Of a stretch of 64,000 bases of DNA, positions 1 through 64,000 are shown one piece after another. The translations under genes were made by a program, and so were the position numbers. The notes beneath the pieces are model-generated. The model had not been told where the DNA came from and did not search any database. It saw nothing but the letters and a program-made list of their open reading frames with translations. Every line of letters begins with the position of its first letter. The first letter of the stretch is position 1. This DNA is from Patescibacteria group bacterium (GTDB taxonomy: Bacteria; Patescibacteriota; Patescibacteriia; JBDRGY01), in NCBI GenBank assembly GCA_043817315.1, contig JBDRGY010000003.1, positions 59,181 to 123,180 on the forward strand, in the 5' to 3' direction.

Positions 1-1803
1 GATGAGTTAATTTCTGGATTGGATAAAATCGATTGGCCCCAGAAGACTAAAACCAGTCAGTTGAACTGGATCGGCAAGTCCCAAGGTGCCAGTATTAAAT
101 TTTTCGTCGCCGACTCCAAATTATCAATCGAAGTTTTTACAACTCGAGCTGATACCTTATTCGGAGCAACTTATATGGTACTGGCTCCGGAACATCAATT
201 GGTGCAACAGCTCAGAGACAAGATTACCAATTGGAAGAAAGTAGAAAAATATATAACCGATACTCAAAAGAAGACTGAGATTCAACGAACTGATTTGGAC
301 AAAGAAAAAACCGGAGTAGAGCTTAAGGGCGTTAAGGCGATCAATCCGATTAACAATCAAGAGATCCCGATTTTCATCGCTGATTATGTCTTACTGGGCT
401 ATGGCACCGGAGCTATCATGGCCGTGCCTGCTCACGATGACAGAGACTGGGAGTTTGCTAAAAAGTTTAAGCTACCAATCATTGAAGTAATCCAAGGCAC
501 AGAAGAAACTGATGTTCAGCAACAAGCCTACATAGGCGAAGGCAAGATGATTAATTCGGAACAGTTTGACGGATTAGATCATAAAGAGGGCGCCAAGAAA
601 GTGGCTGAACAATTAAGGAGTAAAGAGTTGGGTGATCTGGCAGTCAATTACAAAATGAGGGATTGGATTATTTCTAGGCAAAGGTATTGGGGCGCCCCCA
701 TCCCAATTATTTATTGTGATAAATGCGGCGAAGTGCCGGACGAAAAATTGCCGGTGCAACTGCCCGATGACGTCGATTTCAAACCAACAGGTGAATCCCC
801 ATTGGCTTCATCGGATAAATTCGTAAAGGTAAAATGTCCTCTCTGCGGTGGGGAGGCATCGCGGGAAACTGACACCATGGACACTTTTGTTTGCTCTTCC
901 TGGTATTTTTACCGCTATGTTGATCCCAATAATGATAAGGAATTTGCCGATCAGCAAAAAATCCAAGACTTATTGCCGGTTGATATGTATATTGGCGGAG
1001 CGGAACACACGGTGATGCATCTGCTTTATGCCCGTTTTTTCTGTAAAGCAATGCTAGACTTGGGATTATTGCCCCAAGACACTTTTATAGACCGAGAACC
1101 GTTTTTGAAACTGAGACATCAAGGTATTATCTTGGGACCAGATAGACAAAAAATGTCTAAGTCCCGAGGCAATGTTGTGGACCCGGATCAGCTGGTCAAG
1201 AAATACGGAGCAGATGTTATCAGAATGTATTTGTGTTTCATGGGGCCTTACGATCAGGGTGGCCCCTGGGATCCTAAAGGGATTATGGGTGTTAAAAGGT
1301 TCTTAGATAAGGTGGAAGGCTTACTTCAAGGGATAAACAGTAAAGCTAAAAAGTCTGACGGTAAAATTCTACATCAGAGCATCAAGAAAGTAACCGAAGA
1401 TATTGAGGGATTAAATTTTAATACGGCAGTGTCTCAGCTGATGATTTTGGTTAATAAGTTTGTCGAATCAGGATTTAATAAGGTTGACTTGGAAAAGTTA
1501 TTAATAATCCTAGCCCCCTTTGCCCCTGAGACTACAGAAAAACTGTGGCAACAGTTAGGTAATAAAGATTCGATTCACGATCAACCCTGGCCGGATTTTA
1601 AAGAAGAACTAATTAAAGAAGATGAAGTTGAGTTAGTAATCCAAGTTAACGGCAAAGTAAGAGACAGAGTTAAAGTATCAGCTGACATTTCGGAAGATGA
1701 AGCCAAGGAGGAGGCGCTGGCTTCAACCAAAGTCTTGAAATGGGTTAAACAGCCCAAGAAGATAATTTTCGTCCCAGGTAAATTAATCAACTTAGTGGGA
1801 TAA
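1..1803 (+). CDS. leuS: Leucyl-tRNA synthetase, C-terminal ~600 aa (5' end lies upstream of window; frame open from nt 1)
   Basis: Translation carries class I LeuRS segments (YIGGAEHTVMHLLYARFF, KMSKSRGNVVDP KMSKS motif, anticodon-binding region). ORF is open to position 1, so N-terminus is missing. Confidence 0.9.
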   Translation, partial: DELISGLDKIDWPQKTKTSQLNWIGKSQGASIKFFVADSKLSIEVFTTRADTLFGATYMVLAPEHQLVQQLRDKITNWKKVEKYITDTQKKTEIQRTDLDKEKTGVELKGVKAINPINNQEIPIFIADYVLLGYGTGAIMAVPAHDDRDWEFAKKFKLPIIEVIQGTEETDVQQQAYIGEGKMINSEQFDGLDHKEGAKKVAEQLRSKELGDLAVNYKMRDWIISRQRYWGAPIPIIYCDKCGEVPDEKLPVQLPDDVDFKPTGESPLASSDKFVKVKCPLCGGEASRETDTMDTFVCSSWYFYRYVDPNNDKEFADQQKIQDLLPVDMYIGGAEHTVMHLLYARFFCKAMLDLGLLPQDTFIDREPFLKLRHQGIILGPDRQKMSKSRGNVVDPDQLVKKYGADVIRMYLCFMGPYDQGGPWDPKGIMGVKRFLDKVEGLLQGINSKAKKSDGKILHQSIKKVTEDIEGLNFNTAVSQLMILVNKFVESGFNKVDLEKLLIILAPFAPETTEKLWQQLGNKDSIHDQPWPDFKEELIKEDEVELVIQVNGKVRDRVKVSADISEDEAKEEALASTKVLKWVKQPKKIIFVPGKLINLVG

Positions 1804-1804
1804 G

Positions 1805-2968
1805 ATGCCCCAATCATTAATTAACTACCAAATCGACTATTCCTTGAAAAGGGAGATCAATGAACTCTATTTAAGTTCCGCTATCCGCAAATTTGGCCTG
1901 GGCATGATCACTTTGTTTGAGCCGATCTATTTCTATTTATATTTCAATTCGATCAGTAAAACTTTAATCTATTTAATGATTCTTTATGCTGTATATTTCT
2001 TTCTGGCTCCTTTGGGTGGAAAGATCTTTACCAAGGTCGGGCTGAAACATTCCATCCTAATCAGTGTGCCCATTTTATTGTTGTACTATTTCGGTCTTTA
2101 TAATATAAACTGGGGACTGTTCATGGTTTTTATCGTAGGATTATTGGATGTTGTTTTTAAGCTGTTTTTCTGGCCCGCCTTTCATACTGATTTTGCCAAA
2201 TTTTCCAAGAAAGAAATTAGAGGCACCCAGATCAGCCGCTTAGCCTTAGTCACCACCATAGGACAAGTGACCGGACCACTCTTGGGAGGACTTATCATTG
2301 TCAAGTTCGGCTGGCCGGTGTTGTTTATAATTGTTATGGTCTTGCTGATTGTTTCCACTTTTCCCTTATTTATGTCACCGGATATTCACGAAGTATACAG
2401 TTTTACTTACAAGCAGGCAGTGTCGAGATTGTTTACCAAAAAAAGGTGGAAAAGAACCCTGGCCTTTGCCGCCCAAGGGGCAGAAAGCAAGGTGGCTATT
2501 TGGATTTGGCCGATATTCTTATATTTGTTGATCCCTGACTTCGTGAAAATTGGCTGGCTGACCACCTCAATCCTGTTTATTACTGTTTTTTTAGTTATTT
2601 TCCTGGGTAAACAGCTAGACAAAGGAAAAAGAAAAGTTATTTTACGTATTGGCAGCATTCTCAACAGTTCTGGTTGGCTTTTCAAGATTTTTGTCACCAG
2701 CATACCACAGGTTTTTGTCGCTGATACTTACTCCCGATTTGCCCAACGTTCTCTGAATATTCCCTTTTTAACGATTTTTTACGATAAAGCAGCTAAACGA
2801 GGTTCTTATCTAGACGAATATATAATTTTCCGGGAAATGAGCCATGCCCTGGGGTCAGTAGTTATGTTTGCCTTAACCTTGTGGATTTATGCGATAACTG
2901 GCACCTTAATATGGGCCTTTATCATTGCTGCCATTGGATCATTATTTTTAATTTCTTACAGCCGCTAA
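1805..2968 (+). CDS. Polytopic membrane protein, MFS-transporter-like (paralog A of 3554..4723)
   Basis: 387 aa, ~10-12 hydrophobic helices. Shares FEPIYxY, LPLGxK(F), GPLLGGLxI(K)F blocks with the 3554..4723 product. LPLGAKFARRFGY in the paralog resembles MFS motif A. Confidence 0.5.
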   Translation: MPQSLINYQIDYSLKREINELYLSSAIRKFGLGMITLFEPIYFYLYFNSISKTLIYLMILYAVYFFLAPLGGKIFTKVGLKHSILISVPILLLYYFGLYNINWGLFMVFIVGLLDVVFKLFFWPAFHTDFAKFSKKEIRGTQISRLALVTTIGQVTGPLLGGLIIVKFGWPVLFIIVMVLLIVSTFPLFMSPDIHEVYSFTYKQAVSRLFTKKRWKRTLAFAAQGAESKVAIWIWPIFLYLLIPDFVKIGWLTTSILFITVFLVIFLGKQLDKGKRKVILRIGSILNSSGWLFKIFVTSIPQVFVADTYSRFAQRSLNIPFLTIFYDKAAKRGSYLDEYIIFREMSHALGSVVMFALTLWIYAITGTLIWAFIIAAIGSLFLISYSR

Positions 2969-2969
2969 T

Positions 2970-3554
2970 ATGCAAGTAAAAAAAGACATCAAGCAAGCAA
3001 TAGCAGTTCTAAAAAATGGAGGAGTGATTGCCTATGCCACCGATACCGCCTACGCACTAGGGGCCGACTATCGCTCAGCCAAGGCTATAAAAAGGCTCTA
3101 TCGGATTAAGGGCAGGGATTACAACAAGCCACTTATTTTAATTGCCGCCGATCTGAAACAAGTTAAGAAAATAGCCCATATCGGCAGTGAAGAGAATAGA
3201 TTGATAAAAGAGCACTGGCCTGGTCCTTTGACCATACTGCTCAAAGTAAAAGATCAAGAATTAAAGAGTATCAGCAAGGATGGGTATATTGGAATCAGAA
3301 TTCCTGAAAACGATGCAGCCATACTGCTGGCCGAGAAGTTGGGTTACCCGATTACTGCCACTTCGGCTAATCTATCCGGTCAGACTGCTTGCTATACACC
3401 CTACTGTATAGTCAAACAGTTTATCAATAAGGTATATACACCTGATTTTATCTTAGATGGGGGAAGGTTATCAGCTGGGGATATTTCAAGTATAATAAAA
3501 ATAGATAAAGGAAAAATAAAGATAATCAGACAAGGAAAAGTTAAAATAACATAA
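2970..3554 (+). CDS. tsaC: L-threonylcarbamoyladenylate synthase (YrdC/Sua5 domain, TsaC-type)
   Basis: 194 aa. AIAVLKNGGVIAYATDTAYALGAD ... IKGRDYNKPLILIAADL ... HWPGPLTILLK match the YrdC/Sua5 fold signature. Size fits stand-alone TsaC. Confidence 0.8.
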   Translation: MQVKKDIKQAIAVLKNGGVIAYATDTAYALGADYRSAKAIKRLYRIKGRDYNKPLILIAADLKQVKKIAHIGSEENRLIKEHWPGPLTILLKVKDQELKSISKDGYIGIRIPENDAAILLAEKLGYPITATSANLSGQTACYTPYCIVKQFINKVYTPDFILDGGRLSAGDISSIIKIDKGKIKIIRQGKVKIT

Positions 3555-4723
3555 TGACTAATCCTTTCAAGAAATTCCATTACAATGTATCCGGTTATTT
3601 TGCCAATCATCTGACCCAACAAGTCAAAGAGCTCTATGCTTCTGTAGCCATCATGGATTTTGCCAAATCGGCAGTCATGATTTTTGAACCGATTTACTTA
3701 TATACAATCGGTTTTTCTTTACAAAAAATCTTGATCTTCTTCTTAGCCGTTTACGTAATATATTATTTTTGCTTGCCCTTGGGTGCCAAATTTGCCAGGC
3801 GGTTTGGTTATGAGCACGGGATTCTGTGGAGCACCCCCTGTTTAGTTCTTTACTATCTCTCTTTGTTCGGTATCGCCTATTATCCCCTGCTGATTTATCC
3901 GGCCATTTTCTTTTTGGTACTGCAAAAATCTTTGTATTGGCCGGGCTATCATTGTGATTTTGCCCGCTTTAGTATGAAAGGAGAGCGGGGCAGAGAGATT
4001 AGCAACTTGGTGGTTTTGGACTCCGTTGTTTATGTTGTGGGGCCGTTATTGGGGGGTCTTTTGATCAAATTTGTAGGCTTTTCTGCCTTATTCATAGTGG
4101 CAGCTGTCTTGATCTTGGTATCTAATATCCCTCTGATGATGACCAAGGAAACGTTCAAGGTCACCCCTTTTTCCTATACAGGGGCCCATAAAAGGGTCTG
4201 GCAGAAGAAACATCGACGCAAATTTTGGTCCTATTTTGGTTTCGGAGAAGAATTAATAGTGTTGGTGATTTGGCCGATCTTTATTTATACAGTTGTCCAG
4301 GATTATTTATCAATCGGGGCAATTGTTGCCGGAGCCACTTTCTTTACCAGTTTGATTATTCTTTGGGTGGGTCGGGTTACTGACAAACAAGACAAAAGAG
4401 TAGTGCTCAAATCAGGCACTATAATATATTCGATCAGTTGGTTCCTGCGTTTATTTGCCGGAACCGGTTTGCACGTTTTTATGATTGACACTCTATCTCG
4501 AGTTTCTAAAAACACCATCTACGTTCCTATGACTGCCCTGACTTATGACCGGGCCGTTAAAGGCAGTGTCATGAAAGAGATTGTCTTTTTTGAGATGGCT
4601 TTGGTGATTGGAAAAATCGTGGCCATTTTACTTGTTTTGGTATTGCTCCAATTTTTCACTTCTGGTTTTGAGGCGGCCTTTATTGTAGCAGGAATCATGA
4701 CTCTTTTTTACGCCCTCCGTTAA
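3554..4723 (+). CDS. Polytopic membrane protein, MFS-transporter-like (paralog B)
   Basis: 389 aa, paralogous to 1805..2968 (same length, conserved blocks). Start overlaps tsaC stop (ATAATGA). Confidence 0.5.
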   Translation: MTNPFKKFHYNVSGYFANHLTQQVKELYASVAIMDFAKSAVMIFEPIYLYTIGFSLQKILIFFLAVYVIYYFCLPLGAKFARRFGYEHGILWSTPCLVLYYLSLFGIAYYPLLIYPAIFFLVLQKSLYWPGYHCDFARFSMKGERGREISNLVVLDSVVYVVGPLLGGLLIKFVGFSALFIVAAVLILVSNIPLMMTKETFKVTPFSYTGAHKRVWQKKHRRKFWSYFGFGEELIVLVIWPIFIYTVVQDYLSIGAIVAGATFFTSLIILWVGRVTDKQDKRVVLKSGTIIYSISWFLRLFAGTGLHVFMIDTLSRVSKNTIYVPMTALTYDRAVKGSVMKEIVFFEMALVIGKIVAILLVLVLLQFFTSGFEAAFIVAGIMTLFYALR

Positions 4724-5560
4724 ATGACTGACCAGATTCAATATTTAAAGAAAATTTTTCGTCAACATCACCTCCGACCGAGCAAATTACGCGGTCAGAA
4801 TTTTTTAATCAACCCGGATGTGGTAAATGAATTGGTAAAGTTGGCCGAGATAAAATCGGGCGATAGTGTTCTTGAGATAGGGCCAGGCCTGGGTATTTTG
4901 ACCAAAGAGATTTCCCAGAAAGCCAAATCAGTTTGGGCGGTCGAAGTTGATAAAGGACTTGCTTCGGTCTTGCCTAAAATAATGAGTGACTATCCTAATG
5001 TAAAGATTATTCCGGGAGATGCCATGAAGCTGCAGGGCAGTCTGGCCAAAACTCTGCCTGCCAGTTACAAAGTAGTAGCCAACTTGCCATTTTCCATTAC
5101 CTCACACTTCTTGCGTCAATATCTAGAAACTGATAAAAGGCCCACAGACATGACATTGATAGTCCAGAAAGAATTGGGAGACAGAATCTGCGCTCCCCCT
5201 GGTCAGATGAGTTTGATATCTGTGGCTGTACAGTTTTACGGACGGCCGACGATCTGCGAACTAGTTAGTCACCAGAATTTCTGGCCCCAACCCAAGGTTG
5301 ACACAGCTATTATGAGAATTGACCAGATCGGTCAAGGCTATAGTGCCAAGATTTACCAGTCAGAAATTCAAAGATTCTGGCAGATAGTTAGAATTGGTTT
5401 TTCAGCTAGGCGTAAACAATTGAAAAATAACCTCAAAGCTGGATTAAAAATTGATAGTGCTCAAATTGTAAAAATAATGCATAAAATTGGGCTTAATGAA
5501 CAAATTAGAGCCCAGGATTTGACAATTGATCAATGGCTAAAGTTAGCCAAAGGTTTTTGA
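4724..5560 (+). CDS. rsmA: 16S rRNA (adenine1518/1519-N6)-dimethyltransferase RsmA/KsgA
   Basis: RGQNFLINPDVVNELV ... VLEIGPGLGILT (SAM-binding GxGxG) ... NLPFSITS pattern typical of KsgA. 278 aa. Confidence 0.85.
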   Translation: MTDQIQYLKKIFRQHHLRPSKLRGQNFLINPDVVNELVKLAEIKSGDSVLEIGPGLGILTKEISQKAKSVWAVEVDKGLASVLPKIMSDYPNVKIIPGDAMKLQGSLAKTLPASYKVVANLPFSITSHFLRQYLETDKRPTDMTLIVQKELGDRICAPPGQMSLISVAVQFYGRPTICELVSHQNFWPQPKVDTAIMRIDQIGQGYSAKIYQSEIQRFWQIVRIGFSARRKQLKNNLKAGLKIDSAQIVKIMHKIGLNEQIRAQDLTIDQWLKLAKGF

Positions 5561-5571
5561 GGGTCCCTAAT

Positions 5572-5600
5572 TTGACCAAACCCCAAATATGTGATATAAT
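5572..5600 (+). promoter_or_regulatory. Near-consensus sigma70-type promoter: TTGACC (5572-5577), 17-nt spacer, extended -10 TGaTATAAT (5592-5600)
   Basis: Read directly: TTGACC-N17-TATAAT with TG at -15/-14. Lies 24 nt upstream of the ATG at 5624 that heads a 4-gene co-directional operon. Confidence 0.55.
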
Positions 5601-5623
5601 GGAGACTGATAATTGGTCAAAAA

Positions 5624-6514
5624 ATGGCACAAAATTCCGATAACGAGATTAACGAAGGGATACCCATTGAGTCGGAAGGTTTTAAGGAATTAATAGACCT
5701 GGAAGACGAGCCTTTACCCGAAGATTCATCAGCAGTATCTGAAGATGATGTCGCTTTTATTGGAGGAAATATGTGGGAGGAACCTGAAGAACGGCCAGGC
5801 AGAAGCGGAGGCAGAAACCAAGCAGCCAAACAGACTTCCGAGCCCCTTAAAAAAACCAATAGACCGCTTTGGGTACTATTCAGTGTTGCTTTGCTGGGTA
5901 TGTTCGTATTCTTTTTAGGCTTTTTTGATGTTATCGGTCAAATCAGCCTGCCCTTTATAGGTGATGGATCAGGGGAACTGACCGCCCAGGATGAAGCAGG
6001 CCTGCTTCTAGATCTGCAGGTGATGGACACTGATGAAGATACCCTAACCGATTATGAAGAATTGTATCTCTATAATACGTCTCCCTACCTGTCAGACTCC
6101 GATTCAGACGGCAAAGATGACGCCACCGAACTGAATGATGGTACCGATCCTAATTGTCCCAAAGGTCAGCTTTGCGGAACCACCTCGACAAATACCAACA
6201 GTTCAACTAATACCAATACCAACGAAAGTTCCTCGGAAGAAACAGTAACGGCTGATCAGTTAAGACAGACTCTAATAGAAAGCGGAGCGCCCGAAAGCAC
6301 AGTTAACGCGATGGATGATGAGACTATCATCCAAACTTACGCCAACCAGACCAGCACCCAGGACATCACAGTTGGCAGTTTAGAAAACTTAGCGGCAGAG
6401 GACGTCCGTCTGCTATTAAGACAGGCCGGAGTGGCTGATGCCACCTTGACTGAAATGGATGACGCTACTCTACTACTGGTTTTTCAAGAAGCCCTTAATG
6501 AAATTAATCAATAA
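5624..6514 (+). CDS. Acidic membrane-anchored hypothetical protein with a D-rich Ca-binding-like motif and internal repeats
   Basis: 296 aa, strongly acidic. One TM (RPLWVLFSVALLGMFVFFLGFF). DTDEDTLTDYEELYLYNTSPYLSDSDSDGKDD resembles thrombospondin-type-3/Ca-binding D-x-D-x-DG repeats. Repeated [TA]MDD[EA]T[IL] units near the C-terminus. TN/ST low-complexity tract. Confidence 0.5.
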   Translation: MAQNSDNEINEGIPIESEGFKELIDLEDEPLPEDSSAVSEDDVAFIGGNMWEEPEERPGRSGGRNQAAKQTSEPLKKTNRPLWVLFSVALLGMFVFFLGFFDVIGQISLPFIGDGSGELTAQDEAGLLLDLQVMDTDEDTLTDYEELYLYNTSPYLSDSDSDGKDDATELNDGTDPNCPKGQLCGTTSTNTNSSTNTNTNESSSEETVTADQLRQTLIESGAPESTVNAMDDETIIQTYANQTSTQDITVGSLENLAAEDVRLLLRQAGVADATLTEMDDATLLLVFQEALNEINQ

Positions 6515-6528
6515 TTTTCCTTAATATC

Positions 6529-9500
6529 ATGGGCATAAAACATAGTCTGAAAACAAAAATGAAAAAGGCACTGGCCTTCATTGCTTTATTCGGATTAGTA
6601 GTCCAAATAGCCGGGCCAGTTCTTTTATATCCGGAAATTGCTCATGCCGGTTTACCTACTTTTGCTACGGTGATTGCCGAGCCCTTCCGGCAGATGATTG
6701 ATGCTGTCAAATATGCCATTCAAATTGCCGGTGATGTCATGTTTAAAAATGCCCTGCGCACTTTTACTGCCAAGATTGCCTACGATACGGCTGTTTGGAT
6801 TGGCAGCGGGGGCAAAGGGCAGAAACCTTTATTTGTAACCAAGCCGGGACGGTATTTGGCAGATGCTGCCGATTCCGCAGCCGGTGATTTCTTAGATCAG
6901 TTATCAACTGCAGCTTGGGGGGAAAGCCTTTGTGATATAGCCCCTGAGCTCAAATTTTCTATTTACGAATCTATTAAGATCCAATATAGCTTGGATGAAA
7001 AAGCCATTCGCAAGGCCAGCTGTACAGCATCTGATATCTGGAAAAATGTGCAGGGCACCCAACTAATCGCTGAAATGGAGGATATGTTTGAGCTGGAACA
7101 AAGCTCCCTGGGACAATTGATTGAAATCGGTTTACAGGCTCCTGAAGAAGCAGCTAAAGGCAGAGAGCAAAAACAACATGAATACGAATTTGGCGGAGGC
7201 TATTTGCCCACTATGACCTTTTCCGGAATCGTCAAAACCCCCTCGGTTTCTTTGTCAGCTATGGTGGATCGATCACTGGACTTAATTACCAAGTCTGAAG
7301 AGCAATACACAGGCAATGCGGTGGCCGATGCCATCGGAGTTTTCTTTAATACTTTGATCAAAACCTGGATAAAAACTTTATTTGATGAAGGGCTCAATCC
7401 CAATGTTCAAGAAGGTGTGGGGCAGAAGCCCAAATCAGGCGTTTTAGCCGCTCGGGAAAAATTCTTTTCCTTAGCTGTTCCCAAATTTTCCACCGGGGGA
7501 CCAGTAGATATTCTAAACGAGTTAGCGGCCTGTCCCAGTGATGCCCGTTATCGCACAACTAATAATTGTGTCATTGACGACAGATTTCGGTTGGCCGTGG
7601 AACAAAAAATGAGAGTCAAAGATGCGGTGGCCCAAGGTCTTTTAGACGAGTATAAAATATTTGGCTATGACGCGGCAGGTCAGCAACCGGATTTCCGCAA
7701 TGGCTATCCCTATAATACAATGGTGGTTTTGAGAAAGTATCGAATTTTACCGGTAGGCTGGGAATTAGCAGCCAAATACATCAGGGACAAAGAAGACCCC
7801 CGGCAACTGCACACCCTAAAAGATGTACTGGAAGCTTACGATGACTGTCCGGTTTGTGATGAGAACAGCGAAAACGTCGGTGATTTATGTGACGATAACG
7901 ATGATTGTATTGATGGCCCTACTGCTCCTGGCCTTTGTGATTTTACCTTGGATTCTCCGTTATGTGGTTTAGTAGATCCGGCCTGGGTATTAAAAGCCCC
8001 ACAAGTAACTTGTAACCGACAGGGTCCTGGAGAACAGATAGTACATGAAGATTGGGAGAGAATTGTAGACGTCAATAACGACGGTGAAATCAATCAAGAA
8101 GACCCACCGGTTCAGATGGTAACCAGGGCCAACTATTGTGCTGATGACCAAACTTGTATCAAGGAAAACGATGACGGATCCTGTGCTCAATATGGTTATT
8201 GCTACGAAGAGAAAGAAATTTGGAAAATCGACGGAAACGGTTGTCCAGAACAGTACGGTAGCTGTTTAGGTTTTAAAAACTCCAACAACAAATCAGTTGC
8301 CTATTTGACTGACACCTTGGATTTTGATCACTGTGACGAAAACAACGTGGGCTGTAAATGGTATTGTCAGGACTGGGACGACACTACTGCCGGCTATCAA
8401 TGCAATAATTATCCCATTAATCCCTTGGATGCTGATTCACCGGGACCGGATGGTGATCCTGCTACCTTAGACGATAACAATCAAATACAATGCACCAACC
8501 CGGACGGCTGTACCTGCTATACCGAAGACAACCTGGCTGACCCCGTTCTTGATGAAGCCGGTGATTCTTGTGTCATTGCTGACGGGGAGTGGTCATGTAC
8601 CCCCAAGTGCGTCTTGCCTTATGAATGTCAATTGGCAGAATGCCTCTGTGTTAGCTGGAGCGGTGATTATTGTAACGTGGCTCCGGGTGGAACCGAGTGT
8701 GACTTGGGAGGACAACCTTGCACTCTAAATAATTCCAAACTGACTATCGATAGTGATGCGGAAACATGTAAAGCCAAAGATACCGGCTGTAGCGAATATA
8801 TCAGAATAGTAGAGGGGACAAATTTACTATCCAATTCATCTTTCGAAATATTTACTGGCGATGCCAATGACGGTGCTGAAGACACTTTTGACGCTTGGGT
8901 TAAGAAACCAGGATCTACCTTCGTAACCTACGCCCAGGTTAATCCTTACTTGGGAAATCACACTTTAGTAATAGAAGGAGGGGCCGCCAATGATTATTTG
9001 GCTCACTACTTTGAGACTGCCACACCCATCGAAAACAGGTCATTTACTTTTTCCTATTATGCCAAGACCGATAACTCGGGCTGCAGCGGCGCTTACGGTA
9101 TAGACGGAGATCAAGCGGCAGGCGGCGGGGCAACGGCCAATTACACAACTAATTGGGAAAGATATCATTATACTCATAATTTCACCAAACATTGTTTGGA
9201 TGCGGGACACGCTCTTTGTTCCACTGATGCTGATTGTGCTGCCGGAGTTTCCTGCGGTGGTGACACCAGCATCCAGCCTTTTGTGCGCCCAGCTCCCGGT
9301 TGTAAACTTTACGTGGATGCGGCTCAAGTGGAAGTTGGTTTTGTCCCCACTGAATATAAAGAGTACAACACCGTCAATCAGCTATATCTCAACGAGAATA
9401 GAGTGGCTTGTTTATCCGAAGAAGCCAACTGTAATTTATATACTCCCCGAAGAGGCGGCGATTCTGTCCCGGCGGTAATTACGGAAGCGGGTTCATGTGA

Positions 9501-12500
9501 CACCTCTTCTATCGACTGTGACCAGTGTGATGAAGACCAGGTAGGCTGTCGCGCTTTTAGAGAACAACCGCTTGAAGCCAATGCTCCTGATAAAGAACAC
9601 GCTTGGCGTACCGGAAATCACTGTTCCGATGATATGTCAATTTCTTGTGCCACTGATGCCGAATGTGTAGCAGCCAGCGCCGGAATCTGTATACCGGAAG
9701 TGGACTTTATTATGGATAGTGGCAAAGAATGCCCGGCTCGCTACGTTGGCTGCGAAGAATACACCAATTTGGACATAGTAGCCCAGGGTGGTGAAGGAAA
9801 AGAATATTATACTTATCTTAGGTTGTGTGCTGAACCGGGCAATGCCGGATGTACCACCTATTATACTTGGGAAGGTTCAGCTACCGCCGGATACCAAATC
9901 AAGATTCACTCCTTAATAGAAGGAGGAGATGGTGGTCCTTGCACCCAGATAGATTATGGAGCAGCTCCGGAGACTATCCAATGTGCCGGATTTGATATTT
10001 GTGATCCCGGAATAGATGGAGCTGATTGTCGTGAATACTATGATGCGGCCGGTATTGTCTATTACCGTATGGAAAGAGATACCATCACCTGTTCTGATGA
10101 CTGTCATCCCATGAGAAACACTATCGACGACCGCATCTACCCGGCCGTACCCAGTGAAAATGAAGAATGTTCTTCTAGCTATAAAGGTTGTAGAGAGTAT
10201 AAAGGATCAACCGGCTCCAATGTCAGGTTGGTAATGGATCATGATTTTGAAGAGGGCAATGTGGGAGAATGGAATGGCCAGATCAGTTCAGAAGCGATAA
10301 CTGCTGGCGGACATTCTCTATATACATCAGGGGCTATTAGCAACAGCATGGATGTCAATAATAACCTGACTTATATTTTATCTTTCTGGGCCAAAGGTAG
10401 TGGCACTACCCTCAATCCGATTACTATAGGAACTGTTCAATTTGACCTGGAACCAGGCGAGATTGCCCTGAATGATGAATGGCACAACTATACAGTGGGA
10501 CCGTTGGTCTATGGAGATGATTCCGATGTGGTAAATTTGACCATCAGTGGTTCAGGCAATTTCTTCATTGATAACATTGTGTTACAAGAAGTGGGGGCCA
10601 GCCTCTATCTGATCAAGGATTCATATGATATCTGCGACCAGGTAAATTGTGACGAATACTATGACCTGCAGAAGGATAAACATTTTCTTAAATCATTCAC
10701 TAGATTGTGTCGCGAAGAAGCTATCGGCTGTGAAGCCCTGATCGATACCCAGAATTCTTCGGACAACCCCTTTGCCGAAACCTTCTTTACTGGTACCGAA
10801 GATGAACTGACCGTGGCTGGTGATTTGACTAGGACCTTAGTCAACAACAAAAAACATTACTGCAAGCCCGATGCTAAGGGTTGTAGCCGATTGGGAGCTC
10901 CTACCAAGGAACAAGATCAATCGGTATCGGGTTTCGAATCGACTTTTCTAAAAAATGACCCCGATAAATATGACGATATCTTGTGTCGTACCAGAGAAGT
11001 CGGTTGTGATGCCTTTGATATCGAAGATAATGATTCTATCCTCTACTTTAAAGACCCGGGTAGACGAGTCTGTACCTGGCAGGAGGGAGTCAATGTCGGT
11101 AGCGGTCAACTAGTCTCCGGTTGGTTCAGATTTGGAACCACTGAGGCCTGTAATCCTGATGCCGATATCTATGACACTCGAGATGATGATTTTAACAACG
11201 ATTTTGTAGCAGGTGATACTAATGACCTATGTCAGTATCGGGTATTGGGAGAATGTATCGGCACCGATGATCCTTGTAACAATGATACTGATTGTGGTGG
11301 TGTTGACTCTTGTGTTGATATCAAGAGACGCTGGTGTCTCAAATCAAGCCCGGCCGGCGAGTGCCACCCCTGTTATGCCAAAACTTGCCCCAAGGACGAA
11401 AGTACCTGTACTGAATACCGTGATCCTTTATCCAAAGCAATCAGTGTAAATATTCCCGAAGTCAACGCCTTAGATTGTGAGGTGCATTGTCCCATTCAGT
11501 ACGATGGCATGGGAGAACCACTACTGGTTGATGCCGATTGTATCACAGTCGGCTATGCGGGCGGAGGCCGACCTGGCTGTCAGCCTTATCACTATCTATC
11601 AAACAGTGTTGATAAAGAATCCTGCAATAGCATCATTAATCCGGACGACAGTTGTGTGGCTTTTGCCGAGATGCGTAATCTCTATGAAGATATCAACCCG
11701 GAAGGAACTACTTCGCCTTTTGCCCCAGCTGCCTGTAACGGCTGTTCTATTAATCGTCAGGGAGTGGGCAATACGGATAATGAATTGGCAGAAATATGCT
11801 CTGACAATGAAGACTGTTGCGCCAACGTACCGTTTAATCCGGGCGACAACGTAGATTTAGGGGCTTGCCGGGCCAATACTATATTGAAAGTAGCTCCGGA
11901 TCGGGAATGTAATAAATGGGCGTACTGTCGCACCAGTTGGACTATAAATATGCCCAACGGTGATAAGGAAAAAATGTGTTTTGAGATAGGAGCCTGTAAT
12001 AAAGTAGATGCCAGTGGAGAATGTGTCAACACTTTGGACTTGGGAGTTTGCTCTGGTGATCCTACTCAAACGTGTACCCAGGATTATGATTGTAATATTG
12101 GAGAAACCTGTGTTATTAATGAGATTACAGTTGATTCTCCGGGGGAAATAGAAACTATCCAAAATCTATCAGGCCTGGCCGTAGCCGGAGCCAGCTGGAA
12201 ACCGGATGGCAGTGTAGTAGTGCCCGGTTATTATGCCTATGCCGGCATGAAAGAAGTGGGCCTGGGTATTGACCTGATTAACGGCGATATGGAAGAAGGG
12301 GAAACTGATCCCTGGACGCCGGTGGGTGATACCTCTTCATTAGAACTAGAAACTTCTAATCCCCAGGACTATACTCTGAAAGTGTCAGCTTCCGAAGAAA
12401 ACCACGGCACCGCTTACAGTCTAAACGGTTGGGTGTCAGAGGGTGATAAAGTATTTATAAATTTCTGGGCCAAAGCCGGTGAAGGTGCCTCATCTATTAG

Positions 12501-15500
12501 AGTAACCATAGGGGTTAACGGAAATATTGAGGCTCATAGTGAACTAATAACCCTATCTTCCAGTTGGAAAGAATATTCAGTTTATTTCGAAAATATTAAT
12601 TGTGGTGGTGGTTCTTGTGGTACAGCCTATCTTAACTTCATATTACCTAATTCACCCGGCAATCTAGTTTCTTTCTATATCAACGACGTCTCCTTACAGA
12701 CTGTCCTTGAAAAACACAGTGACTGGGAAGCTTCCTATCCTAATGATGAAGATGTGCCCAGTTATCAACAGCAAGATCCTCAATTTGTGGCTCGTTCTTG
12801 CAGAATGTATCCAAGGGAAGATTCTTTACAATGCAGCTATTTTGACAGAGCCAACGCCCGTTCCTATAACGGCTGGAAAGGCTATTGTGTAGAAAAAGAT
12901 CCTCGAAATTCCAATTATTGTCTGCAGTGGTGGCCGGTGGATATCATCCAGGGTGAATCTGATATCTTTGGTACGGAACAGATGGCCGGCTATTTCGGCC
13001 GCACCCCGCTTTACTACTGTCTGCAAATGGGTGTTTACGAATTACACCGTTCTTTTTACAAAACCTTAACCTGTAAATACTGCAAGGAGAAATGTCCCAG
13101 TGGCTACACCAAGAGAACAATAGGAGGTGGTGATAACTGCACTTGCTGTTGGCATTGCGGTCAGATAGCCGGTGATCGTAAAAAGGTGTACTGCGATCCG
13201 GTAGGCGGCGATCACTGGGAGATTTACGACGGTGATATTCTTTACGACAAAGATAACAAGCAGGTAGAAATTATTGCTAAGAAATGTGAAGTGGTAGCCA
13301 AGGTGGTGGGAGTTAGAGGAGAAAATATGGCCTGGGCCGAACGCACTAAATATGGTTCTGATTATACGGTGGTGCCGGATATCGGCTCAACCATCGGTAC
13401 CGACAGGGACCCCTTTGGCTCTTTAGTGCCCCCGGCTAATCAAGAGGATTATCCGGACGGCTGGTCTGGCTCCCCCCCAGAATTTACAGGCTCGGCTAAT
13501 GTGCCGGAACCCCAACCTTTATTTGTGATTCCGGACACCCAGGCCAATTATGAGTCCCTGGCCAGGGCTGGTAAGCCGATGTGTTGCTATGACAATCCGG
13601 GTTGTGGCAGTTCCAATGCCAGGATCAATACCCCTGAATATACCAGGAATGAAAAAATCAACACTACACCATCAGGCGGCAAAGAAAGACTAAAGAGGAT
13701 CTTTGCCAAAGGAATGAGTGCCTGGGTCTGGAATGAACCGAGATGTGAAGAGGGATCTGACCTCTTTCAGTGTACTAATCAAACGGATCCTGGCGTACCA
13801 ATCCAGGGAATCAGTGATATAGACGGCCAGGGTTGTGAGAATGATGCCGGCAATCAAGATGACAATCTATGTTTATTTGAAGCGGGTAGTTGTTCCTCAA
13901 AGATATGTATTATTCCCGGGGTGGATGAAAGCAAGATAGGTTCTTATGATGATGACGGCACTCCTTATATGCACGGCCGTTCCTGCGGTTGTCCGGCTGG
14001 TGAAGGTTTTTGTGAAGTAGTGCAACAATGTAATGATCCGGCAGAAGCTGATTATCTCTTCCCTTGTGGTGATGAAGTCTGTTCGGGAGAGGATATTTGC
14101 GTCCAGTCAATGTGTACCGGGGATAATTTGCATCCGGGCTGGGAAGGAACTTATAACTGTGAAGTCCAAAACAACTGTCCGGACGGTGCTTTCTGTAATA
14201 CAAATAAATCTTGTCAGAGTTACGAACAAACCTGTACTTGCCCCGATGGAGATTGCAATCTGCAATCAGATGTATGCACTAACCATCCCACTATCACTTG
14301 TGATGAAGATGCTGACTGTTGTACCGTGGCTGACGGGGTAGAGTGTACCGGCAGTTGGTGTAATCTCAATAATTCTTGGTGGTGCTCGGCTAATTCCGAC
14401 TGTTCTTATTGTGAAGCTACCGGAGAGCTGTGTATTACTGCGGAACAGATTACCGCCTGTGCTGATGCCGGCAGCTCCTGCCTCAATGATGTCTGTAATG
14501 ATTTATGCGGTCCTAACACTCAATATTTTTGCAGTAATAATCCTACTTTAATATGTGACCCGGACGGACAATGTGACCCGGACTGGGGCTGTGATGCCGC
14601 TAGTCGTTGCGTCAAAGTGGATGAAACTTGTGATTGCCCGGCTGATGCTGATGATTATACAGCCAATGATGTTGCCTACTGTGCCTCCACCAACGCAGCC
14701 GGAGATGAAAATTTCTGTCTCCAGGGACAAGAAGCTTGTGGTTGCCTGGGCGGGCCGGCTGATTGTGAAGCCATTGAAAGATGCTCAGTACCGACCGATG
14801 ACGGACCGGACGGTATCCCAGACACTTATGACGATACTCACACTTCGCCCTGTACCGGTGGTGAAGACCTGTGCTGGGAAGATGCCGGAGCTTGTTATGA
14901 CGGAGTATGTTCAGCCGGGGGCAAGCCTTGTGATGACGCTAACCCTTGTGAGGCGGATGAAGGCTATTGTGTCCAGTACATGTGTGTAGTGGATTACGCA
15001 GTATCCAACACAGCCTGGCAAAAAGGCGGAGTCAATTATATGCAGGCTTGCAGTAGTAGCAATCAGTGTGCTGGAGCTCAAGCTTCTTGCCAGAATTTTG
15101 ATGGTGCCTGCTATTTCCCCTATGATGCACCAGAAGACGGTTCGGTCTGTTTTGAAGACGAAGATTGTTTTTCGACGGCTGCTGTGGCCGGTGGCGAATA
15201 TGGAACCTGTAATGCCAAATACTGTTCGGCTGGAGCCTGGGGCCGTTGTGGCGGTGGAGGTCGGTCCTGCAATCAAGGTGATGAATGTGATGATGGTGTG
15301 GGGGGAACATTATGTGTCAAGAAATTATATAGCTCATGTAATGATGCTGAAGATTGTGGCACTCCACCCTTTGGTGTCTGTCGGGGCACCTGCTCTTTTA
15401 CCGGTTGGACTTGCAGAACCAGCTGTTTCCCCTTTGGGGGAAGTTGCAATAACCCGCACTGCATCGGTGGTCCCAATAACAATGAATCTTGTGGCTCCGA

Positions 15501-16017
15501 TATGGATTGTCGGGGAGATGAGGCCTCATCAACCGCTGGTTATGTGTCGGCTGATTCCCACCTGTCGGTTTGGGATCAGGATTTTGAAGACATGCCGGTT
15601 TGCAATCCTGGTGACCGACAGACTTATGATCCCAGCGATGATGCTTTGGATTACTGCTATTATCCTCCTCTAGTTTCCAATGTCAAAGCTAATGGTAGTA
15701 CTCACGAAGATATTACCATTAACGGATCCGGTCCGATTATTCTGACCTTTAACTCTTCGGTCAATGCCGAACAACTGCCCCTGAGACTGGTTATTGTCGA
15801 TTTTGGTGACGGCTATGTTTTCCGCCGTCGCTTTACTCCGGGAGTACAACCCCATGATGATCCCAGCAATCCCCATGTAATTTCTCACCGCTATGAGTAT
15901 AACGGCACTCCCACTGATTACACTATTAAGGTGACTATCAGCGATAACTGGCAAAAAACCAATGATCCCAATCATCCCAACTCACAATACGCTGGGACAA
16001 TCACGGTTGGACCCTAA
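6529..16017 (+). CDS. Giant (3162 aa) secreted/anchored cysteine-rich surface protein with three CBM4/9-like carbohydrate-binding-type modules and a PKD-like C-terminal domain
   Basis: N-terminal hydrophobic signal/anchor. Several hundred Cys in recurring CxxC / C-x-D-x-x-D-C spacing. Three modules starting N/S-x-F-E / DMEEGET ... W and ending Y/I-[ID]-[ND]-[IV]-[VS]-LQ (aa ~760-900, ~1230-1360, ~1910-2060) resemble CBM_4_9. C-terminus has PKD-like VDFGDGY. Uninterrupted 9.5-kb ORF. Confidence 0.7.
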   Translation: MGIKHSLKTKMKKALAFIALFGLVVQIAGPVLLYPEIAHAGLPTFATVIAEPFRQMIDAVKYAIQIAGDVMFKNALRTFTAKIAYDTAVWIGSGGKGQKPLFVTKPGRYLADAADSAAGDFLDQLSTAAWGESLCDIAPELKFSIYESIKIQYSLDEKAIRKASCTASDIWKNVQGTQLIAEMEDMFELEQSSLGQLIEIGLQAPEEAAKGREQKQHEYEFGGGYLPTMTFSGIVKTPSVSLSAMVDRSLDLITKSEEQYTGNAVADAIGVFFNTLIKTWIKTLFDEGLNPNVQEGVGQKPKSGVLAAREKFFSLAVPKFSTGGPVDILNELAACPSDARYRTTNNCVIDDRFRLAVEQKMRVKDAVAQGLLDEYKIFGYDAAGQQPDFRNGYPYNTMVVLRKYRILPVGWELAAKYIRDKEDPRQLHTLKDVLEAYDDCPVCDENSENVGDLCDDNDDCIDGPTAPGLCDFTLDSPLCGLVDPAWVLKAPQVTCNRQGPGEQIVHEDWERIVDVNNDGEINQEDPPVQMVTRANYCADDQTCIKENDDGSCAQYGYCYEEKEIWKIDGNGCPEQYGSCLGFKNSNNKSVAYLTDTLDFDHCDENNVGCKWYCQDWDDTTAGYQCNNYPINPLDADSPGPDGDPATLDDNNQIQCTNPDGCTCYTEDNLADPVLDEAGDSCVIADGEWSCTPKCVLPYECQLAECLCVSWSGDYCNVAPGGTECDLGGQPCTLNNSKLTIDSDAETCKAKDTGCSEYIRIVEGTNLLSNSSFEIFTGDANDGAEDTFDAWVKKPGSTFVTYAQVNPYLGNHTLVIEGGAANDYLAHYFETATPIENRSFTFSYYAKTDNSGCSGAYGIDGDQAAGGGATANYTTNWERYHYTHNFTKHCLDAGHALCSTDADCAAGVSCGGDTSIQPFVRPAPGCKLYVDAAQVEVGFVPTEYKEYNTVNQLYLNENRVACLSEEANCNLYTPRRGGDSVPAVITEAGSCDTSSIDCDQCDEDQVGCRAFREQPLEANAPDKEHAWRTGNHCSDDMSISCATDAECVAASAGICIPEVDFIMDSGKECPARYVGCEEYTNLDIVAQGGEGKEYYTYLRLCAEPGNAGCTTYYTWEGSATAGYQIKIHSLIEGGDGGPCTQIDYGAAPETIQCAGFDICDPGIDGADCREYYDAAGIVYYRMERDTITCSDDCHPMRNTIDDRIYPAVPSENEECSSSYKGCREYKGSTGSNVRLVMDHDFEEGNVGEWNGQISSEAITAGGHSLYTSGAISNSMDVNNNLTYILSFWAKGSGTTLNPITIGTVQFDLEPGEIALNDEWHNYTVGPLVYGDDSDVVNLTISGSGNFFIDNIVLQEVGASLYLIKDSYDICDQVNCDEYYDLQKDKHFLKSFTRLCREEAIGCEALIDTQNSSDNPFAETFFTGTEDELTVAGDLTRTLVNNKKHYCKPDAKGCSRLGAPTKEQDQSVSGFESTFLKNDPDKYDDILCRTREVGCDAFDIEDNDSILYFKDPGRRVCTWQEGVNVGSGQLVSGWFRFGTTEACNPDADIYDTRDDDFNNDFVAGDTNDLCQYRVLGECIGTDDPCNNDTDCGGVDSCVDIKRRWCLKSSPAGECHPCYAKTCPKDESTCTEYRDPLSKAISVNIPEVNALDCEVHCPIQYDGMGEPLLVDADCITVGYAGGGRPGCQPYHYLSNSVDKESCNSIINPDDSCVAFAEMRNLYEDINPEGTTSPFAPAACNGCSINRQGVGNTDNELAEICSDNEDCCANVPFNPGDNVDLGACRANTILKVAPDRECNKWAYCRTSWTINMPNGDKEKMCFEIGACNKVDASGECVNTLDLGVCSGDPTQTCTQDYDCNIGETCVINEITVDSPGEIETIQNLSGLAVAGASWKPDGSVVVPGYYAYAGMKEVGLGIDLINGDMEEGETDPWTPVGDTSSLELETSNPQDYTLKVSASEENHGTAYSLNGWVSEGDKVFINFWAKAGEGASSIRVTIGVNGNIEAHSELITLSSSWKEYSVYFENINCGGGSCGTAYLNFILPNSPGNLVSFYINDVSLQTVLEKHSDWEASYPNDEDVPSYQQQDPQFVARSCRMYPREDSLQCSYFDRANARSYNGWKGYCVEKDPRNSNYCLQWWPVDIIQGESDIFGTEQMAGYFGRTPLYYCLQMGVYELHRSFYKTLTCKYCKEKCPSGYTKRTIGGGDNCTCCWHCGQIAGDRKKVYCDPVGGDHWEIYDGDILYDKDNKQVEIIAKKCEVVAKVVGVRGENMAWAERTKYGSDYTVVPDIGSTIGTDRDPFGSLVPPANQEDYPDGWSGSPPEFTGSANVPEPQPLFVIPDTQANYESLARAGKPMCCYDNPGCGSSNARINTPEYTRNEKINTTPSGGKERLKRIFAKGMSAWVWNEPRCEEGSDLFQCTNQTDPGVPIQGISDIDGQGCENDAGNQDDNLCLFEAGSCSSKICIIPGVDESKIGSYDDDGTPYMHGRSCGCPAGEGFCEVVQQCNDPAEADYLFPCGDEVCSGEDICVQSMCTGDNLHPGWEGTYNCEVQNNCPDGAFCNTNKSCQSYEQTCTCPDGDCNLQSDVCTNHPTITCDEDADCCTVADGVECTGSWCNLNNSWWCSANSDCSYCEATGELCITAEQITACADAGSSCLNDVCNDLCGPNTQYFCSNNPTLICDPDGQCDPDWGCDAASRCVKVDETCDCPADADDYTANDVAYCASTNAAGDENFCLQGQEACGCLGGPADCEAIERCSVPTDDGPDGIPDTYDDTHTSPCTGGEDLCWEDAGACYDGVCSAGGKPCDDANPCEADEGYCVQYMCVVDYAVSNTAWQKGGVNYMQACSSSNQCAGAQASCQNFDGACYFPYDAPEDGSVCFEDEDCFSTAAVAGGEYGTCNAKYCSAGAWGRCGGGGRSCNQGDECDDGVGGTLCVKKLYSSCNDAEDCGTPPFGVCRGTCSFTGWTCRTSCFPFGGSCNNPHCIGGPNNNESCGSDMDCRGDEASSTAGYVSADSHLSVWDQDFEDMPVCNPGDRQTYDPSDDALDYCYYPPLVSNVKANGSTHEDITINGSGPIILTFNSSVNAEQLPLRLVIVDFGDGYVFRRRFTPGVQPHDDPSNPHVISHRYEYNGTPTDYTIKVTISDNWQKTNDPNHPNSQYAGTITVGP

Positions 16018-16049
16018 TATTTAGTCGCTAAAAAACAAAAATATAAAGA

Positions 16050-18860
16050 ATGACTCACTTGTTTCGGATAACTGAATTAATTAAAAATTCCCGCAAAGTC
16101 CAACTGGGCGCGGTTATGGTTTTTATTATCGTATTTATTGCCCTGATGATGCCCCAGCAGGCTAATGCTTCCGTTGGCAGTCAAGCGCTAAATATCCTGG
16201 GCAATATTATTGCCGGTTTGATGTGGCCCATTATCTGGCTGTTCGGCAACATGACTCGTCTGATGATCTTTTTGCTGATTCAGGTAGCTAAGTACAATGA
16301 CTTTGCAAATTCTACTGCGGTCAACATAGGTTGGTATCTGGTCAGAGATATTGCCAACCTCTTTTTCGTTATTGTCCTTCTAATCATTGCTGTCAGCACG
16401 GTCTTGGGTATTCAGTCTTGGAGTTATCGCAGCCTTTTGGGCAAGTTCATCCTGATGGTGATTTTGATAAATTTTTCCAAGCTGATCGCTTTATTTTTTA
16501 TAGACTTGAGTCAGGTAATAATGCTTACCTTTGTAGAGGCTTTTGAAGACACCATGGCCAACAATATCTTCGCGGCCGGAGGCTTCAATAAGCTGCTGCA
16601 TATGGGTACCCGTGAAGTTGGTGAATCCCAGGGTCTATCTATAGCAGCTGTATTGGGGTCGACTATTTTAGCCACTATCATGGTAGTGGTTATGTTTATC
16701 GTGCTAACGGCCATGACCATCATGCTGTTAATCAGAATTATTATGCTCTGGCTTTTGATCATCATTTCCCCCCTGGCCTACATGACAGCTACCATCCCGA
16801 CCAGCAAGAAATTTAGCAGCCAATGGTGGGGTATGTTCGGGCAATATCTGATGATCGGTCCGGTTATGGCTTTTTTCATCTGGTTGTCTATGATGCTGAT
16901 TGCCCAGACTCAAGGAGCGCCGTCTACGGAGATATTGGATGCGGGAGTAGCAGAGGAGTCGGTCTTGGGTGAACAACCAGAGGTCTATGGAGCCATTACC
17001 GAGATTTCCGAATCTGGTAATTTTTTAAGCTATGGCATGGCCATTATTTTGCTAACTACTTCTATGATATTTGCCCAGCAATCTGGGGTAATGGGATCCG
17101 GTATTGCCGGCAAGGCGCTGGGAGCGATCCAAAAAACTACCATGGCTCCTTTCAAAACAGCCGGTGGCATAATCAAATACGGACATAATAAGTTATATGG
17201 AAAAACCGGTGTACAACTTAATCCTATGGCTCTGGTACGCGGTGTCCAAGACACATTGAAAAAAAGAGAGAGGGATGATTTGGTTAAAGGTGCTGGAAAG
17301 GCCGGTGCAAGACTGGAAAGAGGGGGGCTGCCAGGCGTCATCGGCGGGTTTTTCGGGGCTGGCCGGGATGCTGCTGAAGCCCATGTCAGTGGTTTTTTGG
17401 GTATTAAAGGAATAGTGAGAGCAGTAAGGGTGGCGCGGCACGCTGCCCCGAGAGTTGCTAAAGTACGTGAGGGTCTGGAGGCAAAACAGGCAGTCATAAC
17501 CCAGAATAGTGATGATTTGGGCGCAAATTATGGAAAGGCTTTTGACAGCACTCATGCCGAAAGACAAACAATGTGGGATAGACATGATGACTTGGAAAGA
17601 GAATACCCGCAACTGGAGCAAAATGTAAGAGATGCTGAAGCTGCTTTTGCAGCGGCTGAAGCCACGGGTACCGATAAAGAAATACAAAAAGCCAGTGATA
17701 AGCTTGATGAAGCCGAGGCCGACGAATCTGCCAATAAGGCAGAGAGGAAGGGTTTAGCTGAATCCGCCGGGCCCAGAGATTTACTGAATCAGGATGAAGA
17801 GCTGGTTAAGAAAGAAGTGGAAACCCGTAAAGGTGTATTAAGAACATTGAATCAAGAGGCCAATAAGGTTCAATCCTATTTGGATAGAATACAACCACCC
17901 AGAGCTTTCTACGCTACTCGGGAAAGGCGGATGCTGGAAGAAGAAGAGGCTGGTAAGATTGACTCAACCAACGAAGATGAGCTGATCCAGATGTTTAGGA
18001 ATGCCCATGCTAATGGTGACATGGTCCAGGCGGCAGCCATTTTTCGTCAAGCTACCAAGGCTGGCCATTTTAATGAAATTATTAATCACGGAGCCAGGGC
18101 AAGGAAAGATTGGTGGCTGGACAAACATGGTGGCACCACTGACAAGAAAGCTGATGGAGTAAAACAGATTGTCTGGCAAGGTGGATTATTTCCCAGTTCA
18201 GCTGGCGGCCCCAATGCCTTTTTCCGGGATGTGATGCAAGGTCAGATGAAAATGGGAGAACAGCATGCCCTATCTTTACAAAACGACTTGAGTAGTTATG
18301 CCGAAGCCATAGGACATTGGGGAGTTGCAGGGCAAATGATTGGTGCCAAGGATGGTAAACTATTCCAGCGGACGGAACCGGATCGTTTGAAACGGTGTGA
18401 TGGTGAATCCGGTAAGAAAGATACTGAAGGCTTGATGCGTCATTCCAGCCGCTTACTGCTGGGGGGTGAAACAGTCGATCCTTTCGATCCCTCAAAAAGA
18501 GAACATACTTTATCACCACTGGGTGTCTCTATTCTAAAGCGTACCATTGTCAGTACCTTGAGTAACTTGCCGCGCGGCCGGTTTAACGAAAACCAAGCGG
18601 CTGCTTTGGTTACCCCCCGCAACCTCAAAATTATGAGAGAGGTTGCCGCAACAATTCCTGATAGTGACGTTTTAAAGTATAATGGTAGACGACGCAAAAC
18701 CAAAGAACTATTAGAAGAAATGATCAGGGGCATTCAGCGATATGCTGCCACTTCTCTGGACAAATCTGGCGAGGAGATGGACGATTTAATAGAATCCATA
18801 GATGGTTTGAAAGACGCATTACCCACAAATATTTCAACACCACCAAAAGCAAAAGCATGA
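16050..18860 (+). CDS. VirB6/TrbL-like polytopic membrane protein with a ~550-aa charged/coiled-coil C-terminal extension
   Basis: 936 aa. N-terminal signal-like segment then ~7 TM helices within the first ~380 aa, as in TrbL/VirB6. The remaining sequence is hydrophilic and K/E/A/R-rich. Immediately downstream of the giant protein, with 4-nt ATGA overlap into the next ORF. Confidence 0.5.
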   Translation: MTHLFRITELIKNSRKVQLGAVMVFIIVFIALMMPQQANASVGSQALNILGNIIAGLMWPIIWLFGNMTRLMIFLLIQVAKYNDFANSTAVNIGWYLVRDIANLFFVIVLLIIAVSTVLGIQSWSYRSLLGKFILMVILINFSKLIALFFIDLSQVIMLTFVEAFEDTMANNIFAAGGFNKLLHMGTREVGESQGLSIAAVLGSTILATIMVVVMFIVLTAMTIMLLIRIIMLWLLIIISPLAYMTATIPTSKKFSSQWWGMFGQYLMIGPVMAFFIWLSMMLIAQTQGAPSTEILDAGVAEESVLGEQPEVYGAITEISESGNFLSYGMAIILLTTSMIFAQQSGVMGSGIAGKALGAIQKTTMAPFKTAGGIIKYGHNKLYGKTGVQLNPMALVRGVQDTLKKRERDDLVKGAGKAGARLERGGLPGVIGGFFGAGRDAAEAHVSGFLGIKGIVRAVRVARHAAPRVAKVREGLEAKQAVITQNSDDLGANYGKAFDSTHAERQTMWDRHDDLEREYPQLEQNVRDAEAAFAAAEATGTDKEIQKASDKLDEAEADESANKAERKGLAESAGPRDLLNQDEELVKKEVETRKGVLRTLNQEANKVQSYLDRIQPPRAFYATRERRMLEEEEAGKIDSTNEDELIQMFRNAHANGDMVQAAAIFRQATKAGHFNEIINHGARARKDWWLDKHGGTTDKKADGVKQIVWQGGLFPSSAGGPNAFFRDVMQGQMKMGEQHALSLQNDLSSYAEAIGHWGVAGQMIGAKDGKLFQRTEPDRLKRCDGESGKKDTEGLMRHSSRLLLGGETVDPFDPSKREHTLSPLGVSILKRTIVSTLSNLPRGRFNENQAAALVTPRNLKIMREVAATIPDSDVLKYNGRRRKTKELLEEMIRGIQRYAATSLDKSGEEMDDLIESIDGLKDALPTNISTPPKAKA

Positions 18861-20203
18861 CAAAATTAGAAGAATTTACCAAAAGATTATCCAACCCGGC
18901 CACTTTGCCTGTACTGGAAAAAGCGGTCAATAAGTTCATTTTATTTGCTCAGAGAAAGGAAGCTTTTGAAGTATATCGAACAGTATCCGCATTTTTTGCT
19001 CACTCTGATTTCAGCCAGAAATACCCTAAGTTGTACGACCAATACAGGGAGCAGTTAGTTGTAGCCGAATTCGCAGCTCTTTCTTTGCTGTCGGATCAAG
19101 AAGTAATCCAGCTGTTTCGTGAAAAAGCCCGTCAGGCCTTTACTATTGACCTGTATGATGTTAGGGAAGAGCTAAAGATAAAATTGTTGTCAATCTGGGT
19201 ACCAAAAAGAGATGAGTTAAAAAGGAAAATCAAGAAGGCGTTAGTGGAAAACACCCAGAATATCAGTCAGCAGCCGATTCAGTTACACGATAAGCCGGTT
19301 AAGCCAACTATCGGTAATTGGATATTAAGCTATAACGAGGTTCTAGGCACGGAGATAGCGGAAAAAATAAAGTTGAGCAAATACTTTACGGACAATCCAA
19401 ATTTTAAGAATCTAGTTGAAGATGAAAAGAAAATAGTTAAGAATATCCTGGATTTCTACGAACAACTAAAACACAAATCTCTTTCTCTGGAGGGCTTGGA
19501 GGAGGATGTGCCGGTTGATGACGAGGGCCGGGAAGGAGTGATTAAACAAGGAGTATTTGAAAAATTTGATGCTAAGGCCAATGCTGAAGAGTTGACCATG
19601 TATCAAGAGATAATTGACCGAGTAGTAGCTGAAGAAGAAGCAGCGAAGTCCGGAAAAAGAGAGGAGACTCCGGCCAAGACAGTTCCCAGTCCGCAACCAA
19701 AAGATAAAAAAATACAACAAGCCTATAAAGGTGATCAGACAGAAGAAAAAGCAATTGACGATTTGATGCAGCAGCTGGCCGGACAAAAAGCCACTGAAGT
19801 ATTATTTAAGTCTATTAACAGTAAAGATAAAAAAAGAGTAATCGCTGTTTTGCGCTTACTGGCCCAAGAAAGGCAATTGGAAAAGATTATCACTGTAGGC
19901 GGTCAGCTTAGTGCTATGTTTGAAGGATACATGCAGGCCAAATTCGGTCCCGAAATAGTAACTCAATTCAAACAGAATCCCAACAAACCGGTTTACGTTT
20001 ACAGTTTCTTACAGTATATCTTACAGGATAAACTGGGTTTAAGTTCTTCGGAATCAGCCAGGCAAGCTATTCATCTGGCTAATATATATTCAGCCAAGGG
20101 CAACGACCAATACCTAAAGATGGCTTATGCCGATGAGCAATCGGGTGAGTTTAATTGGGCAGAGGTAGTTAAGGGGAATAAGGGGTTGGAAGTAAAGAGG
20201 TAA
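18857..20203 (+). CDS. Hypothetical cytoplasmic protein (448 aa), translationally coupled to the VirB6-like gene
   Basis: Start ATG overlaps stop of 16050..18860 (ATGA). No TM and no recognisable motifs. Charged and helical. Confidence 0.45.
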   Translation: MTKLEEFTKRLSNPATLPVLEKAVNKFILFAQRKEAFEVYRTVSAFFAHSDFSQKYPKLYDQYREQLVVAEFAALSLLSDQEVIQLFREKARQAFTIDLYDVREELKIKLLSIWVPKRDELKRKIKKALVENTQNISQQPIQLHDKPVKPTIGNWILSYNEVLGTEIAEKIKLSKYFTDNPNFKNLVEDEKKIVKNILDFYEQLKHKSLSLEGLEEDVPVDDEGREGVIKQGVFEKFDAKANAEELTMYQEIIDRVVAEEEAAKSGKREETPAKTVPSPQPKDKKIQQAYKGDQTEEKAIDDLMQQLAGQKATEVLFKSINSKDKKRVIAVLRLLAQERQLEKIITVGGQLSAMFEGYMQAKFGPEIVTQFKQNPNKPVYVYSFLQYILQDKLGLSSSESARQAIHLANIYSAKGNDQYLKMAYADEQSGEFNWAEVVKGNKGLEVKR

Positions 20204-20210
20204 CGAGTAA

Positions 20211-20226
20211 CGGGTGACGGGTAATG
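20211..20226. repeat. Left arm of imperfect inverted repeat (cgggtgacgggtaatg) flanking the four-helix-bundle gene
   Basis: Reverse complement of 20660..20675 (cattactcgtcactcg) gives cgagtgacgagtaatg, a 14/16 match. Confidence 0.5.
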
Positions 20227-20265
20227 AGATGCAAAGACGGGGATTGATGAATAACCAACAGGGAG

Positions 20266-20655
20266 ATGAAAAATGAAGAGCCCGGGGACGGAAGAATTAG
20301 AGAATTTACAGATTTAGAAGTATGGCGACGGGGCCACAAGTTAGTAATAAAAATATACAGTGTAACAAAAAAATATCCCGGTGAGGAAAAGTATACGTTA
20401 GTTACACAAACAATAAGAGCGGCGGGTTCAATAACAGCAAATATAGCTGAAGGATTCAGCCGTTATTATTATAAGGACAGGGCGAGATTTTATTACAATT
20501 CGAGAGGATCAATATCTGAGTTGCAGAATCATTTAATAGTTGCCAAGGATTTAAAGTATATAACGCAGGGGGAATTTCAAGATTTATATAAAATTTCTGG
20601 CGAAATTCGTAGAATGCTGAATGGATTAATCCGTTCAACCCATAAACAGAGTTAA
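20266..20655 (+). CDS. Four-helix-bundle protein (23S rRNA intervening-sequence protein family, TIGR02436-like)
   Basis: 129 aa. LEVWRRGHKLVIKIYSVTKKYPGEEKYTLVTQTIRAAGSITANIAEGFSRYYYKDRARFYYNSRGSISELQNHLIVAKDL is the characteristic pattern of this family. Confidence 0.75.
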   Translation: MKNEEPGDGRIREFTDLEVWRRGHKLVIKIYSVTKKYPGEEKYTLVTQTIRAAGSITANIAEGFSRYYYKDRARFYYNSRGSISELQNHLIVAKDLKYITQGEFQDLYKISGEIRRMLNGLIRSTHKQS

Positions 20656-20659
20656 TACC

Positions 20660-20675
20660 CATTACTCGTCACTCG
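20660..20675. repeat. Right arm of inverted repeat flanking the four-helix-bundle gene
   Basis: Pairs with 20211..20226. Begins 5 nt after the TAA stop. Confidence 0.5.
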
Positions 20676-20684
20676 TATCCCATT

Positions 20685-20706
20685 GCTCCGAGCTCGGCCT
20701 TTTTTT
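20685..20706 (+). terminator. Putative intrinsic terminator (self-complementary CCGAGCTCGG followed by T7)
   Basis: gctCCGAGCTCGGcc then ttttttt at 20700-20706. Confidence 0.4.
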
Positions 20707-20734
20707 ATTTACCTTTTTTAGTTAGAATAAGGGT

Positions 20735-21649
20735 ATGAACGACCTGGTAATATTTAGCGGTTCAGCCAATATTCCCCTGGCCCAAGACATAGCTCGCAGT
20801 TTAAACACTCCCTTGGGAGATGTTTTAATCCAGAAATTCTCTGATGGGGAAACCTATGTTGATCTCAGAGAAGAGCTAAAAGGTAAACAAGTTTTCATCA
20901 TCCAATCTGGGTCTAATCCGGCTAATGAACATTTGATGGAATTATTACTGATGATAGATGCAGCCTGGCAAGCAGAGCCAAAAAAGATAGTGGCGGTCTT
21001 GCCTTTTATGCCTTACCGCCGCCAGGAAAGACAGGTGGAGCCGGGAGAACCAATTTCCTCTCAACTGGTCGCTGATTTGATTGAGACCGCCGGGGTGGAT
21101 AAGGCGATCATCATGGATATACACACCACCAAGATTCTAAATTTTTTTGATATCCCGGTGGCCCACATTTCAGCTACAGAAATGATTGCCCAGTATTTTA
21201 AGGACAAAATTGATGACAACTGGGTGTTAGTAGCGCCTGACGAAGGCAGTCTTTGGCACACTCAAAACGCAGCTGATGTTTTTAATTTTCCTATTGTGCA
21301 AATATTAAAAAAGAGGACCAGCCACGATAAAGTAGCCAGCATGTATATCAAGGGAGATGTCTTTGCCAAAAATGTATTGCTGATTGATGATGAGATCAAT
21401 ACAGCCGGAACTTTAGTGGAAGCGGTTAATTTATTGAAGCACCAGAAGGCAGCTGATCTATATTTTGGCTGCACTCATGCCATCTTGTCCGGACCGGCCA
21501 TAGATAGATTGCGCCACGCTCCGCTTAAGGAAATTGTTGTGACGGATTCCATTAATCTGCCCCAAGAAAAGAAACTGAAGAATTTAACCGTTTTATCAGC
21601 GGCTTCCATAATTGCTGATGCCATTAAACAAGAGGCGGCGATTTTATAA
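20735..21649 (+). CDS. prs: Ribose-phosphate pyrophosphokinase (PRPP synthetase)
   Basis: 304 aa. N-terminal Prs pattern (IFSGSANIPLAQDIARSLN ... KFSDGETYV ... GKQVFIIQS) and C-terminal PRTase fold (VLLIDDEINTAGT). Confidence 0.85.
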   Translation: MNDLVIFSGSANIPLAQDIARSLNTPLGDVLIQKFSDGETYVDLREELKGKQVFIIQSGSNPANEHLMELLLMIDAAWQAEPKKIVAVLPFMPYRRQERQVEPGEPISSQLVADLIETAGVDKAIIMDIHTTKILNFFDIPVAHISATEMIAQYFKDKIDDNWVLVAPDEGSLWHTQNAADVFNFPIVQILKKRTSHDKVASMYIKGDVFAKNVLLIDDEINTAGTLVEAVNLLKHQKAADLYFGCTHAILSGPAIDRLRHAPLKEIVVTDSINLPQEKKLKNLTVLSAASIIADAIKQEAAIL

Positions 21650-21675
21650 ACAAGACGGAAGCAAATAAAAAAATA

Positions 21676-21710
21676 GGGCGTCTAAGCAGTTGCTTGACGC
21701 CCTTGGTTGC
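21676..21710 (+). terminator. Possible terminator hairpin after prs (GGGCGTC-12nt loop-GACGCCC, weak U-tract)
   Basis: 7-bp GC stem. Downstream ttggttgcc is only a weak T-run. Confidence 0.3.
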
Positions 21711-22012
21711 CAGGGAAAGAAGTTGGGGAGGTCAGTGGACCATGCCAGAGCCAGTACCGGATTTTTCGGCTTGTTTGCTAACCGGCCGAGGCTGGTCCTG
21801 TCTGCCGTCCTGTGAGCTGGTCGGCTTGGTGTTGCTCTTTCGGCGCTTTTTCCTGCCTTTATAGGCAGATCCCTGGAAGAAATTACACATTGTTTTCTCT
21901 CCCTACGCTGCCTGGATTAACAGGCTGTTTGTGGTTAAAGACCGAATTTCTCTCCTATCAGGCACTAATAGTATCACAATATTAAGAAATGTCAAGGTAT
22001 ATTATCCCGGTA

Positions 22013-22041
22013 TTTACTAAATATAAAAAATGTGCTATAAT
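22013..22041 (+). promoter_or_regulatory. Sigma70-like promoter: TTTACT (22013-22018), 17-nt spacer, extended -10 TGcTATAAT (22033-22041)
   Basis: Read directly. Sits upstream of the ATG at 22057 and overlaps the ATG at 22030 proposed by the ORF track, which argues for 22057 as the true start. Confidence 0.45.
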
Positions 22042-22056
22042 AACAGAGTAAAAGCG

Positions 22057-23001
22057 ATGAAAAATATCGTTCTACCTTTAGGTAAAATTAGAAAAAAGGA
22101 TGTCAAAATCGCTGGTGGCAAAGGCGCTTCCTTGGGCGAAATGGCATCGGTCAAGATACCTGTTCCTAATGGTTTCGTGGTTCTAGCTCAAGCGGCTGAT
22201 CAATTTAGCAAAAACTCCGGATTTGATAAGCCAATAGTTGATTTATTCAAGAAAGTTAATCTCAAGTCAGTCAATTCGGTTAATCAGACCTCAAAAAAGA
22301 TACGTACCTTAATAAGCAAGGCAGAATTTCCTAAAGAGACTGAAAAAAGCATTTTGGATGAATTTGCCAAGCTAAAAACCAAGTATGTAGCGGTTCGTTC
22401 TTCGGCCACAGCAGAGGATAGCAATAAGGCTTCCTGGGCTGGGGAGTTAGAGACCTACCTCTATGTTGACAAGAAGAATCTGATAAAGACCGTGAAGAAG
22501 TGCTGGTCTTCTCTTTATACCCCCAGAGCCATATTCTACCGCTTTGAGAAGAAACTGGATAAAAAGAACATTGCTGTTGCCGTAGTGATTCAGCAAATGG
22601 TTGATTCAGAGATAGCTGGCGTGGCCTTTACGGTTCACCCCGTGACTAAGGACAAAAACCAAATGGTGATCGAAGCTGGTTGGGGTTTGGGGGAAGCAAT
22701 TGTAGGGGGGCAGGTTACTCCCGATACATACGTTATTGATAAGCAGGACGATTACCTAGTTGATATCAATGTATCGGAACAGACCAAGAAACTAATTAGG
22801 GCCAAAGAATCGGGGCTTAAAGAAGTTACGGTTAAAAAGTCTGATCAATCAAAGCAAAAATTATCGGGCCAACAAATAATTGCTCTGGCCAAGATTTGCC
22901 GCCAAATCGAGAAACACTACCAGTTGCCGCAAGATATTGAATGGGCCTATGCCAAGAATAAATTTTACATCACCCAATCGAGACCGATAACCACTTTATA
23001 A
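22057..23001 (+). CDS. Stand-alone PEP-utilising-enzyme N-terminal ATP-grasp domain protein (PPDK_N-like; truncated PEP synthase/pyruvate phosphate dikinase-like)
   Basis: ATP-grasp nucleotide-binding segment of PEP synthase/PPDK (GGKGASLGEM ... VAVRSSATAEDS ... YITQSRPIT). No phospho-His or PEP-utilising TIM-barrel domains follow. Track ORF begins at 22030, but the promoter -10 overlaps that ATG. Confidence 0.65.
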   Translation: MKNIVLPLGKIRKKDVKIAGGKGASLGEMASVKIPVPNGFVVLAQAADQFSKNSGFDKPIVDLFKKVNLKSVNSVNQTSKKIRTLISKAEFPKETEKSILDEFAKLKTKYVAVRSSATAEDSNKASWAGELETYLYVDKKNLIKTVKKCWSSLYTPRAIFYRFEKKLDKKNIAVAVVIQQMVDSEIAGVAFTVHPVTKDKNQMVIEAGWGLGEAIVGGQVTPDTYVIDKQDDYLVDINVSEQTKKLIRAKESGLKEVTVKKSDQSKQKLSGQQIIALAKICRQIEKHYQLPQDIEWAYAKNKFYITQSRPITTL

Positions 23002-23004
23002 AAT

Positions 23005-24279
23005 ATGGAGGACACTTTCAAAGTTAAAGATAAAATCCCCGTCAGAAAAGAAGACGGCACCTTTTCTATATTGGAAAGTAACGGAACTGAAGAAGTAGTT
23101 CAAAAACCAGAAATGCCCCAACCAGCTCCGCCACCACCACCTCCTCCACCTAGGCCTCAATCCCAACCTCCAGCTCCTCCCATTACAGATAGACCAGTGG
23201 AATCGCCTCCACCACCTCCGTCTAAACCCCCACAACCCAGACCGGTTCCTCCACTCCAGCCGACTATAGAAGAAAAGCCGGTTTATAAGCCACCGATTAG
23301 AGAAGACCAGAAATCAGACGTTAATGGTTCAGCTGACTTTCAATTTAGCAAAGATGACGCGGAAGAAGTGAGGGGTCATGAGGAAAAATTAAAGAGTTTC
23401 GGATCAGCCGATTTTGTCACCGACGGAGAACGGGTAACCACGGAAATTGTATCTGCCAATAACCTTACCTTTGATGATGAGATATATAGAAAGCGCCTGG
23501 TAGCTATAGTCAATTCCCGACTGAAGGATATCCGTGATTTTCTGGAAACCAAAGATATGCTGTCTCGTCCTATTAAGGTAGGGGGCATGGGCTACGAGCA
23601 AACCTTAACCCAGAAGATTTTAGATACAATCGAAGCGGAAGCTACCAAACTCCACGGTCATCCTTTGGCCAAAGTACATACCAAAAAGAAAGTGGCTCCT
23701 CCTGCTGTAAAGCCGATCCTTCCCAAGGAAATCAGACAGTCCAAACCCAAGGCTCCAGTTCCAGAATCAACCGCCCCCAAGATTGCAGATGCGCCAAAAC
23801 CTATTCAGCCAAAAGTTGTCAGCCAGCCGATACGCCGGACCGTGCCCATGAGGGCACCAACTAAACCAACTGTGATTTCTTCCATACCCCAAGTAAAGAG
23901 GCCTATAGTAGAGGGGGAAAGACCCAAGATTGAGGACATTAAAAAACTACCCAAAGTGATGAGTCCCATCGATGAGATCAGGGAGATGGACTTGGGGGAC
24001 TTCCGGCGCCTGGGAACTGATGCCAGGGGACGTGTTAATAAGCTGATCGAAAAATTAGAAATACTAGAAGAAGAATCATACGCCAAGAAAGCTCAGGGAA
24101 AAGATGCCTGGAAGAAATCAAGGATATATATGTTGTATTTAGAAATTGGTCAGCAAAGCATGGTTCAGGCCAAACCGATAGAAGAAATAGTGGCTGTAAG
24201 GGCCCAGCAGAATCTGCCTACTATCAACTTTGATGAGTTCGAAGCTATCGCTGATTTTAACAAAACATTAAGGTTCTAA
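23005..24279 (+). CDS. Proline-rich hypothetical protein (424 aa)
   Basis: PQPAPPPPPPPPRPQSQPPAPP ... PPPPPSKPPQPRPVPPLQP tract, then a K/P-rich region. No TM. First of a tightly packed co-directional gene string (3-nt gap from the upstream gene). Confidence 0.45.
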   Translation: MEDTFKVKDKIPVRKEDGTFSILESNGTEEVVQKPEMPQPAPPPPPPPPRPQSQPPAPPITDRPVESPPPPPSKPPQPRPVPPLQPTIEEKPVYKPPIREDQKSDVNGSADFQFSKDDAEEVRGHEEKLKSFGSADFVTDGERVTTEIVSANNLTFDDEIYRKRLVAIVNSRLKDIRDFLETKDMLSRPIKVGGMGYEQTLTQKILDTIEAEATKLHGHPLAKVHTKKKVAPPAVKPILPKEIRQSKPKAPVPESTAPKIADAPKPIQPKVVSQPIRRTVPMRAPTKPTVISSIPQVKRPIVEGERPKIEDIKKLPKVMSPIDEIREMDLGDFRRLGTDARGRVNKLIEKLEILEEESYAKKAQGKDAWKKSRIYMLYLEIGQQSMVQAKPIEEIVAVRAQQNLPTINFDEFEAIADFNKTLRF

Positions 24280-24281
24280 TA

Positions 24282-24755
24282 ATGCAATTTCTGGTTCCCC
24301 AATTTATAGACACGGAAGATAGAATATTCGGTCCGATTTCCACCAGGCAATTCGTGGAAATCCTGGCCGGTTTTGGCATGATGTATGTTGCCTACAAAAT
24401 GAGCACTTTTTGGCTCTTTGCTATGGAGGCAGTTTTTATTTTAGGCTTGGTAGTGGTTTTTGCCTTTGTCCGTATCAACGGGCAGGGCTTTCATTTTTTT
24501 GTCCTTAATCTAATCCAGACTTTACGTCGGCCCAAGATTAAAATTTGGTTAAAGGTAATTGCCGATAATAAAATATTTCCTTCCAAGCAGAAAGAAGTAA
24601 CAGTAGCGGCAACTGCGCCTAAACCGATGGTAACCTCCTCGCGACTGACAGAATTGTCTTTGGTAGTTGATACCGGGGGAGTGTATAAATCAGACGAAGA
24701 AAAAGCCAAGGAATTAATAAATTCTCAAAATGCCCAAAGAAAAAGAAAAAAGTAA
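24282..24755 (+). CDS. PrgI-family / VirB3-like small membrane protein (T4SS)
   Basis: 157 aa. N-terminus VPQFIDTEDRIFGPISTRQF matches the PrgI-family start (VPKDI..YEEKIfGLTlRQ). Two TM helices. Sits directly upstream of VirB4, as PrgI/VirB3 does. Confidence 0.55.
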   Translation: MQFLVPQFIDTEDRIFGPISTRQFVEILAGFGMMYVAYKMSTFWLFAMEAVFILGLVVVFAFVRINGQGFHFFVLNLIQTLRRPKIKIWLKVIADNKIFPSKQKEVTVAATAPKPMVTSSRLTELSLVVDTGGVYKSDEEKAKELINSQNAQRKRKK

Positions 24756-25437
24756 GATGAAACCATCTCAGACTAAGAAGCAAAAAGCCTCAACCCAGGC
24801 TTATCTGGACATATCCGAAATTAAAGATGATTGTGTGGTAATGAAGGACGGTACTTTGCGCATGGTATTGTTAGTTTCTTCTATTAATTTTTCGTTAAAA
24901 TCCCAAGATGAACAAAATGCTGTTATCCAAGCATACACCATGTTTCTCAATACTCTTGATTTTCCCTTGCAGATTGTCATTCAGTCCAGGAGGCTAAATA
25001 TTGAAGATTACCTGAAAAAATTACAAAAGACAGAAAGAGAACAGGTCAATGAATTGCTGAAAATGCAAACGGCTGATTATCGTAAATTCGTCGGAGAATT
25101 AGTGGAATTAGGAGATATTATGAGCAAGCGCTTCTTCGTGGTTGTACCCTATTCAGCTTTGACCAATAAACCCAAATCTTTTATGGATCGTATCAGGGAG
25201 ACTTTGTCCCCGACCTCGATTATTAAATTGAGCCAATCTAAGTTTGAAAAATTCAGAAACGAATGCCGCAAGAGGACCGAAATGATAATGGGCGGATTGG
25301 GTTCAATGGACTTGAAGGCTGTCATTTTGGACACTCAATCTTTGATTGAACTGTATTACAATAGTTATAACCCTACTGTTTCAGATTCACAAAAATTAAC
25401 AGAACCAGGAAAGGTGCAAGCCGAACCCTATGATTGA
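24730..25437 (+). CDS. VirB4 N-terminal-domain-like protein (CagE/TrbE/VirB-type region), translationally coupled to VirB4
   Basis: 235 aa. YLDISEIKDDCVVMKDGTLRMVLLVSSINFSLKSQDEQNAVIQAYTMFLNTLDFPLQIVIQSRRLN resembles the N-terminal CagE_TrbE_VirB region of VirB4 ATPases. Stop overlaps the VirB4 start (tATGATTGA). Confidence 0.4.
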   Translation: MPKEKEKSKMKPSQTKKQKASTQAYLDISEIKDDCVVMKDGTLRMVLLVSSINFSLKSQDEQNAVIQAYTMFLNTLDFPLQIVIQSRRLNIEDYLKKLQKTEREQVNELLKMQTADYRKFVGELVELGDIMSKRFFVVVPYSALTNKPKSFMDRIRETLSPTSIIKLSQSKFEKFRNECRKRTEMIMGGLGSMDLKAVILDTQSLIELYYNSYNPTVSDSQKLTEPGKVQAEPYD

Positions 25438-27436
25438 ATTAGCTAAAGAAAAAGAAGTAAAATCCCAAGAAGAAATCCTGACTAAGGAGGAAAAAACCAA
25501 GAAAGAGCAGGAAGAGCTTCTGGAGAAAAAGGAACTTTACGAAGCTACCCGTAGTTATTTGGAAGGAGTGATTTCAGTTAAGGATTTGATCGCCCCGGCT
25601 GGCATGAGGGTGCAGCCCTCCTATGTGGAGTTGGGAGACAAGTTGGTGCGAACCGTTTTTGTGGTGACCTACCCTCGTTATATTGCCGTTGGCTGGTTCG
25701 CCCCGATTATCAGCATGAACGTGCCTTTGGACATTTCCATGTATTTTTATCCAGTACCCTCTCAGATTGTTTTAAAGCAACTTAAGAAAAAGGTGGGTAC
25801 CCTGGAGGCGGATATTATTGCTGATGCCGAAAAAGGAGCCCCCCGCGACCCCATTAGAGAAACAGCCCTGAAAGACATCGAGCGACTAAGAGACGATCTG
25901 ACCCAGGGTATTGAGAAATTTTTCCAGTTTGCACTATACGTTACTGTCTACGCCGACGATATCAAAGAACTTAATGAATTATCGGAAAAGGTAGAGGGCA
26001 TGTTTGGCTCCAAGCTGGTATATTCCAAACGAGTTTTGTATCAAGCGGAGCAAGGGTTTAATTCTACATTGCCCTTGGGCAGCGATGAGCTGCTAATCAG
26101 CTTTAATATGAATTCTTCTCCTTGCGCCTCTTCTTTTCCCTTTATTTCTTCTGAATTGTCTTCAGACAACGGGGTTCTTTACGGCATTAACCGACACAAC
26201 AATAGTTTAATATTGTTTGATCGCTTTAGTCTACAAAACGCTAACAGTGTAGTCTTTGCTACCTCAGGAGCGGGTAAGAGTTATGCGGTTAAATTGGAGG
26301 CCTTGCGCAGTTTGATGATGGGCACTAGTGTCATCATTATCGATCCGGAAATGGAATATAAATATTTGTGCGAAGCGGTTGGTGGGACCTATATTAACAT
26401 TTCTTTGAATTCGGAAAGTAAGATTAATCCTTTTGATTTACCAAGACCTGTCGGAGAGGGAGTAAAACCGGCTGATATTATTCGTAGTGCGGTCATTACC
26501 CTGAAGGGAATGATGCGCCTGATGTTGGGAGACCTTACTCACCAAGAGGATTCGCTGGTTGACCGAGCTCTTTTAGAAACCTATGCCAAAAAAGATATTA
26601 CTTCTGATTCTGATCTGGCAAAAGTAGAGCCTCCTTTGATGTCGGATTTTGAAGAAGTGATGGGCGGCATGGAGGGCAGTGATAGCCTGGTTAGCAGAAT
26701 CAAGAAATATACCGAAGGAACATTTTCCGGTCTTTTTAACAGTCCTACTAATATTGAAATGGATAATCAGATGGTGGTTTTCAGTGTCCGTGATTTGGAA
26801 GATGAGTTAAGACCGATCGGCATTTCTACAATCGTTTCCTATATCTGGAACGTGGTCCGATCTGAAATGAAAAAGAGAGTCTTGGTAATCGATGAAGCCT
26901 GGTGGTTGATGCAAAACGAAGATTCAGCCAAATTCATTTTTGCTCTGGTAAAACGATGTCGTAAATATTATTTAGGAGTTACTACCATTACTCAAGACGT
27001 CAATGACTTTTTGAGATCGCCTTATGGCCAAGCCATTGTCACCAACTCAGCTATCCAAATGCTGTTGAAGCAGTCACCTGCTGGCATCGATATTCTGGTC
27101 AAAACCTTTATGCTGACTCAGGGTGAAAAGTACTTACTTCTAGAATCGGGAGTGGGAGAGGGTATTTTCTTTGCTGGAAATAGTCACGTAGCTATCAAAG
27201 TGGTCGCTTCCTATACCGAAGATCAACTAATTACTTCTGATCCCAGGCAGCTGCTGGAAATTGAGCAGGCCAAGAGAGAATTTCAGGAGGAATTAGACAG
27301 CGGCCAGCTACCACCCCAAGAAGAAGGAGAGGGGGCCGCAGATGGTCTTTATGAGCCGGAACCGATAGACCGTAAGGCAGAAGAAATCACCAAAGAAGGT
27401 GCGCTCGGTCCGGAGCCCAAACAGATCCAACAATAA
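25430..27436 (+). CDS. virB4: Type IV secretion system VirB4/TrsE/TraE-family ATPase
   Basis: 668 aa. Gram-positive-type VirB4 N-region (KLVRTVFVVTYPRYIAVGWFAPI ... NVPLDISMYFYPV ... NSTLPLG). Walker A at FATSGAGKSY. Walker B at VLVIDEAWWLM. Acidic C-terminal tail. Confidence 0.8.
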   Translation: MIELAKEKEVKSQEEILTKEEKTKKEQEELLEKKELYEATRSYLEGVISVKDLIAPAGMRVQPSYVELGDKLVRTVFVVTYPRYIAVGWFAPIISMNVPLDISMYFYPVPSQIVLKQLKKKVGTLEADIIADAEKGAPRDPIRETALKDIERLRDDLTQGIEKFFQFALYVTVYADDIKELNELSEKVEGMFGSKLVYSKRVLYQAEQGFNSTLPLGSDELLISFNMNSSPCASSFPFISSELSSDNGVLYGINRHNNSLILFDRFSLQNANSVVFATSGAGKSYAVKLEALRSLMMGTSVIIIDPEMEYKYLCEAVGGTYINISLNSESKINPFDLPRPVGEGVKPADIIRSAVITLKGMMRLMLGDLTHQEDSLVDRALLETYAKKDITSDSDLAKVEPPLMSDFEEVMGGMEGSDSLVSRIKKYTEGTFSGLFNSPTNIEMDNQMVVFSVRDLEDELRPIGISTIVSYIWNVVRSEMKKRVLVIDEAWWLMQNEDSAKFIFALVKRCRKYYLGVTTITQDVNDFLRSPYGQAIVTNSAIQMLLKQSPAGIDILVKTFMLTQGEKYLLLESGVGEGIFFAGNSHVAIKVVASYTEDQLITSDPRQLLEIEQAKREFQEELDSGQLPPQEEGEGAADGLYEPEPIDRKAEEITKEGALGPEPKQIQQ

Positions 27437-27447
27437 ATTTTAGCTAT

Positions 27448-28092
27448 ATGCCAAAACGTTCAACAAAAAATCAAGGTATGTCCCGGGTTACTATTATGTT
27501 GATAGCAGTGGCCATTCTGTTGATTGTAGTTTTGATCGTGGCTTACTTTATCTACCAGAGAAATCCCCAGAACGAGAATACCAATACAACTACAAACCTA
27601 AATACCAATCAAGCTACCACTAACTTGAACGTAAACAATAGCCTCAACACCAATACTAGCACCAATGTAAATCTAAACTTAAACACAGCGCCAACTACTA
27701 CCGATGCCAAGATAAAAGCCGAGCTACAAAGAATAGCCATCAACTTTACAGAGATTTGGGGTAGCTATTCCAACCAGAGCGATTTCGAGAACATTTTAGA
27801 CCTCAAAGTATTTATGACCGAGAAGATGGGCGATTGGGCTGATGATTATGTGAAAAACGCCAAGGAGAATCAGCCGGCAGCCGGCATCTACTATGGTGTT
27901 ACCTCTAAGGTGTTATCAGCCAAAGTGTCCAAATTTGATAAAGACAAAGGGACAGCTGAATTCCTGGTTACCACCCAACGCAAAGAATCGACAGGTACCG
28001 TAGCCAATTCCCGAATTTTCTATCAAGATAATATTATCAAGTTCGAAAAAGAGGGCGGCGTTTGGAAAGTGGCTGGTTCTTTTTGGCAATAA
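27448..28092 (+). CDS. Bitopic membrane protein with Asn/Thr-rich linker and ~140-aa C-terminal globular domain (VirB8/PrgL-like candidate)
   Basis: 214 aa. N-terminal TM (VTIMLIAVAILLIVVLIVAYFIY), NTNTTTNLNTNQATTNLNVNNSLNTNTST linker, then a mixed alpha/beta domain. Position after VirB4 and the bitopic topology fit VirB8. No sequence motif confirms it. Confidence 0.3.
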   Translation: MPKRSTKNQGMSRVTIMLIAVAILLIVVLIVAYFIYQRNPQNENTNTTTNLNTNQATTNLNVNNSLNTNTSTNVNLNLNTAPTTTDAKIKAELQRIAINFTEIWGSYSNQSDFENILDLKVFMTEKMGDWADDYVKNAKENQPAAGIYYGVTSKVLSAKVSKFDKDKGTAEFLVTTQRKESTGTVANSRIFYQDNIIKFEKEGGVWKVAGSFWQ

Positions 28093-28106
28093 TTAAAATT
28101 ACATTT

Positions 28107-28466
28107 ATGGTTGATTATTGGGAAGGCGCCGATCAAAATGATAAAAAGGAACTGGAGTTATTGGAGAAGGATATCAGAAAGAAGTTAGAAGATTTTGAAA
28201 GAATAATTCCACAAACTCAGAACTTCGAGGCTTGGCAGACAGAATATGATAAAATTGCCGAGCTGTTATTTAAAAGATTTGCTCTTAAAAATAAGATACT
28301 AAACAGCCAGGAGAATTGGTTCCGTAATGGTAAAGGTTCTATCCCTGATTGGCAATCAAAATTACCCACAGCAAGGGGTAATATTTCGAGGGAGCTTAAG
28401 GAAGATCTTGCAGTATCAGCTTTACTAATTGAGGATTTATCTAAGTCAGGAGGGAAAAATGGTTGA
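28107..28466 (+). CDS. Small hydrophilic hypothetical protein
   Basis: Likely start MVDYWEG at 28107. The track ORF start at 28062 overlaps the upstream gene. No motifs. Confidence 0.3.
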   Translation: MVDYWEGADQNDKKELELLEKDIRKKLEDFERIIPQTQNFEAWQTEYDKIAELLFKRFALKNKILNSQENWFRNGKGSIPDWQSKLPTARGNISRELKEDLAVSALLIEDLSKSGGKNG

Positions 28467-29568
28467 TGTTGCCCAAGCTGGACAAGTAGCAACACAGCTG
28501 ATAAGTCGTGTTCCTTTGAAATTGATGATGGGTCAAGCCGCTAATTTGATGGGAGCCCAAGGGGCTATGGAGACTTTTAGGGGGGTATCTAGTCAAGATA
28601 TTAAGAATTATGCCAATTATGCCAAGTCGGCCTATGTCACTAAGCGTACTGCAGCTAGAGAAAGGGCCAAGGAAAGAAGAAAAAAGATACAGAACCGTCG
28701 CAATGCGCCATTACAAACTGGCGGCGCAGCGATCGCTAGTGCCTCTCAACAAGAACGTGAGGCCGATGAAGACAGACAGTTGCAGGAGCAAGATTTGTAT
28801 GATCGTAATCCGCAGATGGCCAAAGTTGGTCCAGAGCAGCAAAGCCTGGTGCAGAGAACCTTGAACAGAAGAAAGGCCGCCAGGGCCAGAAAAAGAAGAG
28901 AAGCCACCAAGCTAAAAAGTCAGACCGGTGTCAAGTCATCATTACCAAGCCAGGGAATGATCCAGTCAAGCTTAGCGGGCCAGGGCCAAATTCCTTCCTG
29001 GGGAGATCAAGCCGGTGGCGGAGGATCACAAGCCGCTGGCACAGAAGCTGATGCAGGAGCAGCAGCACAAGATCAGGCTGAAAAAGAAGAGCCGGAAAAG
29101 GTAGAAGAAGACAAGCAGGGAGAAGCCAGGAGAAGACTCAATGCCTTTCGTCGCTTAAGTAAGGCTAAGGAATCCGGGGAAATTGGTGATCTGAAACTTA
29201 AGGATATAAAAAAGGCCAAAGAAGTAATCAAGCACCTTCAGAATATATATCGGGTGATCAACGGAACATCGGCCGTTTCTGTTGTGGGATTGATTATTAC
29301 ATTTCTGGTGATGAATGCCCAATTGATTTTGGGTAACGGGTTCAAGATAAAAATTGTGCCACCACTTCATTGGAGTGAAGTCGGTTTGATCGGATTAGTA
29401 GATGTCCTGTTGGCCGTTTTACTTCTGCTTGCCATGTTACAGATTGCCATATTTGGGATAATGATTTACAACATCCTACACCCCGAAGCCTTTATTGAAT
29501 ATATGGATATAATATTAAAATCGGGCCTTCAGGGTTTGTTTGATACCTTAAAGGCAATCTTTACCTGA
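28459..29568 (+). CDS. Membrane protein with long basic/Gln-rich N-terminal domain and C-terminal TM helices
   Basis: Start ATG overlaps the previous stop (ATGGTTGA). N-terminal ~260 aa are K/R/Q/A-rich (RERAKERRKKIQNRR ... RRKAARARKRRE). C-terminal 110 aa carry 2-3 TM helices. Confidence 0.4.
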   Translation: MVDVAQAGQVATQLISRVPLKLMMGQAANLMGAQGAMETFRGVSSQDIKNYANYAKSAYVTKRTAARERAKERRKKIQNRRNAPLQTGGAAIASASQQEREADEDRQLQEQDLYDRNPQMAKVGPEQQSLVQRTLNRRKAARARKRREATKLKSQTGVKSSLPSQGMIQSSLAGQGQIPSWGDQAGGGGSQAAGTEADAGAAAQDQAEKEEPEKVEEDKQGEARRRLNAFRRLSKAKESGEIGDLKLKDIKKAKEVIKHLQNIYRVINGTSAVSVVGLIITFLVMNAQLILGNGFKIKIVPPLHWSEVGLIGLVDVLLAVLLLLAMLQIAIFGIMIYNILHPEAFIEYMDIILKSGLQGLFDTLKAIFT

Positions 29569-29585
29569 TATCTAATTATAAGTCT

Positions 29586-31121
29586 GTGAAAAAAATTGGT
29601 TGGTTTATCGTTCTATTGATAATAATATTTGGGATTTTTGGCTTGCATCAAACAGTTGTTAAAGCCCAAGAGGCAGGTTCTGCCGAGCACGAGTCCTTAA
29701 CCCTCCAAGTTCCCCTGGGTGCCGGTAAAGATATCCTGCAATACCCCTATTTCCCCCAATACCTGGAATGGTTATTTGAATATTTCGTAGGTATCACCGC
29801 CATCTTAGCTGCTATCGGCTTGATGTGGGGTGGTTATAAATGGATTGCTGCTTCTGGCAATCCGGGCATGATTACCTCGGCCAAAGGCAGTATTATGAAC
29901 GCAGCTGTTGGTTTGGTCATTGCTTTAACTTCCTGGTTGTTACTTAACACCCTAAATCCTCGGATTACTAATCTGGAGTTTCCCCAGATAAAAAGTCCGG
30001 GGTTTCTCACCGAATCCCTTTCCTGTTCTGGCAAAGACTTTCCCTTGACCGGTGACGACGGTACTTGTTTACCGCCTGATCAGATCCCGCCCTTGGCACT
30101 CTGCCGAGTTGCTGGCCAAGATCCGGTTTATGGAGATGTTGCCTACGTTGCCGAACCTTGGGGTACTAATTGTGGAGAATCGGCTAGCGGTAATGCTTGC
30201 CAGCCGGCAGGTGTGGCTGACGATGACGAGAATTTCAATCAGATGGGTACAGCCTGCGCTGACGGTAGTAAACAAGCTTGTTTCATTATTAACAAAGACT
30301 ATAGTCAATCGGCTTATTTCCGGTGTATGGATTCATTATCTCTACCTGAAGCTAATGCCAAGGGATTCAATGATTCTGCTTGGACTGGGGGTGATGGGCC
30401 TGAATTGTGTATATCCGATTTTCGTTTAAAATGCGGTAAGATATATTGGGAAGAGGGGAATAGTAGTGGGGACGGTTTTTTCGGAACCTTTAGTTATAGG
30501 CGACGCCTAAAAGATCGTTCTGCCTGTGTGATTGATCTTAATAGTTATACCATATACCGGTCAAAATCAGACTGTCTGGGAAATTGGTTTGGTTGCGGTG
30601 CTTATGCTTTTTGTGAGATTGGTTGTTTCGATAATGCTTGGGTAGTAGACCACCGTGGTACAGTCACTCAAGCGGGTTGTCCTACGGGTGTCGGTCATGC
30701 GGGAAATCTCTGCGACGACCTTAGTCAGTTAGCTGATACTTATAATGTCCCCCATCCTTCCCAAAATGCGCCGGTCCTGGACCAACTAATCAGTTGTGTT
30801 ACCAGCAATGTGGCCCCTGGGATGATAGATATGTCCAAATTATTCACAGTTGATCGGGATCACCCTACCTGTAATTACACCCGAGGACATGCTCTTTGTG
30901 AACCGTGTTCCCACACTACCAATTCTTGTCATTATGGTGGCAGCAGCGGAAACGAAGGTGCCTTGGCCGTAGATTTCAATGCTGCCGCAGGTACCACAGA
31001 AGAAGATTTATTCGATGCAATCGAAGGTTTGGTGGTAGCCCCTGGCGCCTGTGCTGGCTTTGCCGGAGAATACTATTTTGAGGACGACCACACTCATGTA
31101 GCAGCTGGTGGCTGTGGTTAA
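29586..31121 (+). CDS. VirB2/TrbC-like pilin hairpin module fused to a Cys-rich ectodomain and a C-terminal possible zinc-hydrolase-like region (paralog 1, 511 aa)
   Basis: Signal peptide (MKKIGWFIVLLIIIFGIFGLHQTVVKAQEA). Then two hydrophobic helices joined by a short loop (FVGITAILAAIGLMWGGYKWIAASGNPGMITSAKGSIMNAAVGLVIALTSWLLL), the T-pilin architecture. About 30 Cys follow. The C-terminal ~140 aa (absent from the paralog) carry H-x-x-G ... ALAVD ... HTH residues. Confidence 0.45.
   Translation: MKKIGWFIVLLIIIFGIFGLHQTVVKAQEAGSAEHESLTLQVPLGAGKDILQYPYFPQYLEWLFEYFVGITAILAAIGLMWGGYKWIAASGNPGMITSAKGSIMNAAVGLVIALTSWLLLNTLNPRITNLEFPQIKSPGFLTESLSCSGKDFPLTGDDGTCLPPDQIPPLALCRVAGQDPVYGDVAYVAEPWGTNCGESASGNACQPAGVADDDENFNQMGTACADGSKQACFIINKDYSQSAYFRCMDSLSLPEANAKGFNDSAWTGGDGPELCISDFRLKCGKIYWEEGNSSGDGFFGTFSYRRRLKDRSACVIDLNSYTIYRSKSDCLGNWFGCGAYAFCEIGCFDNAWVVDHRGTVTQAGCPTGVGHAGNLCDDLSQLADTYNVPHPSQNAPVLDQLISCVTSNVAPGMIDMSKLFTVDRDHPTCNYTRGHALCEPCSHTTNSCHYGGSSGNEGALAVDFNAAAGTTEEDLFDAIEGLVVAPGACAGFAGEYYFEDDHTHVAAGGCG
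29690..29995 (+). repeat. Copy 1 of ~300-bp near-identical (>90%) tandem duplication (pilin-module coding region)
   Basis: Same nucleotide stretch recurs at 31245..31550. Identical 66-aa antisense ORFs at 29834..30034 and 31391..31591 confirm the recent duplication. Confidence 0.8.
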
Positions 31122-31130
31122 TAAAATAAT

Positions 31131-32246
31131 ATGAAAGTAAAAAAAGATAAAATTTGGTTAGCGGTTATCTTCATAAGTATATTATGGGGAGTTTTGGTTG
31201 TCGGCCCTATAGTGGCAGAGGCTGAGGTGGCCACCCCCGCTGAGCATGACCCCTTGACCCTGCAAATTCCCCTAGGCGCCGGTAAAGAGGTTCTGCAATA
31301 TCCCTATTTCCCCCAATACCTGGAATGGTTATTTGAATATTTTGTCGGTATCACCGCTATCTTGGCTGCTATCGGTCTGATGTGGGGTGGTTATAAATGG
31401 ATTGCCGCTTCCGGTAATCCGGGCATGATTACCTCAGCCAAAGGTAGTATTATGAACGCAGCTGTTGGCCTGGTCATTGCTTTAACCTCCTGGTTGTTGC
31501 TAAACACTCTAAACCCCCGGATAACCAGCTTAGAGTTTCCCCAGATAATAAGTCCAGGGGTATTAAGCGATGCACTTTCTTGCGCTGGCAAAGATTATCC
31601 CTTGACCGGAGCAGATGGAAAATGCTTGCCTGCTAATCAAATTCCGCCACTAAAATTGTGTAGAGTGGAAGGAGAAGATCCTGTTTATGGGGCATTGAAA
31701 TATACTAAAAAGCCATGGGAAACAGTTTGTGGCACAACAAATAAAGGTGACGCCTGTTTACCCCTAATAAAAGATGGTAAGGCAACAGGTAACCAGTTCG
31801 GAACGGCTTGTGCTGATGGAAGCAAGAATGTTTGTTTTATACAGGGCATGGACTCCTCGCAAAACGGCTACTTTTCATGTGTTGATACTGTTCAGCTAAA
31901 TGAAGCCCTGGCCAATGGTTTCTCCGAATCGTCCTTTACGGGAGGAGATGGGGCAGAAGGCTTTAATCTTGCCGAGCCCAAGATGTATTGTGGTAGTCTT
32001 TGGTGGGAAAAGGGAGTTACCGACGGAGACGGGTTTTTTGGTACAGCTGCTTATTCTGCAATGTGGGGAAGGGACAGATCTGCCTGTGTAATAAATATGG
32101 CGGCCGGTGTCCAGTGGAAAATTAATTATGCTGATTGTAACTTAAACCTAATAAAACACTGGTGTATGATAGGATGTTGGAATGAAGCTTGGATTATTGA
32201 TGAATATGGCCAAAAACAAAATCGAGGCTGTAGTTATTGGTATTGA
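31131..32246 (+). CDS. VirB2/TrbC-like pilin hairpin module fused to Cys-rich ectodomain (paralog 2, 371 aa)
   Basis: N-terminal ~140 aa nearly identical to 29586..31121. Cys-rich tail is divergent but alignable (GTACADGSK..CFI, GGDG, GDGFFGT, DRSACVI). Confidence 0.45.
   Translation: MKVKKDKIWLAVIFISILWGVLVVGPIVAEAEVATPAEHDPLTLQIPLGAGKEVLQYPYFPQYLEWLFEYFVGITAILAAIGLMWGGYKWIAASGNPGMITSAKGSIMNAAVGLVIALTSWLLLNTLNPRITSLEFPQIISPGVLSDALSCAGKDYPLTGADGKCLPANQIPPLKLCRVEGEDPVYGALKYTKKPWETVCGTTNKGDACLPLIKDGKATGNQFGTACADGSKNVCFIQGMDSSQNGYFSCVDTVQLNEALANGFSESSFTGGDGAEGFNLAEPKMYCGSLWWEKGVTDGDGFFGTAAYSAMWGRDRSACVINMAAGVQWKINYADCNLNLIKHWCMIGCWNEAWIIDEYGQKQNRGCSYWY
31245..31550 (+). repeat. Copy 2 of ~300-bp near-identical tandem duplication
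   Basis: See 29690..29995. Confidence 0.8.
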
Positions 32247-32268
32247 TAATAATTAATATATTATATAT

Positions 32269-33537
32269 ATGACACCAAAAGTAAAAAAAATATTAATCAT
32301 CGTTGCTTACATTGTCACGGCGATTTTTATGGCTTTTGTTATTTACTGGACTTTCTTTGGTGACCGGGATGGAGGCGGAGAAGTTGTTAATGTTAACGGC
32401 CGCTTGGTCAATCTGGGACCCGATGGTACTCTGCCCAATATCAACACCATTGATGTCAGCAACCTGAATTATAGTGTCAATACCAATCAAGTTGTTTCAG
32501 CCAACACTAACGCCGCCTTGCCTGATATTGCCGATGTAGCCACAGGTAGTCTGACCAAAACCACTAAACTCAATGATGATATTGCCTATTACTCTACTAC
32601 TTCTATTGATGGTTCCAATATGTATTACTACGATCGGGAAGACGGACTGTTTTATGTGGTATCAGCCGAAGACGGTTCACTTAGTCTCTTAACTGCCCAG
32701 AAATTTCATTCGGTTGAGAATGTTACCTGGTCGCCCACCAAAGACAAGGCCATCATCGAATTTCCTGATGGTACCAAGATCATGTATGATTTTAGGAATA
32801 ATAAGCAGTACACTTTACCGGAACAATATGAAGAAGTTGATTTCGCCGAAACCGGTCGGGAGATTGTCTTTAAATATATGGGTGAAGATGAAGATGATCG
32901 TTTTCTAGCCATTGCCAACCCAGATGGAACAGGAATGCAGGTTGTAGAGCAACTATCAGATAGAGCTGATAGTTTTGAAGCCGATTATTCGCCATCCGGA
33001 CAAGTAGTCGGTTTTTACAAGGAATCAACAACAGGAGAGAGCCAGGAAGTATATTTTATCGGAAAATACGGAGAAAACTTCAAGTCATTATCGGTCAACG
33101 GTAAAGGTTTTGAGTCTCAATGGTCGTCCGATGGTGAGCAGCTAGTCTATTCAGTCTACAATTCGGGAACCAATTACAATCCTACTTTGTGGCTAGCTGG
33201 AGCTCAAGGGGAAAGTATTGGGGAAAATAAAATAAACACCGGTTTACAGACCTGGGCAGATAAATGTGCCATTTCGGGCAGTACAGCTATTTGTGGAGTG
33301 CCCACCAGCCTGGAAAGAGGCAGCGGCCCCTTTCCCGAGCTATCCTCCAGTAGCCCTGACGTTTTTTACCAAGTTGATCTAAATTCAGGTAACAGTACGC
33401 CCCTGGCTATTCCGGTCTACGGCGATGGTACCGGCCAATTTCAAGTTAAAAACATCCATATCGACGAGAGTGGACGTTACATGTATTTTACGGATGGCTT
33501 TACCGGGAAATTACACAAGATCCAGATAGAATACTAG
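32269..33537 (+). CDS. Membrane-anchored beta-propeller-like protein (TolB/PD40-like repeats)
   Basis: 422 aa. N-terminal TM (ILIIVAYIVTAIFMAFVIYWTFF). Recurring ~45-aa units with S/Y-P-D/S-G pattern (YSTTSIDGSNMYY, SPTKDKAIIEFPDGT, ANPDGTGMQ, YSPSGQVVGF, WSSDGEQLVYS). Confidence 0.4.
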   Translation: MTPKVKKILIIVAYIVTAIFMAFVIYWTFFGDRDGGGEVVNVNGRLVNLGPDGTLPNINTIDVSNLNYSVNTNQVVSANTNAALPDIADVATGSLTKTTKLNDDIAYYSTTSIDGSNMYYYDREDGLFYVVSAEDGSLSLLTAQKFHSVENVTWSPTKDKAIIEFPDGTKIMYDFRNNKQYTLPEQYEEVDFAETGREIVFKYMGEDEDDRFLAIANPDGTGMQVVEQLSDRADSFEADYSPSGQVVGFYKESTTGESQEVYFIGKYGENFKSLSVNGKGFESQWSSDGEQLVYSVYNSGTNYNPTLWLAGAQGESIGENKINTGLQTWADKCAISGSTAICGVPTSLERGSGPFPELSSSSPDVFYQVDLNSGNSTPLAIPVYGDGTGQFQVKNIHIDESGRYMYFTDGFTGKLHKIQIEY

Positions 33538-33556
33538 TAGAATAAATTCTAAAAGT

Positions 33557-33590
33557 AATAAAGCTCAAGTAATTGGGCTTTATTTTTATT
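33557..33590 (+). terminator. Putative intrinsic terminator ending the long polycistron (AATAAAGC-12nt loop-GCTTTATT then TTTATT)
   Basis: 8-bp perfect but AT-rich stem followed by a T-run. 20 nt after the stop at 33537. Confidence 0.4.
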
Positions 33591-33613
33591 GTAGAATGAA
33601 TTAAAATATACCT

Positions 33614-34963
33614 ATGAGCATCAAAACAGTTTATTCCTGCACTAAGTGTGACGCCCAATTCCCCAAATGGCAGGGCCGTTGCCCAGAATGTGGCGCCTGG
33701 GGAACTATCGGACAGCAAACGGTAACCAGGAAAAGTAAACCAATAAACCAAGGATTGCCACCAGGACGGGTGGTTAATTTGGATTCAATAGATGAAAAGA
33801 CTTTGCCCAGAGTTAAGTCCAATATTAAGGAATTTGACCGGGTGGTGGGAGGGGGAATTGTGCCTGGTTCTCTTAGTTTGATCGGTGGTGACCCGGGTAT
33901 TGGCAAGTCTACTTTGGTACTGCAGATAGCTGAAGCTTTATCCCAATCAATGCCGGGTAAAATACTGTATGTTTCTGGTGAAGAATCTGCAGAACAAGTC
34001 AAAATGCGCCTCAAAAGAATCGGCAGGCAAGGAGCAAAGCTACAGTTTCTAAGCGAAACCTCGGCGGAAACGATTGTGGCCACCCTGGCTGAATACCAAC
34101 CCAAGTTGGCTATTATCGATTCCATCCAGACCATGTTTACTGAGGATGTTAAATCAGAGGCCGGTTCCGTCAACCAAATAAAAGCCTGTACCACCAAGTT
34201 TCTGGAAATTGCCAAGCCCAATAATATTTCCCTGTTAATCATAGGGCATGTTACTAAGGGAGGAACCATGGCGGGTCCCAAGACCTTAGAACATTTAGTG
34301 GACGTAGTCTTGTATTTAGAAGGAGATAAATACCATGCCTTCAGGATTCTGCGAGCTGCCAAAAATCGTTTTGGAGCTACAGCCGAAGTGGGTATTTTTG
34401 ACATGCAGGAGAAGGGGATGGTTGAGGTAAAAAATCCTTCGGAACTATTCTTGAAAGAGAGGCAAAAAAACACTCCAGGTTCGGCAGTAGCCTCTATTGT
34501 TGAAGGAACCAGGTCGTTTTTAGTGGAAATCCAGGCCCTAGTTTCTCGTACCCATTTTGGCTATGCCAAACGGGTGGCCCTGGGAGTCAATTTTAAACGT
34601 TTAGAACTATTAGTAAATGTATTAAAGAAGAGAACCAAGCTAAGCTTGGCCAATCAGGATATTAATGTAAATGTTGCCGGCGGTATCAAAATTGCAGAAC
34701 CAGCTGCTGATCTGGCAATTTGTTTAGCTATTTATTCTGCTTTAACTAATAAAGTGATTGAACCCAAGATGGTGGCTATCGGCGAAGTTGGTTTGGCCGG
34801 TGAATTGCGAACTGTAGCCCATCTGGAGAAAAGGATTAACGAAGCCAGTAAACTGGGTTTTAATCAGATAATGATGCCGGCTGCCGCCAAAATTTCTGGA
34901 AATAAAGACCTCAATATTATTACTGTCAAAAATCTACAAGAGGCATTTCAATTTTTAGAATAG
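33614..34963 (+). CDS. radA: DNA repair protein RadA (Sms)
   Basis: N-terminal C4 zinc finger (CTKCDAQFPKWQGRCPECGAWGT). RecA-like Walker A (GGDPGIGKSTL). KNRFG motif (AAKNRFGAT). C-terminal Lon-protease-like domain. Confidence 0.9.
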   Translation: MSIKTVYSCTKCDAQFPKWQGRCPECGAWGTIGQQTVTRKSKPINQGLPPGRVVNLDSIDEKTLPRVKSNIKEFDRVVGGGIVPGSLSLIGGDPGIGKSTLVLQIAEALSQSMPGKILYVSGEESAEQVKMRLKRIGRQGAKLQFLSETSAETIVATLAEYQPKLAIIDSIQTMFTEDVKSEAGSVNQIKACTTKFLEIAKPNNISLLIIGHVTKGGTMAGPKTLEHLVDVVLYLEGDKYHAFRILRAAKNRFGATAEVGIFDMQEKGMVEVKNPSELFLKERQKNTPGSAVASIVEGTRSFLVEIQALVSRTHFGYAKRVALGVNFKRLELLVNVLKKRTKLSLANQDINVNVAGGIKIAEPAADLAICLAIYSALTNKVIEPKMVAIGEVGLAGELRTVAHLEKRINEASKLGFNQIMMPAAAKISGNKDLNIITVKNLQEAFQFLE

Positions 34964-34978
34964 ACTATAATCAAAACC

Positions 34979-35530
34979 TTGAAGAAACTGCCTAAAAATT
35001 TTTTTAATCGCGACACCAAAAAAGTCGCCGTAGAATTATTAGGTCATTATTTGATACGGAAAAAGGGCAGCCAGGTTTATCAAGGAATCATCACTGAAAC
35101 GGAAGCTTTCGTTGGTCCCAATGACCTGGCCTCTCACGCCTCCAAAGGTAGGACCAAAAGAACCGAAACAATGTTTGGACCTGCGGGTCAGGCCTATGTC
35201 TATTTAATTTACGGTATGTATTACTGCTTTAATATTGTGACCGAAGAATTAGATTATCCGGCTGCAGTCTTAATTCGAGCTTGCCAGCCGGTTAAAACGT
35301 ATAAGGGAATTATTTCGGTAGGTCCCGGCAAGTTATCTCAGGCTTTTAGGATCGACAAGAAGCTTAATGGTCAAAGTGTCTATGGCAACCAGATTTGGAT
35401 TGCCAAGGGGCCCGAAGTAATTAAGAGAAAAAATATCAAAAAAGCCAAACGGGTTGGCGTAGATTATGCCGATATGTATAAAAATAAATTGTGGCGCTAC
35501 TATCTTAAAAACAATAAATATATTTCTTGA
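34979..35530 (+). CDS. DNA-3-methyladenine glycosylase (Mpg/AAG family)
   Basis: 183 aa. [50 protein letters not shown] matches the ETEAY..DxASH..G.T.RN..MFG..G..YVY..YG.H.C.N family signature. Confidence 0.8.
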
Positions 35531-35540
35531 ATATAAAAAA

Positions 35541-35566
35541 AGAGGGACGGAATCCAATTCCGTCCC
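35541..35566 (-). terminator. Rho-independent terminator for the minus-strand gene 35584..36270 (possibly bidirectional with mpg)
   Basis: GGGACGGAAT / ATTCCGTCCC 10-bp stem with 3-nt loop at 35544-35566. On the minus strand it is followed by TCTTTTTTTATATT (plus-strand A-run 35533-35540). Confidence 0.55.
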
Positions 35567-36620
35567 CGAAGAAGGTTCACTTTCTAGCCCACGTTTGGGC
35601 AGAGCAGGGAGAAGATCGCCGGTGGCGACTGACGCCGGTCCAGCAACCGCTGAATCTGGGCATGGTTGTTGCCCGTCTCGATCATCTGCCTGACCTGGTC
35701 AGGGTCGAAACCCTTGTTGACCAGTTCCTGGCAGTTGACACAAAGGTCGGTGCAAGCAACCCAACGGCGATAGCGCGGTATCTTGCTCCCGCAGCCTACG
35801 CACTTGTCACCGTTGCCGTTTGCCAGCTGGCTGCGGACGTGTCTTCCCTCACGAACCGAACGATGAAGGAGAGCTTCCCGATCCGGACTGAAGTCCCCTG
35901 TCGAATCAGCCATGTGCACAGCGTAGCGCTGTGATGGTATGTGCGACAGGGTGTTTTCTGTCCGGGCAAGCACGTCCTTATGCATCTGGAGCTCCCGAAA
36001 CCACCTGGTATCGTGGATTTCTCTCCAACGATCAGCCGGCAAGCAATCCAGAAGTGCCATTACAGTATCGGAGTCGTCTGTTCCCGAAACCAACAACTTG
36101 GGAACCAACTCCTCAGGCGCCGCTGACAACAGCTCATCTGGTTTGATACCCAGACGACTCAGCGATCCTAGCTCGATCCCTACCCCTTCCAGATCCTCTG
36201 CAGTGATGGGTGTTCCACCAAGCAGAGTTGCGGTTTTGATACCGCTGGTCACGCTCCTAGCCTTTGCCATCGAAACACCTGCCCTTCAGGTGTTTGCCAC
36301 CAGTTTTTGCCTTTTCAGGACCTCACCTTAGTTTGCCTCGTGATGCAGCTCTTGGGTTCTGAAGAGGCTAGGGTGCGTGTATCCGGTTCACACACCGACC
36401 TCCTTTCCGGTTTTGAAGGTTGTCGTTGACGATGCCAACGGGACAGATTTACCCCTAGGGGCAATCTGCACAATATAGAGGGGAGAAAAGCGTAGTGCCA
36501 GCTTACCAATGCATCCTGGGTCCAAGGCAGGCAAGGCCTGGTGGGGCCCGTCATCCATGTCTCAGGAATGCTTGAGTTTAGCCGTATCGTGGCCCTCGCA
36601 AATTCTCCCCCTTTATGCGG
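35567..36620. other. ~1-kb GC-rich island in an otherwise AT-rich sequence (compositional anomaly, likely horizontally acquired)
   Basis: Visibly high G+C from ~35570 to ~36620. Flanking DNA returns to the AT-rich background on both sides. Contains a single confident gene on the minus strand. Confidence 0.6.
35584..36270 (-). CDS. DksA/TraR-family C4-type zinc-finger protein encoded in the GC-rich island
   Basis: C-terminal CVGCGSKIPRYRRWVACTDLCVNCQ fits the dksA/traR C4 motif (C-x2-C-G-x2-I-x3-R-x6-LC-x2-CQ). SD-like AGGTG lies 5 nt upstream of ATG 36270. Own intrinsic terminator. N-terminal 150 aa are uncharacterised. Confidence 0.5.
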   Translation of the reverse strand: MAKARSVTSGIKTATLLGGTPITAEDLEGVGIELGSLSRLGIKPDELLSAAPEELVPKLLVSGTDDSDTVMALLDCLPADRWREIHDTRWFRELQMHKDVLARTENTLSHIPSQRYAVHMADSTGDFSPDREALLHRSVREGRHVRSQLANGNGDKCVGCGSKIPRYRRWVACTDLCVNCQELVNKGFDPDQVRQMIETGNNHAQIQRLLDRRQSPPAIFSLLCPNVG

Positions 36621-36694
36621 GGTTTTGGTTGAAAGTGAATATTCAAGGAACGTATTGCTTATTATAAATAATTTGGTATTTTTGTCAAGCCCCC

Positions 36695-38752
36695 CTACTC
36701 TAAATGTATATCTTGCCCGAATTGGGCAATTTTTTTAGATAATAAAGAAAATTTATCGAGTTGTTTAATACTCTTTTGAGCGGCCTCCCTGGCTTCTTGA
36801 ATAATTTGATGATCAGATAGGGTGGCAATCTTTAGGTCAAGATAGCCTGATTGACGAATTCCGTATATCTCACCGGGACCCCTGAATTGTAAATCTTTTT
36901 CGGCCAGCTCAAAGCCATTTTGAGAAGCCACTAGCGCCTCCAATCTGTCCAGTGTCTTGGCGGTTTCATTTTCCGTAAAAAGAAAACAGTAAGACTGATG
37001 CCGGTCACGACCGATACGGCCCCTGAATTGATGTAATTGGGCCAGACCAAATCTTTCAGCCCCTTCAATCATCATTACGGTAGCATTGGGGATATCAATA
37101 CCGACTTCCACCACTGAGGTGGAAACCAGAATATTGATTTTATTATCGCTAAAGTCTTGCATTACTTTATCTTTATCTTTTGGTTTGAGCTTGCCGTGCA
37201 AGAGCCCGATTATTAGCTCAGGAAAAATTTGCTGATCCAGCTTTTTGTACTCAGTGGTGACGGCCTTTACTCCCAGTTTGTCAGAGGGGTCAATCAGAGG
37301 ACAGACAACAAATATCTGTCGACCGGCTTTTATTTGATCATCAATAAACTTATAAGTCTCATCTCTTTTTTCCGGTTGCACAATTTTAGTGATTATCTTT
37401 TTACGGCCAGAGGGTAATTGATCGATTATTGATAAATCTAAATCACCATAAATCGCCAGGGCCAAGGAACGGGGAATCGGGGTGGCAGTCATCGAAAGCA
37501 GGTGGGGTAGTAGCTCGTCCTTGGATTGGCTTTTCAGTTTTTTTCTTTGGGCTACTCCAAAACGATGCTGCTCATCAACAATGGCTAATCCCAGATTGTG
37601 AAAGTTAATTTCCCCTTCGATTAAAGCGTGGGTGCCGATTACAAAGTTAATTGCGCCATCGCTGATTAAGCCAATAAGTTCTTTCTTAGTTACCGAAGAT
37701 CGTAAATTTGTTTCAAAATGAGCACGGGTTAAAATGGCTACTTTCAGCTTTTTCTGCAGCAACTTTTTAATGTTGTCATAATGTTGACGAGCTAATATTT
37801 CTGTCGGAGCCATCAACACAGATTGAAAGCCATTGAGAAAACAGTTAATGACCGCAATTACGGCGGTAATGGTTTTCCCCGAGCCAACATCTCCCTCCAG
37901 AAGGCGATTCATTGGTCTGCCCCCCGCAAGATCTTTGAGAATTTCCCAGGCGGCTTTTCTTTGGGCATCAGTTAATTTAAACGGCAATTTAGACACAAAA
38001 GCCTTGGTTTCTTTTTCTTTAAATTTAACCAAGGGGGATTTTTGTTTAGCTAAATCCTGCTTATTTTTTAGGGCAAAAAGCTGGATCAAAAAGAGCTCGT
38101 CGAACTTTAAACGATGGCGGGCGGACTCCAGGTTTTTTTGATTTTGAGGAAAATGGATCTGTTGGTAAGCGGTTTTTAGATTGGTTAGGCGGTATTTATT
38201 TTGGATGGGCTGGGGTAGCCAATCGATGATCGAGTTAGTAACTGGAAGGGCTTTTTTTATCAGAAATCTTAGCTGTTTTTGAGTCAGATTGGAAGTAGTG
38301 GAATAGATGGGAATGATGCCGGCAGTGTGGATTTGATCGGGCCTTACTTTTTCAAAAATCGGAGATACTAATTGTAAACCATATTGACTTAATTCGCATT
38401 TCCCTGAAAGGTAGACAGAATCGCCCGCTTCTAATACCTTAGTCAGAAAACCCTGATTGAACCAGACTACCTTAAGGCTGGCTGTTTGATCTTTTACCAG
38501 ACTTTCCGTGATCATCATTCTCTTGCGAGGAGAACGGAAATTCTTTATCATTTGCACTTTGGCTTTTACAGTAACGATGTCACCACTTTTAACCTGGGCG
38601 ATTGTTGTTATTTGGGACAAATCATCGTAGCGAAAGGGAAAATAGGTTATTAAATCAAAAATAGTTGCTACACCCAATTTCTTCAAACGGGTGGCCACTG
38701 CTTTACCTACGCCGGACAAGTCTTCTATCGACTGGTTATAGTCAGCTCTCAT
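36695..38752 (-). CDS. recG: ATP-dependent DNA helicase RecG
   Basis: 685 aa. N-terminal wedge region (LSGVGKAVATRLKKLGVATIFDLITYFPFRYDD). Helicase motif I GDVGSGKT. DEQHRFGV motif II. C-terminal FRGRIGR. Confidence 0.9.
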   Translation of the reverse strand: MRADYNQSIEDLSGVGKAVATRLKKLGVATIFDLITYFPFRYDDLSQITTIAQVKSGDIVTVKAKVQMIKNFRSPRKRMMITESLVKDQTASLKVVWFNQGFLTKVLEAGDSVYLSGKCELSQYGLQLVSPIFEKVRPDQIHTAGIIPIYSTTSNLTQKQLRFLIKKALPVTNSIIDWLPQPIQNKYRLTNLKTAYQQIHFPQNQKNLESARHRLKFDELFLIQLFALKNKQDLAKQKSPLVKFKEKETKAFVSKLPFKLTDAQRKAAWEILKDLAGGRPMNRLLEGDVGSGKTITAVIAVINCFLNGFQSVLMAPTEILARQHYDNIKKLLQKKLKVAILTRAHFETNLRSSVTKKELIGLISDGAINFVIGTHALIEGEINFHNLGLAIVDEQHRFGVAQRKKLKSQSKDELLPHLLSMTATPIPRSLALAIYGDLDLSIIDQLPSGRKKIITKIVQPEKRDETYKFIDDQIKAGRQIFVVCPLIDPSDKLGVKAVTTEYKKLDQQIFPELIIGLLHGKLKPKDKDKVMQDFSDNKINILVSTSVVEVGIDIPNATVMMIEGAERFGLAQLHQFRGRIGRDRHQSYCFLFTENETAKTLDRLEALVASQNGFELAEKDLQFRGPGEIYGIRQSGYLDLKIATLSDHQIIQEAREAAQKSIKQLDKFSLLSKKIAQFGQDIHLE

Positions 38753-38816
38753 AGCTTTATTTTAGCAGAAGATTGGAAATAAAAAAATCAGGTAGATAAT
38801 AAATTATTAGTCTTTA

Positions 38817-39140
38817 TCAGACTTGATCCGATAACCCAGAAATTCCATCGAACCAGTCCTTGGATAGATCATACCAGTTTGGATTTTCTTTTTCTATTAA
38901 GGACAGCTTCCAATCCCTATTCCATCCTTTCAGTTGTTTTTCGCGACGGATTGCTTCACTAATATCATCTATTTCTTCAAAATAAACGAGTTTGTTAACA
39001 TGATACTGAGCCGTGAAGCTGTATTTGTCGAATTTAGTTTTGTGTTCATAAACTCGTCTAATAAGGTTGTTGGTTACGCCGATATATAGCGTTCCATTGC
39101 GCTGGCTGGCCAATATGTAGATATAATAAATACGGGACAT
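38817..39140 (-). CDS. GIY-YIG nuclease-family small protein
   Basis: 107 aa. YYIYILASQRNGTLYIGVTNNLIRRVYEHK is the GIY-YIG/UPF0213 signature. Confidence 0.75.
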   Translation of the reverse strand: MSRIYYIYILASQRNGTLYIGVTNNLIRRVYEHKTKFDKYSFTAQYHVNKLVYFEEIDDISEAIRREKQLKGWNRDWKLSLIEKENPNWYDLSKDWFDGISGLSDQV

Positions 39141-39219
39141 AAGATTTTTCTTTTATTTCCCGTCTTTTCTGGACTGTCGAATCAAGTTCGACAGTGACTG
39201 CGTGTGTTTTAATTTCTTT

Positions 39220-39294
39220 GGTACCCTCGAGTGGAATCGAACCACTATTACAGGCTCCGCAAGCCTGTGTCCTATCCGTTGAACGACGAGGGCT
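39220..39294 (-). tRNA. tRNA-Arg (anticodon GCG), CCA encoded
   Basis: Hand-folded GCCCTCGTCGTTCAACGGATAGGACACAGGCTTGCGGAGCCTGTAATAGTGGTTCGATTCCACTCGAGGGTACCA. 7-bp acceptor stem (G1-U71 wobble). D-loop with GG and A20. Anticodon stem CAGGC/GCCTG with loop TTGCGGA. T-loop TTCGATT. Confidence 0.7.
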
Positions 39295-39366
39295 AAGTAT
39301 TTTAAAAAGCTTACAGACCACAGCTCATAGCTGTAAGCGGCAGACTGTAAGCTATAAGCAGTTCCT

Positions 39367-39870
39367 TCAGAATTTCAGAGTACGGCGCAGGCCGCGGGAA
39401 AAACCCTCGTGCTCTTTAGTCAAATCTTCTTCAAGATATTGGAGCAAGAATTCCCTGATGCGAACCGGGTTATTATCTTGGAGGGGAACAGCCAGTTCTG
39501 GTCGGATAGCACTTTTAAATTCAAAAAATAGCTCTTTTACTTCAGGAGGATTGTAGATAACCCAGAAATTTTCTATTCGGCTATAAGTGTAAAGTTTCTT
39601 ATCTAAAATAATTCCGTCTTCAGTAATTTGGAAATGAATTTGGTGCGGATCTTTTTTTCCCTGGAAAAAGATAATGACGTCCACCATAACAATAATGATA
39701 GCAAACAGCGGGTTGGCGGTGAAAATTGCAAATATCAAAAAAGCAACTGAAATGACAATGTACCAGAAGTACCATACTCCCGTTCTCTTATACTGTTGAT
39801 ACTCAGGGAAGTCCCACTTAGCAAAGATTTTGCCGTATTCTCCTTCAGGAAATTCTTCTTTTTTAGCCAT
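39367..39870 (-). CDS. Hypothetical membrane protein (167 aa, 2 TM)
   Basis: Hydrophobic segment VWYFWYIVISVAFLIFAIFTANPLFAIIIVMVDVIIFF. No recognisable motif. Confidence 0.35.
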   Translation of the reverse strand: MAKKEEFPEGEYGKIFAKWDFPEYQQYKRTGVWYFWYIVISVAFLIFAIFTANPLFAIIIVMVDVIIFFQGKKDPHQIHFQITEDGIILDKKLYTYSRIENFWVIYNPPEVKELFFEFKSAIRPELAVPLQDNNPVRIREFLLQYLEEDLTKEHEGFSRGLRRTLKF

Positions 39871-39920
39871 ATTGATGTTGTTATTTTTTATCTATAGTAA
39901 TAATAGCTTAAAACGACTGA

Positions 39921-41102
39921 TTATTCAATTTTTAACCATTCTCTCTTGCCTTTTTGAAGAATATCGCCTGATTTTACTTTTTGATCAGGTGATTTTATCA
40001 CTTGACCATTAAGCTTAATCCCGCCCTGGGTGATCAGTCTTCTGGCCTCTCCCTTGCTCTTAACCAACTTGGTTTCCGCCAGCACCAGAAGGACAGTGCT
40101 AGAGGTAACTTTTATTGTTTTTAGATCAGTCGGAGCCGTTTTTTCCCTGATAACTTTTTGAAAATGTCCTTGACCAATATCTGTCCCTTTGGCTCCCCAA
40201 TATATTTTGGTGATAGCTTTAGCCAACTCTTCTTTTATATCTTTTGGGTTTTTGCCCCTTTTCAGTTGTTGTTGCAGTTCTTTAATCTGGACTAGCGGCA
40301 GTTCAGTACAATGTTCAAAATAGGGAATTATCAGCTCGTCATTTATACTCATTACTTTGCCAAACATTTCTTGAGGCTCATCCAGAATATTTATGGTATT
40401 CTTCCAGCTGGAACTCATCTTGCGGCCATCCGGCCCTTCTAAAAGTTTAACCGTCAAAACGTTTTGCGGGGGTTGCTGGTATGATTTTTGAAGAGTACGA
40501 CCCGATAACAGATTAAACCATTGGTCAGAACCACCAATTTCTACATCAGCCCTGATGGCTACAGAATCATAGGCTTGCATCAGGGGATAAATTAATTCTC
40601 GCACTGAAATGCGGCTACCTTTTTTCAATCGAGTTTTTATATTAGTTCTGGAAATAAATTCGTTTAAGGAAAAAACACTGGCCTGTTTGGATAGTTCCCA
40701 GAAATCCAGCTTAGCTAGCCATTCTGAATTGTGTTTAATTTCAGTTTTTTTGATATCTACTATTTTACCGAACTGTTTGATGTATGTTTTTAGATTTTTC
40801 TGGACTTGTTCTTTAGACAACATTGGTCTTTCTGCATCTTTGTCAGAAGTATCTCCCACCAGACCGGTAAAGTCGCCGACAATTAATATAATTTGATGAC
40901 CCAACTCCTGGAACCTCTTCAGCTTGAGCAACAAAACTGCATGGCCCAGATGAAGATTGACGGCAGTTGGATCAATGCCCAGTTTTATTTTTAATTTCTG
41001 GCCTGATTCCAATTTCTGATGTAAATTCTTCTTTATTTCGATTCGAAAGATACTGCGGGTTAACAGGTCTTCGATAATTTCTTTTTTTGATAGTTTGGTC
41101 AT
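39921..41102 (-). CDS. tyrS: Tyrosyl-tRNA synthetase
   Basis: GIDPTAVNLHLGHAVLLL (HIGH-type), KMSSS (KMSKS), C-terminal S4-like domain (RRLITQGGIKLNGQVIKSPDQKV). Confidence 0.9.
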   Translation of the reverse strand: MTKLSKKEIIEDLLTRSIFRIEIKKNLHQKLESGQKLKIKLGIDPTAVNLHLGHAVLLLKLKRFQELGHQIILIVGDFTGLVGDTSDKDAERPMLSKEQVQKNLKTYIKQFGKIVDIKKTEIKHNSEWLAKLDFWELSKQASVFSLNEFISRTNIKTRLKKGSRISVRELIYPLMQAYDSVAIRADVEIGGSDQWFNLLSGRTLQKSYQQPPQNVLTVKLLEGPDGRKMSSSWKNTINILDEPQEMFGKVMSINDELIIPYFEHCTELPLVQIKELQQQLKRGKNPKDIKEELAKAITKIYWGAKGTDIGQGHFQKVIREKTAPTDLKTIKVTSSTVLLVLAETKLVKSKGEARRLITQGGIKLNGQVIKSPDQKVKSGDILQKGKREWLKIE

Positions 41103-41129
41103 AAAAATTGGGCTTATGAAGAAGTGTCT

Positions 41130-41387
41130 TTATTTTTTCCTTTCGGTAAAGAAAAAATAGATGATTAGATAAAGTATGATGATAACTGCAACTGATACAA
41201 TAAAACTGGTCAATCCCTCAAAAGCCTCTGGCCAAAATAGGTCGAGGTCCAAAATCCTGAATAAATGGAGCTGGGACTTATCAACTGATTTAATGGAATA
41301 GGCAATCAGGATAGCAATATGGATAACCCCGGTAAATAAGATTAGTTTCAGAAAGGCTGCTAGAAATCTGTTTCTTATTTTTGGCAT
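41130..41387 (-). CDS. Small hypothetical membrane protein (85 aa)
   Basis: Two hydrophobic helices and nothing else recognisable. Could be spurious. Confidence 0.25.
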   Translation of the reverse strand: MPKIRNRFLAAFLKLILFTGVIHIAILIAYSIKSVDKSQLHLFRILDLDLFWPEAFEGLTSFIVSVAVIIILYLIIYFFFTERKK

Positions 41388-41406
41388 ATCGTTTTAGATT
41401 TGAAAA

Positions 41407-41493
41407 CGGAAGGAGTGGGATTCGAACCCACGAGACCCCTTGCGGAGTCAAGGTTTAGCAAACCTTTGCCTTAAGCCACTCGGCCATCCTTCC
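41407..41493 (-). tRNA. tRNA-Ser (anticodon GCU), long variable arm, no encoded CCA
   Basis: Hand-folded GGAAGGATGGCCGAGTGGCTTAAGGCAAAGGTTTGCTAAACCTTGACTCCGCAAGGGGTCTCGTGGGTTCGAATCCCACTCCTTCCG. Anticodon stem AAGGT/ACCTT with loop TTGCTAA. T-loop TTCGAAT. Discriminator G. Confidence 0.75.
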
Positions 41494-41501
41494 AAATGTT
41501 G

Positions 41502-41771
41502 CTAATTAATTTTACTTTTTGATGTTTCTTTTAGTAGAAATTTTAACCGCTCTTTGCCTTTACCAGATTTAAGAAACTTTTCTTCCCTTAAAGCATCAGT
41601 CTTGTTGCTAAAAACTGCATAATATATTAGTTTCCATGGAGCACCGTTTTTTGTAGAGGCATTTTTTCTTGAATTGTGTTCCTTAACCCTACCCTTTAGA
41701 TTCTTGGAATATCCCTTATAAAGTTTGCCAGTTTTTAGACTCCTTATTATGTAAACATAATGCATATTCAT
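41502..41771 (-). CDS. GIY-YIG nuclease-family small protein (second copy)
   Basis: From internal Met: MNMHYVYIIRSLKTGKLYKGYSKNLKGRVKEHN. The track ORF's upstream 59 codons run across tRNA-Ser(UGA) and a GC hairpin, so the start is placed at 41771. Confidence 0.6.
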   Translation of the reverse strand: MNMHYVYIIRSLKTGKLYKGYSKNLKGRVKEHNSRKNASTKNGAPWKLIYYAVFSNKTDALREEKFLKSGKGKERLKFLLKETSKSKIN

Positions 41772-41830
41772 TCTGCCACTTCGGCCCAAGGCCGACCAGC
41801 CTCGGGCTGGCGGCCATCCTTCCCCGTGTT

Positions 41831-41920
41831 TGGCGGAGGGGGTGGGATTCGAACCCACGGTGACGTTGCCGCCACAGCAGTTTTCAAGACTGCCCGATTC
41901 AACCACTCTCGCACCCCTCC
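41831..41920 (-). tRNA. tRNA-Ser (anticodon UGA), long variable arm, CCA encoded
   Basis: Hand-folded GGAGGGGTGCGAGAGTGGTTGAATCGGGCAGTCTTGAAAACTGCTGTGGCGGCAACGTCACCGTGGGTTCGAATCCCACCCCCTCCGCCA. Anticodon stem GCAGT/ACTGC with loop CTTGAAA. T-arm GTGGG/CCCAC. Confidence 0.75.
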
Positions 41921-41992
41921 AGGTTACAAAAAAACCTGGCTTTTTCAATGTTTGGTTTTAACATTATACCAAAAATAAGTCAATCTGACAAT

Positions 41993-42676
41993 CTAGCCCT
42001 TAGCAATAACCAGGCCCCAAACCTCCCTGGCGCCGGCTTCTTTCAGCACTCTAGCGCATTCATTTAAGGTAGATCCGGTAGTAAAGACGTCGTCAATAAT
42101 AAGCACCCGCCGGCCGTAACAACCCCTTTGTAGCCGAAAAGCATTTCTGATATTTTTAGCTCTTTGTTCTTTGTTAAGACGGGCTTGGGGTTTAGTGTTT
42201 TTAAGTCTTTTAAGTAAGTCGGGATCGAAAGACAACCAAAATGTGTCAGCTATATAATTAGCCACTTCTTCGGCCTGATTAAAACAGCGTAACTTCTGTC
42301 GCTTCAGATGCAGAGGTAGGCTGGTGATAATGAAATCAGAGAATACCTGGTTGTCCTCCAGATAATTAATCAAGATTTGGCTTAATGCCTTCGACAACGA
42401 TTTGACATATTGATATTTGTAACAATGAATAATTTTTTGCAATAGTCGATATTTATAATCAGAGGCAATGATAACCCCGTCCAGCGACCGATTTTGGTGA
42501 CATTGAGAACAAAGACGCCAACTATTACCCGGACGATGGCAGATAGGGCAGAAGTAATGCTGATTTAGGGGAATAGAGTCGAGGCATTTACTGCAAAGAA
42601 AAAATCCCGATTTCCCGCAGCCAAGACATTGAATTGGAAAAAACAGATTGATAATTTTGCTGAAGAATATATTCAT
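41993..42676 (-). CDS. comF: ComF-family protein (competence-associated phosphoribosyltransferase-like)
   Basis: N-terminal double zinc-ribbon (CLGCGKSGFFLCSKC ... CPICHRPGNSWRLCSQC). C-terminal PRTase-type motif (VLIIDDVFTTGSTL). Confidence 0.7.
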   Translation of the reverse strand: MNIFFSKIINLFFPIQCLGCGKSGFFLCSKCLDSIPLNQHYFCPICHRPGNSWRLCSQCHQNRSLDGVIIASDYKYRLLQKIIHCYKYQYVKSLSKALSQILINYLEDNQVFSDFIITSLPLHLKRQKLRCFNQAEEVANYIADTFWLSFDPDLLKRLKNTKPQARLNKEQRAKNIRNAFRLQRGCYGRRVLIIDDVFTTGSTLNECARVLKEAGAREVWGLVIAKG

Positions 42677-42719
42677 AAAAAAACAGGGTTACTTTTCGAC
42701 CCCGTCTTATATTAATAAA

Positions 42720-45248
42720 TTATTTTGACAAAACCAATTTCTTTTTTTCCGTTTTAACTTTAACTGTTTGGCCGGATTTATATTTCCCGGTCAGCAAAGT
42801 TTCTGCTAAAGGATCTTCTATCCTTTCTTGAATCACTTTGCGAATAGCCCGGGCTCCCTGATCGGGACTGAAACCTTTGTCTGCGATCAGATCGATGGCT
42901 TTGGCGGTCAATTCGATTTTAATCTCTTGCTCTTTCAACCTAGATTGCAATTCTTTAATCTGCAGCTCAACTATCTTCCGGATACTGGCAATAGCCAGCG
43001 GTTTAAAAACTAATAATTTATCGATTCGATTAACAAATTCAGGTTTAAACTGTTTTCTTAATTCTTTGAGAACCCTTTCTTTAATTTCCCCGTATCTATC
43101 TGCGGCCTTTTTTTGTTGATCCTCGGACTCAGATTGAAAACCAAAAGCTGCTCCCTTATTTAATGAAGCCAGACCGATGTTGGAAGTCATTATAATGATG
43201 GTGTTCTTAAAATTGATTGTTTTGCCGATGGCGTCTGTCAGATGCCCGTCTTCTAATACCTGAAGCAGTAGGTTAAAAACTTCGGGATGGGCTTTTTCAA
43301 TTTCGTCGAACAAAACAACCGAATAAGGCTTCCTCTTGACCTGGTCAGTTAGCTTATTGGATTCTTTGTAGCCGACGTAGCCGGGAGGAGCGCCTATCAA
43401 TTTAGAGACGTTGAAACCTTCGCCAAATTCAGACATATCGATCCGAATCAGGGCAGCCGGATCTTCAAATACCACTTCGGCCAGCACTTTAGCCAGCTCA
43501 GTTTTTCCCACTCCTGAAGGGCCTAAAAATATAAATGAGCCCAAGGGTCGATTTGGCTGAGAAATTCCGGTTCGGGAACGGCGAATACTCGAGGCAATTG
43601 CTTCGATGGCCTCTTCTTGCCCAATTATCTTTTTGGCAATTTCTTTTTCCAGCCCCAGAAGCCTTTCTTTTTCTTCGACCACCAAATCATGTAAAGGTAT
43701 CTTAGTCATTTCAGAAATAACAGAAGCAATATCTTCTTTGGTAATCCGGCCAACATTCTTTTGTTGGGCCATGGCTTGTTTTTCTTTAAGCCTGGGAATC
43801 TTTTCCATGATCAGTTTCTCTTGTGATTTAATGGCAATAGCTCTTTTAAAGTCTTCAGAATCAACAGCTTTATGTTTCTGATGTCTTAGGTTTTTCAGTT
43901 CAGTTTCCAACGACTTAATTTTTTTGATAAAGCCATCTGATTTATTGGCCACTTTAATTTTGGAAGAAGCCTCGTCAATTAGGTCAATCGCTTTGTCCGG
44001 TAAAAATTTGTCTTGGATATAACGGGAAGAAAGAGTAACCGCTGCTTCAATGGCATCATCGGTAATGGTGACCCGGTGATATTTCTCATAGTTTTTTCTC
44101 ACTCCCTTTAACACTTCTTCTGTCTCTTCCTCGGTCGGCTCCTTAATATAGATTGCTTGAAATCTTCTTTCCAGGGCAGCATCAGATTCGAAGTGTTTTT
44201 TATATTCTTCAGGAGTAGTCGCCCCAATTACCCGGATCTGCCCTTTGGCCAAAGCGGGCTTTAGGATATTAGCGGCATCCATTGACCCCTGGGTGGAACC
44301 AGCTCCGATAATGGTGTGTAGTTCATCGATAAAGATAATAATATTGGGGTCGGCCTTAATCTCGTCAATAATCTGTTTGATACGGCTTTCAAATTCTCCC
44401 CGGTAGATAGTGCCGGCTACTACCAGAGACAAATCAAGACTAAATATTTTTTTATTGATCAAAACCTCAGGAACCTCTCCGGTGATAATCCTCTTGGCCA
44501 ATCCTTCAACAATAGCGGTTTTACCCACCCCGGCGTCTCCCAGCAATGCCGGATTGTTTTTGGTACGACGGGAAAGGATACTGATTAGTCGGGAAATTTC
44601 TTGATTACGGCCGATTACCGGGTCAATATTTTTTTGAATGATAGGGTCGGTTAGATTGGTGCAAAAAAATTCTAAAACCGAGGATTTAGTTTTCGTCATA
44701 GTAGGCATTCCAGGCGGAGCTGGTAATTCCTCACCGGATTCGCTTTTAATTCGGTCAAATAGATTTGTTAAATCTGGAAATTTTGAAGTACTGCGTAAAA
44801 CTAAGGTAATTTGCCGATCAAGATCGGGCTCTTTTATCTTGTTTTCCGTTAAAATGGCTTTTACCTCCAGATCGTCGTTTTCCAAAACTGCCTTGAGCAG
44901 ATGTTCGGTGCCCACATACTTATGCTTGTGCTGGCGGGCAATCATCACTGCTTTCTCAACTGCGGACTTGGCGTTTTTCGAGAGGACGGTCTTTTTTACC
45001 TTATTTTTCTCATCAAAACTGACATCGTTCTGCACTCTCAATTTTACCAGTTGGGATTTTAAGGTATCAGCAGCAAGTCCCAGCTTGGTTAATATCTCCG
45101 AGCCCAGACTGCCTTTCTGGGTTAACAGGCCGTAAACCAAATAAGAGTTAGAAACCTCTTTTTGATTCATTTCTTTGGCAAAGCAAAAGGCCTCATCAAT
45201 GGCTTTTTTCAGGTAGCTGGTAAATTTTTTGACGACGTTAGGCTGCAT
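42720..45248 (-). CDS. Clp/Hsp100-family AAA+ chaperone (ClpC/ClpB-like; two Clp_N repeats, two AAA modules, short middle domain)
   Basis: 842 aa. Walker A motifs GDAGVGKTAIVEGLA and GPSGVGKTELAKVLA. Coiled-coil linker of ~75 aa between D1 and D2, intermediate between ClpC and ClpB lengths. Confidence 0.85.
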   Translation of the reverse strand: MQPNVVKKFTSYLKKAIDEAFCFAKEMNQKEVSNSYLVYGLLTQKGSLGSEILTKLGLAADTLKSQLVKLRVQNDVSFDEKNKVKKTVLSKNAKSAVEKAVMIARQHKHKYVGTEHLLKAVLENDDLEVKAILTENKIKEPDLDRQITLVLRSTSKFPDLTNLFDRIKSESGEELPAPPGMPTMTKTKSSVLEFFCTNLTDPIIQKNIDPVIGRNQEISRLISILSRRTKNNPALLGDAGVGKTAIVEGLAKRIITGEVPEVLINKKIFSLDLSLVVAGTIYRGEFESRIKQIIDEIKADPNIIIFIDELHTIIGAGSTQGSMDAANILKPALAKGQIRVIGATTPEEYKKHFESDAALERRFQAIYIKEPTEEETEEVLKGVRKNYEKYHRVTITDDAIEAAVTLSSRYIQDKFLPDKAIDLIDEASSKIKVANKSDGFIKKIKSLETELKNLRHQKHKAVDSEDFKRAIAIKSQEKLIMEKIPRLKEKQAMAQQKNVGRITKEDIASVISEMTKIPLHDLVVEEKERLLGLEKEIAKKIIGQEEAIEAIASSIRRSRTGISQPNRPLGSFIFLGPSGVGKTELAKVLAEVVFEDPAALIRIDMSEFGEGFNVSKLIGAPPGYVGYKESNKLTDQVKRKPYSVVLFDEIEKAHPEVFNLLLQVLEDGHLTDAIGKTINFKNTIIIMTSNIGLASLNKGAAFGFQSESEDQQKKAADRYGEIKERVLKELRKQFKPEFVNRIDKLLVFKPLAIASIRKIVELQIKELQSRLKEQEIKIELTAKAIDLIADKGFSPDQGARAIRKVIQERIEDPLAETLLTGKYKSGQTVKVKTEKKKLVLSK

Positions 45249-46134
45249 GACCAGTCATAGCTCTTAATTTTTTAACTCTTTCTTGAACCGGCGGGTGGGT
45301 CTGAAAAAGATTAGTAACTCCCTTGGTTACCCCGCCGAATGGGTTAGTGATATAGAGATGGGCGGTAGCGGGACTAGCCTTCCTTAGGGGTCTATCTTGT
45401 TGGGCTAGTTTTTCCAAGGCACTGGCCAAGCCATCGGGATAGCGGGTCAGCAGGGCCCCGGAAGCATCAGCCAGATACTCGCGACGGCGCGAGACGGCAA
45501 ACTTGATTAGATTGGCTACGATAGGGGACAGTATTAAAGCCAGAATTCCCACAATAGCGATTATGGCTCCGGCCTGCCCACCACCGCGACGGCGTCCCCC
45601 TCTCAAGAATCGGGTTCTCCAAAAAATGTGGGTAACCATAGCCACTGTGCCCACCAGCACAACCACAACAGTCATTAGTCGGATGTCATAGTTTTTGACG
45701 TGAGACAGCTCATGGGCAATAACTCCTTCCAATTCCTCATTTTCCAGTTTTTCAATAATGCCCCTGGTCAGAGCAACGGAGGCGTGTTCTGGATCCCGAC
45801 CCGTGGCAAAAGCATTCATGGCGCCATCTTCGATGATGTAGACTTTTGGTAAAGGTAAACCGGCGGTGATGCAGAGATTTTCCACCATACGATAGACATA
45901 GGGGTTGTCTTTTTTGGCAATTGGTTTGGCTCCAGCAATGCCCAGGGCAATACTATCACCTTTGTAGTAGCTTATTAGGGTCATAATCAAGGCGATTATC
46001 CCGGCCAAGATTAACCCTCCATAGCCAGTTCCTTGCCATTGGCCCAGAATCCAACCTAAAAACAGGACAAAAACCACAAAGATGAAAATTAATAGCCAAG
46101 TTCGGCGCTTGTTGGAATCGATTTGTTGGTACAT
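45238..46134 (-). CDS. htpX: Zinc metalloprotease HtpX (M48 family)
   Basis: HELSHVKNYD HExxH motif in a 4-TM context. N-terminal TM pair. Typical HtpX length (298 aa). Confidence 0.85.
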   Translation of the reverse strand: MYQQIDSNKRRTWLLIFIFVVFVLFLGWILGQWQGTGYGGLILAGIIALIMTLISYYKGDSIALGIAGAKPIAKKDNPYVYRMVENLCITAGLPLPKVYIIEDGAMNAFATGRDPEHASVALTRGIIEKLENEELEGVIAHELSHVKNYDIRLMTVVVVLVGTVAMVTHIFWRTRFLRGGRRRGGGQAGAIIAIVGILALILSPIVANLIKFAVSRRREYLADASGALLTRYPDGLASALEKLAQQDRPLRKASPATAHLYITNPFGGVTKGVTNLFQTHPPVQERVKKLRAMTGHAA

Positions 46135-46194
46135 ATTGTTTGAAAACGAACGGCACTAACCTTAGTGCCGTCGTTTTTAAAACTTTTAGTTTTT

Positions 46195-46749
46195 TTAGAA
46201 CTGAACCTTAACTGGTTCCTTTTCCCCTTCTCCGATTTCGAAAAATTCATACTTTTTGAAACCCAGCATGCCGGCGATCAGATTATTGGGGAACACCTGA
46301 ATTTTGGTGTTGAAGTCGCGGACGTTGCCGTTATAGAACCTTCGGGCAGCCTGGATTTTGTTTTCAGTATCAGACAATTCATCTTGGAGTTTCAGGAAGT
46401 TCTGGTTGGCCTTGAGGTCCGGATAATTCTCGGCGACGGCAAATAGTGTTTTTAATGTGCCGGCTAGCATATTTTCTGCCTTACCTTTCTCAGCTACACC
46501 CTTGGCTCCCATGGCCGTTGTCCTAGCTTTGGTGACATTTTCGAAGAGCTCCTTCTCGTGTTTGGCATAGCCCCTGACTGTCTCTACCAGGTTAGGAATC
46601 AAATCATACCTTCTTTTCAACTGGACATCGATGTCTGACCAGGCTTCATCAGTGCGATTGCGCAACCGGATTAACCCGTTGTAGACTCCGATCAGCCAGA
46701 AGATAATGACGGCCACTGCGGCAATGAGTACCCATAACAATGTGCTCAT
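46195..46749 (-). CDS. lemA: LemA-family protein
   Basis: N-terminal TM then GLIRLRNRTDEAWSDIDVQLKRRYDLIPNLVETV, the LemA signature. Confidence 0.8.
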   Translation of the reverse strand: MSTLLWVLIAAVAVIIFWLIGVYNGLIRLRNRTDEAWSDIDVQLKRRYDLIPNLVETVRGYAKHEKELFENVTKARTTAMGAKGVAEKGKAENMLAGTLKTLFAVAENYPDLKANQNFLKLQDELSDTENKIQAARRFYNGNVRDFNTKIQVFPNNLIAGMLGFKKYEFFEIGEGEKEPVKVQF

Positions 46750-46772
46750 ATTTTTTCCTCTTTACTTAATTT

Positions 46773-47231
46773 TTAGTTACTAATAGATAAAACTATTTGA
46801 TTGGCTGTGAAACTGGTCTTGTTTTTGATGTTACTGTCCGATACAACCGTAATCATATCGCCAATTTGCAAATCAGCCAAGCCGATCTCTGTGTCTTCTG
46901 CTTCGGCATTGGCGGAAAGAAATTGAGTATCTTCATTTACCGAGGTGGTATATAGGGTCACTTTGCCTGATTGGGAGACAGCTATTTCTATCTGGCTGTT
47001 GGTAATTCGGTTGATTCTTCCATACCGTGAGTATACTGTGTCACTGGTTGGTAGGGCCAGTGGGTTACTATTAACCTTTTGGCTGTTAGAATTTTGATTA
47101 TCACTTTGCCAGTCAATACTGAGGTTTAAGATGCCAATAATGATCATCAAACAGGCAATGATAATGACGGCCAGTATCAATTTTTGACTATTTTTGTTAA
47201 ATAAAGTTTTTGCTTGATTTTTGTTTGACAT
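46773..47231 (-). CDS. Hypothetical membrane-anchored protein (152 aa)
   Basis: N-terminal TM (LILAVIIIACLMIIIGILNL) and a small beta-rich ectodomain. Directly downstream of lemA on the minus strand. Confidence 0.35.
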   Translation of the reverse strand: MSNKNQAKTLFNKNSQKLILAVIIIACLMIIIGILNLSIDWQSDNQNSNSQKVNSNPLALPTSDTVYSRYGRINRITNSQIEIAVSQSGKVTLYTTSVNEDTQFLSANAEAEDTEIGLADLQIGDMITVVSDSNIKNKTSFTANQIVLSISN

Positions 47232-47266
47232 ATCGATGCTTTTGTGTTAAAATTCAGGAACTCAAT

Positions 47267-47295
47267 ATTGTTATAGCTTAGTAGTTATTATATAA
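47267..47295 (+). promoter_or_regulatory. Sigma70-like promoter TTGTTA-N17-TATAAT upstream of the giant-protein array
   Basis: TTGTTA 47267-47272, TATAAT 47290-47295. Lies in the divergent intergenic region ~50 nt upstream of ATG 47346. Confidence 0.4.
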
Positions 47296-47345
47296 TTAAT
47301 CAAGTCAGAGTGTCAAAAACTCCTGATTATTGTGATTAATATAGA

Positions 47346-49121
47346 ATGAAGAGAGAGCGCAATCAAAAAGCAATATCGCCGAAAGCGATTGGCTTATTAA
47401 AAACAGCCTCCTTATCAGTTTTTGTGGCTGTTTTTTTGTTTATTGCCCTGGGCTTTGTCAGTGAAGTTTTTTCCAGTGATTGGACCCAACCGGACTTGGA
47501 AGATGTGGCTCCTAAAACCTCAGTTTCAGAACCACCTATCAATTTGGGGCCCAACCAGCAAGAGAAAAAGGGCGGATTAATCATCGGGGGATTACACACT
47601 GAATACTGGATTGATATTTCTTCGGGCAACCTGTCGGTTAATACCGGTAATGTATATATAGACAATGATTTGCGAATTCTTAATGCCCCCAACACATTAT
47701 TTTTAGCTGATTCCGGCCTTGATTCGGTTTTGATAAATTCAGAAGGCCTGGATGATGATAATGAATTACAAATTGAAGGCCGGGTCCATTTTGTTAACAA
47801 TAGCCCAGCCAGCGGTCAAGCTACAGTGACGGCAATAACTGGCTCTGACCAGCCAGCTTTTATTGGCAGGGCTTTGCAGGAATCTTTTGGCATACGCGCC
47901 AAAAATGCTGACGGGGCCGGAATCTCTGTTAAAGGAGTGGCTGGCAATGCAGCGGGCGGTCAGACCACTTTTGGAGTTATGGGATTAGCCGGTGATCGGC
48001 TTAACGGAACAGGCGACCCCTACTCTGGTTATTTGAGAGGTATGGTCAATTTTGGGGCAGCCCTGGGGAATCCTCCATTTTATACTAACTCGGATGTTTT
48101 GGTCACCAACTTAAACGTTGACTGGTTAGGCAGCAGCGATTCTTCCGACTTTATGACCGGATCCAGTGTGGCCTCTCAATATATTGAGATTCAGGACTTG
48201 ACTGAACCTCAGCTACAGGAGGGTGCTTTTAAGGTAGCGGGCCAGCAGAGGTTCGACAGTGGCCTGGAAGTCTCCAGTGATAACATTGCTGTCCCGGCTC
48301 TTTATCTGGCCCAACAAGGAGATGACAGCCGGGCTTTATATATCGAAGGTGGAAGCACTTCCCAAGTCGGAGAAACATATTATGGACTGTATAGTTTGGC
48401 AGGTGCAGGCGCTGGCACCAGCTATGCCGCCTATTTCACTGGGACAATACCGATTACTGAAATGGCAGACAGCCCCCTGGTAATCAATTCACGATCAGTG
48501 GCTGAAAATCTTGATGCAGATTTATTGGAAGATCAGCAAGCCTCTCAATTTTTGCAATTGGATGATGTGGCCGCTGGCATTACCCATCTTGACGAGGCTT
48601 TTGTTCGTCTACAGGGGTCGGCCCCCGGATTTTCCCAAACTGGCTACCTAAACCTAGATGGTTATTCGGAAATCGGAAGCGGATTAGTCAGCGCCAAGAT
48701 TACTGTCATCAATAGTACGGCAACGGGTAGCGGTCTCAGACTGGAAGGAGGCTCTCTCAATGACAATATGGCTCTTTATGCCGCCTCAGGACTGGCCAAT
48801 AGTTGGGCGGGCTATTTTGAAGGTGATGTAAAGGTAGACGGCCATGATCTATATATCGAGGACTATCTGGAATTAGATGCCAGTGGTGAGGCAGCCGGAA
48901 GCGGCACTATTACTGACGGGGAACTTAATACAGACATTACCAGCAGTTTCTATAATATGAGTAACAGTTACATTTTTCTGACAATTACAGATTATGGAAA
49001 TAATAATCCCTTTACCCTGAAGGTAACCAAGAATGCAGGAAGTTTCCGGGTATCTCTTTACCCCACCATGATGTCTGACGGGAACGTTACCTTTAATTAT
49101 TTTATAGTCAACAAAGAATAG
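47346..49121 (+). CDS. Secreted/anchored surface protein, member 1 of a 4-gene paralogous family (591 aa)
   Basis: N-terminal TM anchor then SDWTQPDLEDVAPK (W-x-x-P ... P motif shared with the three downstream genes). Shared motifs YAAYFTGTI, WAGYFEGDVKV, NLNVDWLGSSDSSDF. C-terminal module ends ...NVTFNYFIVNKE, as in the next two genes. Confidence 0.5.
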   Translation: MKRERNQKAISPKAIGLLKTASLSVFVAVFLFIALGFVSEVFSSDWTQPDLEDVAPKTSVSEPPINLGPNQQEKKGGLIIGGLHTEYWIDISSGNLSVNTGNVYIDNDLRILNAPNTLFLADSGLDSVLINSEGLDDDNELQIEGRVHFVNNSPASGQATVTAITGSDQPAFIGRALQESFGIRAKNADGAGISVKGVAGNAAGGQTTFGVMGLAGDRLNGTGDPYSGYLRGMVNFGAALGNPPFYTNSDVLVTNLNVDWLGSSDSSDFMTGSSVASQYIEIQDLTEPQLQEGAFKVAGQQRFDSGLEVSSDNIAVPALYLAQQGDDSRALYIEGGSTSQVGETYYGLYSLAGAGAGTSYAAYFTGTIPITEMADSPLVINSRSVAENLDADLLEDQQASQFLQLDDVAAGITHLDEAFVRLQGSAPGFSQTGYLNLDGYSEIGSGLVSAKITVINSTATGSGLRLEGGSLNDNMALYAASGLANSWAGYFEGDVKVDGHDLYIEDYLELDASGEAAGSGTITDGELNTDITSSFYNMSNSYIFLTITDYGNNNPFTLKVTKNAGSFRVSLYPTMMSDGNVTFNYFIVNKE

Positions 49122-52100
49122 ATGATGGTTTTTAGACGACAATTATTTCAGTCCGGCAAGAAACTAACTTTTCCAGTGAAAGTCTGTTTGTTTATTGCGT
49201 CATTACTATTAGTTGTAGGGGTGTTAAAAGTGGGCCAGGCGGCTTGGCAGGAACCAAGTGATGAACCAACAGGCGGAGGGATCTATTCGCCGCCGATTAC
49301 TACCTCTGCTACTGAACAGACCAAGGCTGGTGGTTTAGAGGTAGTCGGCAGTGATACCGATGGCTCTCTAGAAACCAAGGCGGGCCTGGAAGTGGCATCC
49401 GGCAATTTATTTATTGATAATGATCTGAATGTGGCCAACGGCGATTTAACAGTTGGCAGCGATGCCTTGTTTATAGATGCCAGTGCCAGAAGGGTGGCCA
49501 TCAATGATGCTACAGGTGAATCTAGCACCTCATTATGGGTAAGTGGCCGAGGCCATTTTGTCAGCAGCGGTCAGGCCTCAAGCGGTGGCATAGAGGACAG
49601 AGCTTTAGTGGCTGAGTATCTGGATTCAAATTATGATTCCAACACCAAAGAAGAAACGGTTTATATCGAAAACGATTCGGCTACCGACCCGGCGGTTTTG
49701 GGTACCAGCCTTTCGACCAGTGGGGGCGGGGGAGTGTTAGGCAAAGGAGGCGATTTGGATGCAGCCGGGGAGTCTTCCTACGCGATTTTAGCGGATTCAG
49801 GCAGCGGCCAAGGTGAAAATTACGCGGCTGAATTTAGCGACGTTGTCGCAGTTGATAACTTTCGTTTTTATTTGACTGATGACCTGGATATTGCCCGCTA
49901 CGATCATACCGCCACTTTATTGAATGACGGACGTGTCTTGATCACCGGCGGCTGGACCGGAGCCAATTTTACTGATCCTACAGAAACCGCCGAGATTTAC
50001 AATCCGGCCACTGGTCAATTTATCCCGACTACTACAGATATGACTTCGCCCCGGGCTAACCATTATGCCACTTTATTAGCTGATGGCCGGGTCTTAATAT
50101 CCGGCGGTTATGACGCTGACAATAAAAACAGCTTTATTAACACCGGAGAATATTTTGATCCGGATGATAACAGTTTTACGCCCCTGGGCTTTAACTTATC
50201 CAGTATGGCAGAGGGTACAGCTACCCTGTTATCTGATGGCCGCATTGCCTTTATTGGAGGGGCCTGGGGTACTGGTTCTGGTGATGTTTATAATGACGCC
50301 TATCTATGTGACTTAGTTAATGAAAGTTGCGTGATTGGTCCTGGTAGCGGCCTCAGCGATGGCAAAAAGAATCATACAAGCACTCTATATAAATCAGAGG
50401 CCGGTACTGATTATATCCTGGTAGCCGGAGGTGAATCTGGTTCTGTTCATGCCTCAGCCGATATTTATCGAGTCGGGAGCATAAATCAGACTACCTCTTT
50501 GGGTAATATGCCCGGGGGTCGGACGAGACACACCGCCACCCTCTTGGAAAATGGCAAAGTGCTGTTAGCTGGCGGCCGTGACTTAGCAGATAATCGGGGA
50601 AATAACGGTTACCTATTTGACCCGAGTGGTCCCAATATCACCGACATAGGAGATACGATGCAAAATGGACGGTACGCTCACGATGCGGTGACACTGGAAA
50701 GCGGTCTAGTTCTTATTAGTGGTGGTTCTGTTACAGGCAAAGGAATGGACGTTTATGATTATGTCAGTAACAGTTTTATAGATCCACTAGATGACGCTAA
50801 TGACCAAGTGTTGATAGCTCAGCTAACTACCCCCGAGTTCAACCCCCCGCAACTTAATGTAATCCGCCAAGGACACACCATGACTCTTTTACTCAACGGG
50901 CGTACTTTAATCGTCGGAGGTATAGACCCCAACACTACTCTTGTGTCTGCAACGGAGATTACCGAAGCAGCCCTGCAAGTCGGCTGGAGCAGCCAGATCA
51001 CTAATTTGAAGGCTGAATTTTTAGACGGTCACCGGGAAGATGAATTTGTGACTGATGATAATTTTGCCGCTCTTTTCGGTAACGTATTGGAAAATCAAAC
51101 GGCCGCAGACCAGAAATTAAACTTTTATCTTTCGGGACAGGGAATATTTGAAGGAGGGTTGGAATCTGATCTAAATGTAGATGACTTATACGCCATGACG
51201 GCGACCAATAATTCAGATTCAGGAGGTTACGGAGTTAAGGTACAAGCTGCTGACGCTGATTCTGATGAAACTACTTACGGGGTGTATGGCACTGCGGTAT
51301 CCGGCGCCAATACGGCCCGGGCTGCTTACTTCGAGGGCCGAGTTCAGATAGAAACGGATAAAATCAAAGAAGGCTCTTTTATCAACGCCGGTAATTTTGA
51401 CTACTCCATATCAGGACAGGCCGGAACAGCTTTGGCCAACGGTCAAGTATTTATGGCGGGGGGAGATAGGGGCAACGGCGCAGATAATGATTTTGTCAAC
51501 GATTCTTATGCCTACGATCCTTCGTCGGGAAGTATATCTTCTCAGCTGGCCATGCCAACTGCCAGAACCGGACATCAAGTTACTAATATCGGCAATGGTA
51601 AATGGTGGAATCCCTTTTATCAATATCGACGCCAAATTGAAATAAGTGCTGTAACCGATGATGTACCAGCCGGGCACGGTGTCTATATAGATACAGACGT
51701 GGAAGCTCTGGTCGCAGAAGGTAAGGTCAGATCCGATTATAAGGACTGGCGTGTCGTCTACTGGGACGGTGATGGTTGGGAAGATATTGGACGGGATTAT
51801 CTGGGACATCGGGTATCCAGCCAGACCTGGTTTACAGTACAAGAGGTAATTGCCTCCGGTTCCTCGGATGACAATTATTATATTTATTACGGGAATAGCG
51901 AGGAAACAACTGAATCAGGTACTTCCGGGGCTGTTGTTAGCTTCGATGATTATACCCTGGCCAGCTACGGTTCGCTGGACATAGATGTTGATCAATATGA
52001 AGTTTTGGATTCCGGCTATACTTTAAAACTGTGGGGTAATAATTGGAAAGTAGTAAATTATTTTTCCGATACCTCTGACAGTGAATTAAACTTAGATTTC

Positions 52101-53906
52101 AAAAGCGTTACCACCCAAGGAGAAAAGAACGGAATTGGCTTTGATAGTGACATGAGCAACGCGGTAGGGGACTGGGACAATTATTATCAGCTTTTCGGTA
52201 CTGATGCAGCTGACGGAAATATTGCCGCTCCCTACTATTCGGGTAGCGGTAATTATGAAAATTTTCAAGTCGACTTAAATTCAGGTGTTTTCAATTATCT
52301 TCATCTGGCAAATAATAATGATGGCAGCGGGGAGGCGGAAATTTATTATTCCAACGTTAAAGTATTTCCTGCGGTAACCAATGAACCTTCAGTCTCTGTC
52401 CAGTCTGAAGAAACTAGATTAGCCAATTATGCCCTGGTTACTGGCGGTTATGCCAGTTCAGACGGTGAGGCTATTGATTCCGCTGAGGAGTGGCGAACGG
52501 TATCTTGGCCCTCTTACAGTATGATTTTACCCAGAACTAACCATACTGCCACCTTGTTGCTTAACGGAGAGATTTTTGTAGCTGGTGGCTTCGATAACAG
52601 TCTTGGGGGCGATGTTGTAACCAACACCGAATTATTTAAATCCGGTTCTTTCTCCGCCGGACCAGCAATGCCTTCGGGCCAGGCCAGGGGCAATCATACA
52701 GCTACCCTATTAAAAGACGGACGGGTCTTTATAGTAGGGGGCAGTTCAAGCCCAACTTCAGGATATCTATCAAAAGGTTTGATTTACAATTCCCAAACCG
52801 AATTGATAACAGAGACCAATTCATCTTTTAATTTGATGGTAGACCATTCGACCATCCTGTTGCCTAGCGGCCAAATTTTGGTAGCTGGAGGTTGTTATGA
52901 GGGCGATGCTTGGGCTGATGCTGTGCTTTATGATCCGGACACTGATGCCGCTACAGCCCTGCCTGATTTAAATACAGCTCGTTGTGGACACTCTGCCTCT
53001 TTATTGCCGGGCGGACGGGTACTTCTAGCGGGCGGACGGGATGGAAGCAATTACTTGTCAAGTTACGAAATTTACGATCCCCATATTGGCGATGATGGCG
53101 GTTTTGTTCAGTACGATTCGCCGTTTGCTCTGGACGAGAACAGGGCGGATGCTTTATCCGTAGGACTAGATACCGGCCAGGTAGTCTTGTCAGGCGGAGT
53201 CAATGAATTCGACAAATTAAATACAGTAAAAGTGTTTGACCCATACCAGCCCCCGTTCAAAACGAAGACAGGTGCTCAGAGAACGGCCAATTTAAATGCT
53301 TCTTATCTGGACGGCTATGCGGCCAGCGCTATCGCTGACAGTTCAGCCGATTTAACTGAATATTTAACCGTTCAGGAAGACCTAACCAGTCCGCAGACCG
53401 GCACTGAGGGAATTGTTATTTCTGGCAGCCTATACGCTGATCAAGAAATTGAGGTGGAGCAATCAGCAGGTAGTGGCGTGGCTGTTTTGAGCCAAGCTGG
53501 TCTTGGCAGTTATGGTTTATACGCCCAAGGAGAAGCAGTAGCCGGCTCCAAAGCAATCTGGGCTACCAATGCCACTGCTTGGGCCGGATATTTTGAACGA
53601 ATCTCCGGCTATACTACCAAGACCCAAATTACAGGAAACCTATCTCTGGCCAACGGAGTAACTCACCAATCAGGCGGAGCAGCCAGTCGATCCTATATTG
53701 CAGCCGGTATCAGCTCCCGTTCAGTTACCAATCCCCGAGTTTCTCCATCCAGCATAGTGCTTGTTACCATGACTGACAGCGGAGGGGCCTCACAGTATTT
53801 CTCTTTAGAGGTTATCAATAAAGGAAGCAGCTCCTTCACGGTTAGGATGGATCCGGCTGTATCACACGGTTCACCGGTTTGGTTTGATTATTTGATTATC
53901 AATTAA
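49122..53906 (+). CDS. Giant (1594 aa) surface protein with Kelch/galactose-oxidase-like beta-propeller repeats (family member 2)
   Basis: More than 12 repeats of R-x-x-H-T/Y-A-T-L-L-x-D/N-G-R/K-V-L-I/L-x-GG (HTATLLNDGRVLITGGW, HYATLLADGRVLISGGY, HTATLLENGKVLLAGGR ...). N-terminal anchor and AWQEPSDEPTGGGIYSPP. C-terminal ...PVWFDYLIIN. Start adjoins the previous stop with no gap. Confidence 0.6.
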   Translation: MMVFRRQLFQSGKKLTFPVKVCLFIASLLLVVGVLKVGQAAWQEPSDEPTGGGIYSPPITTSATEQTKAGGLEVVGSDTDGSLETKAGLEVASGNLFIDNDLNVANGDLTVGSDALFIDASARRVAINDATGESSTSLWVSGRGHFVSSGQASSGGIEDRALVAEYLDSNYDSNTKEETVYIENDSATDPAVLGTSLSTSGGGGVLGKGGDLDAAGESSYAILADSGSGQGENYAAEFSDVVAVDNFRFYLTDDLDIARYDHTATLLNDGRVLITGGWTGANFTDPTETAEIYNPATGQFIPTTTDMTSPRANHYATLLADGRVLISGGYDADNKNSFINTGEYFDPDDNSFTPLGFNLSSMAEGTATLLSDGRIAFIGGAWGTGSGDVYNDAYLCDLVNESCVIGPGSGLSDGKKNHTSTLYKSEAGTDYILVAGGESGSVHASADIYRVGSINQTTSLGNMPGGRTRHTATLLENGKVLLAGGRDLADNRGNNGYLFDPSGPNITDIGDTMQNGRYAHDAVTLESGLVLISGGSVTGKGMDVYDYVSNSFIDPLDDANDQVLIAQLTTPEFNPPQLNVIRQGHTMTLLLNGRTLIVGGIDPNTTLVSATEITEAALQVGWSSQITNLKAEFLDGHREDEFVTDDNFAALFGNVLENQTAADQKLNFYLSGQGIFEGGLESDLNVDDLYAMTATNNSDSGGYGVKVQAADADSDETTYGVYGTAVSGANTARAAYFEGRVQIETDKIKEGSFINAGNFDYSISGQAGTALANGQVFMAGGDRGNGADNDFVNDSYAYDPSSGSISSQLAMPTARTGHQVTNIGNGKWWNPFYQYRRQIEISAVTDDVPAGHGVYIDTDVEALVAEGKVRSDYKDWRVVYWDGDGWEDIGRDYLGHRVSSQTWFTVQEVIASGSSDDNYYIYYGNSEETTESGTSGAVVSFDDYTLASYGSLDIDVDQYEVLDSGYTLKLWGNNWKVVNYFSDTSDSELNLDFKSVTTQGEKNGIGFDSDMSNAVGDWDNYYQLFGTDAADGNIAAPYYSGSGNYENFQVDLNSGVFNYLHLANNNDGSGEAEIYYSNVKVFPAVTNEPSVSVQSEETRLANYALVTGGYASSDGEAIDSAEEWRTVSWPSYSMILPRTNHTATLLLNGEIFVAGGFDNSLGGDVVTNTELFKSGSFSAGPAMPSGQARGNHTATLLKDGRVFIVGGSSSPTSGYLSKGLIYNSQTELITETNSSFNLMVDHSTILLPSGQILVAGGCYEGDAWADAVLYDPDTDAATALPDLNTARCGHSASLLPGGRVLLAGGRDGSNYLSSYEIYDPHIGDDGGFVQYDSPFALDENRADALSVGLDTGQVVLSGGVNEFDKLNTVKVFDPYQPPFKTKTGAQRTANLNASYLDGYAASAIADSSADLTEYLTVQEDLTSPQTGTEGIVISGSLYADQEIEVEQSAGSGVAVLSQAGLGSYGLYAQGEAVAGSKAIWATNATAWAGYFERISGYTTKTQITGNLSLANGVTHQSGGAASRSYIAAGISSRSVTNPRVSPSSIVLVTMTDSGGASQYFSLEVINKGSSSFTVRMDPAVSHGSPVWFDYLIIN

Positions 53907-53914
53907 GTATAGTA

Positions 53915-56900
53915 ATGACCAGGTTGATCAAAACTGAAAAAATTGCCACTTGTAGTCTGTTGATAGCTTTTTGCAGTCTGGCCGTGGTTCTTTATGTTGG
54001 GGCCCAGTCGGATTCCCGATTTTGGTCCGATCCCCATCCTGGTCAGCCGACAGCCTCTCCGGAAGAAGGAGCACCCCTGACCACCTCAGCTGCCGATCAA
54101 ACCAAGTCCGGTCATTTAACAGTGGGAGAAGAAGTTACGGGCACCGGGTTAATTTCCAATGACAGGGTAGATATCGGCCCCCTACTTGATTGCGACCAGA
54201 CCACAGAAACCTGCTACGGTGATATTAACCTGGGGAGCGGCGGTAGCGTCGATTTAGCCGAGGACTTGGAAGTTGATGCTAATCAAGAGAAATTATTGAG
54301 AGTTTCCGGTTCTGGTAATAAAGTGGGAATTTTAACTGATCCGACCACTTACGAGTTGGACGTGGCTGGCGAAACATACATAAAGAGCCCCAACAACAGC
54401 GATAAAAATGCCCTCAAGGTCAACACCGGTGATGGCACAGGTCTCTCGGGAGAAATTACTTTTAATTCTGATAGCTACTTTGCTGTCCAGGGAGAGGGAG
54501 GAGACAGAAATGGCGGTGGAATTTATGCCGAAGGAGGATCGGCAGATTCTGGCTCCAATACTTATGCTATCAAAGCAGAGCCTGGGTCTGGTTGCGCTGG
54601 TAACTGCTGGGCTGCCTATTTCCGGGGTCGTCTCAAGATAGAAACCGGTTTTCGTGAAGGAGATTCTGATAATTATCAAAGAATTTATCATACCGCCACT
54701 AAACTAAATGACGGCAAAGTATTATTTATTGGCGGCTTGGACGGTGAAGATTTTGTGCCCAATAGGGGTGTTTACTATTATGTGAGAAGAATTACCTACT
54801 TTGATCCTATCAGTCAACAGTTTGGTGATGGGCCATATTTACAAGTGCCTCGTTCTCATCATACTGCCAATCTATTGGGTAATGACGTACTGGTAGCCGG
54901 CGGTTACAAGTGGGAGAATACCGAGCCCAGTTTTGCCAACATGGAATCTACTGATTCGGTAGAAATGTGTAATACTGGTACTTGTCTTCAGATTGATACC
55001 CTGGATCAAGCCAGGGCCAATCATACAGCAACAACCGCCAATAATGAAGTGGTAATAATCGGCGGTGACAGCAAGGTGGGAGACCAGTATCTGGCCCTAA
55101 ACACCATTGAGCATTGTAATGCTACTACCTGTATTTCACCTGGCGTCAATTTAATTACCGCCCGCACCGAACACACCGCTACTCTATTAGACAATGGATT
55201 GATCCTAATTGCCGGTGGCAAGAGCTCGGAAAACAATTATCTGAATAGTACTGAACTTTACGATCCGCTTAACCATACTATTGCTCAAGGCCCTTCTTTT
55301 ACCGATGCCCGGGCAGATCATACGGCTACTAAGCTAGATGATGGTAGAGTTTTTATAGCCGGCGGCTATCGGGAAACGGGTAATAGTATTTTTGGCACTC
55401 ATTATAATAGCAGTGTTATCTATAGTCCTGGCGGAGGAGTTGGTTCTTTTAATGACGGACCCACCATGCTGCTAGCTCGATCTCAACATACAGCTACCTT
55501 GTTGTCCGGGGGTCAAGTGATGATATTGGGAGGAGAGAATGATGCTAAAGCCTCCACTAAAGACACTAACGAAATTTTCAATCCCAATGATAACACCATT
55601 TCCGAAGGACCGGCCCTATTGGGGTACCGCATGGGGCATACCGCTACCTTATTGGATAGTGGAGAAGTGCTGGTTGGTGGCGGCCGCAGTGATTTCTTTG
55701 ATGGATCCACTGTTTGGCAGAAAACAGAGTATTTTTCCACTTTATCTGATGATTTTTCTTTGTTAAGCAGTGAGACTACCACGCATTCTTACGCCGCTGA
55801 CCAGAGAGCCACCTTATTATCTGACGGCACTGTATTATTAACCGGGGGCCGGCGCTTTCCCTACCGCTGGATACGGGACTTACCAAGTAATAACGAATAT
55901 ACTGCCTCTGTTTTTGATCCGCCCACTGACACTTTTAGAAACCTGGATGCAGCTGACAATGATTTGGATAAACTGGGATATCATACCGCTACTGCTGCCA
56001 CTTTCGCCAGTAAATGGTGGTCCTCCGGCGAAGGTTACCCCGCCAGAGAGAGACTGATGGTCACCAATCGAGATATTGAGGATCTGCCACCCGGTTATGT
56101 GGCTACTCTGGCCCTACCCAGAGCTGAATGGGACGACAAGTTATTGGATGACGAATACGATGATTTAAGAATTGTATATTACAACCAAAATGACGGTTTC
56201 TGGCTTGATCTCAATCGCCATGTTGTGGCCACGGATGATACTTTATATGTCTATTTCAGATTGATTGATTTAATAGGTATTGGAGACACAATGAGTGATA
56301 CCAGATATTTCTTGTATTACGGTAATGCCGAGGCTGATACCGCTCCCGCCAATAAATCAGCCGTTTATGATATCTGGGCTGATTTTGAAGAAGGGATCGA
56401 CCCCGATGATTGGGCTACGGATATTTACTCGGGACCCCAAGGCACCCTGGGCATAGATAGTATAGACAGCGATAATTCTTCTCTAACCCTGAGCCACGGA
56501 GATCCGGCCGGTGTGGAGGATGTTGATAAGAAGACCCATACTACCACCATTACAGTTAAAGTGGTTGACCAGGTGGACAGCCCGGTTGGCGGGGCCATTG
56601 TTACTATTACCTGTAGTAGGGGAGGAAGTGATTGTACTGATGACGTGTTCCTGTCCGGCAATAGCGATGACAGTAATGGCAGTGGTAATGCCGAGTTTAC
56701 TTTCACCGCCCCCTGGGCTGATACAGATGAAATTTCTTACGGCTATACTATTGTTGGTGATTACAGTTTCACGGCCACGGCCACTCATCCTTCCTATCAA
56801 GGTGAGCCCTCAATTGGTCCTAGCACTCTAATCACAACAAATCAACCAACAATTGATAATGTTAATATTCAGGGTCCCATATTCGCTGCAGATTGTGTTT

Positions 56901-59900
56901 ATCCAATTTGCGAACTGACTGACTACGTCTTAGAATCGCTAATTGATATTCATTCTGAGGGGGTTCCGGTCAGAATGGCTAAAGTAAAAAATATTATATT
57001 TAAAGGTAAAACATGTTCACAGTCACTTGATCTTGATGCCAACCCAGATATAAATGAAATTGTTTCTGATGAGGATACAATTTTTATTTATCCCTCTGAG
57101 CCAGCGCTACCTGCCTGTGATAATCTCTATTACCCAATTAAGAAATTGAATTACAATGATGGGGAAAATGGCCCCACGGGCCAAGATACGACTTGGATTG
57201 CGAATATGTGTCCCCCTGAGTGTGATTGGGGTGGTCTGGATATCAAGAGGCCCCTTGCCCAAGCGGACTGTTCAGTCAGCGCAGAAGACCAAAAACCAAA
57301 CAGCAGTTTCTGGGATCAATTCATTTCTTCCCTATTTACTATTGAAGAAGTAGTAGCCTCTGAACTGGAATCAGCCTGGCCAGATGATAGAAAAGTGGCT
57401 GAAGGCCAGGTGTTGGGCATTGTTGAGGGAGAAACTCCCAGTATCTTTGAAGAAAACGGCCAGGTGAGAATTGACGGACAAAGAGGCAGCTATGCTCATA
57501 TTGAGATTGGTACAGGCCGGGTGACCACACCCGATACCTTAGTGCTGGAAGGGAAGATAAAAACCGTCGAGGATGTTGATGAGGCTTATCAGGAAGACGA
57601 ACTGGCCATGGGCCTGGCCCTGTACTGGGATCAGAATAATTGGGCCCAGATAAGGCAGCGTACTCTCGGCGGCAATCAATGGGTGATTACCCAAATGGTT
57701 GACGGAACTCCTACCGATACCACCAATGTGGCCTGGGGCTTTAATTTAAATCAATACTATTGTGTCAATGTAAATTTAGACAGGGCCGACATCGTGTATT
57801 CAATAGCTCCCACTATTGGTGATTCAGAATCCTGTGACCAGATAGAAGAATCTTGGACCGAATTGGCCACCATAGCGCGACCGCTGGCTGAATTCAACCC
57901 CAAGCCGTCCAAAATCATTGTGGGCAAAGGAACAGGAACGGCTGATCCTAATCTGGATAATGTGGGTACTCCGACCAATGAGGTAAATACATATTACGCT
58001 GATGATATTTTAGTAAGAGGAACAGCTGATCCAGAAGCCGGGGTGACTATGGCCGGTGACTTACCCGACGAAGCGGTATTGATTACCGGAGGTCATGGAG
58101 GAACTTATAACGGAGATGAGGCCTTGTCAGTTGAAGTATCAGACAAAACTTTCCTCTATTATCCAGACTTTACTGGTTCAGGCAATGACAGCTTGGGAGA
58201 GAGGGGCACTACCTTGCCTGGAGGGCCGCGTACCCATCATACAGCAACCCTGTTATCTGACGGAACAATATATATCGCCGGTGGCTACTATTCTTTGAAT
58301 ACAGCCACAGATGCCCTGCAATCTACTTTAATTTACAATCCAGACGATGATACTTTTAGCAACGGTCCTGATTTGCCGACCACAGGCAGAGCTAATCATA
58401 CAGCTGTCGCCTTGTCCGGTAATCAGGTTTTGATAATCGGGGGAAATAGTAAAATGGAAGATGATTCATTGAATAGTGCAGTGCTGATTGATTTTGATGC
58501 CCCGGTAAGTGTTAGTGAGATAGGGAATATTGGAGGGGCTCGCAGTTATCACACAGCTACTCTTTTGCCCGATGACAGTATTTTAATAGCTGGCGGAATA
58601 AATTTAGACAAAAATCAAGTGATGGGTGGAAATGTTTTAAATAGCACAGTGGTATACGATAGTGGGGATTTTAATGACGGACCCGATCTTTCTCGTCCTC
58701 GCTTCCATCACACAGCTACTTTGACCAATGATGGGAGTGAAGTGTTATTGATCGGTGGTGAGACTTTGCGACATTACCAAATCGGTGAGATAGACCGTTA
58801 TCTGGTGGCCAGTAATACAGTCAGTGATAGCCATCCGGCCCTGTATCGTCACCGAACGCATCATCAGGCTGTTTTGGCAGATTCCATTGAAGGAACCGAG
58901 GACCAATACAATGTTTATGTCTTTGGCGGTCTCTACGGTTGGCAAGGAATTCAAGATGAAACATTTCTATTCCAGGAAGCGGCCATGGAAGTACAAAGCA
59001 GCGAGATGGTAGTCAATCTCAACGCCGATTTACTGGATTCATACGACAGTGATGATTTCGTGTTAATCAGTCAAGTGGGAGAGGAATATGTGGTAGGTCA
59101 GAATCCAGCCAGTTGGCAGCCACAGAGTGGTAGTCTGCGCGTTGATCAATTAAGTCAAATAAGTTACAACTCAGATGACAGCTTGGGAGGGATAGAGGCG
59201 GTCAGTTCAGCAAGCACCGTGCCGGCTGTGACCGTAACCCATACTGGTGCCGGTGATGCTAGTAAAGCCCTAGAGGTTAAGGCAGAACCGGGAGGGGTTG
59301 GCTATACCACTTACGGTATTTATGCCCAGGCTGGTAGTGGAGTCGGAGATCATTTCGCTGCTTATTTCGGTGGCCAGGTTTTCTTAGACAGTACCGGACC
59401 TCTGACTATTCAATCCAATACTCAAGTGGCCAATCTTAATGTCGATAAGCTGGACGGTTTTCATATTGACGATTTCATCTTAACTAAAGATTTGGCTCAA
59501 TACGCCAAATTTGACCAATCAGGTTTAGAGCAGACCGGCAACATTCATGTTTCCAACATCGCCAAATTTACGGAAGATACCATTTCTCCCACCCTTAATA
59601 TAACCAACAAGCCCTCGGCCTATTCTTACGCCTCAGAAGGAGTGGAAACGACAGGTGGCCTTTATGCCCTCAGGGCTATTGGCGGCACTGCTGCAGGCAC
59701 CAACTACGCAGGGTATTTCGAGGGTGATGTTAAAGTGACTGAAGATTTATACGTAACCGGCGGCAAGCTAATTTTTGAAGGATCGCCGGCAGCCGGCAGC
59801 AGCTCCATAGCAGCGGGCAATAATTGTTCTGATACCATTTCTCCAGAAGGATTTGATGCAGAGGCACACGTGATGATCACGGTAACCGATTTTGGAACTG

Positions 59901-60019
59901 ATTCCAATAATTATAACGTCAGAGTCAATCAATTGGCTTCTGATTTTGAGGTCTGTACTTTTGGGGACAGTGGCAACCCGGCTGTTAACTTTGATTATCT
60001 GATCGTTAAATCACTATAA
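53915..60019 (+). CDS. Giant (2034 aa) surface protein with two Kelch-like propeller regions (family member 3)
   Basis: N-terminal anchor and FWSDPHPGQPTASP. Kelch-type HTATxLxDGxVxIAGG repeats at aa ~250-700 and ~1440-1700. Motifs WAAYFRGRLKIE, ANLNVDKLDGFHIDDF, YAGYFEGDVKV. C-terminal ...AVNFDYLIVKSL. Confidence 0.6.
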   Translation: MTRLIKTEKIATCSLLIAFCSLAVVLYVGAQSDSRFWSDPHPGQPTASPEEGAPLTTSAADQTKSGHLTVGEEVTGTGLISNDRVDIGPLLDCDQTTETCYGDINLGSGGSVDLAEDLEVDANQEKLLRVSGSGNKVGILTDPTTYELDVAGETYIKSPNNSDKNALKVNTGDGTGLSGEITFNSDSYFAVQGEGGDRNGGGIYAEGGSADSGSNTYAIKAEPGSGCAGNCWAAYFRGRLKIETGFREGDSDNYQRIYHTATKLNDGKVLFIGGLDGEDFVPNRGVYYYVRRITYFDPISQQFGDGPYLQVPRSHHTANLLGNDVLVAGGYKWENTEPSFANMESTDSVEMCNTGTCLQIDTLDQARANHTATTANNEVVIIGGDSKVGDQYLALNTIEHCNATTCISPGVNLITARTEHTATLLDNGLILIAGGKSSENNYLNSTELYDPLNHTIAQGPSFTDARADHTATKLDDGRVFIAGGYRETGNSIFGTHYNSSVIYSPGGGVGSFNDGPTMLLARSQHTATLLSGGQVMILGGENDAKASTKDTNEIFNPNDNTISEGPALLGYRMGHTATLLDSGEVLVGGGRSDFFDGSTVWQKTEYFSTLSDDFSLLSSETTTHSYAADQRATLLSDGTVLLTGGRRFPYRWIRDLPSNNEYTASVFDPPTDTFRNLDAADNDLDKLGYHTATAATFASKWWSSGEGYPARERLMVTNRDIEDLPPGYVATLALPRAEWDDKLLDDEYDDLRIVYYNQNDGFWLDLNRHVVATDDTLYVYFRLIDLIGIGDTMSDTRYFLYYGNAEADTAPANKSAVYDIWADFEEGIDPDDWATDIYSGPQGTLGIDSIDSDNSSLTLSHGDPAGVEDVDKKTHTTTITVKVVDQVDSPVGGAIVTITCSRGGSDCTDDVFLSGNSDDSNGSGNAEFTFTAPWADTDEISYGYTIVGDYSFTATATHPSYQGEPSIGPSTLITTNQPTIDNVNIQGPIFAADCVYPICELTDYVLESLIDIHSEGVPVRMAKVKNIIFKGKTCSQSLDLDANPDINEIVSDEDTIFIYPSEPALPACDNLYYPIKKLNYNDGENGPTGQDTTWIANMCPPECDWGGLDIKRPLAQADCSVSAEDQKPNSSFWDQFISSLFTIEEVVASELESAWPDDRKVAEGQVLGIVEGETPSIFEENGQVRIDGQRGSYAHIEIGTGRVTTPDTLVLEGKIKTVEDVDEAYQEDELAMGLALYWDQNNWAQIRQRTLGGNQWVITQMVDGTPTDTTNVAWGFNLNQYYCVNVNLDRADIVYSIAPTIGDSESCDQIEESWTELATIARPLAEFNPKPSKIIVGKGTGTADPNLDNVGTPTNEVNTYYADDILVRGTADPEAGVTMAGDLPDEAVLITGGHGGTYNGDEALSVEVSDKTFLYYPDFTGSGNDSLGERGTTLPGGPRTHHTATLLSDGTIYIAGGYYSLNTATDALQSTLIYNPDDDTFSNGPDLPTTGRANHTAVALSGNQVLIIGGNSKMEDDSLNSAVLIDFDAPVSVSEIGNIGGARSYHTATLLPDDSILIAGGINLDKNQVMGGNVLNSTVVYDSGDFNDGPDLSRPRFHHTATLTNDGSEVLLIGGETLRHYQIGEIDRYLVASNTVSDSHPALYRHRTHHQAVLADSIEGTEDQYNVYVFGGLYGWQGIQDETFLFQEAAMEVQSSEMVVNLNADLLDSYDSDDFVLISQVGEEYVVGQNPASWQPQSGSLRVDQLSQISYNSDDSLGGIEAVSSASTVPAVTVTHTGAGDASKALEVKAEPGGVGYTTYGIYAQAGSGVGDHFAAYFGGQVFLDSTGPLTIQSNTQVANLNVDKLDGFHIDDFILTKDLAQYAKFDQSGLEQTGNIHVSNIAKFTEDTISPTLNITNKPSAYSYASEGVETTGGLYALRAIGGTAAGTNYAGYFEGDVKVTEDLYVTGGKLIFEGSPAAGSSSIAAGNNCSDTISPEGFDAEAHVMITVTDFGTDSNNYNVRVNQLASDFEVCTFGDSGNPAVNFDYLIVKSL

Positions 60020-60041
60020 TTATTATTTATTTTTCAAAACT

Positions 60042-61325
60042 ATGAAACAAGCCAAACAAGAATTATTAAGAGCCACTTTAATCAGTGTGGCAGTGCTCAG
60101 CATAGCCGGGTTTATACTAGGTTTGGGGTCTTTCGTGGCCGAGGCCTGGACTCCGCCCGCCGGCTCTCCTCCGACAGGCGGTGACATTGCTGCTCCCCTG
60201 AATGTCAGCAACAGCGCTCAGCTGAAGATCGGCCCAGTTACTGTTGATCCAACAGATACCCAGGGGGTAGTAACCCAAAATTCCCTGTCAATCTACGGCA
60301 ACAATGCCAACTCCAGCCTATATGTGGAACAGAGTGGAGGTGGTTGGGCTACTATTTTGTCAGGCGATGTTCACGTCGGTCCTTTTGCTGGCGGCGGCCA
60401 ACTTTGTCTCAATTCTGGTTACACTAAAGGAGTGGCCGTGCCAGAATGTATTACCAGTTGGGCCGAAGTAGGTGGCGGTGGTAGCACTCTGTGGCAGGAA
60501 ACCGGAAACTTTTTACATCCTTTAAACACTCCAAAATCAGTAGCGGCCGATGCTCATATTATTTCAGGCTATAGCGCAGGTGGTGACATCAGAGTCTGGC
60601 GCGATGGAGCCTGTAATGACGGTGAATGCCGAGCCCTGGTAAATCCCAGGGGAATACTTAGCAATAACTACAATGATTATCTGATAATCAACTATGATGA
60701 TGCGGGCCTTGGTCTGGGTGATTATGATAAGGGTGTATTGATCCCTGGCAAGCTTAATGTTGGGGGTATTCAAGGGGTGCCAGCCACTGATATGACCACT
60801 GCGTCTTTCTTTAGCACCTCTCAATCATCTATCATCAATCCGGATTCTGCCATCTACGCCCAGCAGAATGACCCGGTAGAGGGCTGGGCTGGCTTTTTCT
60901 CAGGCGATGTAGCCATTAGCGGTGGTCTCTACATGACTGGTAGCGTTTATGCAGTCGAAGGAGATCTGAATGCCTCGCGCGGTGGCGGTGGTAAGCTAGG
61001 TAAACTGTTTGCCGGTAATTTTAATGGCAATGTCTATGTAGGTAATGAAACTCAAGACGCCGAACTATGTCTCAATGGCACAGATGATGGCGCCAATTGT
61101 ATTCAGAGCTTTATACCGGATGCCTTTCAATGCAACAGGGGTACTGGCAGCTGTGGAGTGGCTGCTCAGTCGTCCTGCAACGATAAATGCCAAAACGCCA
61201 CTGACCCCGGTCCTGGTTTCTGTGTTTCCGCCTGGGTGGAAAATAAGGGATTACAAAATTTCAATTGTGATGATACGGCGACGCCAGTTGGCACCATTTA
61301 TTGCAATTGCTTACGCTTTGATTAA
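60042..61325 (+). CDS. Surface protein family member 4 (427 aa) with Cys-rich C-terminal region
   Basis: N-terminal anchor and AWTPPAGSPPTGG (same W-x-P-P motif). WAGFFSGDVAISGGLYMTG shared motif. Last ~110 aa contain 12 Cys. Confidence 0.5.
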   Translation: MKQAKQELLRATLISVAVLSIAGFILGLGSFVAEAWTPPAGSPPTGGDIAAPLNVSNSAQLKIGPVTVDPTDTQGVVTQNSLSIYGNNANSSLYVEQSGGGWATILSGDVHVGPFAGGGQLCLNSGYTKGVAVPECITSWAEVGGGGSTLWQETGNFLHPLNTPKSVAADAHIISGYSAGGDIRVWRDGACNDGECRALVNPRGILSNNYNDYLIINYDDAGLGLGDYDKGVLIPGKLNVGGIQGVPATDMTTASFFSTSQSSIINPDSAIYAQQNDPVEGWAGFFSGDVAISGGLYMTGSVYAVEGDLNASRGGGGKLGKLFAGNFNGNVYVGNETQDAELCLNGTDDGANCIQSFIPDAFQCNRGTGSCGVAAQSSCNDKCQNATDPGPGFCVSAWVENKGLQNFNCDDTATPVGTIYCNCLRFD

Positions 61326-61350
61326 TAAATAACATTAATAAAAAAGAAAA

Positions 61351-63039
61351 ATGATGAGAAAACCAATCAATCCGAAAAAGACACTATGGGTAATTATTAT
61401 CCTGCTGGTCTTGGGAATCGCCTTTCAGCTGGTCAATTACCAATTGGGCAAAGTTAAAGTTGTCCTATACGGGACAAGCACGGACTCTGTCACTTTACAA
61501 GTAGAGAATATTTTGTCTGATTTGCAGACAAAATTTGGCTCTCGCCTCAATGTAGAAATTCATTTAGCGGGCCGGTTGTTAGAAGACGGTACTATCCAAA
61601 GTTATCAAACTACTTCAGCAGAAGCGGCTGCTTATGACATCGAAGAGAATATCCGCCAAGCGGTGATAAAAAATCTTTACCCCAATCAATATGCCGATTA
61701 TCTACAGGTGCGTAATACGGACGTGACCAACACCAATTGGCAGTATTTCGCTGAATTTGCCAAGATTAATGCCGACAAGATTTCGGAACAAATAGATTTA
61801 GAAGGAGAAGCTTTATTCAGAGAAGAAATTGCCAAGTTTGAAGAGGTCCGCCAAGACTTACCGATTAACGCCAATACTTTGCCGTTACTCTATATTAATG
61901 ATCAATTGTATAAAGGTTCAGTTGACCATTTTTCCCTGTCAGCTGCTGTAGTCAAACCGATTTTAAGAGGTTGGAAGAGTAAATTGTCAGAAAGTGGTAA
62001 AACCTCTTGGTTTGGAGGAGCTATCACTTTCAGATCCTTTTCAAAATTCCAGCATAACGGAGTTTCTGAATGCTATAACAACTTAGATTGCGACGATAAA
62101 AATGATTACGTGGGTACTTGCCGAGATGTCGGTACTGATATTGCCAGATGTGTGTACACCGAACCGGCTGAAGTACAGTTAACTGTCTTAAATGATGAAG
62201 ACTGTGCTACCTGTGATACTGAATTTACCATAGCTAACTTGCAAGCTGATTTTAAAGGATTATCGGCAAACGAAATTGATGTTTCTTCCAAAGAAGGGGA
62301 GCAGTTAAAGGAAGATTTGGGAGTAAGGGCTTTGCCAGTCTATCTGTTTGGTGAAGAGGTAGAGCAGGCCAGTAATTTTGACCTTTATGCCCAGGTTGGC
62401 TATCTGGGGCAGGTGACCGAATCAGGTGACTACAAGTACACCTTGGTCCAGTCTGGAATTCCTGGGGTGCTCTTGGAAAGAGAACTGGCAGAAAACCAGT
62501 TAGATATCTTTGTAATGAGTCAATGTCCTTATTCGGTCGCTCTGGAAAATTCTCTGATTGCCTTGGCCCAGGATATCAATTTTGACCTCAACGTTCACTA
62601 CGTCCTACAAGGCGAAACGGATGCCGAAGGCAATGTTAGCTTGAAGATGGCCTCGCTGGGCGGGGAAGCGGAATACAATGAAGATATCAGGCAGTTGGTC
62701 ATCCAGAAGTATTATGCAGATAAATTCCTTGATTACCTGGAAGAGCGTAATAAAGATGTGACCAGTGAAGACTGGCAGTCGGTAGCCATGGCAGTTGGAA
62801 TCGATGCAGCTGATGTAGCGGCCAAAGCGACGGCAGAGGGTGAAGACCTGCTTAAGGCTGATGCCCAAACCGCCTTGGGACTGGGAATAAATTCGGCACC
62901 GGCTTATCTGTGGCAGAACCGCTATTTCGGCTTTGGGGTAACCAATCTAATTCAATTTGATAAGTTTAGTGATTTAGAAATTAGAGCGGAGGACATGGGT
63001 TATTGTATCAACCCTCAAGATGGGACTAGTCAAGAATAA
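61351..63039 (+). CDS. Membrane-anchored tandem thioredoxin/DsbA-fold protein (first domain lacks Cys, second carries a CPYS monothiol site) with a Cys-rich linker
   Basis: N-terminal TM. Two ~200-aa halves of similar pattern. The first opens with the strand VKVVLYGTSTDS and the second with DIFVMSQCPYSVALE. Both end in a [ND]S/TAPAYL/TLPLLYIND then Y/F-[KFG] motif, consistent with the thioredoxin-fold beta-alpha-beta and the cis-Pro region. Linker is CYNNLDCDDKNDYVGTCRDVGTDIARCVY ... DEDCATCD. Confidence 0.45.
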   Translation: MMRKPINPKKTLWVIIILLVLGIAFQLVNYQLGKVKVVLYGTSTDSVTLQVENILSDLQTKFGSRLNVEIHLAGRLLEDGTIQSYQTTSAEAAAYDIEENIRQAVIKNLYPNQYADYLQVRNTDVTNTNWQYFAEFAKINADKISEQIDLEGEALFREEIAKFEEVRQDLPINANTLPLLYINDQLYKGSVDHFSLSAAVVKPILRGWKSKLSESGKTSWFGGAITFRSFSKFQHNGVSECYNNLDCDDKNDYVGTCRDVGTDIARCVYTEPAEVQLTVLNDEDCATCDTEFTIANLQADFKGLSANEIDVSSKEGEQLKEDLGVRALPVYLFGEEVEQASNFDLYAQVGYLGQVTESGDYKYTLVQSGIPGVLLERELAENQLDIFVMSQCPYSVALENSLIALAQDINFDLNVHYVLQGETDAEGNVSLKMASLGGEAEYNEDIRQLVIQKYYADKFLDYLEERNKDVTSEDWQSVAMAVGIDAADVAAKATAEGEDLLKADAQTALGLGINSAPAYLWQNRYFGFGVTNLIQFDKFSDLEIRAEDMGYCINPQDGTSQE

Positions 63040-64000
63040 AAAACTTAATCTAGTAATTTCCGGATCTATTGTAGTCATCCTGTTGTTTTGCTTTGCCAGT
63101 TTTCAGCCAGGTTCTGTGCAGTCGGCTATGGACGACGACATTACCGGCTTTGCCTGGTTTGGCGCAAACTGTATCCCCGGAGAGGATTGTAATACCACAA
63201 ATACCGGGGCTATCGGCTGGATCAGCATGAATTGTTATCAGCCAGGCGTTTTTGACGAATGTGGCGGACTTTTCGGCTACGGTGTTGATATCGGACCACC
63301 TAGTGGTGGCATCAGAGACATCACTGGGTATGCCTGGATCGGGACCGGGGACCCCACTAAAGAGTCAGAAGCTCATCCTATTGGTTGGATCAATTTTGAC
63401 GAATACCCTATCGTTGATTGGGATTTGGCTGATTATACAGATGCCCATGTTGATGCTGCCGGTAACATGTACGGTTGGGCCCGGATCCATAGTATCGCGG
63501 AAGATCTGTCGGCTGATAATGGCTGGATACGTTTTCGCTGTGAGGCGGCTGAGTGTGGAGCCAATAGCTATGGAGTTACTATAGATCTGGATACCGGTGA
63601 TTTTCTAGACGGTTCTTTTGCCTGGGCCGGTCATCATGATGAAGGGGGGTTAGGCTGGATTGACTTTAGTGGAGTAGCTATTACCGGTGGTAAGCCGGTT
63701 TTAGTGGTTCAGGAAACTGATTTGGGCCCCACTGCTCCGGCAGAAGCTGATTCTTACGTCCGTCTGCAGTGTGCGGCAACTTTTGTGCCATTAGGTTCAA
63801 ACAATTTCACTGTGTTTGAATACAAAAAAGCTTCAGATTCTAGCTGGTCGTCAATGATTACCGGTACGGAGGGTTATAGTGGAACACCTATCAATTATAA
63901 TTGGTGGGATTGGAGTTCTTCAGGCATTGAAGTTGCTGGTGACACTGAAGATTATGAAATGCGCTGCCGGGTCTGCGCCCAGGAAGCTAATTGTACCGAG
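63020..64000 (+). CDS. Secreted protein with GW[IV]xF repeats, partial (runs off the 3' end of the window); absent from the supplied ORF track
   Basis: ATG at 63020 overlaps the upstream gene by 20 nt. Frame is open to 64000. Signal peptide (LVISGSIVVILLFCFASF). Repeated TGAIGWISMNC, HPIGWINFDEY, DNGWIRFRCEA, GGLGWIDFSGV units and scattered Cys. Confidence 0.45.
   Translation, partial: MGLVKNKKLNLVISGSIVVILLFCFASFQPGSVQSAMDDDITGFAWFGANCIPGEDCNTTNTGAIGWISMNCYQPGVFDECGGLFGYGVDIGPPSGGIRDITGYAWIGTGDPTKESEAHPIGWINFDEYPIVDWDLADYTDAHVDAAGNMYGWARIHSIAEDLSADNGWIRFRCEAAECGANSYGVTIDLDTGDFLDGSFAWAGHHDEGGLGWIDFSGVAITGGKPVLVVQETDLGPTAPAEADSYVRLQCAATFVPLGSNNFTVFEYKKASDSSWSSMITGTEGYSGTPINYNWWDWSSSGIEVAGDTEDYEMRCRVCAQEANCTE

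Follow-up and report, generated by a model that had tools for sequence, protein, structure and literature searches.

A giant Cys-rich secreted protein encoded beside a VirB6-like gene in a Patescibacteria T4SS locus: a candidate host-glycan adhesin

Introduction

Why would an uncultured, ultra-small Patescibacteria (CPR) bacterium encode a giant secreted protein next to a component of its T4SS? The window analyzed here, a stretch of 64,000 nucleotides, contains the upstream half of a chromosomal T4SS locus of such a bacterium, in which a gene for a 3162-aa Cys-rich protein (the giant) precedes a VirB6-like gene. In a Saccharibacterium the T4SS is essential, its role being unknown (PMC10633639, PMC11665869). 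A T4SS survey reports that no adhesin was found (PMC12102498), and the giant and two of its neighbours, p296 and p448, go unmentioned in the published surveys of Patescibacteria T4SS, which searched for homologues of known parts (PMC12102498, PMC10633639). The Patescibacteria T4SS itself has already been published. We propose, and give this reading an even chance, that the giant is a Sec-exported, T4SS-associated host-glycan adhesin and not a T4SS substrate. We see it as a candidate host-attachment component, one that has yet to be found for the Patescibacteria T4SS.

Organization of the locus

As an original prediction for this DNA had described, a near-consensus promoter heads four co-directional, closely set genes, separated by gaps of 14 nt and 32 nt and then by a 4-nt overlap:

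5534..5549, + strand: putative terminator-like hairpin with a T-run at the ksgA 3′ end, directly 5′ of the promoter (consensus scan only)
5572..5600, + strand: predicted extended sigma-70-type promoter, TTGACC-N17-(TG)nTATAAT, heading the p296-giant-VirB6-like-p448 module (motif scan)
5624..6514, + strand: p296, 296 aa, single-pass membrane protein with an acidic N-terminus and a TM segment at aa 82-100 (ORF, hydropathy)
6529..16017, + strand: giant secreted protein, 3162 aa, 203 Cys (ORF, end-to-end homologue alignment)
16050..18860, + strand: extended VirB6/TrbL-like protein, 936 aa, polytopic over aa 1-~350 and followed by a charged tail (AF2/Foldseek, hydropathy)
18857..20203, + strand: p448, 448 aa, soluble and Cys-free, sharing 4 nt (ATGA) with the VirB6-like gene (ORF)

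The promoter scores 11/12, the top plus-strand value within positions 4000-22500. The 64 kb contain three sites with at most one mismatch to TTGACA-N14-TGnTATAAT, each of them intergenic, where 0.06 would be expected. The ksgA/p296 junction also carries an extended -10 (TGnTATAAT) in five related loci. From the gene spacing and the promoter motif, we infer that p296, the giant, the VirB6-like gene and p448 are co-transcribed.

The remaining T4SS genes lie further downstream:

23005..24279, + strand: p424, Pro-rich and Cys-free, with ~120 conserved aa at the C-terminus; located between p448 and PrgI in relatives
24282..24755, + strand: PrgI/VirB3-like protein (Pfam PrgI 27.5 bits, cut-off 27)
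24730..25437, + strand: TrsD-like protein resembling the VirB4 N-terminal part (NCBIfam TrsD E 3.9e-7; VirB4_plasma N-terminal region E 3.7e-10)
25430..27436, + strand: VirB4 ATPase (NCBIfam conju_CD1110 360 bits, cut-off 325; Pfam P-loop_TraG)
27448..28092, + strand: p214, bitopic membrane protein conserved after VirB4 (in 34/80 loci)
29586..32246, + strand: two paralogous T4SS_pilin-domain proteins (511 and 371 aa), each extended C-terminally by a Cys-rich part (Pfam E 6e-11 and 3.7e-11)

Both matches of the TrsD-like protein fall far under their cut-offs; the protein fits the TrsD component described in PMC12102498. The two pilin paralogues share 60% identity. Neither a relaxase nor a coupling protein was seen among the scanned window ORFs. 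The predicted separation of the module from the VirB3/VirB4/pilin cluster is real, as 4.1 kb lie between p448 and the start of PrgI, and a 2.8-kb insertion (IVP, PRPP synthase, PPDK_N) splits the T4SS locus in the window.

The giant secreted protein

The giant can be divided into the following parts:

6529..6648, + strand: predicted Sec-type signal peptide, aa 1-40, with a K-rich n-region, a hydrophobic core and the site AHA|G (direct reading, hydropathy)
6649..8328, + strand: N-terminal region, aa 41-600, more conserved than any other part (locus and homologue comparison)
8821..9357, + strand: CBM_4_9-like beta-sandwich module 1, aa 765-943 (Pfam CBM_4_9 E 0.028, below threshold)
10228..10584, + strand: CBM_4_9-like module 2, aa 1234-1352 (Pfam CBM_4_9 E 1.8e-4, 22.4 bits, cut-off 25.9)
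12277..12699, + strand: CBM_4_9 module 3, aa 1917-2057 (Pfam CBM_4_9 E 2.2e-14, 54.4 bits, above cut-off)
13126..15528, + strand: most Cys-dense region, aa 2200-3000, lineage-specific, reaching 16 Cys per 100 aa
15646..16014, + strand: conserved C-terminal domain with the PKD-like signature FN..V..EQ.PL...VDFGDG...H.Y...I.V.DNW (family alignment)

The size, the Cys richness and the VDFGDG motif (at aa 3090) noted in the original prediction are all present. Cys makes up 6.4% of the residues, compared with 4.7% and 3.8% in the two pilin-domain proteins and ~0% in the cytoplasmic and membrane proteins of the locus. The closest homologue (3254 aa) aligns with the giant end to end at 46% identity and keeps 93% of the Cys (189 of 203) but 46% of the other residues. 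Signal peptides with AXA sites are present throughout the family; together with about 200 conserved Cys they fit Sec export followed by oxidative folding outside the cell. The giant contains neither an LPXTG motif nor a C-terminal anchor, so its retention at the surface lacks an explanation if the signal peptide is cleaved.

The Cys-dense region has a match in only 1-6 of 50 related loci and shows 29-46% identity to the closest homologue. Cys-dense repeats had been described; the density is high, but self-BLAST reveals no sequence repeats within the giant. For the N-terminal region, an AF2 model reaches a pLDDT of 62 (above 90 for aa 340-450). Searches by fold with this poor model and by sequence gave no PDB match, and at this low model confidence no similarity to VirB5, PrgB, a known tip protein or any solved structure was seen.

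Carbohydrate-binding modules of the CBM_4_9 type were found as predicted, and they are a family trait, occurring in 11 of the 16 full-length relatives scanned. Three such inserts had been proposed: module 3 matches the Pfam family above the threshold (over aa 1917-2021), whereas modules 1 and 2 stay below the threshold. All three can be aligned and have in common an N-terminal F-E-x-G...W and a C-terminal [FY]-I-D-[ND]-[IV] hallmark. The best PDB sequence match of module 3 is a weak one to the xylanase CBM 4xun_A, and module 1 matches NCBIfam GTA_spike_fiber above cut-off (E 1.8e-10). Sugar binding by these modules is putative. The C-terminus is PKD-like in its VDFGDG motif and in a weak profile match to the solved chain 4xed_A (E 0.084), but the Pfam PKD model does not match it; the DNWG motif recurs in 119 of 137 family members.

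The VirB6-like protein, p296 and p448

Modelling assigns a VirB6-class polytopic fold to the 936-aa protein, which also has a long charged tail. It contains 6-7 TM helices within aa 17-348 and a Cys-free tail of 546 aa (31% charged), in line with the roughly 7-TM protein with a ~550-aa tail that had been anticipated. Its start codon is uncertain, the NCBI annotation being 22 residues shorter (914 aa). When the AF2 model of aa 1-410 (pLDDT 78) was searched with Foldseek, the top seven matches were R388 TrwJ/VirB5-TrwI/VirB6 stalk chains, with probabilities of 0.89-1.0. Profile searches are less clear: Pfam TrbL does not match the window protein itself, but gives sub-threshold matches to 6 of 41 homologues (E<=0.1, best E 1.8e-4), and the closest homologue has TrbL_3 (PF19590) on record as a weak match. 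The tail is unrelated in sequence even between close homologues.

Protein p296 had been read as an acidic membrane protein with Ca-binding motifs. It does have a single TM segment and an acidic composition (60 D+E versus 13 K+R), and its ectodomain carries two predicted TSP3-like Ca-binding motifs of the DxDxDGxxD type (DTDEDTLTDYEE...DSDSDGKDD...DPNCP), identified by eye and regex and common to 69-70 of 70 homologues; however, neither TSP3 nor any other Pfam or NCBIfam model matches the protein. The p448 gene follows the VirB6-like gene in 34 of 43 loci, and its profile yielded no PDB or Pfam match.

Conservation of the locus

The gene order ksgA, p296-giant-VirB6-like-p448 is near-universal in the lineage. 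A giant homologue lies upstream in 49 of 57 VirB6-like loci and a VirB6-like gene downstream in 27 of 28 giant loci; the search of related genomes thus bears out, in both directions, the suggestion that a giant protein beside a TrbL-like gene is a lineage trait. The family comprises 1259 clusters (50% identity, E<=1e-30), and the pairing recurs in hundreds of related genomes. A p296 homologue is upstream of the giant in 50/53 loci, and VirB4 is found within 10 kb in 38/43. In relatives, p424-PrgI-TrsD-VirB4-pilins usually come directly after p448, and the two halves of the locus are contiguous, for example in five of the loci compared. Since the module adjoins PrgI/VirB4 in most relatives, it is part of the T4SS locus and not merely beside it.

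Conservation within the giant is highest in the N-terminal 600 aa; the distal half evolves faster, and module 3 and aa 2200-3162 are the most divergent. In two near-identical contigs, an identical stretch of 10.5 kb is followed by ~20% divergence from giant aa 1309 onwards, with all Cys kept.

A functional link between the giant and the T4SS is suggested by synteny, its one basis. Housekeeping ksgA is about as tightly syntenic with the giant (46/53) as the VirB6-like gene is, so conserved order by itself can reflect inherited genome structure. The giant and p296 may form an autonomous surface structure that works independently of the T4SS and has the VirB6-like gene as an inherited neighbour. 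It could be a general adhesin, or else an envelope or S-layer-like element. We regard this autonomy as the less probable alternative, though one to be taken seriously. The giant and the VirB6-like gene are not immediately adjacent in about half of the loci, where 0.45-2.4 kb or an additional ORF lies between them. The giant is absent within 10 kb in 8 of 57 VirB6-like loci, and the experimentally essential T4SS locus of Southlakia holds no gene of its size, which means that the giant is not a universal component. Large Cys-rich extracellular proteins without a T4SS link have been reported from other CPR genomes (PMC4736985), and the window itself contains another operon encoding giant proteins, these with Kelch repeats, without T4SS genes. 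Against independence, the promoter and the terminator-like hairpin part ksgA from p296, the promoter position is kept in relatives, the genes inside the module follow one another at 14 nt, 32 nt and -4 nt, and the VirB6-like gene stays downstream among homologues that are only 25-40% identical.

Possible role of the giant protein

We infer an adhesin role for the giant and a physical link to the T4SS. After Sec export, the protein would fold extracellularly, with ~100 disulfides stabilising a long stalk. Its conserved N-terminal region may remain close to the VirB6 channel on the cell surface, with the Ca-binding ectodomain of p296 or loops of the VirB6-like protein as a possible partner. The lectin-like modules and the variable Cys-rich distal part would bind host-envelope polysaccharide, and this binding would keep the T4SS, together with its VirB2-like pilus, close against the host. 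The giant would thereby fill, without being translocated by the T4SS, the role of adhesins such as PrgB in Gram-positive conjugation.

The original prediction favoured another arrangement, in which the giant is the substrate or tip of the VirB6-like channel. Such a tip would be extruded through the channel, in analogy to VirB5 on VirB6. The giant does adjoin the VirB6-like gene and is best conserved at its N-terminus, R388 VirB6 is a base for VirB5 assembly (matched entries 7o3v and 8rt9), and a VirB5 homologue is not known in Patescibacteria T4SS (PMC12102498). However, the classical Sec signal peptides of the giant and its relatives and the ~200 conserved, disulfide-like Cys, which imply folding outside the cytoplasm, are a misfit with unfolded transfer from the cytoplasm through a T4SS. 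In addition, 3162 aa far exceeds any known VirB5, and the N-terminal region resembles VirB5 neither in sequence nor in fold, as far as the poor model tells. We consider this arrangement improbable. Pertussis toxin is exported by Sec and later assembles onto a T4SS channel; by analogy, a Sec-exported giant that later joins the channel would make the substrate or tip arrangement overlap with the adhesin proposed here.

Most improbable of all is a secreted enzyme degrading polysaccharide or cell wall, its modules directed at host envelope polymers for nutrients: CBM_4_9 modules typically accompany glycoside hydrolases, a xylanase CBM is the closest sequence match in the PDB and Patescibacteria rely on host-derived nutrients (PMC11665869), but no catalytic domain was found in the giant (whole and as ten segments, E<=1) or in 16 full-length relatives. 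As long stretches of the giant match no domain, a new catalytic fold might still lie within them.

Comparison with known systems

Like the MPF-FATA-related T4SS of Patescibacteria (PMC12102498; Southlakia epibionticum SEML1_0006-0019, PMC10633639), the window locus is chromosomal and has VirB4 and a TrsD-like protein as separate components, together with PrgI/VirB3, a VirB6-like protein and VirB2-type pilin genes arranged in an array. Unlike the Southlakia locus, it has a giant-sized gene and is split by the insertion. TrwI/VirB6 of R388 and the "extended VirB6" proteins (review PMC12857230) are the counterparts of the window protein, with the reservation that its TrbL similarity is sub-threshold and its tail unrelated to theirs in sequence; the organism also differs in being a monoderm and in having no VirB5 partner.

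The modules of the giant share the hallmarks of CBM4/CBM9-type modules (PF02018), only module 3 exceeding the Pfam threshold, and unlike typical ones they are not joined to any recognisable glycoside hydrolase. PrgB is a large secreted surface protein with a proposed role in keeping donor and target cells in contact; its gene precedes those for VirB6, VirB3 and VirB4 in a Gram-positive-type T4SS. In the Enterococcus pCF10 T4SS, PrgB is the surface adhesin (cited in PMC12102498). The giant is similar to PrgB in being large and secreted and in the upstream position of its gene, yet it is 2-3 times larger and disulfide-rich, has CBM_4_9-type modules in place of the PrgB adhesin domain, bears no LPXTG sortase signal and has no sequence relationship to it; the roles would be analogous only, and the giant is not a family member. 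By description, it also resembles the large Cys-rich extracellular proteins of Peribacteria (CPR) in size, Cys content and predicted secretion. Those average ~1,655 aa with ~7% Cys, are predicted to be secreted, vary between strains and have a proposed role in attachment, and are encoded in a 14-gene cluster without a T4SS link (PMC4736985).

Locus organization and promoter

The module begins downstream of genes for LeuRS, two MFS transporters, Sua5 and KsgA (ksgA ends at 5560). It consists of four plus-strand ORFs of 296, 3162, 936 and 448 aa, separated by 14 nt, by 32 nt and by a 4-nt overlap; their predicted positions were borne out in the window sequence. The features discussed here are as follows:

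5572-5600: extended promoter
5624-6514 (+): p296, 296-aa membrane protein
6529-16017 (+): giant Cys-rich protein, 3162 aa
16050-18860 (+): VirB6-like protein, 936 aa
18857-20203 (+): p448, 448 aa
20266-20655: small 23S-rRNA-IVP protein, followed by PRPP synthase (prs)
22030-23001: stand-alone PPDK_N (ATP-grasp) protein, 323 aa, directly upstream of p424
23005-24279: p424
24282-24755: PrgI/VirB3
24730-25437: TrsD-like protein
25430-27436: VirB4
27448-28092: p214
29586-31121: T4SS_pilin-domain protein, 511 aa
31131-32246: T4SS_pilin-domain protein, 371 aa
41963-41991 (-): third strong extended promoter match, just upstream of the ORF 41502-41948 (-)
47225-63039 (+): second operon of very large secreted proteins

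The predicted promoter, TTGACC-N17-TATAAT with an upstream TG, is indeed present ahead of p296. Across 64 kb, three sites fit the extended consensus with at most one mismatch, where 0.06 would be expected; all three are intergenic and ahead of genes, so the match goes beyond chance. Five distant relatives carry the extended -10 element TGnTATAAT at the ksgA/p296 junction, and one has a perfect TTGACA-17-TATAAT there. A sequence scan revealed a terminator-like hairpin overlapping the 3′ end of ksgA. Judging by their spacing, the four module genes are probably co-transcribed.

In the window, the IVP, prs and PPDK_N genes are interposed between p448 and p424, and the IVP gene lies where the T4SS locus is split in two. 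A PPDK_N gene precedes p424 in at least two relatives as well (L027, 9260-9511; L040, 17857-18795). Small IVP genes, weakly bAvd-like, occur at varying positions in or beside the module in L098, L102, L104, L122, L130 (twice), L132 and L152, and this recurrence suggests that a mobile or selfish gene has been inserted.

Components of the secretion system

The described parts of the Patescibacteria T4SS are VirB4, TrsD, PrgI, VirB6 and arrays of VirB2-like pilins, with no relaxase (PMC12102498, PMC10633639, PMC11665869, PMC12857230). The locus in the window has the composition that defines such systems, namely a putative monoderm-type VirB4, PrgI/VirB3, TrsD and pilins without a relaxase (PMC12102498). 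The bit scores are 360 for VirB4 with NF045971 (cut-off 325) and 27.5 for PrgI (cut-off 27), T4SS_pilin is matched twice, and the TrsD-like protein gives only a sub-threshold profile match; neither a relaxase nor a T4CP was found among the scanned window ORFs. The TrsD-like protein corresponds to a VirB4 N-terminal-like region encoded as a separate ORF with an 8-nt overlap with virB4, which agrees with the TrsD component described for Patescibacteria (PMC12102498) and is not a frameshift. Both T4SS_pilin-domain proteins are unusually long, and their C-terminal extensions are rich in Cys. Their overall identity of 60%, with identical TM segments, suggests a recent duplication.

The 936-aa product, 100% identical to a protein of a Patescibacteria group bacterium that NCBI lists as hypothetical, had been proposed to be a VirB6/TrbL homologue. 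Hydropathy indicates six strong TM segments (aa 17-285), to which the structural model adds a helix at aa 322-348, so that the protein has the five or more TM helices of the polytopic VirB6/TrbL class. No profile of Pfam or NCBIfam matched it (Pfam TrbL gave nothing at E ≤ 0.1). Six of 41 homologues match Pfam TrbL (PF04610), all below threshold (best E 1.8e-4), and the closest homologue (48% identity) has PF19590 TrbL_3 recorded as a "weak" match. A sequence search of the PDB with the protein and with its family profile returned only matches to the low-complexity tail. An AlphaFold2 model of aa 1-410 (pLDDT 78) resembles solved VirB6: the best seven Foldseek matches all fall on chains from R388 stalk entries (TrwJ/VirB5-TrwI/VirB6), albeit at modest E-values and TM-scores. 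Together with the weak TrbL matches of homologues and the neighboring T4SS genes, PrgI and VirB4 being encoded 4-5 kb downstream, these modeled fold matches place the protein in the VirB6 class.

Among 112 homologues of 800-1,600 aa, the polytopic N-terminal ~380 aa are strongly conserved and the tails are unrelated. The tail of the window protein (546 aa, 31% charged, nearly Cys-free) fits the "extended VirB6" type (PMC12857230).

The protein p296 has an acidic N-terminus and a single TM segment, which is preceded by positive residues. Its chief conserved feature, shared by 69-70 of 70 homologues, is a double TSP3-like motif (DTDxDGLSDYDE...DSDSDG...DPNCP) that would be compatible with a Ca-binding ectodomain; no Pfam TSP3 profile matched p296. 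The product of p448 is soluble, Cys-free and conserved, and its profile detected no relatives in Pfam or the PDB. Nothing was found for p448, p424 or p296 in Pfam, NCBIfam or the PDB.

Export signal and domains of the giant protein

The giant protein starts with a predicted Sec-type signal peptide comprising a K-rich n-region, a hydrophobic core and an AHA|G cleavage site. It contains no second TM segment, no C-terminal TM and no LPXTG motif; sortase anchoring was rejected for lack of this motif.

Three segments poor in Cys can be aligned to one another and to CBM_4_9, as the original prediction had suggested. Module 3 (aa 1917-2021) exceeds the Pfam threshold for PF02018 (54.4 bits, cut-off 25.9, E 2e-14), but module 2 (aa 1234-1298; 22.4 bits, E 1.8e-4) and module 1 (aa 765-878; 15.2 bits, E 0.028) fall below it; all three are best regarded as putative carbohydrate-binding modules. 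Module 1 also matches NCBIfam GTA_spike_fiber (E 1.8e-10). CBM_4_9 was detected in 11 of 16 full-length relatives. The intervening Cys-dense stretches had been described as repeats; this could not be sustained, as self-BLAST detected no sequence repeats in them even at E ≤ 10.

The C-terminal ~120 aa carry a conserved signature resembling PKD (WGDG...H.Y...DNWG), but Pfam PKD and PKD_4 gave nothing at E ≤ 1 for the window sequence. PKD_4 matched two of 26 aligned homologous C-terminal segments; one of the 26 (L075) has a long extra C-terminal extension bearing its own FGD...H.Y...D.GG signature, which may explain such a match. A profile of this domain gave a marginal match in the PDB to 4xed_A (E 0.084), which we take to be a PKD domain. 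Because the motif and this marginal match stand beside a lack of Pfam matches, we term the C-terminus PKD-like rather than a PKD domain. A hidden catalytic domain was also considered and rejected: none was matched in the giant protein, searched whole and as ten overlapping segments, or in the 16 full-length relatives.

The N-terminal 640 aa were modeled with AlphaFold2 using 33 homologues (pLDDT 62, low confidence). Neither this model, compared with the PDB by Foldseek, nor the N-terminal profile, compared with PDB sequences, matched anything there, VirB5/TrwJ included.

The second operon is headed by an extended promoter (47225-47253) of the same class as that of the giant operon. Its products are two Kelch-repeat proteins (1594 and 2034 aa), two single-TM proteins (591 and 562 aa) and a protein of 427 aa with a Cys content of 3.3%; the 562-aa protein contains a DsbA-like domain with the active-site motif CPYS. 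The DsbA-like protein could be relevant to disulfide formation in the giant protein.

Family, constraint and variation

A profile of the N-terminal region retrieved representatives of 3,296 clusters (defined at 50% identity) at E ≤ 1e-3, of which 1,259 remain at E ≤ 1e-30. The best 150 matches are mostly 2,400-3,300 aa long, and the matched part is always N-terminal. Predicted N-terminal signal peptides with AXA sites are typical of 137 long members (median 2,700 aa, 2.9-5.2% Cys), 119 of which have the C-terminal DNWG motif. Those members that bear a name in their source are all "hypothetical" except one "NHL repeat-containing" protein.

Cys makes up 6.4% of the giant protein and 3.8-4.7% of the pilin-domain proteins, compared with ~0% of the predicted cytoplasmic and membrane proteins of the locus. 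The closest homologue (L081, 3254 aa) aligns with the giant protein over its full length (46% identity) and keeps 189 of 203 Cys, against 46% of the other residues, a pattern that would be expected of structural disulfides. Conservation peaks in the N-terminal 600 aa and is lowest in module 3 and beyond aa 2200; for aa 2200-3000, only 1-6 of 50 related loci give a match.

In each of two pairs of near-identical contigs, L122 (10500-11589)/L123 and L101 (5000-5779)/L100, the two sequences part abruptly within the giant gene, where one of the contigs also ends. L122 and L123 are 100% identical for 10.5 kb; from aa 1309 of the giant protein onward they differ by ~20%, with 17 of 17 Cys kept in the divergent stretch. 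The divergence reaches the end of one contig and may reflect two strains joined during assembly; in either case the second allele represents real sequence. These pairs suggest that strain-level allelic variation in the giant gene breaks assemblies. A diversity-generating retroelement, to which the weakly bAvd-like IVP neighbor might have pointed, was rejected since the window holds no reverse-transcriptase-sized ORF with such a match and the strain divergence extends over ~1 kb at ~20% rather than forming a short adenine-specific patch.

Conserved synteny

Gene order was surveyed from both sides. In 80 VirB6-like-anchored loci, out of more than 510 relatives in species-representative genomes, a giant homologue lies upstream on the same strand in 49 of the 57 loci with at least 9 kb of upstream sequence (directly adjacent in 22). 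In this survey p448 lies downstream in 34 of 43 loci and VirB4 within 10 kb in 38 of 43. In 80 giant-anchored metagenome loci, the VirB6-like gene comes next in 27 of the 28 that extend 2.5 kb or more past the giant gene, p296 is upstream in 50 of 53, and ksgA precedes p296 in 46 of 53. Many genomes show the unbroken order p296-giant-VirB6-like-p448-p424-PrgI-TrsD-VirB4-p214-pilins. The suggestion that a giant gene beside a TrbL-like gene is a lineage trait was therefore correct in both survey directions, and the four-gene module is part of the T4SS locus.

Six loci (L010, L020, L024, L029, L041, L066) have an extra Cys-poor ORF (~300-400 aa) between the giant and VirB6-like genes, stopping 4-15 nt before the latter; the window has none. 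Many module contigs (L001, L009, L014 and others) bear the public title "uncultured Gammaproteobacteria bacterium", which looks like a labeling error in the submissions.

Possible role of the giant protein

The best-supported reading, which we hold with about even confidence, is that the giant protein is a Sec-exported, disulfide-stabilized surface adhesin working with the T4SS. We infer that its conserved N-terminus would stay near the VirB6 channel and p296, and its lectin-like modules and variable distal part would bind polysaccharide of the host envelope; the protein would thereby keep the secretion apparatus in contact with the host. Synteny, the VirB6 fold, the export signal, the constraint on Cys and the domain make-up of the giant protein are what the analysis itself demonstrates.

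The main rival reading is that of a surface protein that acts independently of the T4SS and lies beside VirB6 through inherited gene order. As ksgA is just as syntenic with the giant gene as the VirB6-like gene is, gene order alone is no proof of a functional tie. The original prediction, in which the giant protein serves as channel substrate or tip, is less likely, given the signal peptide and disulfide load of this protein.

Within the reading of a T4SS-associated adhesin, we more tentatively speculate that the giant protein is the missing extracellular, host-recognizing part of the T4SS. Its N-terminal 600 aa would dock on the extended VirB6 and/or the putative Ca-binding ectodomain of p296, followed by a disulfide-stapled stalk, three lectin modules and a fast-evolving Cys-rich tip whose variation would set the host surface engaged. 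If true, the family would represent T4SS accessory proteins of a new class, spanning over a thousand lineages. Secreted, disulfide-rich, equipped with lectin-like modules, represented by more than 1,200 clusters and holding a near-invariant place between the Ca-motif protein p296 and the VirB6-like gene, the family is a concrete candidate for coupling the T4SS machine to the host surface and for what sets host range. Three previously unannotated families (p296, the giant N-terminal region and p448) are defined here and may be used in T4SS detection profiles for the phylum.

Comparison with known systems

Southlakia, the only species tested, requires the T4SS for epibiotic growth, and reviews call the function of the Patescibacteria T4SS "completely unknown" (PMC10633639, PMC11665869). 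A 2025 survey using profiles of known components detected no adhesins and does not mention the giant protein (PMC12102498). In the literature searched, in which not all journals are covered, no paper links a giant Cys-rich protein to the Patescibacteria T4SS.

The essential VirB6-like protein of Southlakia has 1088 aa. The T4SS locus of Southlakia contains no gene of the giant's size. Large Cys-rich secreted proteins are known in Peribacteria, where attachment has been proposed without a link to a T4SS. The giant protein has neither the LPXTG motif nor the adhesin domain of PrgB, no such domain being matched in Pfam or NCBIfam, and it resembles PrgB in proposed role only. The module is apparently a previously unreported accessory addition to the Patescibacteria T4SS rather than a new kind of machine.

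Follow-up and report, generated by a model that had tools for sequence, protein, structure and literature searches.

The Patescibacteria, bacteria of ultra-small size, live on other cells. The stretch of Patescibacteria DNA analyzed here (the window, 64 kb) contains 11 plus-strand open reading frames (ORFs), g1 to g11, that are packed between 22030 and 33537 with intergenic gaps of -26 to +22 nt (Table 1). The preliminary description had portrayed them as 11 packed or overlapping genes of a type IV secretion system (T4SS) running from a promoter to a terminator. The observation of a T4SS-like string is confirmed: its ORFs lie between a promoter-like site, the best of the region, and a strong hairpin of the terminator type. 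As borders of the cluster, these positions are only partly right: the string is real, but the cluster continues upstream of 22013, where a VirB6/TrbL-like gene, its conserved partner (u448), and a giant Cys-rich gene are syntenic in relatives. The VirB6 homologue, lying outside the string, had been missed.

The promoter candidate is the top-scoring plus-strand match within 15.9-35.7 kb, and promoter-like sites overall showed no excess (36 versus 35.7 expected from shuffles). Because its -10 hexamer falls within the longest ORF of g1, this gene probably starts at the ATG at 22057.

Table 1. Features of the locus and its neighborhood, in order of position in the window.
Feature	Position	Strand	Evidence or remark
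Giant secreted Cys-rich protein, 3162 aa, CBM_4_9 domain	6529..16017	+	signal peptide, 6.4% Cys
Extended VirB6/TrbL-like polytopic membrane protein	16050..18860	+	TM prediction, family Pfam matches
u448, conserved soluble partner, 448 aa	18857..20203	+	4-nt overlap with VirB6-like gene
Sigma-70-like promoter candidate, TTTACT-17-TATAAT, extended -10 TG	22013-22041	+	consensus match only
g1, stand-alone PEP synthase/PPDK N-terminal (ATP-grasp) domain protein	22057..23001	+	PPDK_N E 7e-99
g2, Pro-rich soluble protein, conserved C-terminal domain	23005..24279	+	synteny
g3, PrgI/VirB3-like small membrane protein	24282..24755	+	PF12666 27.5 bits (cutoff 27)
g4, TrsD-like protein	24730..25437	+	NCBIfam TrsD E 3.9e-7
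g5, VirB4 ATPase, CD1110 (MPF_FATA) type, without N-domain	25430..27436	+	NF045971
g6, bitopic protein, predicted VirB8-like (NTF2-like) fold	27448..28092	+	AF2 model pLDDT 81
g7, small soluble fast-evolving protein	28107..28466	+	L081 orthologue, same position
g8, membrane protein, three C-terminal TM segments	28429..29568	+	start TTG 28429 or ATG 28459
g9, pilin	29586..31121	+	PF18895 (T4SS_pilin) E 6e-11; NCBIfam Mbov_0395 pilin-like
g9 C-terminal domain, LAS (Hedgehog/DD-peptidase, M15-like) fold, putative zinc peptidoglycan peptidase	30672..31118	+	
g10, pilin, same module plus Cys-rich ectodomain, without LAS domain	31131..32246	+	PF18895 E 3.7e-11
g11, membrane-anchored PD40/TolB-like beta-propeller	32269..33537	+	TolB propeller E 2.6e-4
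Terminator-like hairpin, 12 bp, then T-run	33557-33584	+	
radA, recombination helicase	33614..34963	+	TIGR00416 551 bits (cutoff 403)
recG	36695..38752	-	TIGR00643 724 bits
ComF-family (ComFC/GntX-like) protein, double zinc ribbon plus PRTase domain	41993..42676	-	

Components of the secretion apparatus

The PrgI-like protein g3 aligned with PrgI of pCF10 (hhalign E 8e-4), and a PrgI-like gene was found in 79 of the 80 species-level loci that were compared. The ATPase g5 scored 360 bits against the CD1110 VirB4 family model (NF045971, cutoff 325), also matched P-loop_TraG and AAA_10, and carries the Walker A motif ATSGAGKS. It covers the CD1110 model only from position 145 (to 734), and g4 matches the N-terminal part (positions 8-138), so VirB4 is split over g4 and g5. 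In other words, g4, which also matches positions 92-257 of VirB4_plasma (E 3.7e-10), is the equivalent of a detached VirB4 N-terminal domain. Its orthologue in a related locus (L081) bears the TraC-like PF26593. In the AF2 model, g6 consists of a TM helix, a disordered linker, and a domain with three helices and four long strands. The top PDB match of this model in Foldseek was CagV, a VirB8 homologue (E 5.6e-5, target-normalized TM 0.65-0.68), and further matches were TraE, PrgL, TraH, and an R388 T4SS chain; its predicted fold is VirB8-like.

The VirB6-like protein is predicted to have ~9 TM segments followed by a ~600-aa hydrophilic C-terminal region. Its family lies upstream of virB4 in 39 of the 52 loci with at least 9 kb of upstream sequence. 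Seven of 34 family members matched Pfam TrbL/VirB6 (PF04610, best E 1.1e-5); the window's own copy gave no match to this model. The protein u448 matched no Pfam or NCBIfam family; in 29 of the same 52 loci, a homologue is encoded after the VirB6-like gene and before g2. The giant Cys-rich protein could be a surface adhesin or a substrate; in 27 related loci, homologues of its C-terminal half are encoded immediately ahead of the VirB6-like gene.

The soluble protein g2, without a match in Pfam or PDB, is encoded directly upstream of prgI in 75/80 loci. A PPDK_N gene precedes g2 in 14/80 loci, and also in L081. In PEP synthase models, g1 spans no more than the first third; it is probably a co-transcribed passenger and not a T4SS part. 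Downstream of g6, g7 is 30% identical to its L081 orthologue (E 7e-18) and was not detected in the other 80 loci. The N-terminal domain of g8 is basic (pI 10), low-complexity, and probably cytoplasmic, and most relatives have a positional equivalent with two or three TM segments.

The pilin g9 is composed of a signal peptide, a VirB2-like pilin module (63-123), a Cys-rich domain (~135-365), and a LAS-like domain (363-511). It is 60% identical to g10; over a pilin core of ~90 residues (g9 47-135) the two proteins are identical, with DNA identity of 87%. The putative LAS assignment is based on predicted fold and motif; Foldseek matches of the domain were not significant, and Pfam M15 models gave no match. 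Compared with LAS metallopeptidases (MEROPS M15: VanY, DD-carboxypeptidase, and phage L-Ala-D-Glu endolysins; Hedgehog N-domain), the domain has about six extra residues between His and Asp, carries many additional conserved cysteines, and is nearly always fused behind a T4SS pilin module, as seen across ~400 protein clusters. It is a candidate for the missing VirB1 function. The propeller g11 has a predicted N-terminal TM segment, and 24 of 35 members of its family match PD40 (best E 3.8e-8). Thus the PrgI, split VirB4, VirB8-like, pilin, and propeller calls of the preliminary description all survived HMM or structure tests; the first gene, to which it had given no identity, is the PPDK_N gene.

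Conserved neighborhood and relation to known systems

The order of the components is well conserved. The genes for g2, PrgI, and TrsD precede VirB4 in 50 of the 52 loci mentioned above. At least 9 kb of downstream sequence is available for 48 loci; of these, 47 have the VirB8-like gene after VirB4, 33 have pilins, and 38 have the propeller. The earlier-named neighbors radA, a 3-methyladenine glycosylase gene (MPG), recG, and comF were verified by profile matches. Within these 48 loci, radA lies at most 10 kb from virB4 in 34, recG is near virB4 in 40, and at least one of radA, recG, and comF is within 10 kb in all. Other housekeeping genes of the window are seldom near virB4 (best-hit counts in 80 loci: tyrS 1, clpB 3, prs 0). 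Both RadA and RecG act in repair generally, and synteny in one class could be inherited and not selected.

The locus is, with high confidence, the ABY1-class version of the chromosomal, relaxase-free T4SS of Patescibacteria. Quinonero-Coronel et al. 2025 (PMC12102498) describe exactly such a system, with VirB4, TrsD, PrgI, VirB6, and VirB2 arrays and no relaxase, so the earlier statement that the component mix is "not a described T4SS layout" is not supported. Reviews already list Patescibacteria T4SSs. The 2025 study also notes the comF/recG/radA neighborhood as specific to class ABY1 and reports a VirB8 homologue almost only there. The locus shares with the described system VirB4, the adjacent TrsD, PrgI/VirB3, VirB6, PF18895 pilins, the VirB8 homologue, the chromosomal location, the lack of a relaxase, and the proximity of comF/recG/radA. 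It differs in that ivp, prs, and the PPDK_N gene separate the VirB6 block from the g2-PrgI block, and in having only two pilins, both with a large Cys-rich ectodomain and one of them LAS-like. The pilin-fused cell-wall-peptidase-like domain is the one new detail; the accessible portions of the literature examined on Patescibacteria T4SSs make no mention of the pilin-peptidase fusion, the propeller, the DsbA neighbor, or the giant Cys-rich neighbor.

Judging by sequence, the lineage of the locus appears nested within the monoderm MPF_FATA conjugation machinery (pCF10 Prg/Pcf, pIP501 Tra, pGO1 Trs, C. difficile CTn2); its VirB4 is a CD1110 match above cutoff. The order VirB6, VirB3, (TrsD), VirB4, VirB8-like resembles PrgH-PrgI-PrgJ-PrgK-PrgL of pCF10 and also TrsC-TrsD-TrsE of pGO1, and an outer-membrane core complex is absent in both cases. 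Unlike these systems, the locus has no T4CP (PcfC), no relaxase (PcfG), and no hydrolase of the PrgK/TraG type; it encodes VirB2-like pilins, absent from Gram-positive systems, and is chromosomal and vertically conserved, not on a mobile element. As the preliminary description had stated for the window, a Pfam search of ORFs of at least 120 aa found neither a relaxase nor VirD4 (T4CP), and the unannotated ORFs contained no further Walker-A protein. The reading of the locus as a relaxase-less, monoderm-style T4SS-like operon among chromosomal housekeeping genes is supported. According to the 2025 survey (PMC12102498), most Patescibacteria genomes contain T4CP homologues, which lie at a distance from virB4. 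A T4CP homologue may lie elsewhere in this genome as well.

The overall interpretation in the preliminary description, which drew a parallel to Helicobacter pylori ComB, is partly supported. ComB is likewise a T4SS without relaxase, T4CP, and VirB11, and for both the proposal is that DNA is taken up and then passed to processing of the ComFC/RadA type. However, ComB belongs to the diderm MPF_T systems and includes ComB7, ComB9, and ComB10, and the VirB4 of the locus scored 120 bits against VirB4_CagE, far under the 643 cutoff. The resemblance is a functional analogy only, and the function a predicted one; a ComB-like DNA-uptake logic is plausible. The archaeal Ced/Ted systems, which use a VirB4/HerA-like ATPase to import DNA between cells, share the single-membrane envelope, but similarity to CedB is weak and partial (38 bits, cutoff 700).

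Proposed function and alternatives

How might the apparatus work? The best explanation as a whole, at a probability of roughly 0.6, is an ABY1 T4SS that forms an inward channel with DNA processing. Homology, predicted structure, and synteny show a membrane translocon made up of the extended VirB6-like protein, PrgI/VirB3, the split VirB4 (TrsD-like N-domain ORF plus motor), and the bitopic protein with the VirB8-like fold; they also show u448, g2, g7, and g8 as lineage-specific partners, the two pilins, and the membrane-anchored TolB-like propeller. As for the mechanism, the VirB4 motor would drive assembly of the pilins into a filament or a short conduit at the surface of the epibiont. The large Cys-rich C-terminal parts of the two VirB2-like pilins, predicted to be extracellular, would bind the host envelope and cut the cell wall locally, standing in for the missing VirB1-type hydrolase. 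Because there is no relaxase or coupling protein to load export substrates, the channel would most likely work inward and supply the epibiont with macromolecules of the host, nucleic acid being the most plausible. ComFC, RadA, and RecG, kept beside the system throughout ABY1, would handle incoming single-stranded DNA. For ABY1, both direction and substrate are what we purely infer, and nucleic acid import taken by itself is a tentative proposal. Import of DNA or other macromolecules has been proposed for Patescibacteria T4SSs (PMC12102498). Further points from the literature that favor this explanation are that a Saccharibacterium cannot grow epibiotically without its T4SS and pilin genes (PMC10633639) and that tubular structures, possibly T4SS pili, have been seen at a parasite-host interface (bioRxiv 10.64898/2026.06.21.733656).

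A less likely alternative is that the same apparatus exports proteins or effectors, or is mainly an organelle for host attachment and wall breaching, with the radA/recG/comF order inherited and functionally uncoupled. Wang et al. 2023 (PMC10633639) read the missing coupling protein and relaxase as suggesting that the system exports proteins or has some other role; Southlakia epibionticum depends on its T4SS but not on comEC. The large adhesin-like and enzyme-like pilin ectodomains and the giant secreted Cys-rich protein conserved nearby would fit such a role. Furthermore, the terminator-like hairpin stands between the operon and radA, and recG and comF run in the opposite direction, so co-regulation with the T4SS is not shown in the window. 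However, neither an effector candidate nor a secretion signal was identified, and effector-translocating T4SSs usually need a T4CP, with Ptl and the Brucella systems as exceptions. It also counts against this alternative that radA, recG, and comF remain near virB4 through several rearrangements while other neighbors do not, and that 13 of 73 loci have comF immediately behind the VirB8-like gene (-23 to +184 nt) and in the same orientation.

An ordinary conjugative or integrative element, with relaxase, coupling protein, and oriT just outside the window, is already largely refuted and very improbable. The CD1110 VirB4 family does derive from conjugative elements, but leuS, ksgA, prs, radA, recG, tyrS, and clpB surround the locus without a shift in GC content, and the 64 kb yielded no integrase, relaxase, or T4CP. 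The same string recurs at the same kind of chromosomal site across 80 species-level genomes, where VirB4 is 70-85% identical, and g5 is 70-88% identical to its closest homologues in ABY1 relatives; the named closest VirB4 homologues are all from Patescibacteria, including Kerfeld-, Falkow-, Buchanan-, Veblen-, and Magasanikbacteria. In the published survey, relaxases occur near virB4 in only 15 cases among 2,474 virB4 genes (PMC12102498).

Export of the cell's own DNA, as by the Neisseria gonorrhoeae GGI T4SS, would agree with a T4SS maintained beside DNA-processing genes but is just as improbable, given that DNA export in known T4SSs needs a relaxase and a coupling protein, neither found here, that ComFC and RadA belong to the uptake and recombination side of transformation, and that an auxotrophic epibiont has little reason to give its DNA away.

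Conserved components of the translocon

The locus is very probably (a probability of about 0.9) a type IV secretion system (T4SS) of ABY1 Patescibacteria. It centres on a string of eleven genes, g1 to g11, whose GC content is the same as that of its flanks.

Features of the secretion locus and its surroundings in the window
Feature	Position	Strand	Basis or remark
296-aa membrane-anchored acidic protein	5624-6514		just upstream of the giant Cys-rich protein; no family match
Secreted Cys-rich protein, 3162 aa	6529-16017	+	homologues directly upstream of VirB6-like gene in 27 loci
VirB6-like polytopic protein	16050-18860	+	Pfam TrbL/VirB6 matches in family
u448, 448-aa protein	18857-20203	+	conserved gene string in relatives
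PF05635 gene, one copy	20266-20655		between u448 and prs
Sigma-70-like promoter candidate (TTTACT, 17 nt, TG-TATAAT)	22013-22041	+	best + strand match of region, within 380-bp upstream spacer
Eleven ORFs, g1-g11	22030-33537	+	spacers -26 to +22 nt
g7	probably 28107-28466 (longest ORF 28062-28466)	+	orthologue in L081, the closest relative (30% identity, E 7e-18)
Terminator-like 12-bp hairpin and T-run	33557-33584	+	downstream of operon
228-aa protein, weak DksA/TraR-type C4 zinc finger	35584-36270	-	between mpg and recG
Small ORF	38817-39140	-	weak similarity to group I intron endonuclease N-terminus (E 8.5e-4); adjoins tRNA-Arg
tRNA-Arg	39219-39293
GIY-YIG protein, longest ORF	41502-41948	-	overlaps tRNA-Ser(TGA)
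tRNA-Ser(TGA)	41831-41920	-
Possible surface-protein island	47346-63997		secreted and membrane-anchored proteins
562-aa DSBA-domain protein	61351-63039		28 kb downstream of the propeller gene

The g3 protein scored at the threshold of the Pfam PrgI model (27.5 bits, cutoff 27) and aligned with PrgI of pCF10 in hhalign (24%, E 8e-4). This was the only noteworthy pair when family profiles were compared with single Prg and Pcf proteins of pCF10; g6-PrgL and VirB6n-PrgH ranked at the top, yet at noise level. The g5 protein carries a Walker A motif and matches the CD1110 VirB4 equivalog (360 bits, cutoff 325), with coverage only from model position 145, and g4 matches TrsD (E 3.9e-7) together with the N-terminal 130-170 positions of three VirB4 models. 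In other words, VirB4 is split into g4 and g5, because the former matches its N-terminal part and the latter only what follows. A scan of species-representative genomes yielded 80 related loci whose VirB4 is 70-85% identical, and the placement of TrsD and PrgI/VirB3 homologues next to virB4 is kept in 79 of them. Profile searches, which the preliminary description had proposed as a check against Pfam and TIGRFAM, upheld its PrgI, VirB4 and pilin identities with Pfam and NCBIfam models.

Its VirB8-like candidate, g6, was likewise borne out by structure prediction. In a model built from 28 homologues (pLDDT 81), a transmembrane (TM) helix is connected through a disordered linker rich in Asn and Thr to a domain with three helices and four long strands. 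Among solved structures, CagV, the VirB8 homologue of Helicobacter pylori, matched best (E 5.6e-5, target-normalised TM 0.65-0.68); TraE of pKM101, TraH of pIP501, the PrgL VirB8 domain, and one chain from the R388 T4SS matched as well. At the sequence level, the Pfam VirB8 model matched two of 41 family members (best E 0.017), and the family profile had no meaningful match among PDB sequences. NTF2-like folds are common. The topology, position, and conservation of g6 fit VirB8, and g6 is predicted to be a bitopic protein with a VirB8-like, NTF2-like extracytoplasmic domain.

Extent of the cluster and lineage-specific parts

How far does the system extend? In the relatives, a conserved gene string runs from a giant secreted protein through a polytopic protein with 8-9 TM segments, u448, g2, PrgI, TrsD, VirB4, and the VirB8-like protein to a small protein with 2-3 TM segments, a pilin, the propeller, a DsbA-like protein, a second pilin, radA, and recG. 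The genes g2, PrgI, and TrsD lie upstream of VirB4 in 50 of the 52 loci with enough upstream sequence, and in 47 of the 48 with enough sequence downstream, the next gene after VirB4 is the VirB8-like one. Gene order is kept across the 80 related loci, the conservation that the preliminary description had asked about. Since the 3162-aa protein, the VirB6-like protein, and u448 belong to this string, the system spans roughly 6.5-33.6 kb. The limits first proposed for the operon (22013-33590) apply to the eleven genes, and the cluster itself reaches further upstream and includes a VirB6-like protein missing from the earlier component list.

Pfam TrbL/VirB6 models matched 7 of 34 members of the VirB6-like family (best E 1.1e-5), the window copy alone being not significant, and the family profile had no meaningful match among PDB sequences. 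The protein, which has a hydrophilic tail of ~600 aa, corresponds to the "extended VirB6" class of a FEMS review. In the window, an ivp gene, prs, and the PPDK_N gene (g1) separate the VirB6-like gene and u448 from g2. Six loci without a long VirB6-like gene (L050, L044, L074, L078, L077, and L067) have a ~425-aa protein with 8-10 TM segments directly upstream of g2. These proteins match the g8 profile weakly (E 1e-10 to 5e-5) and do not match the VirB6 N-terminal HMM, which is why the g8 match is treated as possible transmembrane bias; the protein could otherwise be a short VirB6 analogue. At the far upstream end, the 296-aa acidic protein has a motif like a thrombospondin type-3 repeat (DTDEDTLTDYEE...DSDSDGKDD).

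The promoter candidate is a consensus match only, because such matches are no commoner in the sequence (36) than in shuffles (35.7). Its -10 hexamer lies inside the longest g1 ORF, so that g1 would start at ATG 22057 if the promoter is real. The 380-bp spacer 5' of the operon gave no match to an RNA element when scanned with Rfam and for tRNAs. The g1 product corresponds to the N-terminal ATP-grasp domain of PEP synthase/PPDK standing alone (PPDK_N, E 7e-99); it covers no more than the first third of the PEP synthase models, and it is not a secretion component.

Several other parts are specific to the lineage. No Pfam or NCBIfam family matched g2, u448, g7, or g8, and the profiles of the g2 and propeller families had no meaningful match among PDB sequences. 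The g2 protein is soluble and Pro-rich. The g8 protein combines a basic N-terminal domain (pI about 10) with three C-terminal TM segments, a pattern kept in most orthologues. The g11 product is a membrane-anchored propeller, with PD40 repeats matched by 24 of 35 family members (best 3.8e-8). No match to g7 was found in the 80 loci; its orthologue in the closest relative rules out a spurious ORF, and on sequence comparison g7 is real but fast-evolving.

In 27 loci (L002, L004, L006, L007, L010, L011, and others), a membrane-anchored DsbA-like CxxC protein is encoded directly after the propeller gene, beside Cys-rich pilins. The window has no DsbA-like gene at this position; its DSBA-domain protein is encoded further downstream. 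Spacers of the T4SS operon are also occupied by genes for "23S rRNA-intervening sequence proteins" (PF05635, a four-helix bundle) in the window, L041, L048, L056, and L067. In L041 there are six, scattered among g2, PrgI, TrsD, VirB4, g6, and g8 and also behind the propeller gene. Within a single locus, the copies share 27-89% identity, and they look like a small insertional gene family.

Pilins and the C-terminal domain of g9

Both g9 and g10 match the T4SS pilin family PF18895 above the Pfam cutoff (E 6e-11 and 4e-11), and in both a signal peptide and two TM helices precede Cys-rich regions of 230-380 aa. The two proteins are 60% identical overall, and their pilin core (g9 residues 47-135) is 100% identical in protein and 87% in DNA. 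The DNA identity rules out recent gene conversion between the two genes and indicates purifying selection on the core.

The g9 protein has an extra C-terminal domain of ~150 aa, and many other pilin modules are followed by a domain of this family. In an AF2 model (13 sequences, pLDDT 81, pTM 0.79), the domain is predicted to have an LAS-like (Hedgehog/DD-peptidase) fold. Foldseek searches with the model gave no significant match, with Sonic hedgehog N-domains ranked second, fifth, and sixth. The family keeps the pattern S-x-H...G-A-x-A-V-D...E-x-x-H-x-H. Among 114 sequences, the candidate zinc ligand H449 never varies, and conservation reaches at least 90% at D463, H502, and H504. Only one of 13 family members matched a Pfam M15 model (Peptidase_M15_3, E 0.089), and no M15 family was among the 25 most-matched families listed for the 114 members. 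Because Pfam M15 models fail to recognise the domain, an enzymatic activity can only be proposed.

Searching 1.84 billion representatives with the profile of the domain returned 401 clusters at E up to 1e-3. A local HMM found the pilin module in 124 of the best 150 clusters, and PF18895 was matched by 91 of the 114 family members. The domain was found near virB4 in none of the 80 ABY1 loci; the close relative L084 is arranged like the window. On Parcubacteria-type contigs, a gene for a pilin-LAS-like fusion heads an array of small pilins.

Hydrolases of the VirB1 type found in MPF_FATA systems (PrgK, TraG, and TrsG) had no counterpart in the cluster by lysozyme, CHAP, or M23 family matches. 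The LAS-like domain of g9 is the best candidate for the VirB1 function because nothing else in the cluster is a candidate wall hydrolase. In the survey of Quinonero-Coronel et al. 2025 (PMC12102498), most VirB2-bearing genomes lack a VirB1 homologue. No description of a pilin-LAS-like fusion was found in the literature searched. This fusion, as a possible missing cell-wall hydrolase, and the adjacency of comF described below are modest new leads.

Lineage, gene neighbourhood and possible roles

The g5 VirB4 has thousands of homologues, the best 120 of which are 73-100% identical, and every source-given name among these 120 is Patescibacteria/CPR. Most of the 80 loci are titled as Patescibacteria/CPR candidate phyla, with some MAGs under other or generic labels. 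Among the groups named in the titles are Kerfeld-, Falkow-, Buchanan-, Veblen-, and Magasanikbacteria, which belong to GTDB class ABY1. By its sequence relatives, g5 can be placed in the Patescibacteria clade nested within MPF_FATA.

This clade was described in a survey of 3,035 Patescibacteria genomes (PMC12102498), which reports TrsD, PrgI/VirB3, VirB6, and VirB2-like pilin arrays near virB4 and a near absence of relaxases. VirB8 homologues were reported almost only from ABY1, whose T4SS loci commonly occur with comF, recG, and radA. The window resembles this clade in its TrsD, PrgI/VirB3, VirB6-like protein, PF18895 pilins, and lack of a detected relaxase, and it resembles the ABY1 context in its comF, recG, radA, and VirB8-like protein. 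Because these findings match the locus, the claim of an undescribed T4SS layout fails, and the locus is not a new kind of system. The ABY1 parts list nevertheless becomes sharper, with an extended VirB6, four conserved partners specific to the lineage, a protein with a VirB8-like fold, and a propeller, to which a DsbA neighbour (in relatives) and a giant Cys-rich neighbour can be added. The window differs from the ComB system of H. pylori in that g5 scores 120 bits against VirB4_CagE (cutoff 643) and so is not an MPF_T-type VirB4. Furthermore, no window ORF matched a VirB9 or VirB10 family, which bears on the ComB7/9/10 core.

Genes for RadA, an MPG glycosylase, RecG, and a ComF-family protein were confirmed downstream of the operon. 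All 48 loci with at least 9 kb of downstream sequence have at least one of radA, recG, and comF within 10 kb (radA in 34, recG in 40). Other housekeeping neighbours in the window were seldom or never near virB4 in these relatives, as judged by the best tblastn match over the 80 loci (tyrS 1, clpB 3, prs 0). The gene immediately after the VirB8-like gene is a co-oriented comF in 13 of 73 loci, at a distance of -23 to +184 nt, which offers a handle on the DNA-import hypothesis. In the window, the terminator-like hairpin separates radA from the operon, and the opposite strand encodes recG and comF. The link between the T4SS and DNA processing would be one of guilt by association within one class.

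The interval from recG to comF contains two genes for tRNA-Ser and one for tRNA-Arg. The true start of the GIY-YIG gene is further downstream, since its longest ORF overlaps a tRNA gene. The position of the 228-aa zinc-finger protein is kept in L081 (12532-13128, minus strand).

What might the system transport? VirB4 would power the assembly of a pilin-based filament or conduit, and the Cys-rich ectodomains, which in 27 relatives have the DsbA neighbour, would together with the LAS domain serve adhesion and local wall cleavage outside the cell. The preliminary description's functional idea of DNA uptake matches a hypothesis already in print: PMC12102498 proposes import of DNA or other macromolecules from the host. 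The description's interpretation is partly supported. Its statement that the window has no VirD4 and no relaxase agrees with the absence of relaxase or VirD4/TcpA family matches among ORFs of at least 120 aa in the 64-kb window; a Walker A motif was likewise absent from the unannotated ORFs. The lack of a substrate-loading module suggests import, and import of nucleic acid is a possible, tentative reading.

An export or adhesion role of the same T4SS is also possible and slightly less probable than import of nucleic acid. The T4SS of Patescibacteria is among the few machines whose necessity for the epibiotic lifestyle has been demonstrated. T4SS and pilin genes of Southlakia epibionticum were essential for epibiotic growth and comEC was dispensable, and the authors of that study (Wang et al. 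2023, PMC10633639) leaned to protein export or another role. A 2026 preprint (bioRxiv 10.64898/2026.06.21.733656) describes tubular structures, possibly T4SS pili, at a parasite-host interface.

A wider proposal includes DNA import and is doubtful as a whole. Patescibacterial T4SS pilins would be more than bare VirB2 subunits and would carry extracellular enzyme and adhesin domains. The family of ~400 clusters, in which the pilin is joined to an LAS-type zinc domain similar to peptidoglycan peptidases, would form a pilus or conduit able to cut the wall, taking the place of VirB1 and breaching the wall of the host (or of the cell itself). In ABY1, it would feed host DNA to the co-localised ComFC, RadA, and RecG, that is, a monoderm T4SS working in the import direction. 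The reading as an ordinary conjugative element was rejected on the housekeeping context, the vertical conservation, and the lack of a relaxase, coupling protein, or integrase in 64 kb, and the absence of a detected coupling protein and relaxase also sets the locus apart from conjugative MPF_FATA systems.

Towards its downstream end, the window encodes two giant Kelch-repeat proteins, of 1594 and 2034 aa, along with several proteins that are rich in Gly, Ser, and Cys and match no family, and this run of genes may be a surface-protein island.

Follow-up and report, generated by a model that had tools for sequence, protein, structure and literature searches.

Two adjacent genes, A and B, in the 64-kb stretch of a Patescibacteria MAG analyzed here (the window) encode predicted VirB2-like pilins, and A ends in a domain that we read, from its motifs and a structural model, as a divergent LAS-type zinc peptidase with the hedgehog/DD-peptidase fold, like MEROPS family M15. 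The whole explanation that we favor, which we give an even chance of being right, is that the tandem genes A and B are old paralogues that encode the VirB2-like pilin of a Patescibacteria type IV secretion apparatus (T4SS) and that A joins this pilin to a peptidase that would cut the cell wall at the T4SS pilus or channel. Such a pilin-peptidase fusion appears to be undescribed so far. The features of the locus, numbered by position in the window, are the following.

24282..24755, + strand: small PrgI/VirB3-like membrane protein with which the T4SS block begins (PF12666 PrgI, E = 4.8e-6, 27.5 bits, cutoff 27)
25430..27436, + strand: VirB4-like T4SS ATPase, 2.1 kb upstream of A (PF19044 TraG P-loop, E = 6e-27, plus AAA_10 and DUF87)
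27448..29568, + strand: membrane proteins of unknown family in the interval between virB4 and the pilin genes, at 27448-28092 (214 aa) and 28429-29568 (379 aa, C-terminal TM bundle)
28062-28466: third listed ORF in the same interval, 134 aa, no Pfam match
29586..31121, + strand: gene A, 511-aa pilin with signal peptide, T4SS_pilin hairpin, Cys-rich middle and putative LAS-like, zinc-peptidase-like domain
29586..29666, + strand: predicted Sec signal peptide of A, aa 1-27, a hydrophobic segment with cleavage between ...VVKA and QEA, the site judged by eye
29772..29954, + strand: T4SS_pilin (VirB2-like) two-helix hairpin of A, aa 63-123 (PF18895)
29970..30701, + strand: Cys-rich middle ectodomain of A, aa 129-372, 16 Cys, common to B
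30702..31118, + strand: C-terminal LAS-like (hedgehog/DD-peptidase-like) domain of A, aa 373-511, eight conserved Cys
30930-30932, 30972-30974 and 31095-31097, + strand: putative zinc ligands H449, D463 and H504 of A
30912-30914, 31080-31082 and 31089-31091, + strand: putative catalytic residues H443, E499 and H502 of A
31131..32246, + strand: gene B, 371-aa paralogous pilin with signal peptide, T4SS_pilin hairpin and Cys-rich ectodomain
31329-31511, + strand: T4SS_pilin hairpin of B, aa 67-127 (PF18895)
32269..33537, + strand: downstream N-terminally anchored protein, 422 aa, with weak beta-propeller-like signals, syntenic with the pilin genes in the related genomes L001 and L003

The ORF list holds A and B as two same-strand ORFs at exactly the coordinates of the original prediction, and the NCBI annotation of the A product is "pilin". 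Both genes keep the company of T4SS core genes, VirB4-like and PrgI-like, just upstream, and this synteny is retained in L001. The two membrane-protein genes of the interval had no Pfam matches, and their order is kept in L001 and L003; no tblastn match to the third ORF was found in L001. A fusion of two genes by assembly artifact was rejected as the origin of A because a protein from an independent MAG (P0004) shows the same three-part architecture. A search with a hairpin HMM found no short pilin genes elsewhere in the window.

By family membership (Pfam T4SS_pilin), both proteins are predicted to be VirB2-like pilins. Their PF18895 scores, 42.7 bits for A (E = 6e-11) and 43.4 bits for B (E = 3.7e-11), exceed the gathering cutoff of 26.6, and the hairpin of A additionally gives a weak, subthreshold match to the NCBIfam Mbov_0395 pilin-like conjugal transfer protein. 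The hydrophobic segments of A comprise the signal (aa 1-27) and helices at aa 62-82 and 101-121; B likewise has an N-terminal hydrophobic signal segment and two hydrophobic helices. The claim that both proteins start with a signal peptide and a two-helix, VirB2/TrbC-like hairpin is thus borne out by these segments, by the profile matches and by the upstream neighbors, as well as by eight members of the family defined by the C-terminal domain of A that also match TrbC/VirB2 (PF04956).

The pair had further been described as >90% identical over the first ~300 nt and as the product of a very recent duplication, neither of which agrees with the measurements. Over the first 300 nt, identity is 75%, because it falls to only ~50% in the signal-peptide part; the highly similar block lies at 29694-29933 versus 31251-31490 (216/240 nt, 90%, with a 41-nt exact run), and aa ~50-128 of the two proteins agree at every position (100%). 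The tails have diverged, as claimed, although they remain clearly homologous, and the overall amino acid identity is 60% over 364 aa. A very recent duplication or ongoing 5' gene conversion, with diversifying selection on the ectodomains, would fit the 240-nt block with its exact run, the significantly lower pS of the hairpin than of the ectodomain (0.41 versus 0.80; Fisher p = 4e-7) and the known variation of Patescibacteria pilin arrays (PMC12102498). We nevertheless judge this scenario improbable: over 79 identical codons, the hairpin has accumulated 23 synonymous differences (dS 0.59, dN 0.006), the signal-peptide region shares only about half of its positions, and synonymous sites in the ectodomain are saturated, so that positive selection there is not readable from dN/dS. 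Furthermore, L001, whose VirB4 is 84% identical, retains a truncated remnant of copy B; this decayed second copy places the duplication before the split from L001 and, together with dS, led us to reject a recent event. For A and B as old paralogues, the identity of the hairpins mainly reflects extreme purifying selection, and an older gene conversion in the hairpin is possible because of its lower pS.

Beyond the hairpin, the ectodomains (~240 aa) are Cys-rich and Gly/Asp-rich, as originally proposed: A has 16 Cys and B has 14, and Gly and Asp make up 12% and 6-9% of the residues. Among 5.8 billion clusters, only four homologues of the middle Cys-rich domain of A were found; a profile search gave no relatives beyond these four, and the domain alone, compared against Pfam at E ≤ 10, retrieved nothing. 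Its AF2 model, with a pLDDT of 44.7, is too poor for a fold search.

The last 139 residues of A form a domain that defines a large family, which comprises 461 clusters (50% identity) and is drawn almost entirely from Patescibacteria. The family was found by exhaustive profile search (461 representatives at E ≤ 1e-3, 218 at ≤ 1e-10); a word-indexed search with just this domain gave only 2 proteins. The domain of A has no sequence match in Pfam, NCBIfam or PDB, and the current annotation of the several-hundred-cluster family is "pilin" only. The domain lies ≤25 aa from the C terminus in 153 of 160 proteins, usually ~30-40 aa past the second hairpin helix, and PF18895 is matched by 101 of the 132 members scanned, compared with the 8 that match TrbC/VirB2. 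Fusion of domain and hairpin occurs in 51 of 61 species-representative loci (nearly all Patescibacteria), with additional pilin ORFs within 10 kb at 34/61 and virB4 located 1-3.5 kb upstream, as at A, at 11/61. The fusion, a putative pilin-anchored hydrolase of the kind that had been expected to be unusual, is not a one-off but a Patescibacteria-wide architecture. Within the window, the extra ~140 aa with CHYGG, ALAVDF and EDDHTHV are confined to A, in line with the original prediction, and the LAS-like domain is absent from B. In L003, a single pilin is present at this position, the next gene follows directly and the C-terminal domain is missing, so the domain is dispensable in some lineages.

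Several observations bear on the nature of this domain. Its sequence contains a His...Asp...His triad of the LAS/M15 type, with the last His in HxH, although the His-Asp spacing is 13 instead of the canonical 6. The residues H443, H449, D463, E499, H502 and H504 are 94-100% conserved in 156 homologues (H449, 100%; D463, 98%; H502, 99%; H504, 98%; E499, 94%), the putative metal ligands H449, D463 and H504 accounting for 98-100%, and eight Cys are at least 97% conserved. An hhalign alignment to verified ShhN, used for residue register alone given its probability of only 2-15%, places these six residues on ShhN H, H, D, E, H and H, in the strings HH, SLHYEG, AVD, YYE and HIH; we take the ShhN residues to be H135, H141, D148, E177, H181 and H183 of mouse Shh. 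The order of elements in the domain model, strand(AVD)-helix-strand(..E)-strand(HxH), parallels the motif order in the ShhN sequence, and the best structural neighbors are VldE MT3, 1LBU, VanY/VanXY, Ply500, LysB4, LdcB and ShhN. VldE, a LAS/M15-like enzyme, combines an H, D, H zinc site with an HxH motif (PMC11667670). In Foldseek searches, ShhN was the top PDB match, without reaching significance (best E 0.55, TM 0.36), and BFVD gave weak matches only, among them phage "Peptidase" and M15A entries. The confidence of the predicted model, its apparent fold similarity to LAS enzymes and the conservation of the catalytic set shown here agree with the proposed zinc-hydrolase-like character of the A C terminus, and the domain may bind zinc and act as a peptidase on peptidoglycan.

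The A domain gave no Pfam match at E ≤ 10, and none of the 132 family members matched a peptidase family. A phmmer PDB match to a proteinase inhibitor was dismissed as spurious, and the later PDB profile search with the domain was empty. The unmatched peptidase profiles could also indicate a noncatalytic binding module, like the hedgehog signaling domain, that recognizes a host ligand and makes the protein an adhesin; the closest sequence resemblance is indeed to the ShhN motif SLHYEGRAVDI/HIH, and Ig/fn3-like domains are neighbors in relatives. This alternative is quite unlikely, in our view, given that the full catalytic set is 94-99% conserved in 156 diverged sequences, among them the Glu and the initial His of HxH, which serve catalysis beyond metal binding, and that the nearest bacterial structural neighbors are all active peptidoglycan peptidases. 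Finally, every profile and Foldseek statistic is nonsignificant, the alignment covers the C-terminal half only, and three N-terminal helices and Cys-rich loops lack a LAS counterpart, all of which would suit an unrelated Cys-rich structural domain with a convergent or chance His/Asp/His likeness to LAS enzymes; we rate this very improbable and retain the divergent LAS-type zinc peptidase as the preferred reading.

If A is such a pilin-peptidase, the two-helix hairpin would, after signal-peptide removal, reside in the membrane or pilus wall with both ends outside, so that the Cys-rich ectodomains and the terminal domain of A would be extracellular. The zinc ligands would be H449, D463 and H504 and the catalytic residues H443, E499 and H502, with four disulfides to stabilize the domain. 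At the point of passage of the pilus or channel through the wall, the enzyme would cleave stem peptides or cross-links of the peptidoglycan. Its target would be the cell's own wall, a VirB1/PrgK-like role in a lineage mostly without VirB1, or, alternatively, the wall of the host cell to which epibionts attach. B, together with the shared Cys-rich domain, would provide variable surface or adhesive subunits. Among the window ORFs scanned, none had a Pfam match to a peptidoglycan-hydrolase family.

A and B may be incorporated into the pilus. The add-ons of the two window pilins amount to 25-40 kDa, and dense packing of A and B alone into a VirB2-type filament may be sterically difficult. The hairpin might instead do no more than anchor the proteins in the membrane or serve as a handle for export; A and B would then build no pilus and be membrane-tethered or proteolytically released surface enzymes or adhesins beside the T4SS channel, like PrgK/TraG-type hydrolases. 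The bulky ectodomains of both pilins, the lack of a short pilin in the 64 kb, the 600-1700 aa of additional domains in some other family members and the normal absence of pili in Gram-positive-type T4SSs (PMC12102498) are consistent with an anchor. We consider it rather unlikely, however, because the purifying selection on the hairpin goes beyond the needs of a simple anchor and because in 34/61 loci the fusion is part of an array that includes short pilins, the pattern expected of a minor filament subunit. In addition, C-terminal peptide extensions of F-pilin were reportedly displayed on the pilus surface in the work of Rondot et al. in 1998. A bolder form of the pilin-peptidase reading, plausible but not one that we would count on, is that VirB2-type pilins across the phylum end in an active hedgehog/DD-peptidase-like zinc peptidase outside the T4SS pilus and that the pilus itself is the wall-cutting tool, replacing the missing VirB1 and breaching the host wall in epibiotic attachment. 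The A domain may also be a bacterial relative near the ancestral form of the hedgehog zinc site.

Southlakia epibionticum, the sole genetically tractable Patescibacterium, cannot grow as an epibiont without its T4SS and pilin array (PMC10633639). VirB1 is missing in most Patescibacteria with VirB2 homologues, and the literature has yet to explain how a Gram-positive-type Patescibacteria T4SS builds a pilus and crosses the wall in the absence of a recognizable VirB1 (PMC12102498). A peptidase domain that is conserved and looks catalytically intact, carried on a pilin, is a concrete candidate for wall crossing that can be tested by mutation, and the fusion may be a way in which ultrasmall Patescibacteria cut through cell walls. 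It would also set a precedent for enzyme-bearing VirB2-type pilins, and the several hundred clusters found here constitute a domain family so far without annotation.

Among known systems, the VirB2-like pilins of Patescibacteria PF18895 arrays belong to the same family by profile, share the virB4/prgI setting and, like A and B, form tandem paralogues. Of these tandem arrays, 441 have been reported, with a maximum identity of 54% compared with the overall 60% of the A/B pair (PMC12102498). The described pilins are treated as small, with fused domains unmentioned, whereas A and B are 511 and 371 aa long and add the rare Cys-rich ectodomain and, in A, the enzyme-like domain. With LAS/M15 enzymes, among them 1LBU, the Zn DD-peptidase of Streptomyces albus, and with hedgehog, the A domain shares the motif order (His, Asp strand, helix, Glu strand, HxH strand) and a local likeness (SCHYGG..ALAVDF / E..HTH versus SLHYEGRAVDI / E...HIH of ShhN). 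Conversely, its His-Asp spacing is 13 residues versus 6 in M15/hedgehog, the M15 and hedgehog Pfam profiles (Peptidase_M15 families, VanY, HH_signal) are unmatched, the domain has an additional helical, Cys-rich N-terminal half with eight conserved Cys, and its partner is a pilin rather than the SH3, LysM or PG-binding domains of LAS/M15 enzymes. In Gram-positive T4SSs, the wall hydrolases are anchored in the membrane, and their genes belong to the T4SS cluster (PMC12102498). VirB1, PrgK, TraG(pIP501), TrsG and CD419 share with A only the role proposed for it, which is to open the wall locally for a T4SS; VirB1/PrgK/TraG-type hydrolases are separate proteins with lytic transglycosylase, lysozyme or CHAP/NlpC-P60 domains, and no such Pfam domain was found in A, B or their neighbors. 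Structural proteins of envelope-crossing machines that bring their own wall hydrolase include flagellar FlgJ, phage tape-measure proteins with the MT3 motif and VgrG3 of the T6SS. These represent different machines and scaffolds, none with a VirB2-type pilin, and beside the VirB1/PrgK/TraG-type hydrolases, A is at most an analogue, not a member.

The two ORFs originally predicted at 29586-32246 are both present there, adjoining and on the same strand; PrgI-like and VirB4-like genes lie upstream, as do membrane proteins of unknown family:

24282-24755, upstream of A and B: PrgI-like gene
25430-27436, upstream of A and B: VirB4-like ATPase
29586-31121, same strand as B: gene A, 511 aa, GTG start (C-terminal domain, aa 373-511)
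31131-32246, same strand as A: gene B, 371 aa

Both products are annotated by NCBI as "pilin" in this Patescibacteria MAG, and both match PF18895 (T4SS_pilin) above the gathering score (A, aa 63-123; B, aa 67-127). Each starts with an N-terminal hydrophobic signal segment followed by two hydrophobic helices, in agreement with the predicted signal peptide and VirB2/TrbC-like hairpin. With the signal peptide cleaved and both helices in the membrane, the two proteins would expose their C-terminal parts outside the cell, a location compatible with the 14 to 24 cysteines counted in these regions, which had been described as Cys-rich ectodomains. The middle Cys-rich domain common to A and B has only four homologues in a search of 5.8 billion clusters and no Pfam match, and its structure model is unusable (pLDDT 44.7). 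A hairpin HMM detected no further pilin genes elsewhere in the 64-kb window.

The A and B proteins share 60% of their residues over 364 aa and all of them (100%) over aa ∼50-128. In the genes, identity across the first 300 nt is 75%, not >90% as predicted, and a 90% block is confined to 29694-29933 versus 31251-31490. By Nei-Gojobori counts, the hairpin core shows a dN of 0.006 and a dS of 0.59, whereas in the ectodomain dN is 0.49 and synonymous sites are saturated (pS 0.80). These values point to old copies, contrary to the proposed very recent duplication, and the likeness of the hairpins mostly reflects purifying selection. Synonymous divergence is lower in the hairpin-coding block (29733-29969 versus 31290-31526; pS 0.41) than in the rest of the genes (0.80; Fisher P = 4e-7), hinting at either an older gene conversion or constraint or selection on synonymous sites.

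Related genomes carry variants of this pair. In L001, a contig of a different MAG with conserved synteny (VirB4 84% and RadA 75% identical), a single intact A-like gene (P0004, 527 aa) with the three-part architecture of A is followed by an 84-aa ORF (4170-4424) that encodes no more than a signal peptide and the beginning of hairpin helix 1; its 41 to 46% identity to A and B identifies it as a truncated remnant of a second pilin copy. The same locus in L003 encodes a single B-like pilin (P0003) lacking the terminal domain. In all three genomes, the pilin gene(s) are followed by a gene whose product, 422 aa long in the window, is anchored at its N terminus and shows weak beta-propeller/TolB-like signals (window, 32269-33537; L001, 4408-5667, 58% identical; L003, 3165-3395), which may be an unrecognized apparatus component.

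Residues 373-511 of A, its C-terminal domain, match no sequence in Pfam, NCBIfam, or PDB. The structural neighbors of this domain (scores in parentheses) are the VldE C-terminal L,D-endopeptidase (7.8), the Sonic hedgehog N-domain (ShhN; 7.1), Drosophila hedgehog (7.0), the Zn DD-peptidase 1LBU (6.5; 25% identity), VanYB (6.5), Ply500 (5.8), VanXYc (5.8), LysB4 (5.6), and LdcB/DacB (5.3-4.9), with unrelated HAD cap domains interspersed among them. Of these, VldE belongs to the LAS/M15-like endopeptidases that act on peptidoglycan; its zinc site consists of H, D, and H, and it contains an HxH motif (PMC11667670). Foldseek returned no significant match, the best again being ShhN (E = 0.55), and BFVD yielded weak matches, phage peptidases among them. 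Comparison by hhalign with ShhN (a sequence checked to be identical to PDB 6e1h_C) gave a low probability (2 to 15%); still, all six functional positions align in order. This alignment places residues on ShhN strings only and gives no mouse Shh numbers.

Candidate functional residues of A: aligned ShhN residue; mouse Shh number, reportedly as in Hall et al. 1995; conservation in 156 diverged members
H443: second H of HH; H135; 98%
H449: H of SLHYEG; H141; 100%
D463: D of AVD; D148; 98%
E499: E of YYE; E177; 94%
H502: first H of HIH; H181; 99%
H504: second H of HIH; H183; 98%

Eight cysteines are at least 97% conserved in the same members, and the order of elements in the model, strand (AVDF), helix, strand (..YFE), and strand (THV..), is that of the ShhN motifs. 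The domain is thus most likely a divergent, putative LAS-type zinc peptidase. At the profile level it does not belong to the named M15 or hedgehog families, and we therefore grade the domain as working like these enzymes rather than as a proven member.

The pilin-LAS fusion is widespread and not confined to the window. The first homology search showed that the ∼135-aa module also ends many ∼300-aa pilins, and an exhaustive profile search recovered 461 representatives at 50% identity (E ≤ 1e-3; 77 at ≤1e-30). The module lies ≤25 aa from the C terminus in 153 of 160 proteins, typically 30 to 40 residues after the second hairpin helix. PF18895 is matched by 101 of 132 members and TrbC/VirB2 by 8; none of the 132 matches a Pfam peptidase family. 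Among 61 species-representative loci, almost all from Patescibacteria, the module is fused to the hairpin in 51, up to six further pilin ORFs occur within 10 kb in 34, and virB4 lies 1 to 3.5 kb upstream in 11, as in the window. Some members carry fn3/Ig domains, a weak M64-like HExxH region, or very long N-terminal ectodomains. For example, P0008 (aa ∼310-672) and P0014 (aa ∼300-606; L002, 10001-11821) possess fn3/Ig-like domains and an HExxH region (HEAAH/HELAH) beyond the LAS-like domain, with a weak Peptidase_M64 match in P0014; such members would be pilins with two different metallopeptidase-like modules. Further along in L002, 5.5 kb downstream, five short pilin genes form an array. The fusion was also found in loci labeled "uncultured Gammaproteobacteria" (L017; CAYOCJ010000001.1, a 633-kb contig, with virB4 upstream) and "Bdellovibrionales" (L061), either mislabeled bins or cases of rare transfer beyond Patescibacteria.

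Functionally, the T4SS pilin hairpin would hold the enzyme domain outside the membrane, where its simplest role would be to cleave peptidoglycan peptides at the point where the pilus or channel crosses the wall, be it the cell's own or that of a host; A could be polymerized into a filament or remain an anchored enzyme. Among the window ORFs scanned, some small ORFs being left out, none matched a peptidoglycan-hydrolase family in Pfam. According to a published survey, VirB1 is missing from most of those Patescibacteria that have VirB2 homologues (PMC12102498).

Other large secreted or membrane proteins are encoded in the window. Ahead of the T4SS block, with housekeeping genes (Prs, PPDK_N, 23S rRNA IVP) in between, are a giant, extremely Cys-rich secreted protein of 3,162 aa with one CBM_4_9 carbohydrate-binding domain (6529-16017) and a 936-aa polytopic membrane protein without a Pfam match (16050-18860), possibly an extended VirB6/PrgH-like channel subunit. 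Two giant Kelch-repeat proteins (1,594 and 2,034 aa; 49122-53906 and 53915-60019) were also identified, as was a protein of 562 aa (61351-63039) whose C-terminal part is a DsbA-like thioredoxin domain and which could help to form disulfides in the many secreted proteins rich in Cys.

Compared with LAS zinc peptidases, the domain of A has an unusually long His-Asp spacing and an extra Cys-rich helical N-terminal half, and no Pfam or NCBIfam model covers its family. T4SS loci of Patescibacteria are already known to contain pilin arrays (PMC12102498, PMC10633639, PMC12857230); in the searchable literature, neither domains fused to pilins nor this family were found to be mentioned. The fusion joins a VirB2-like pilin to a LAS-like peptidase, both of known kinds, in a combination that appears to be undescribed.
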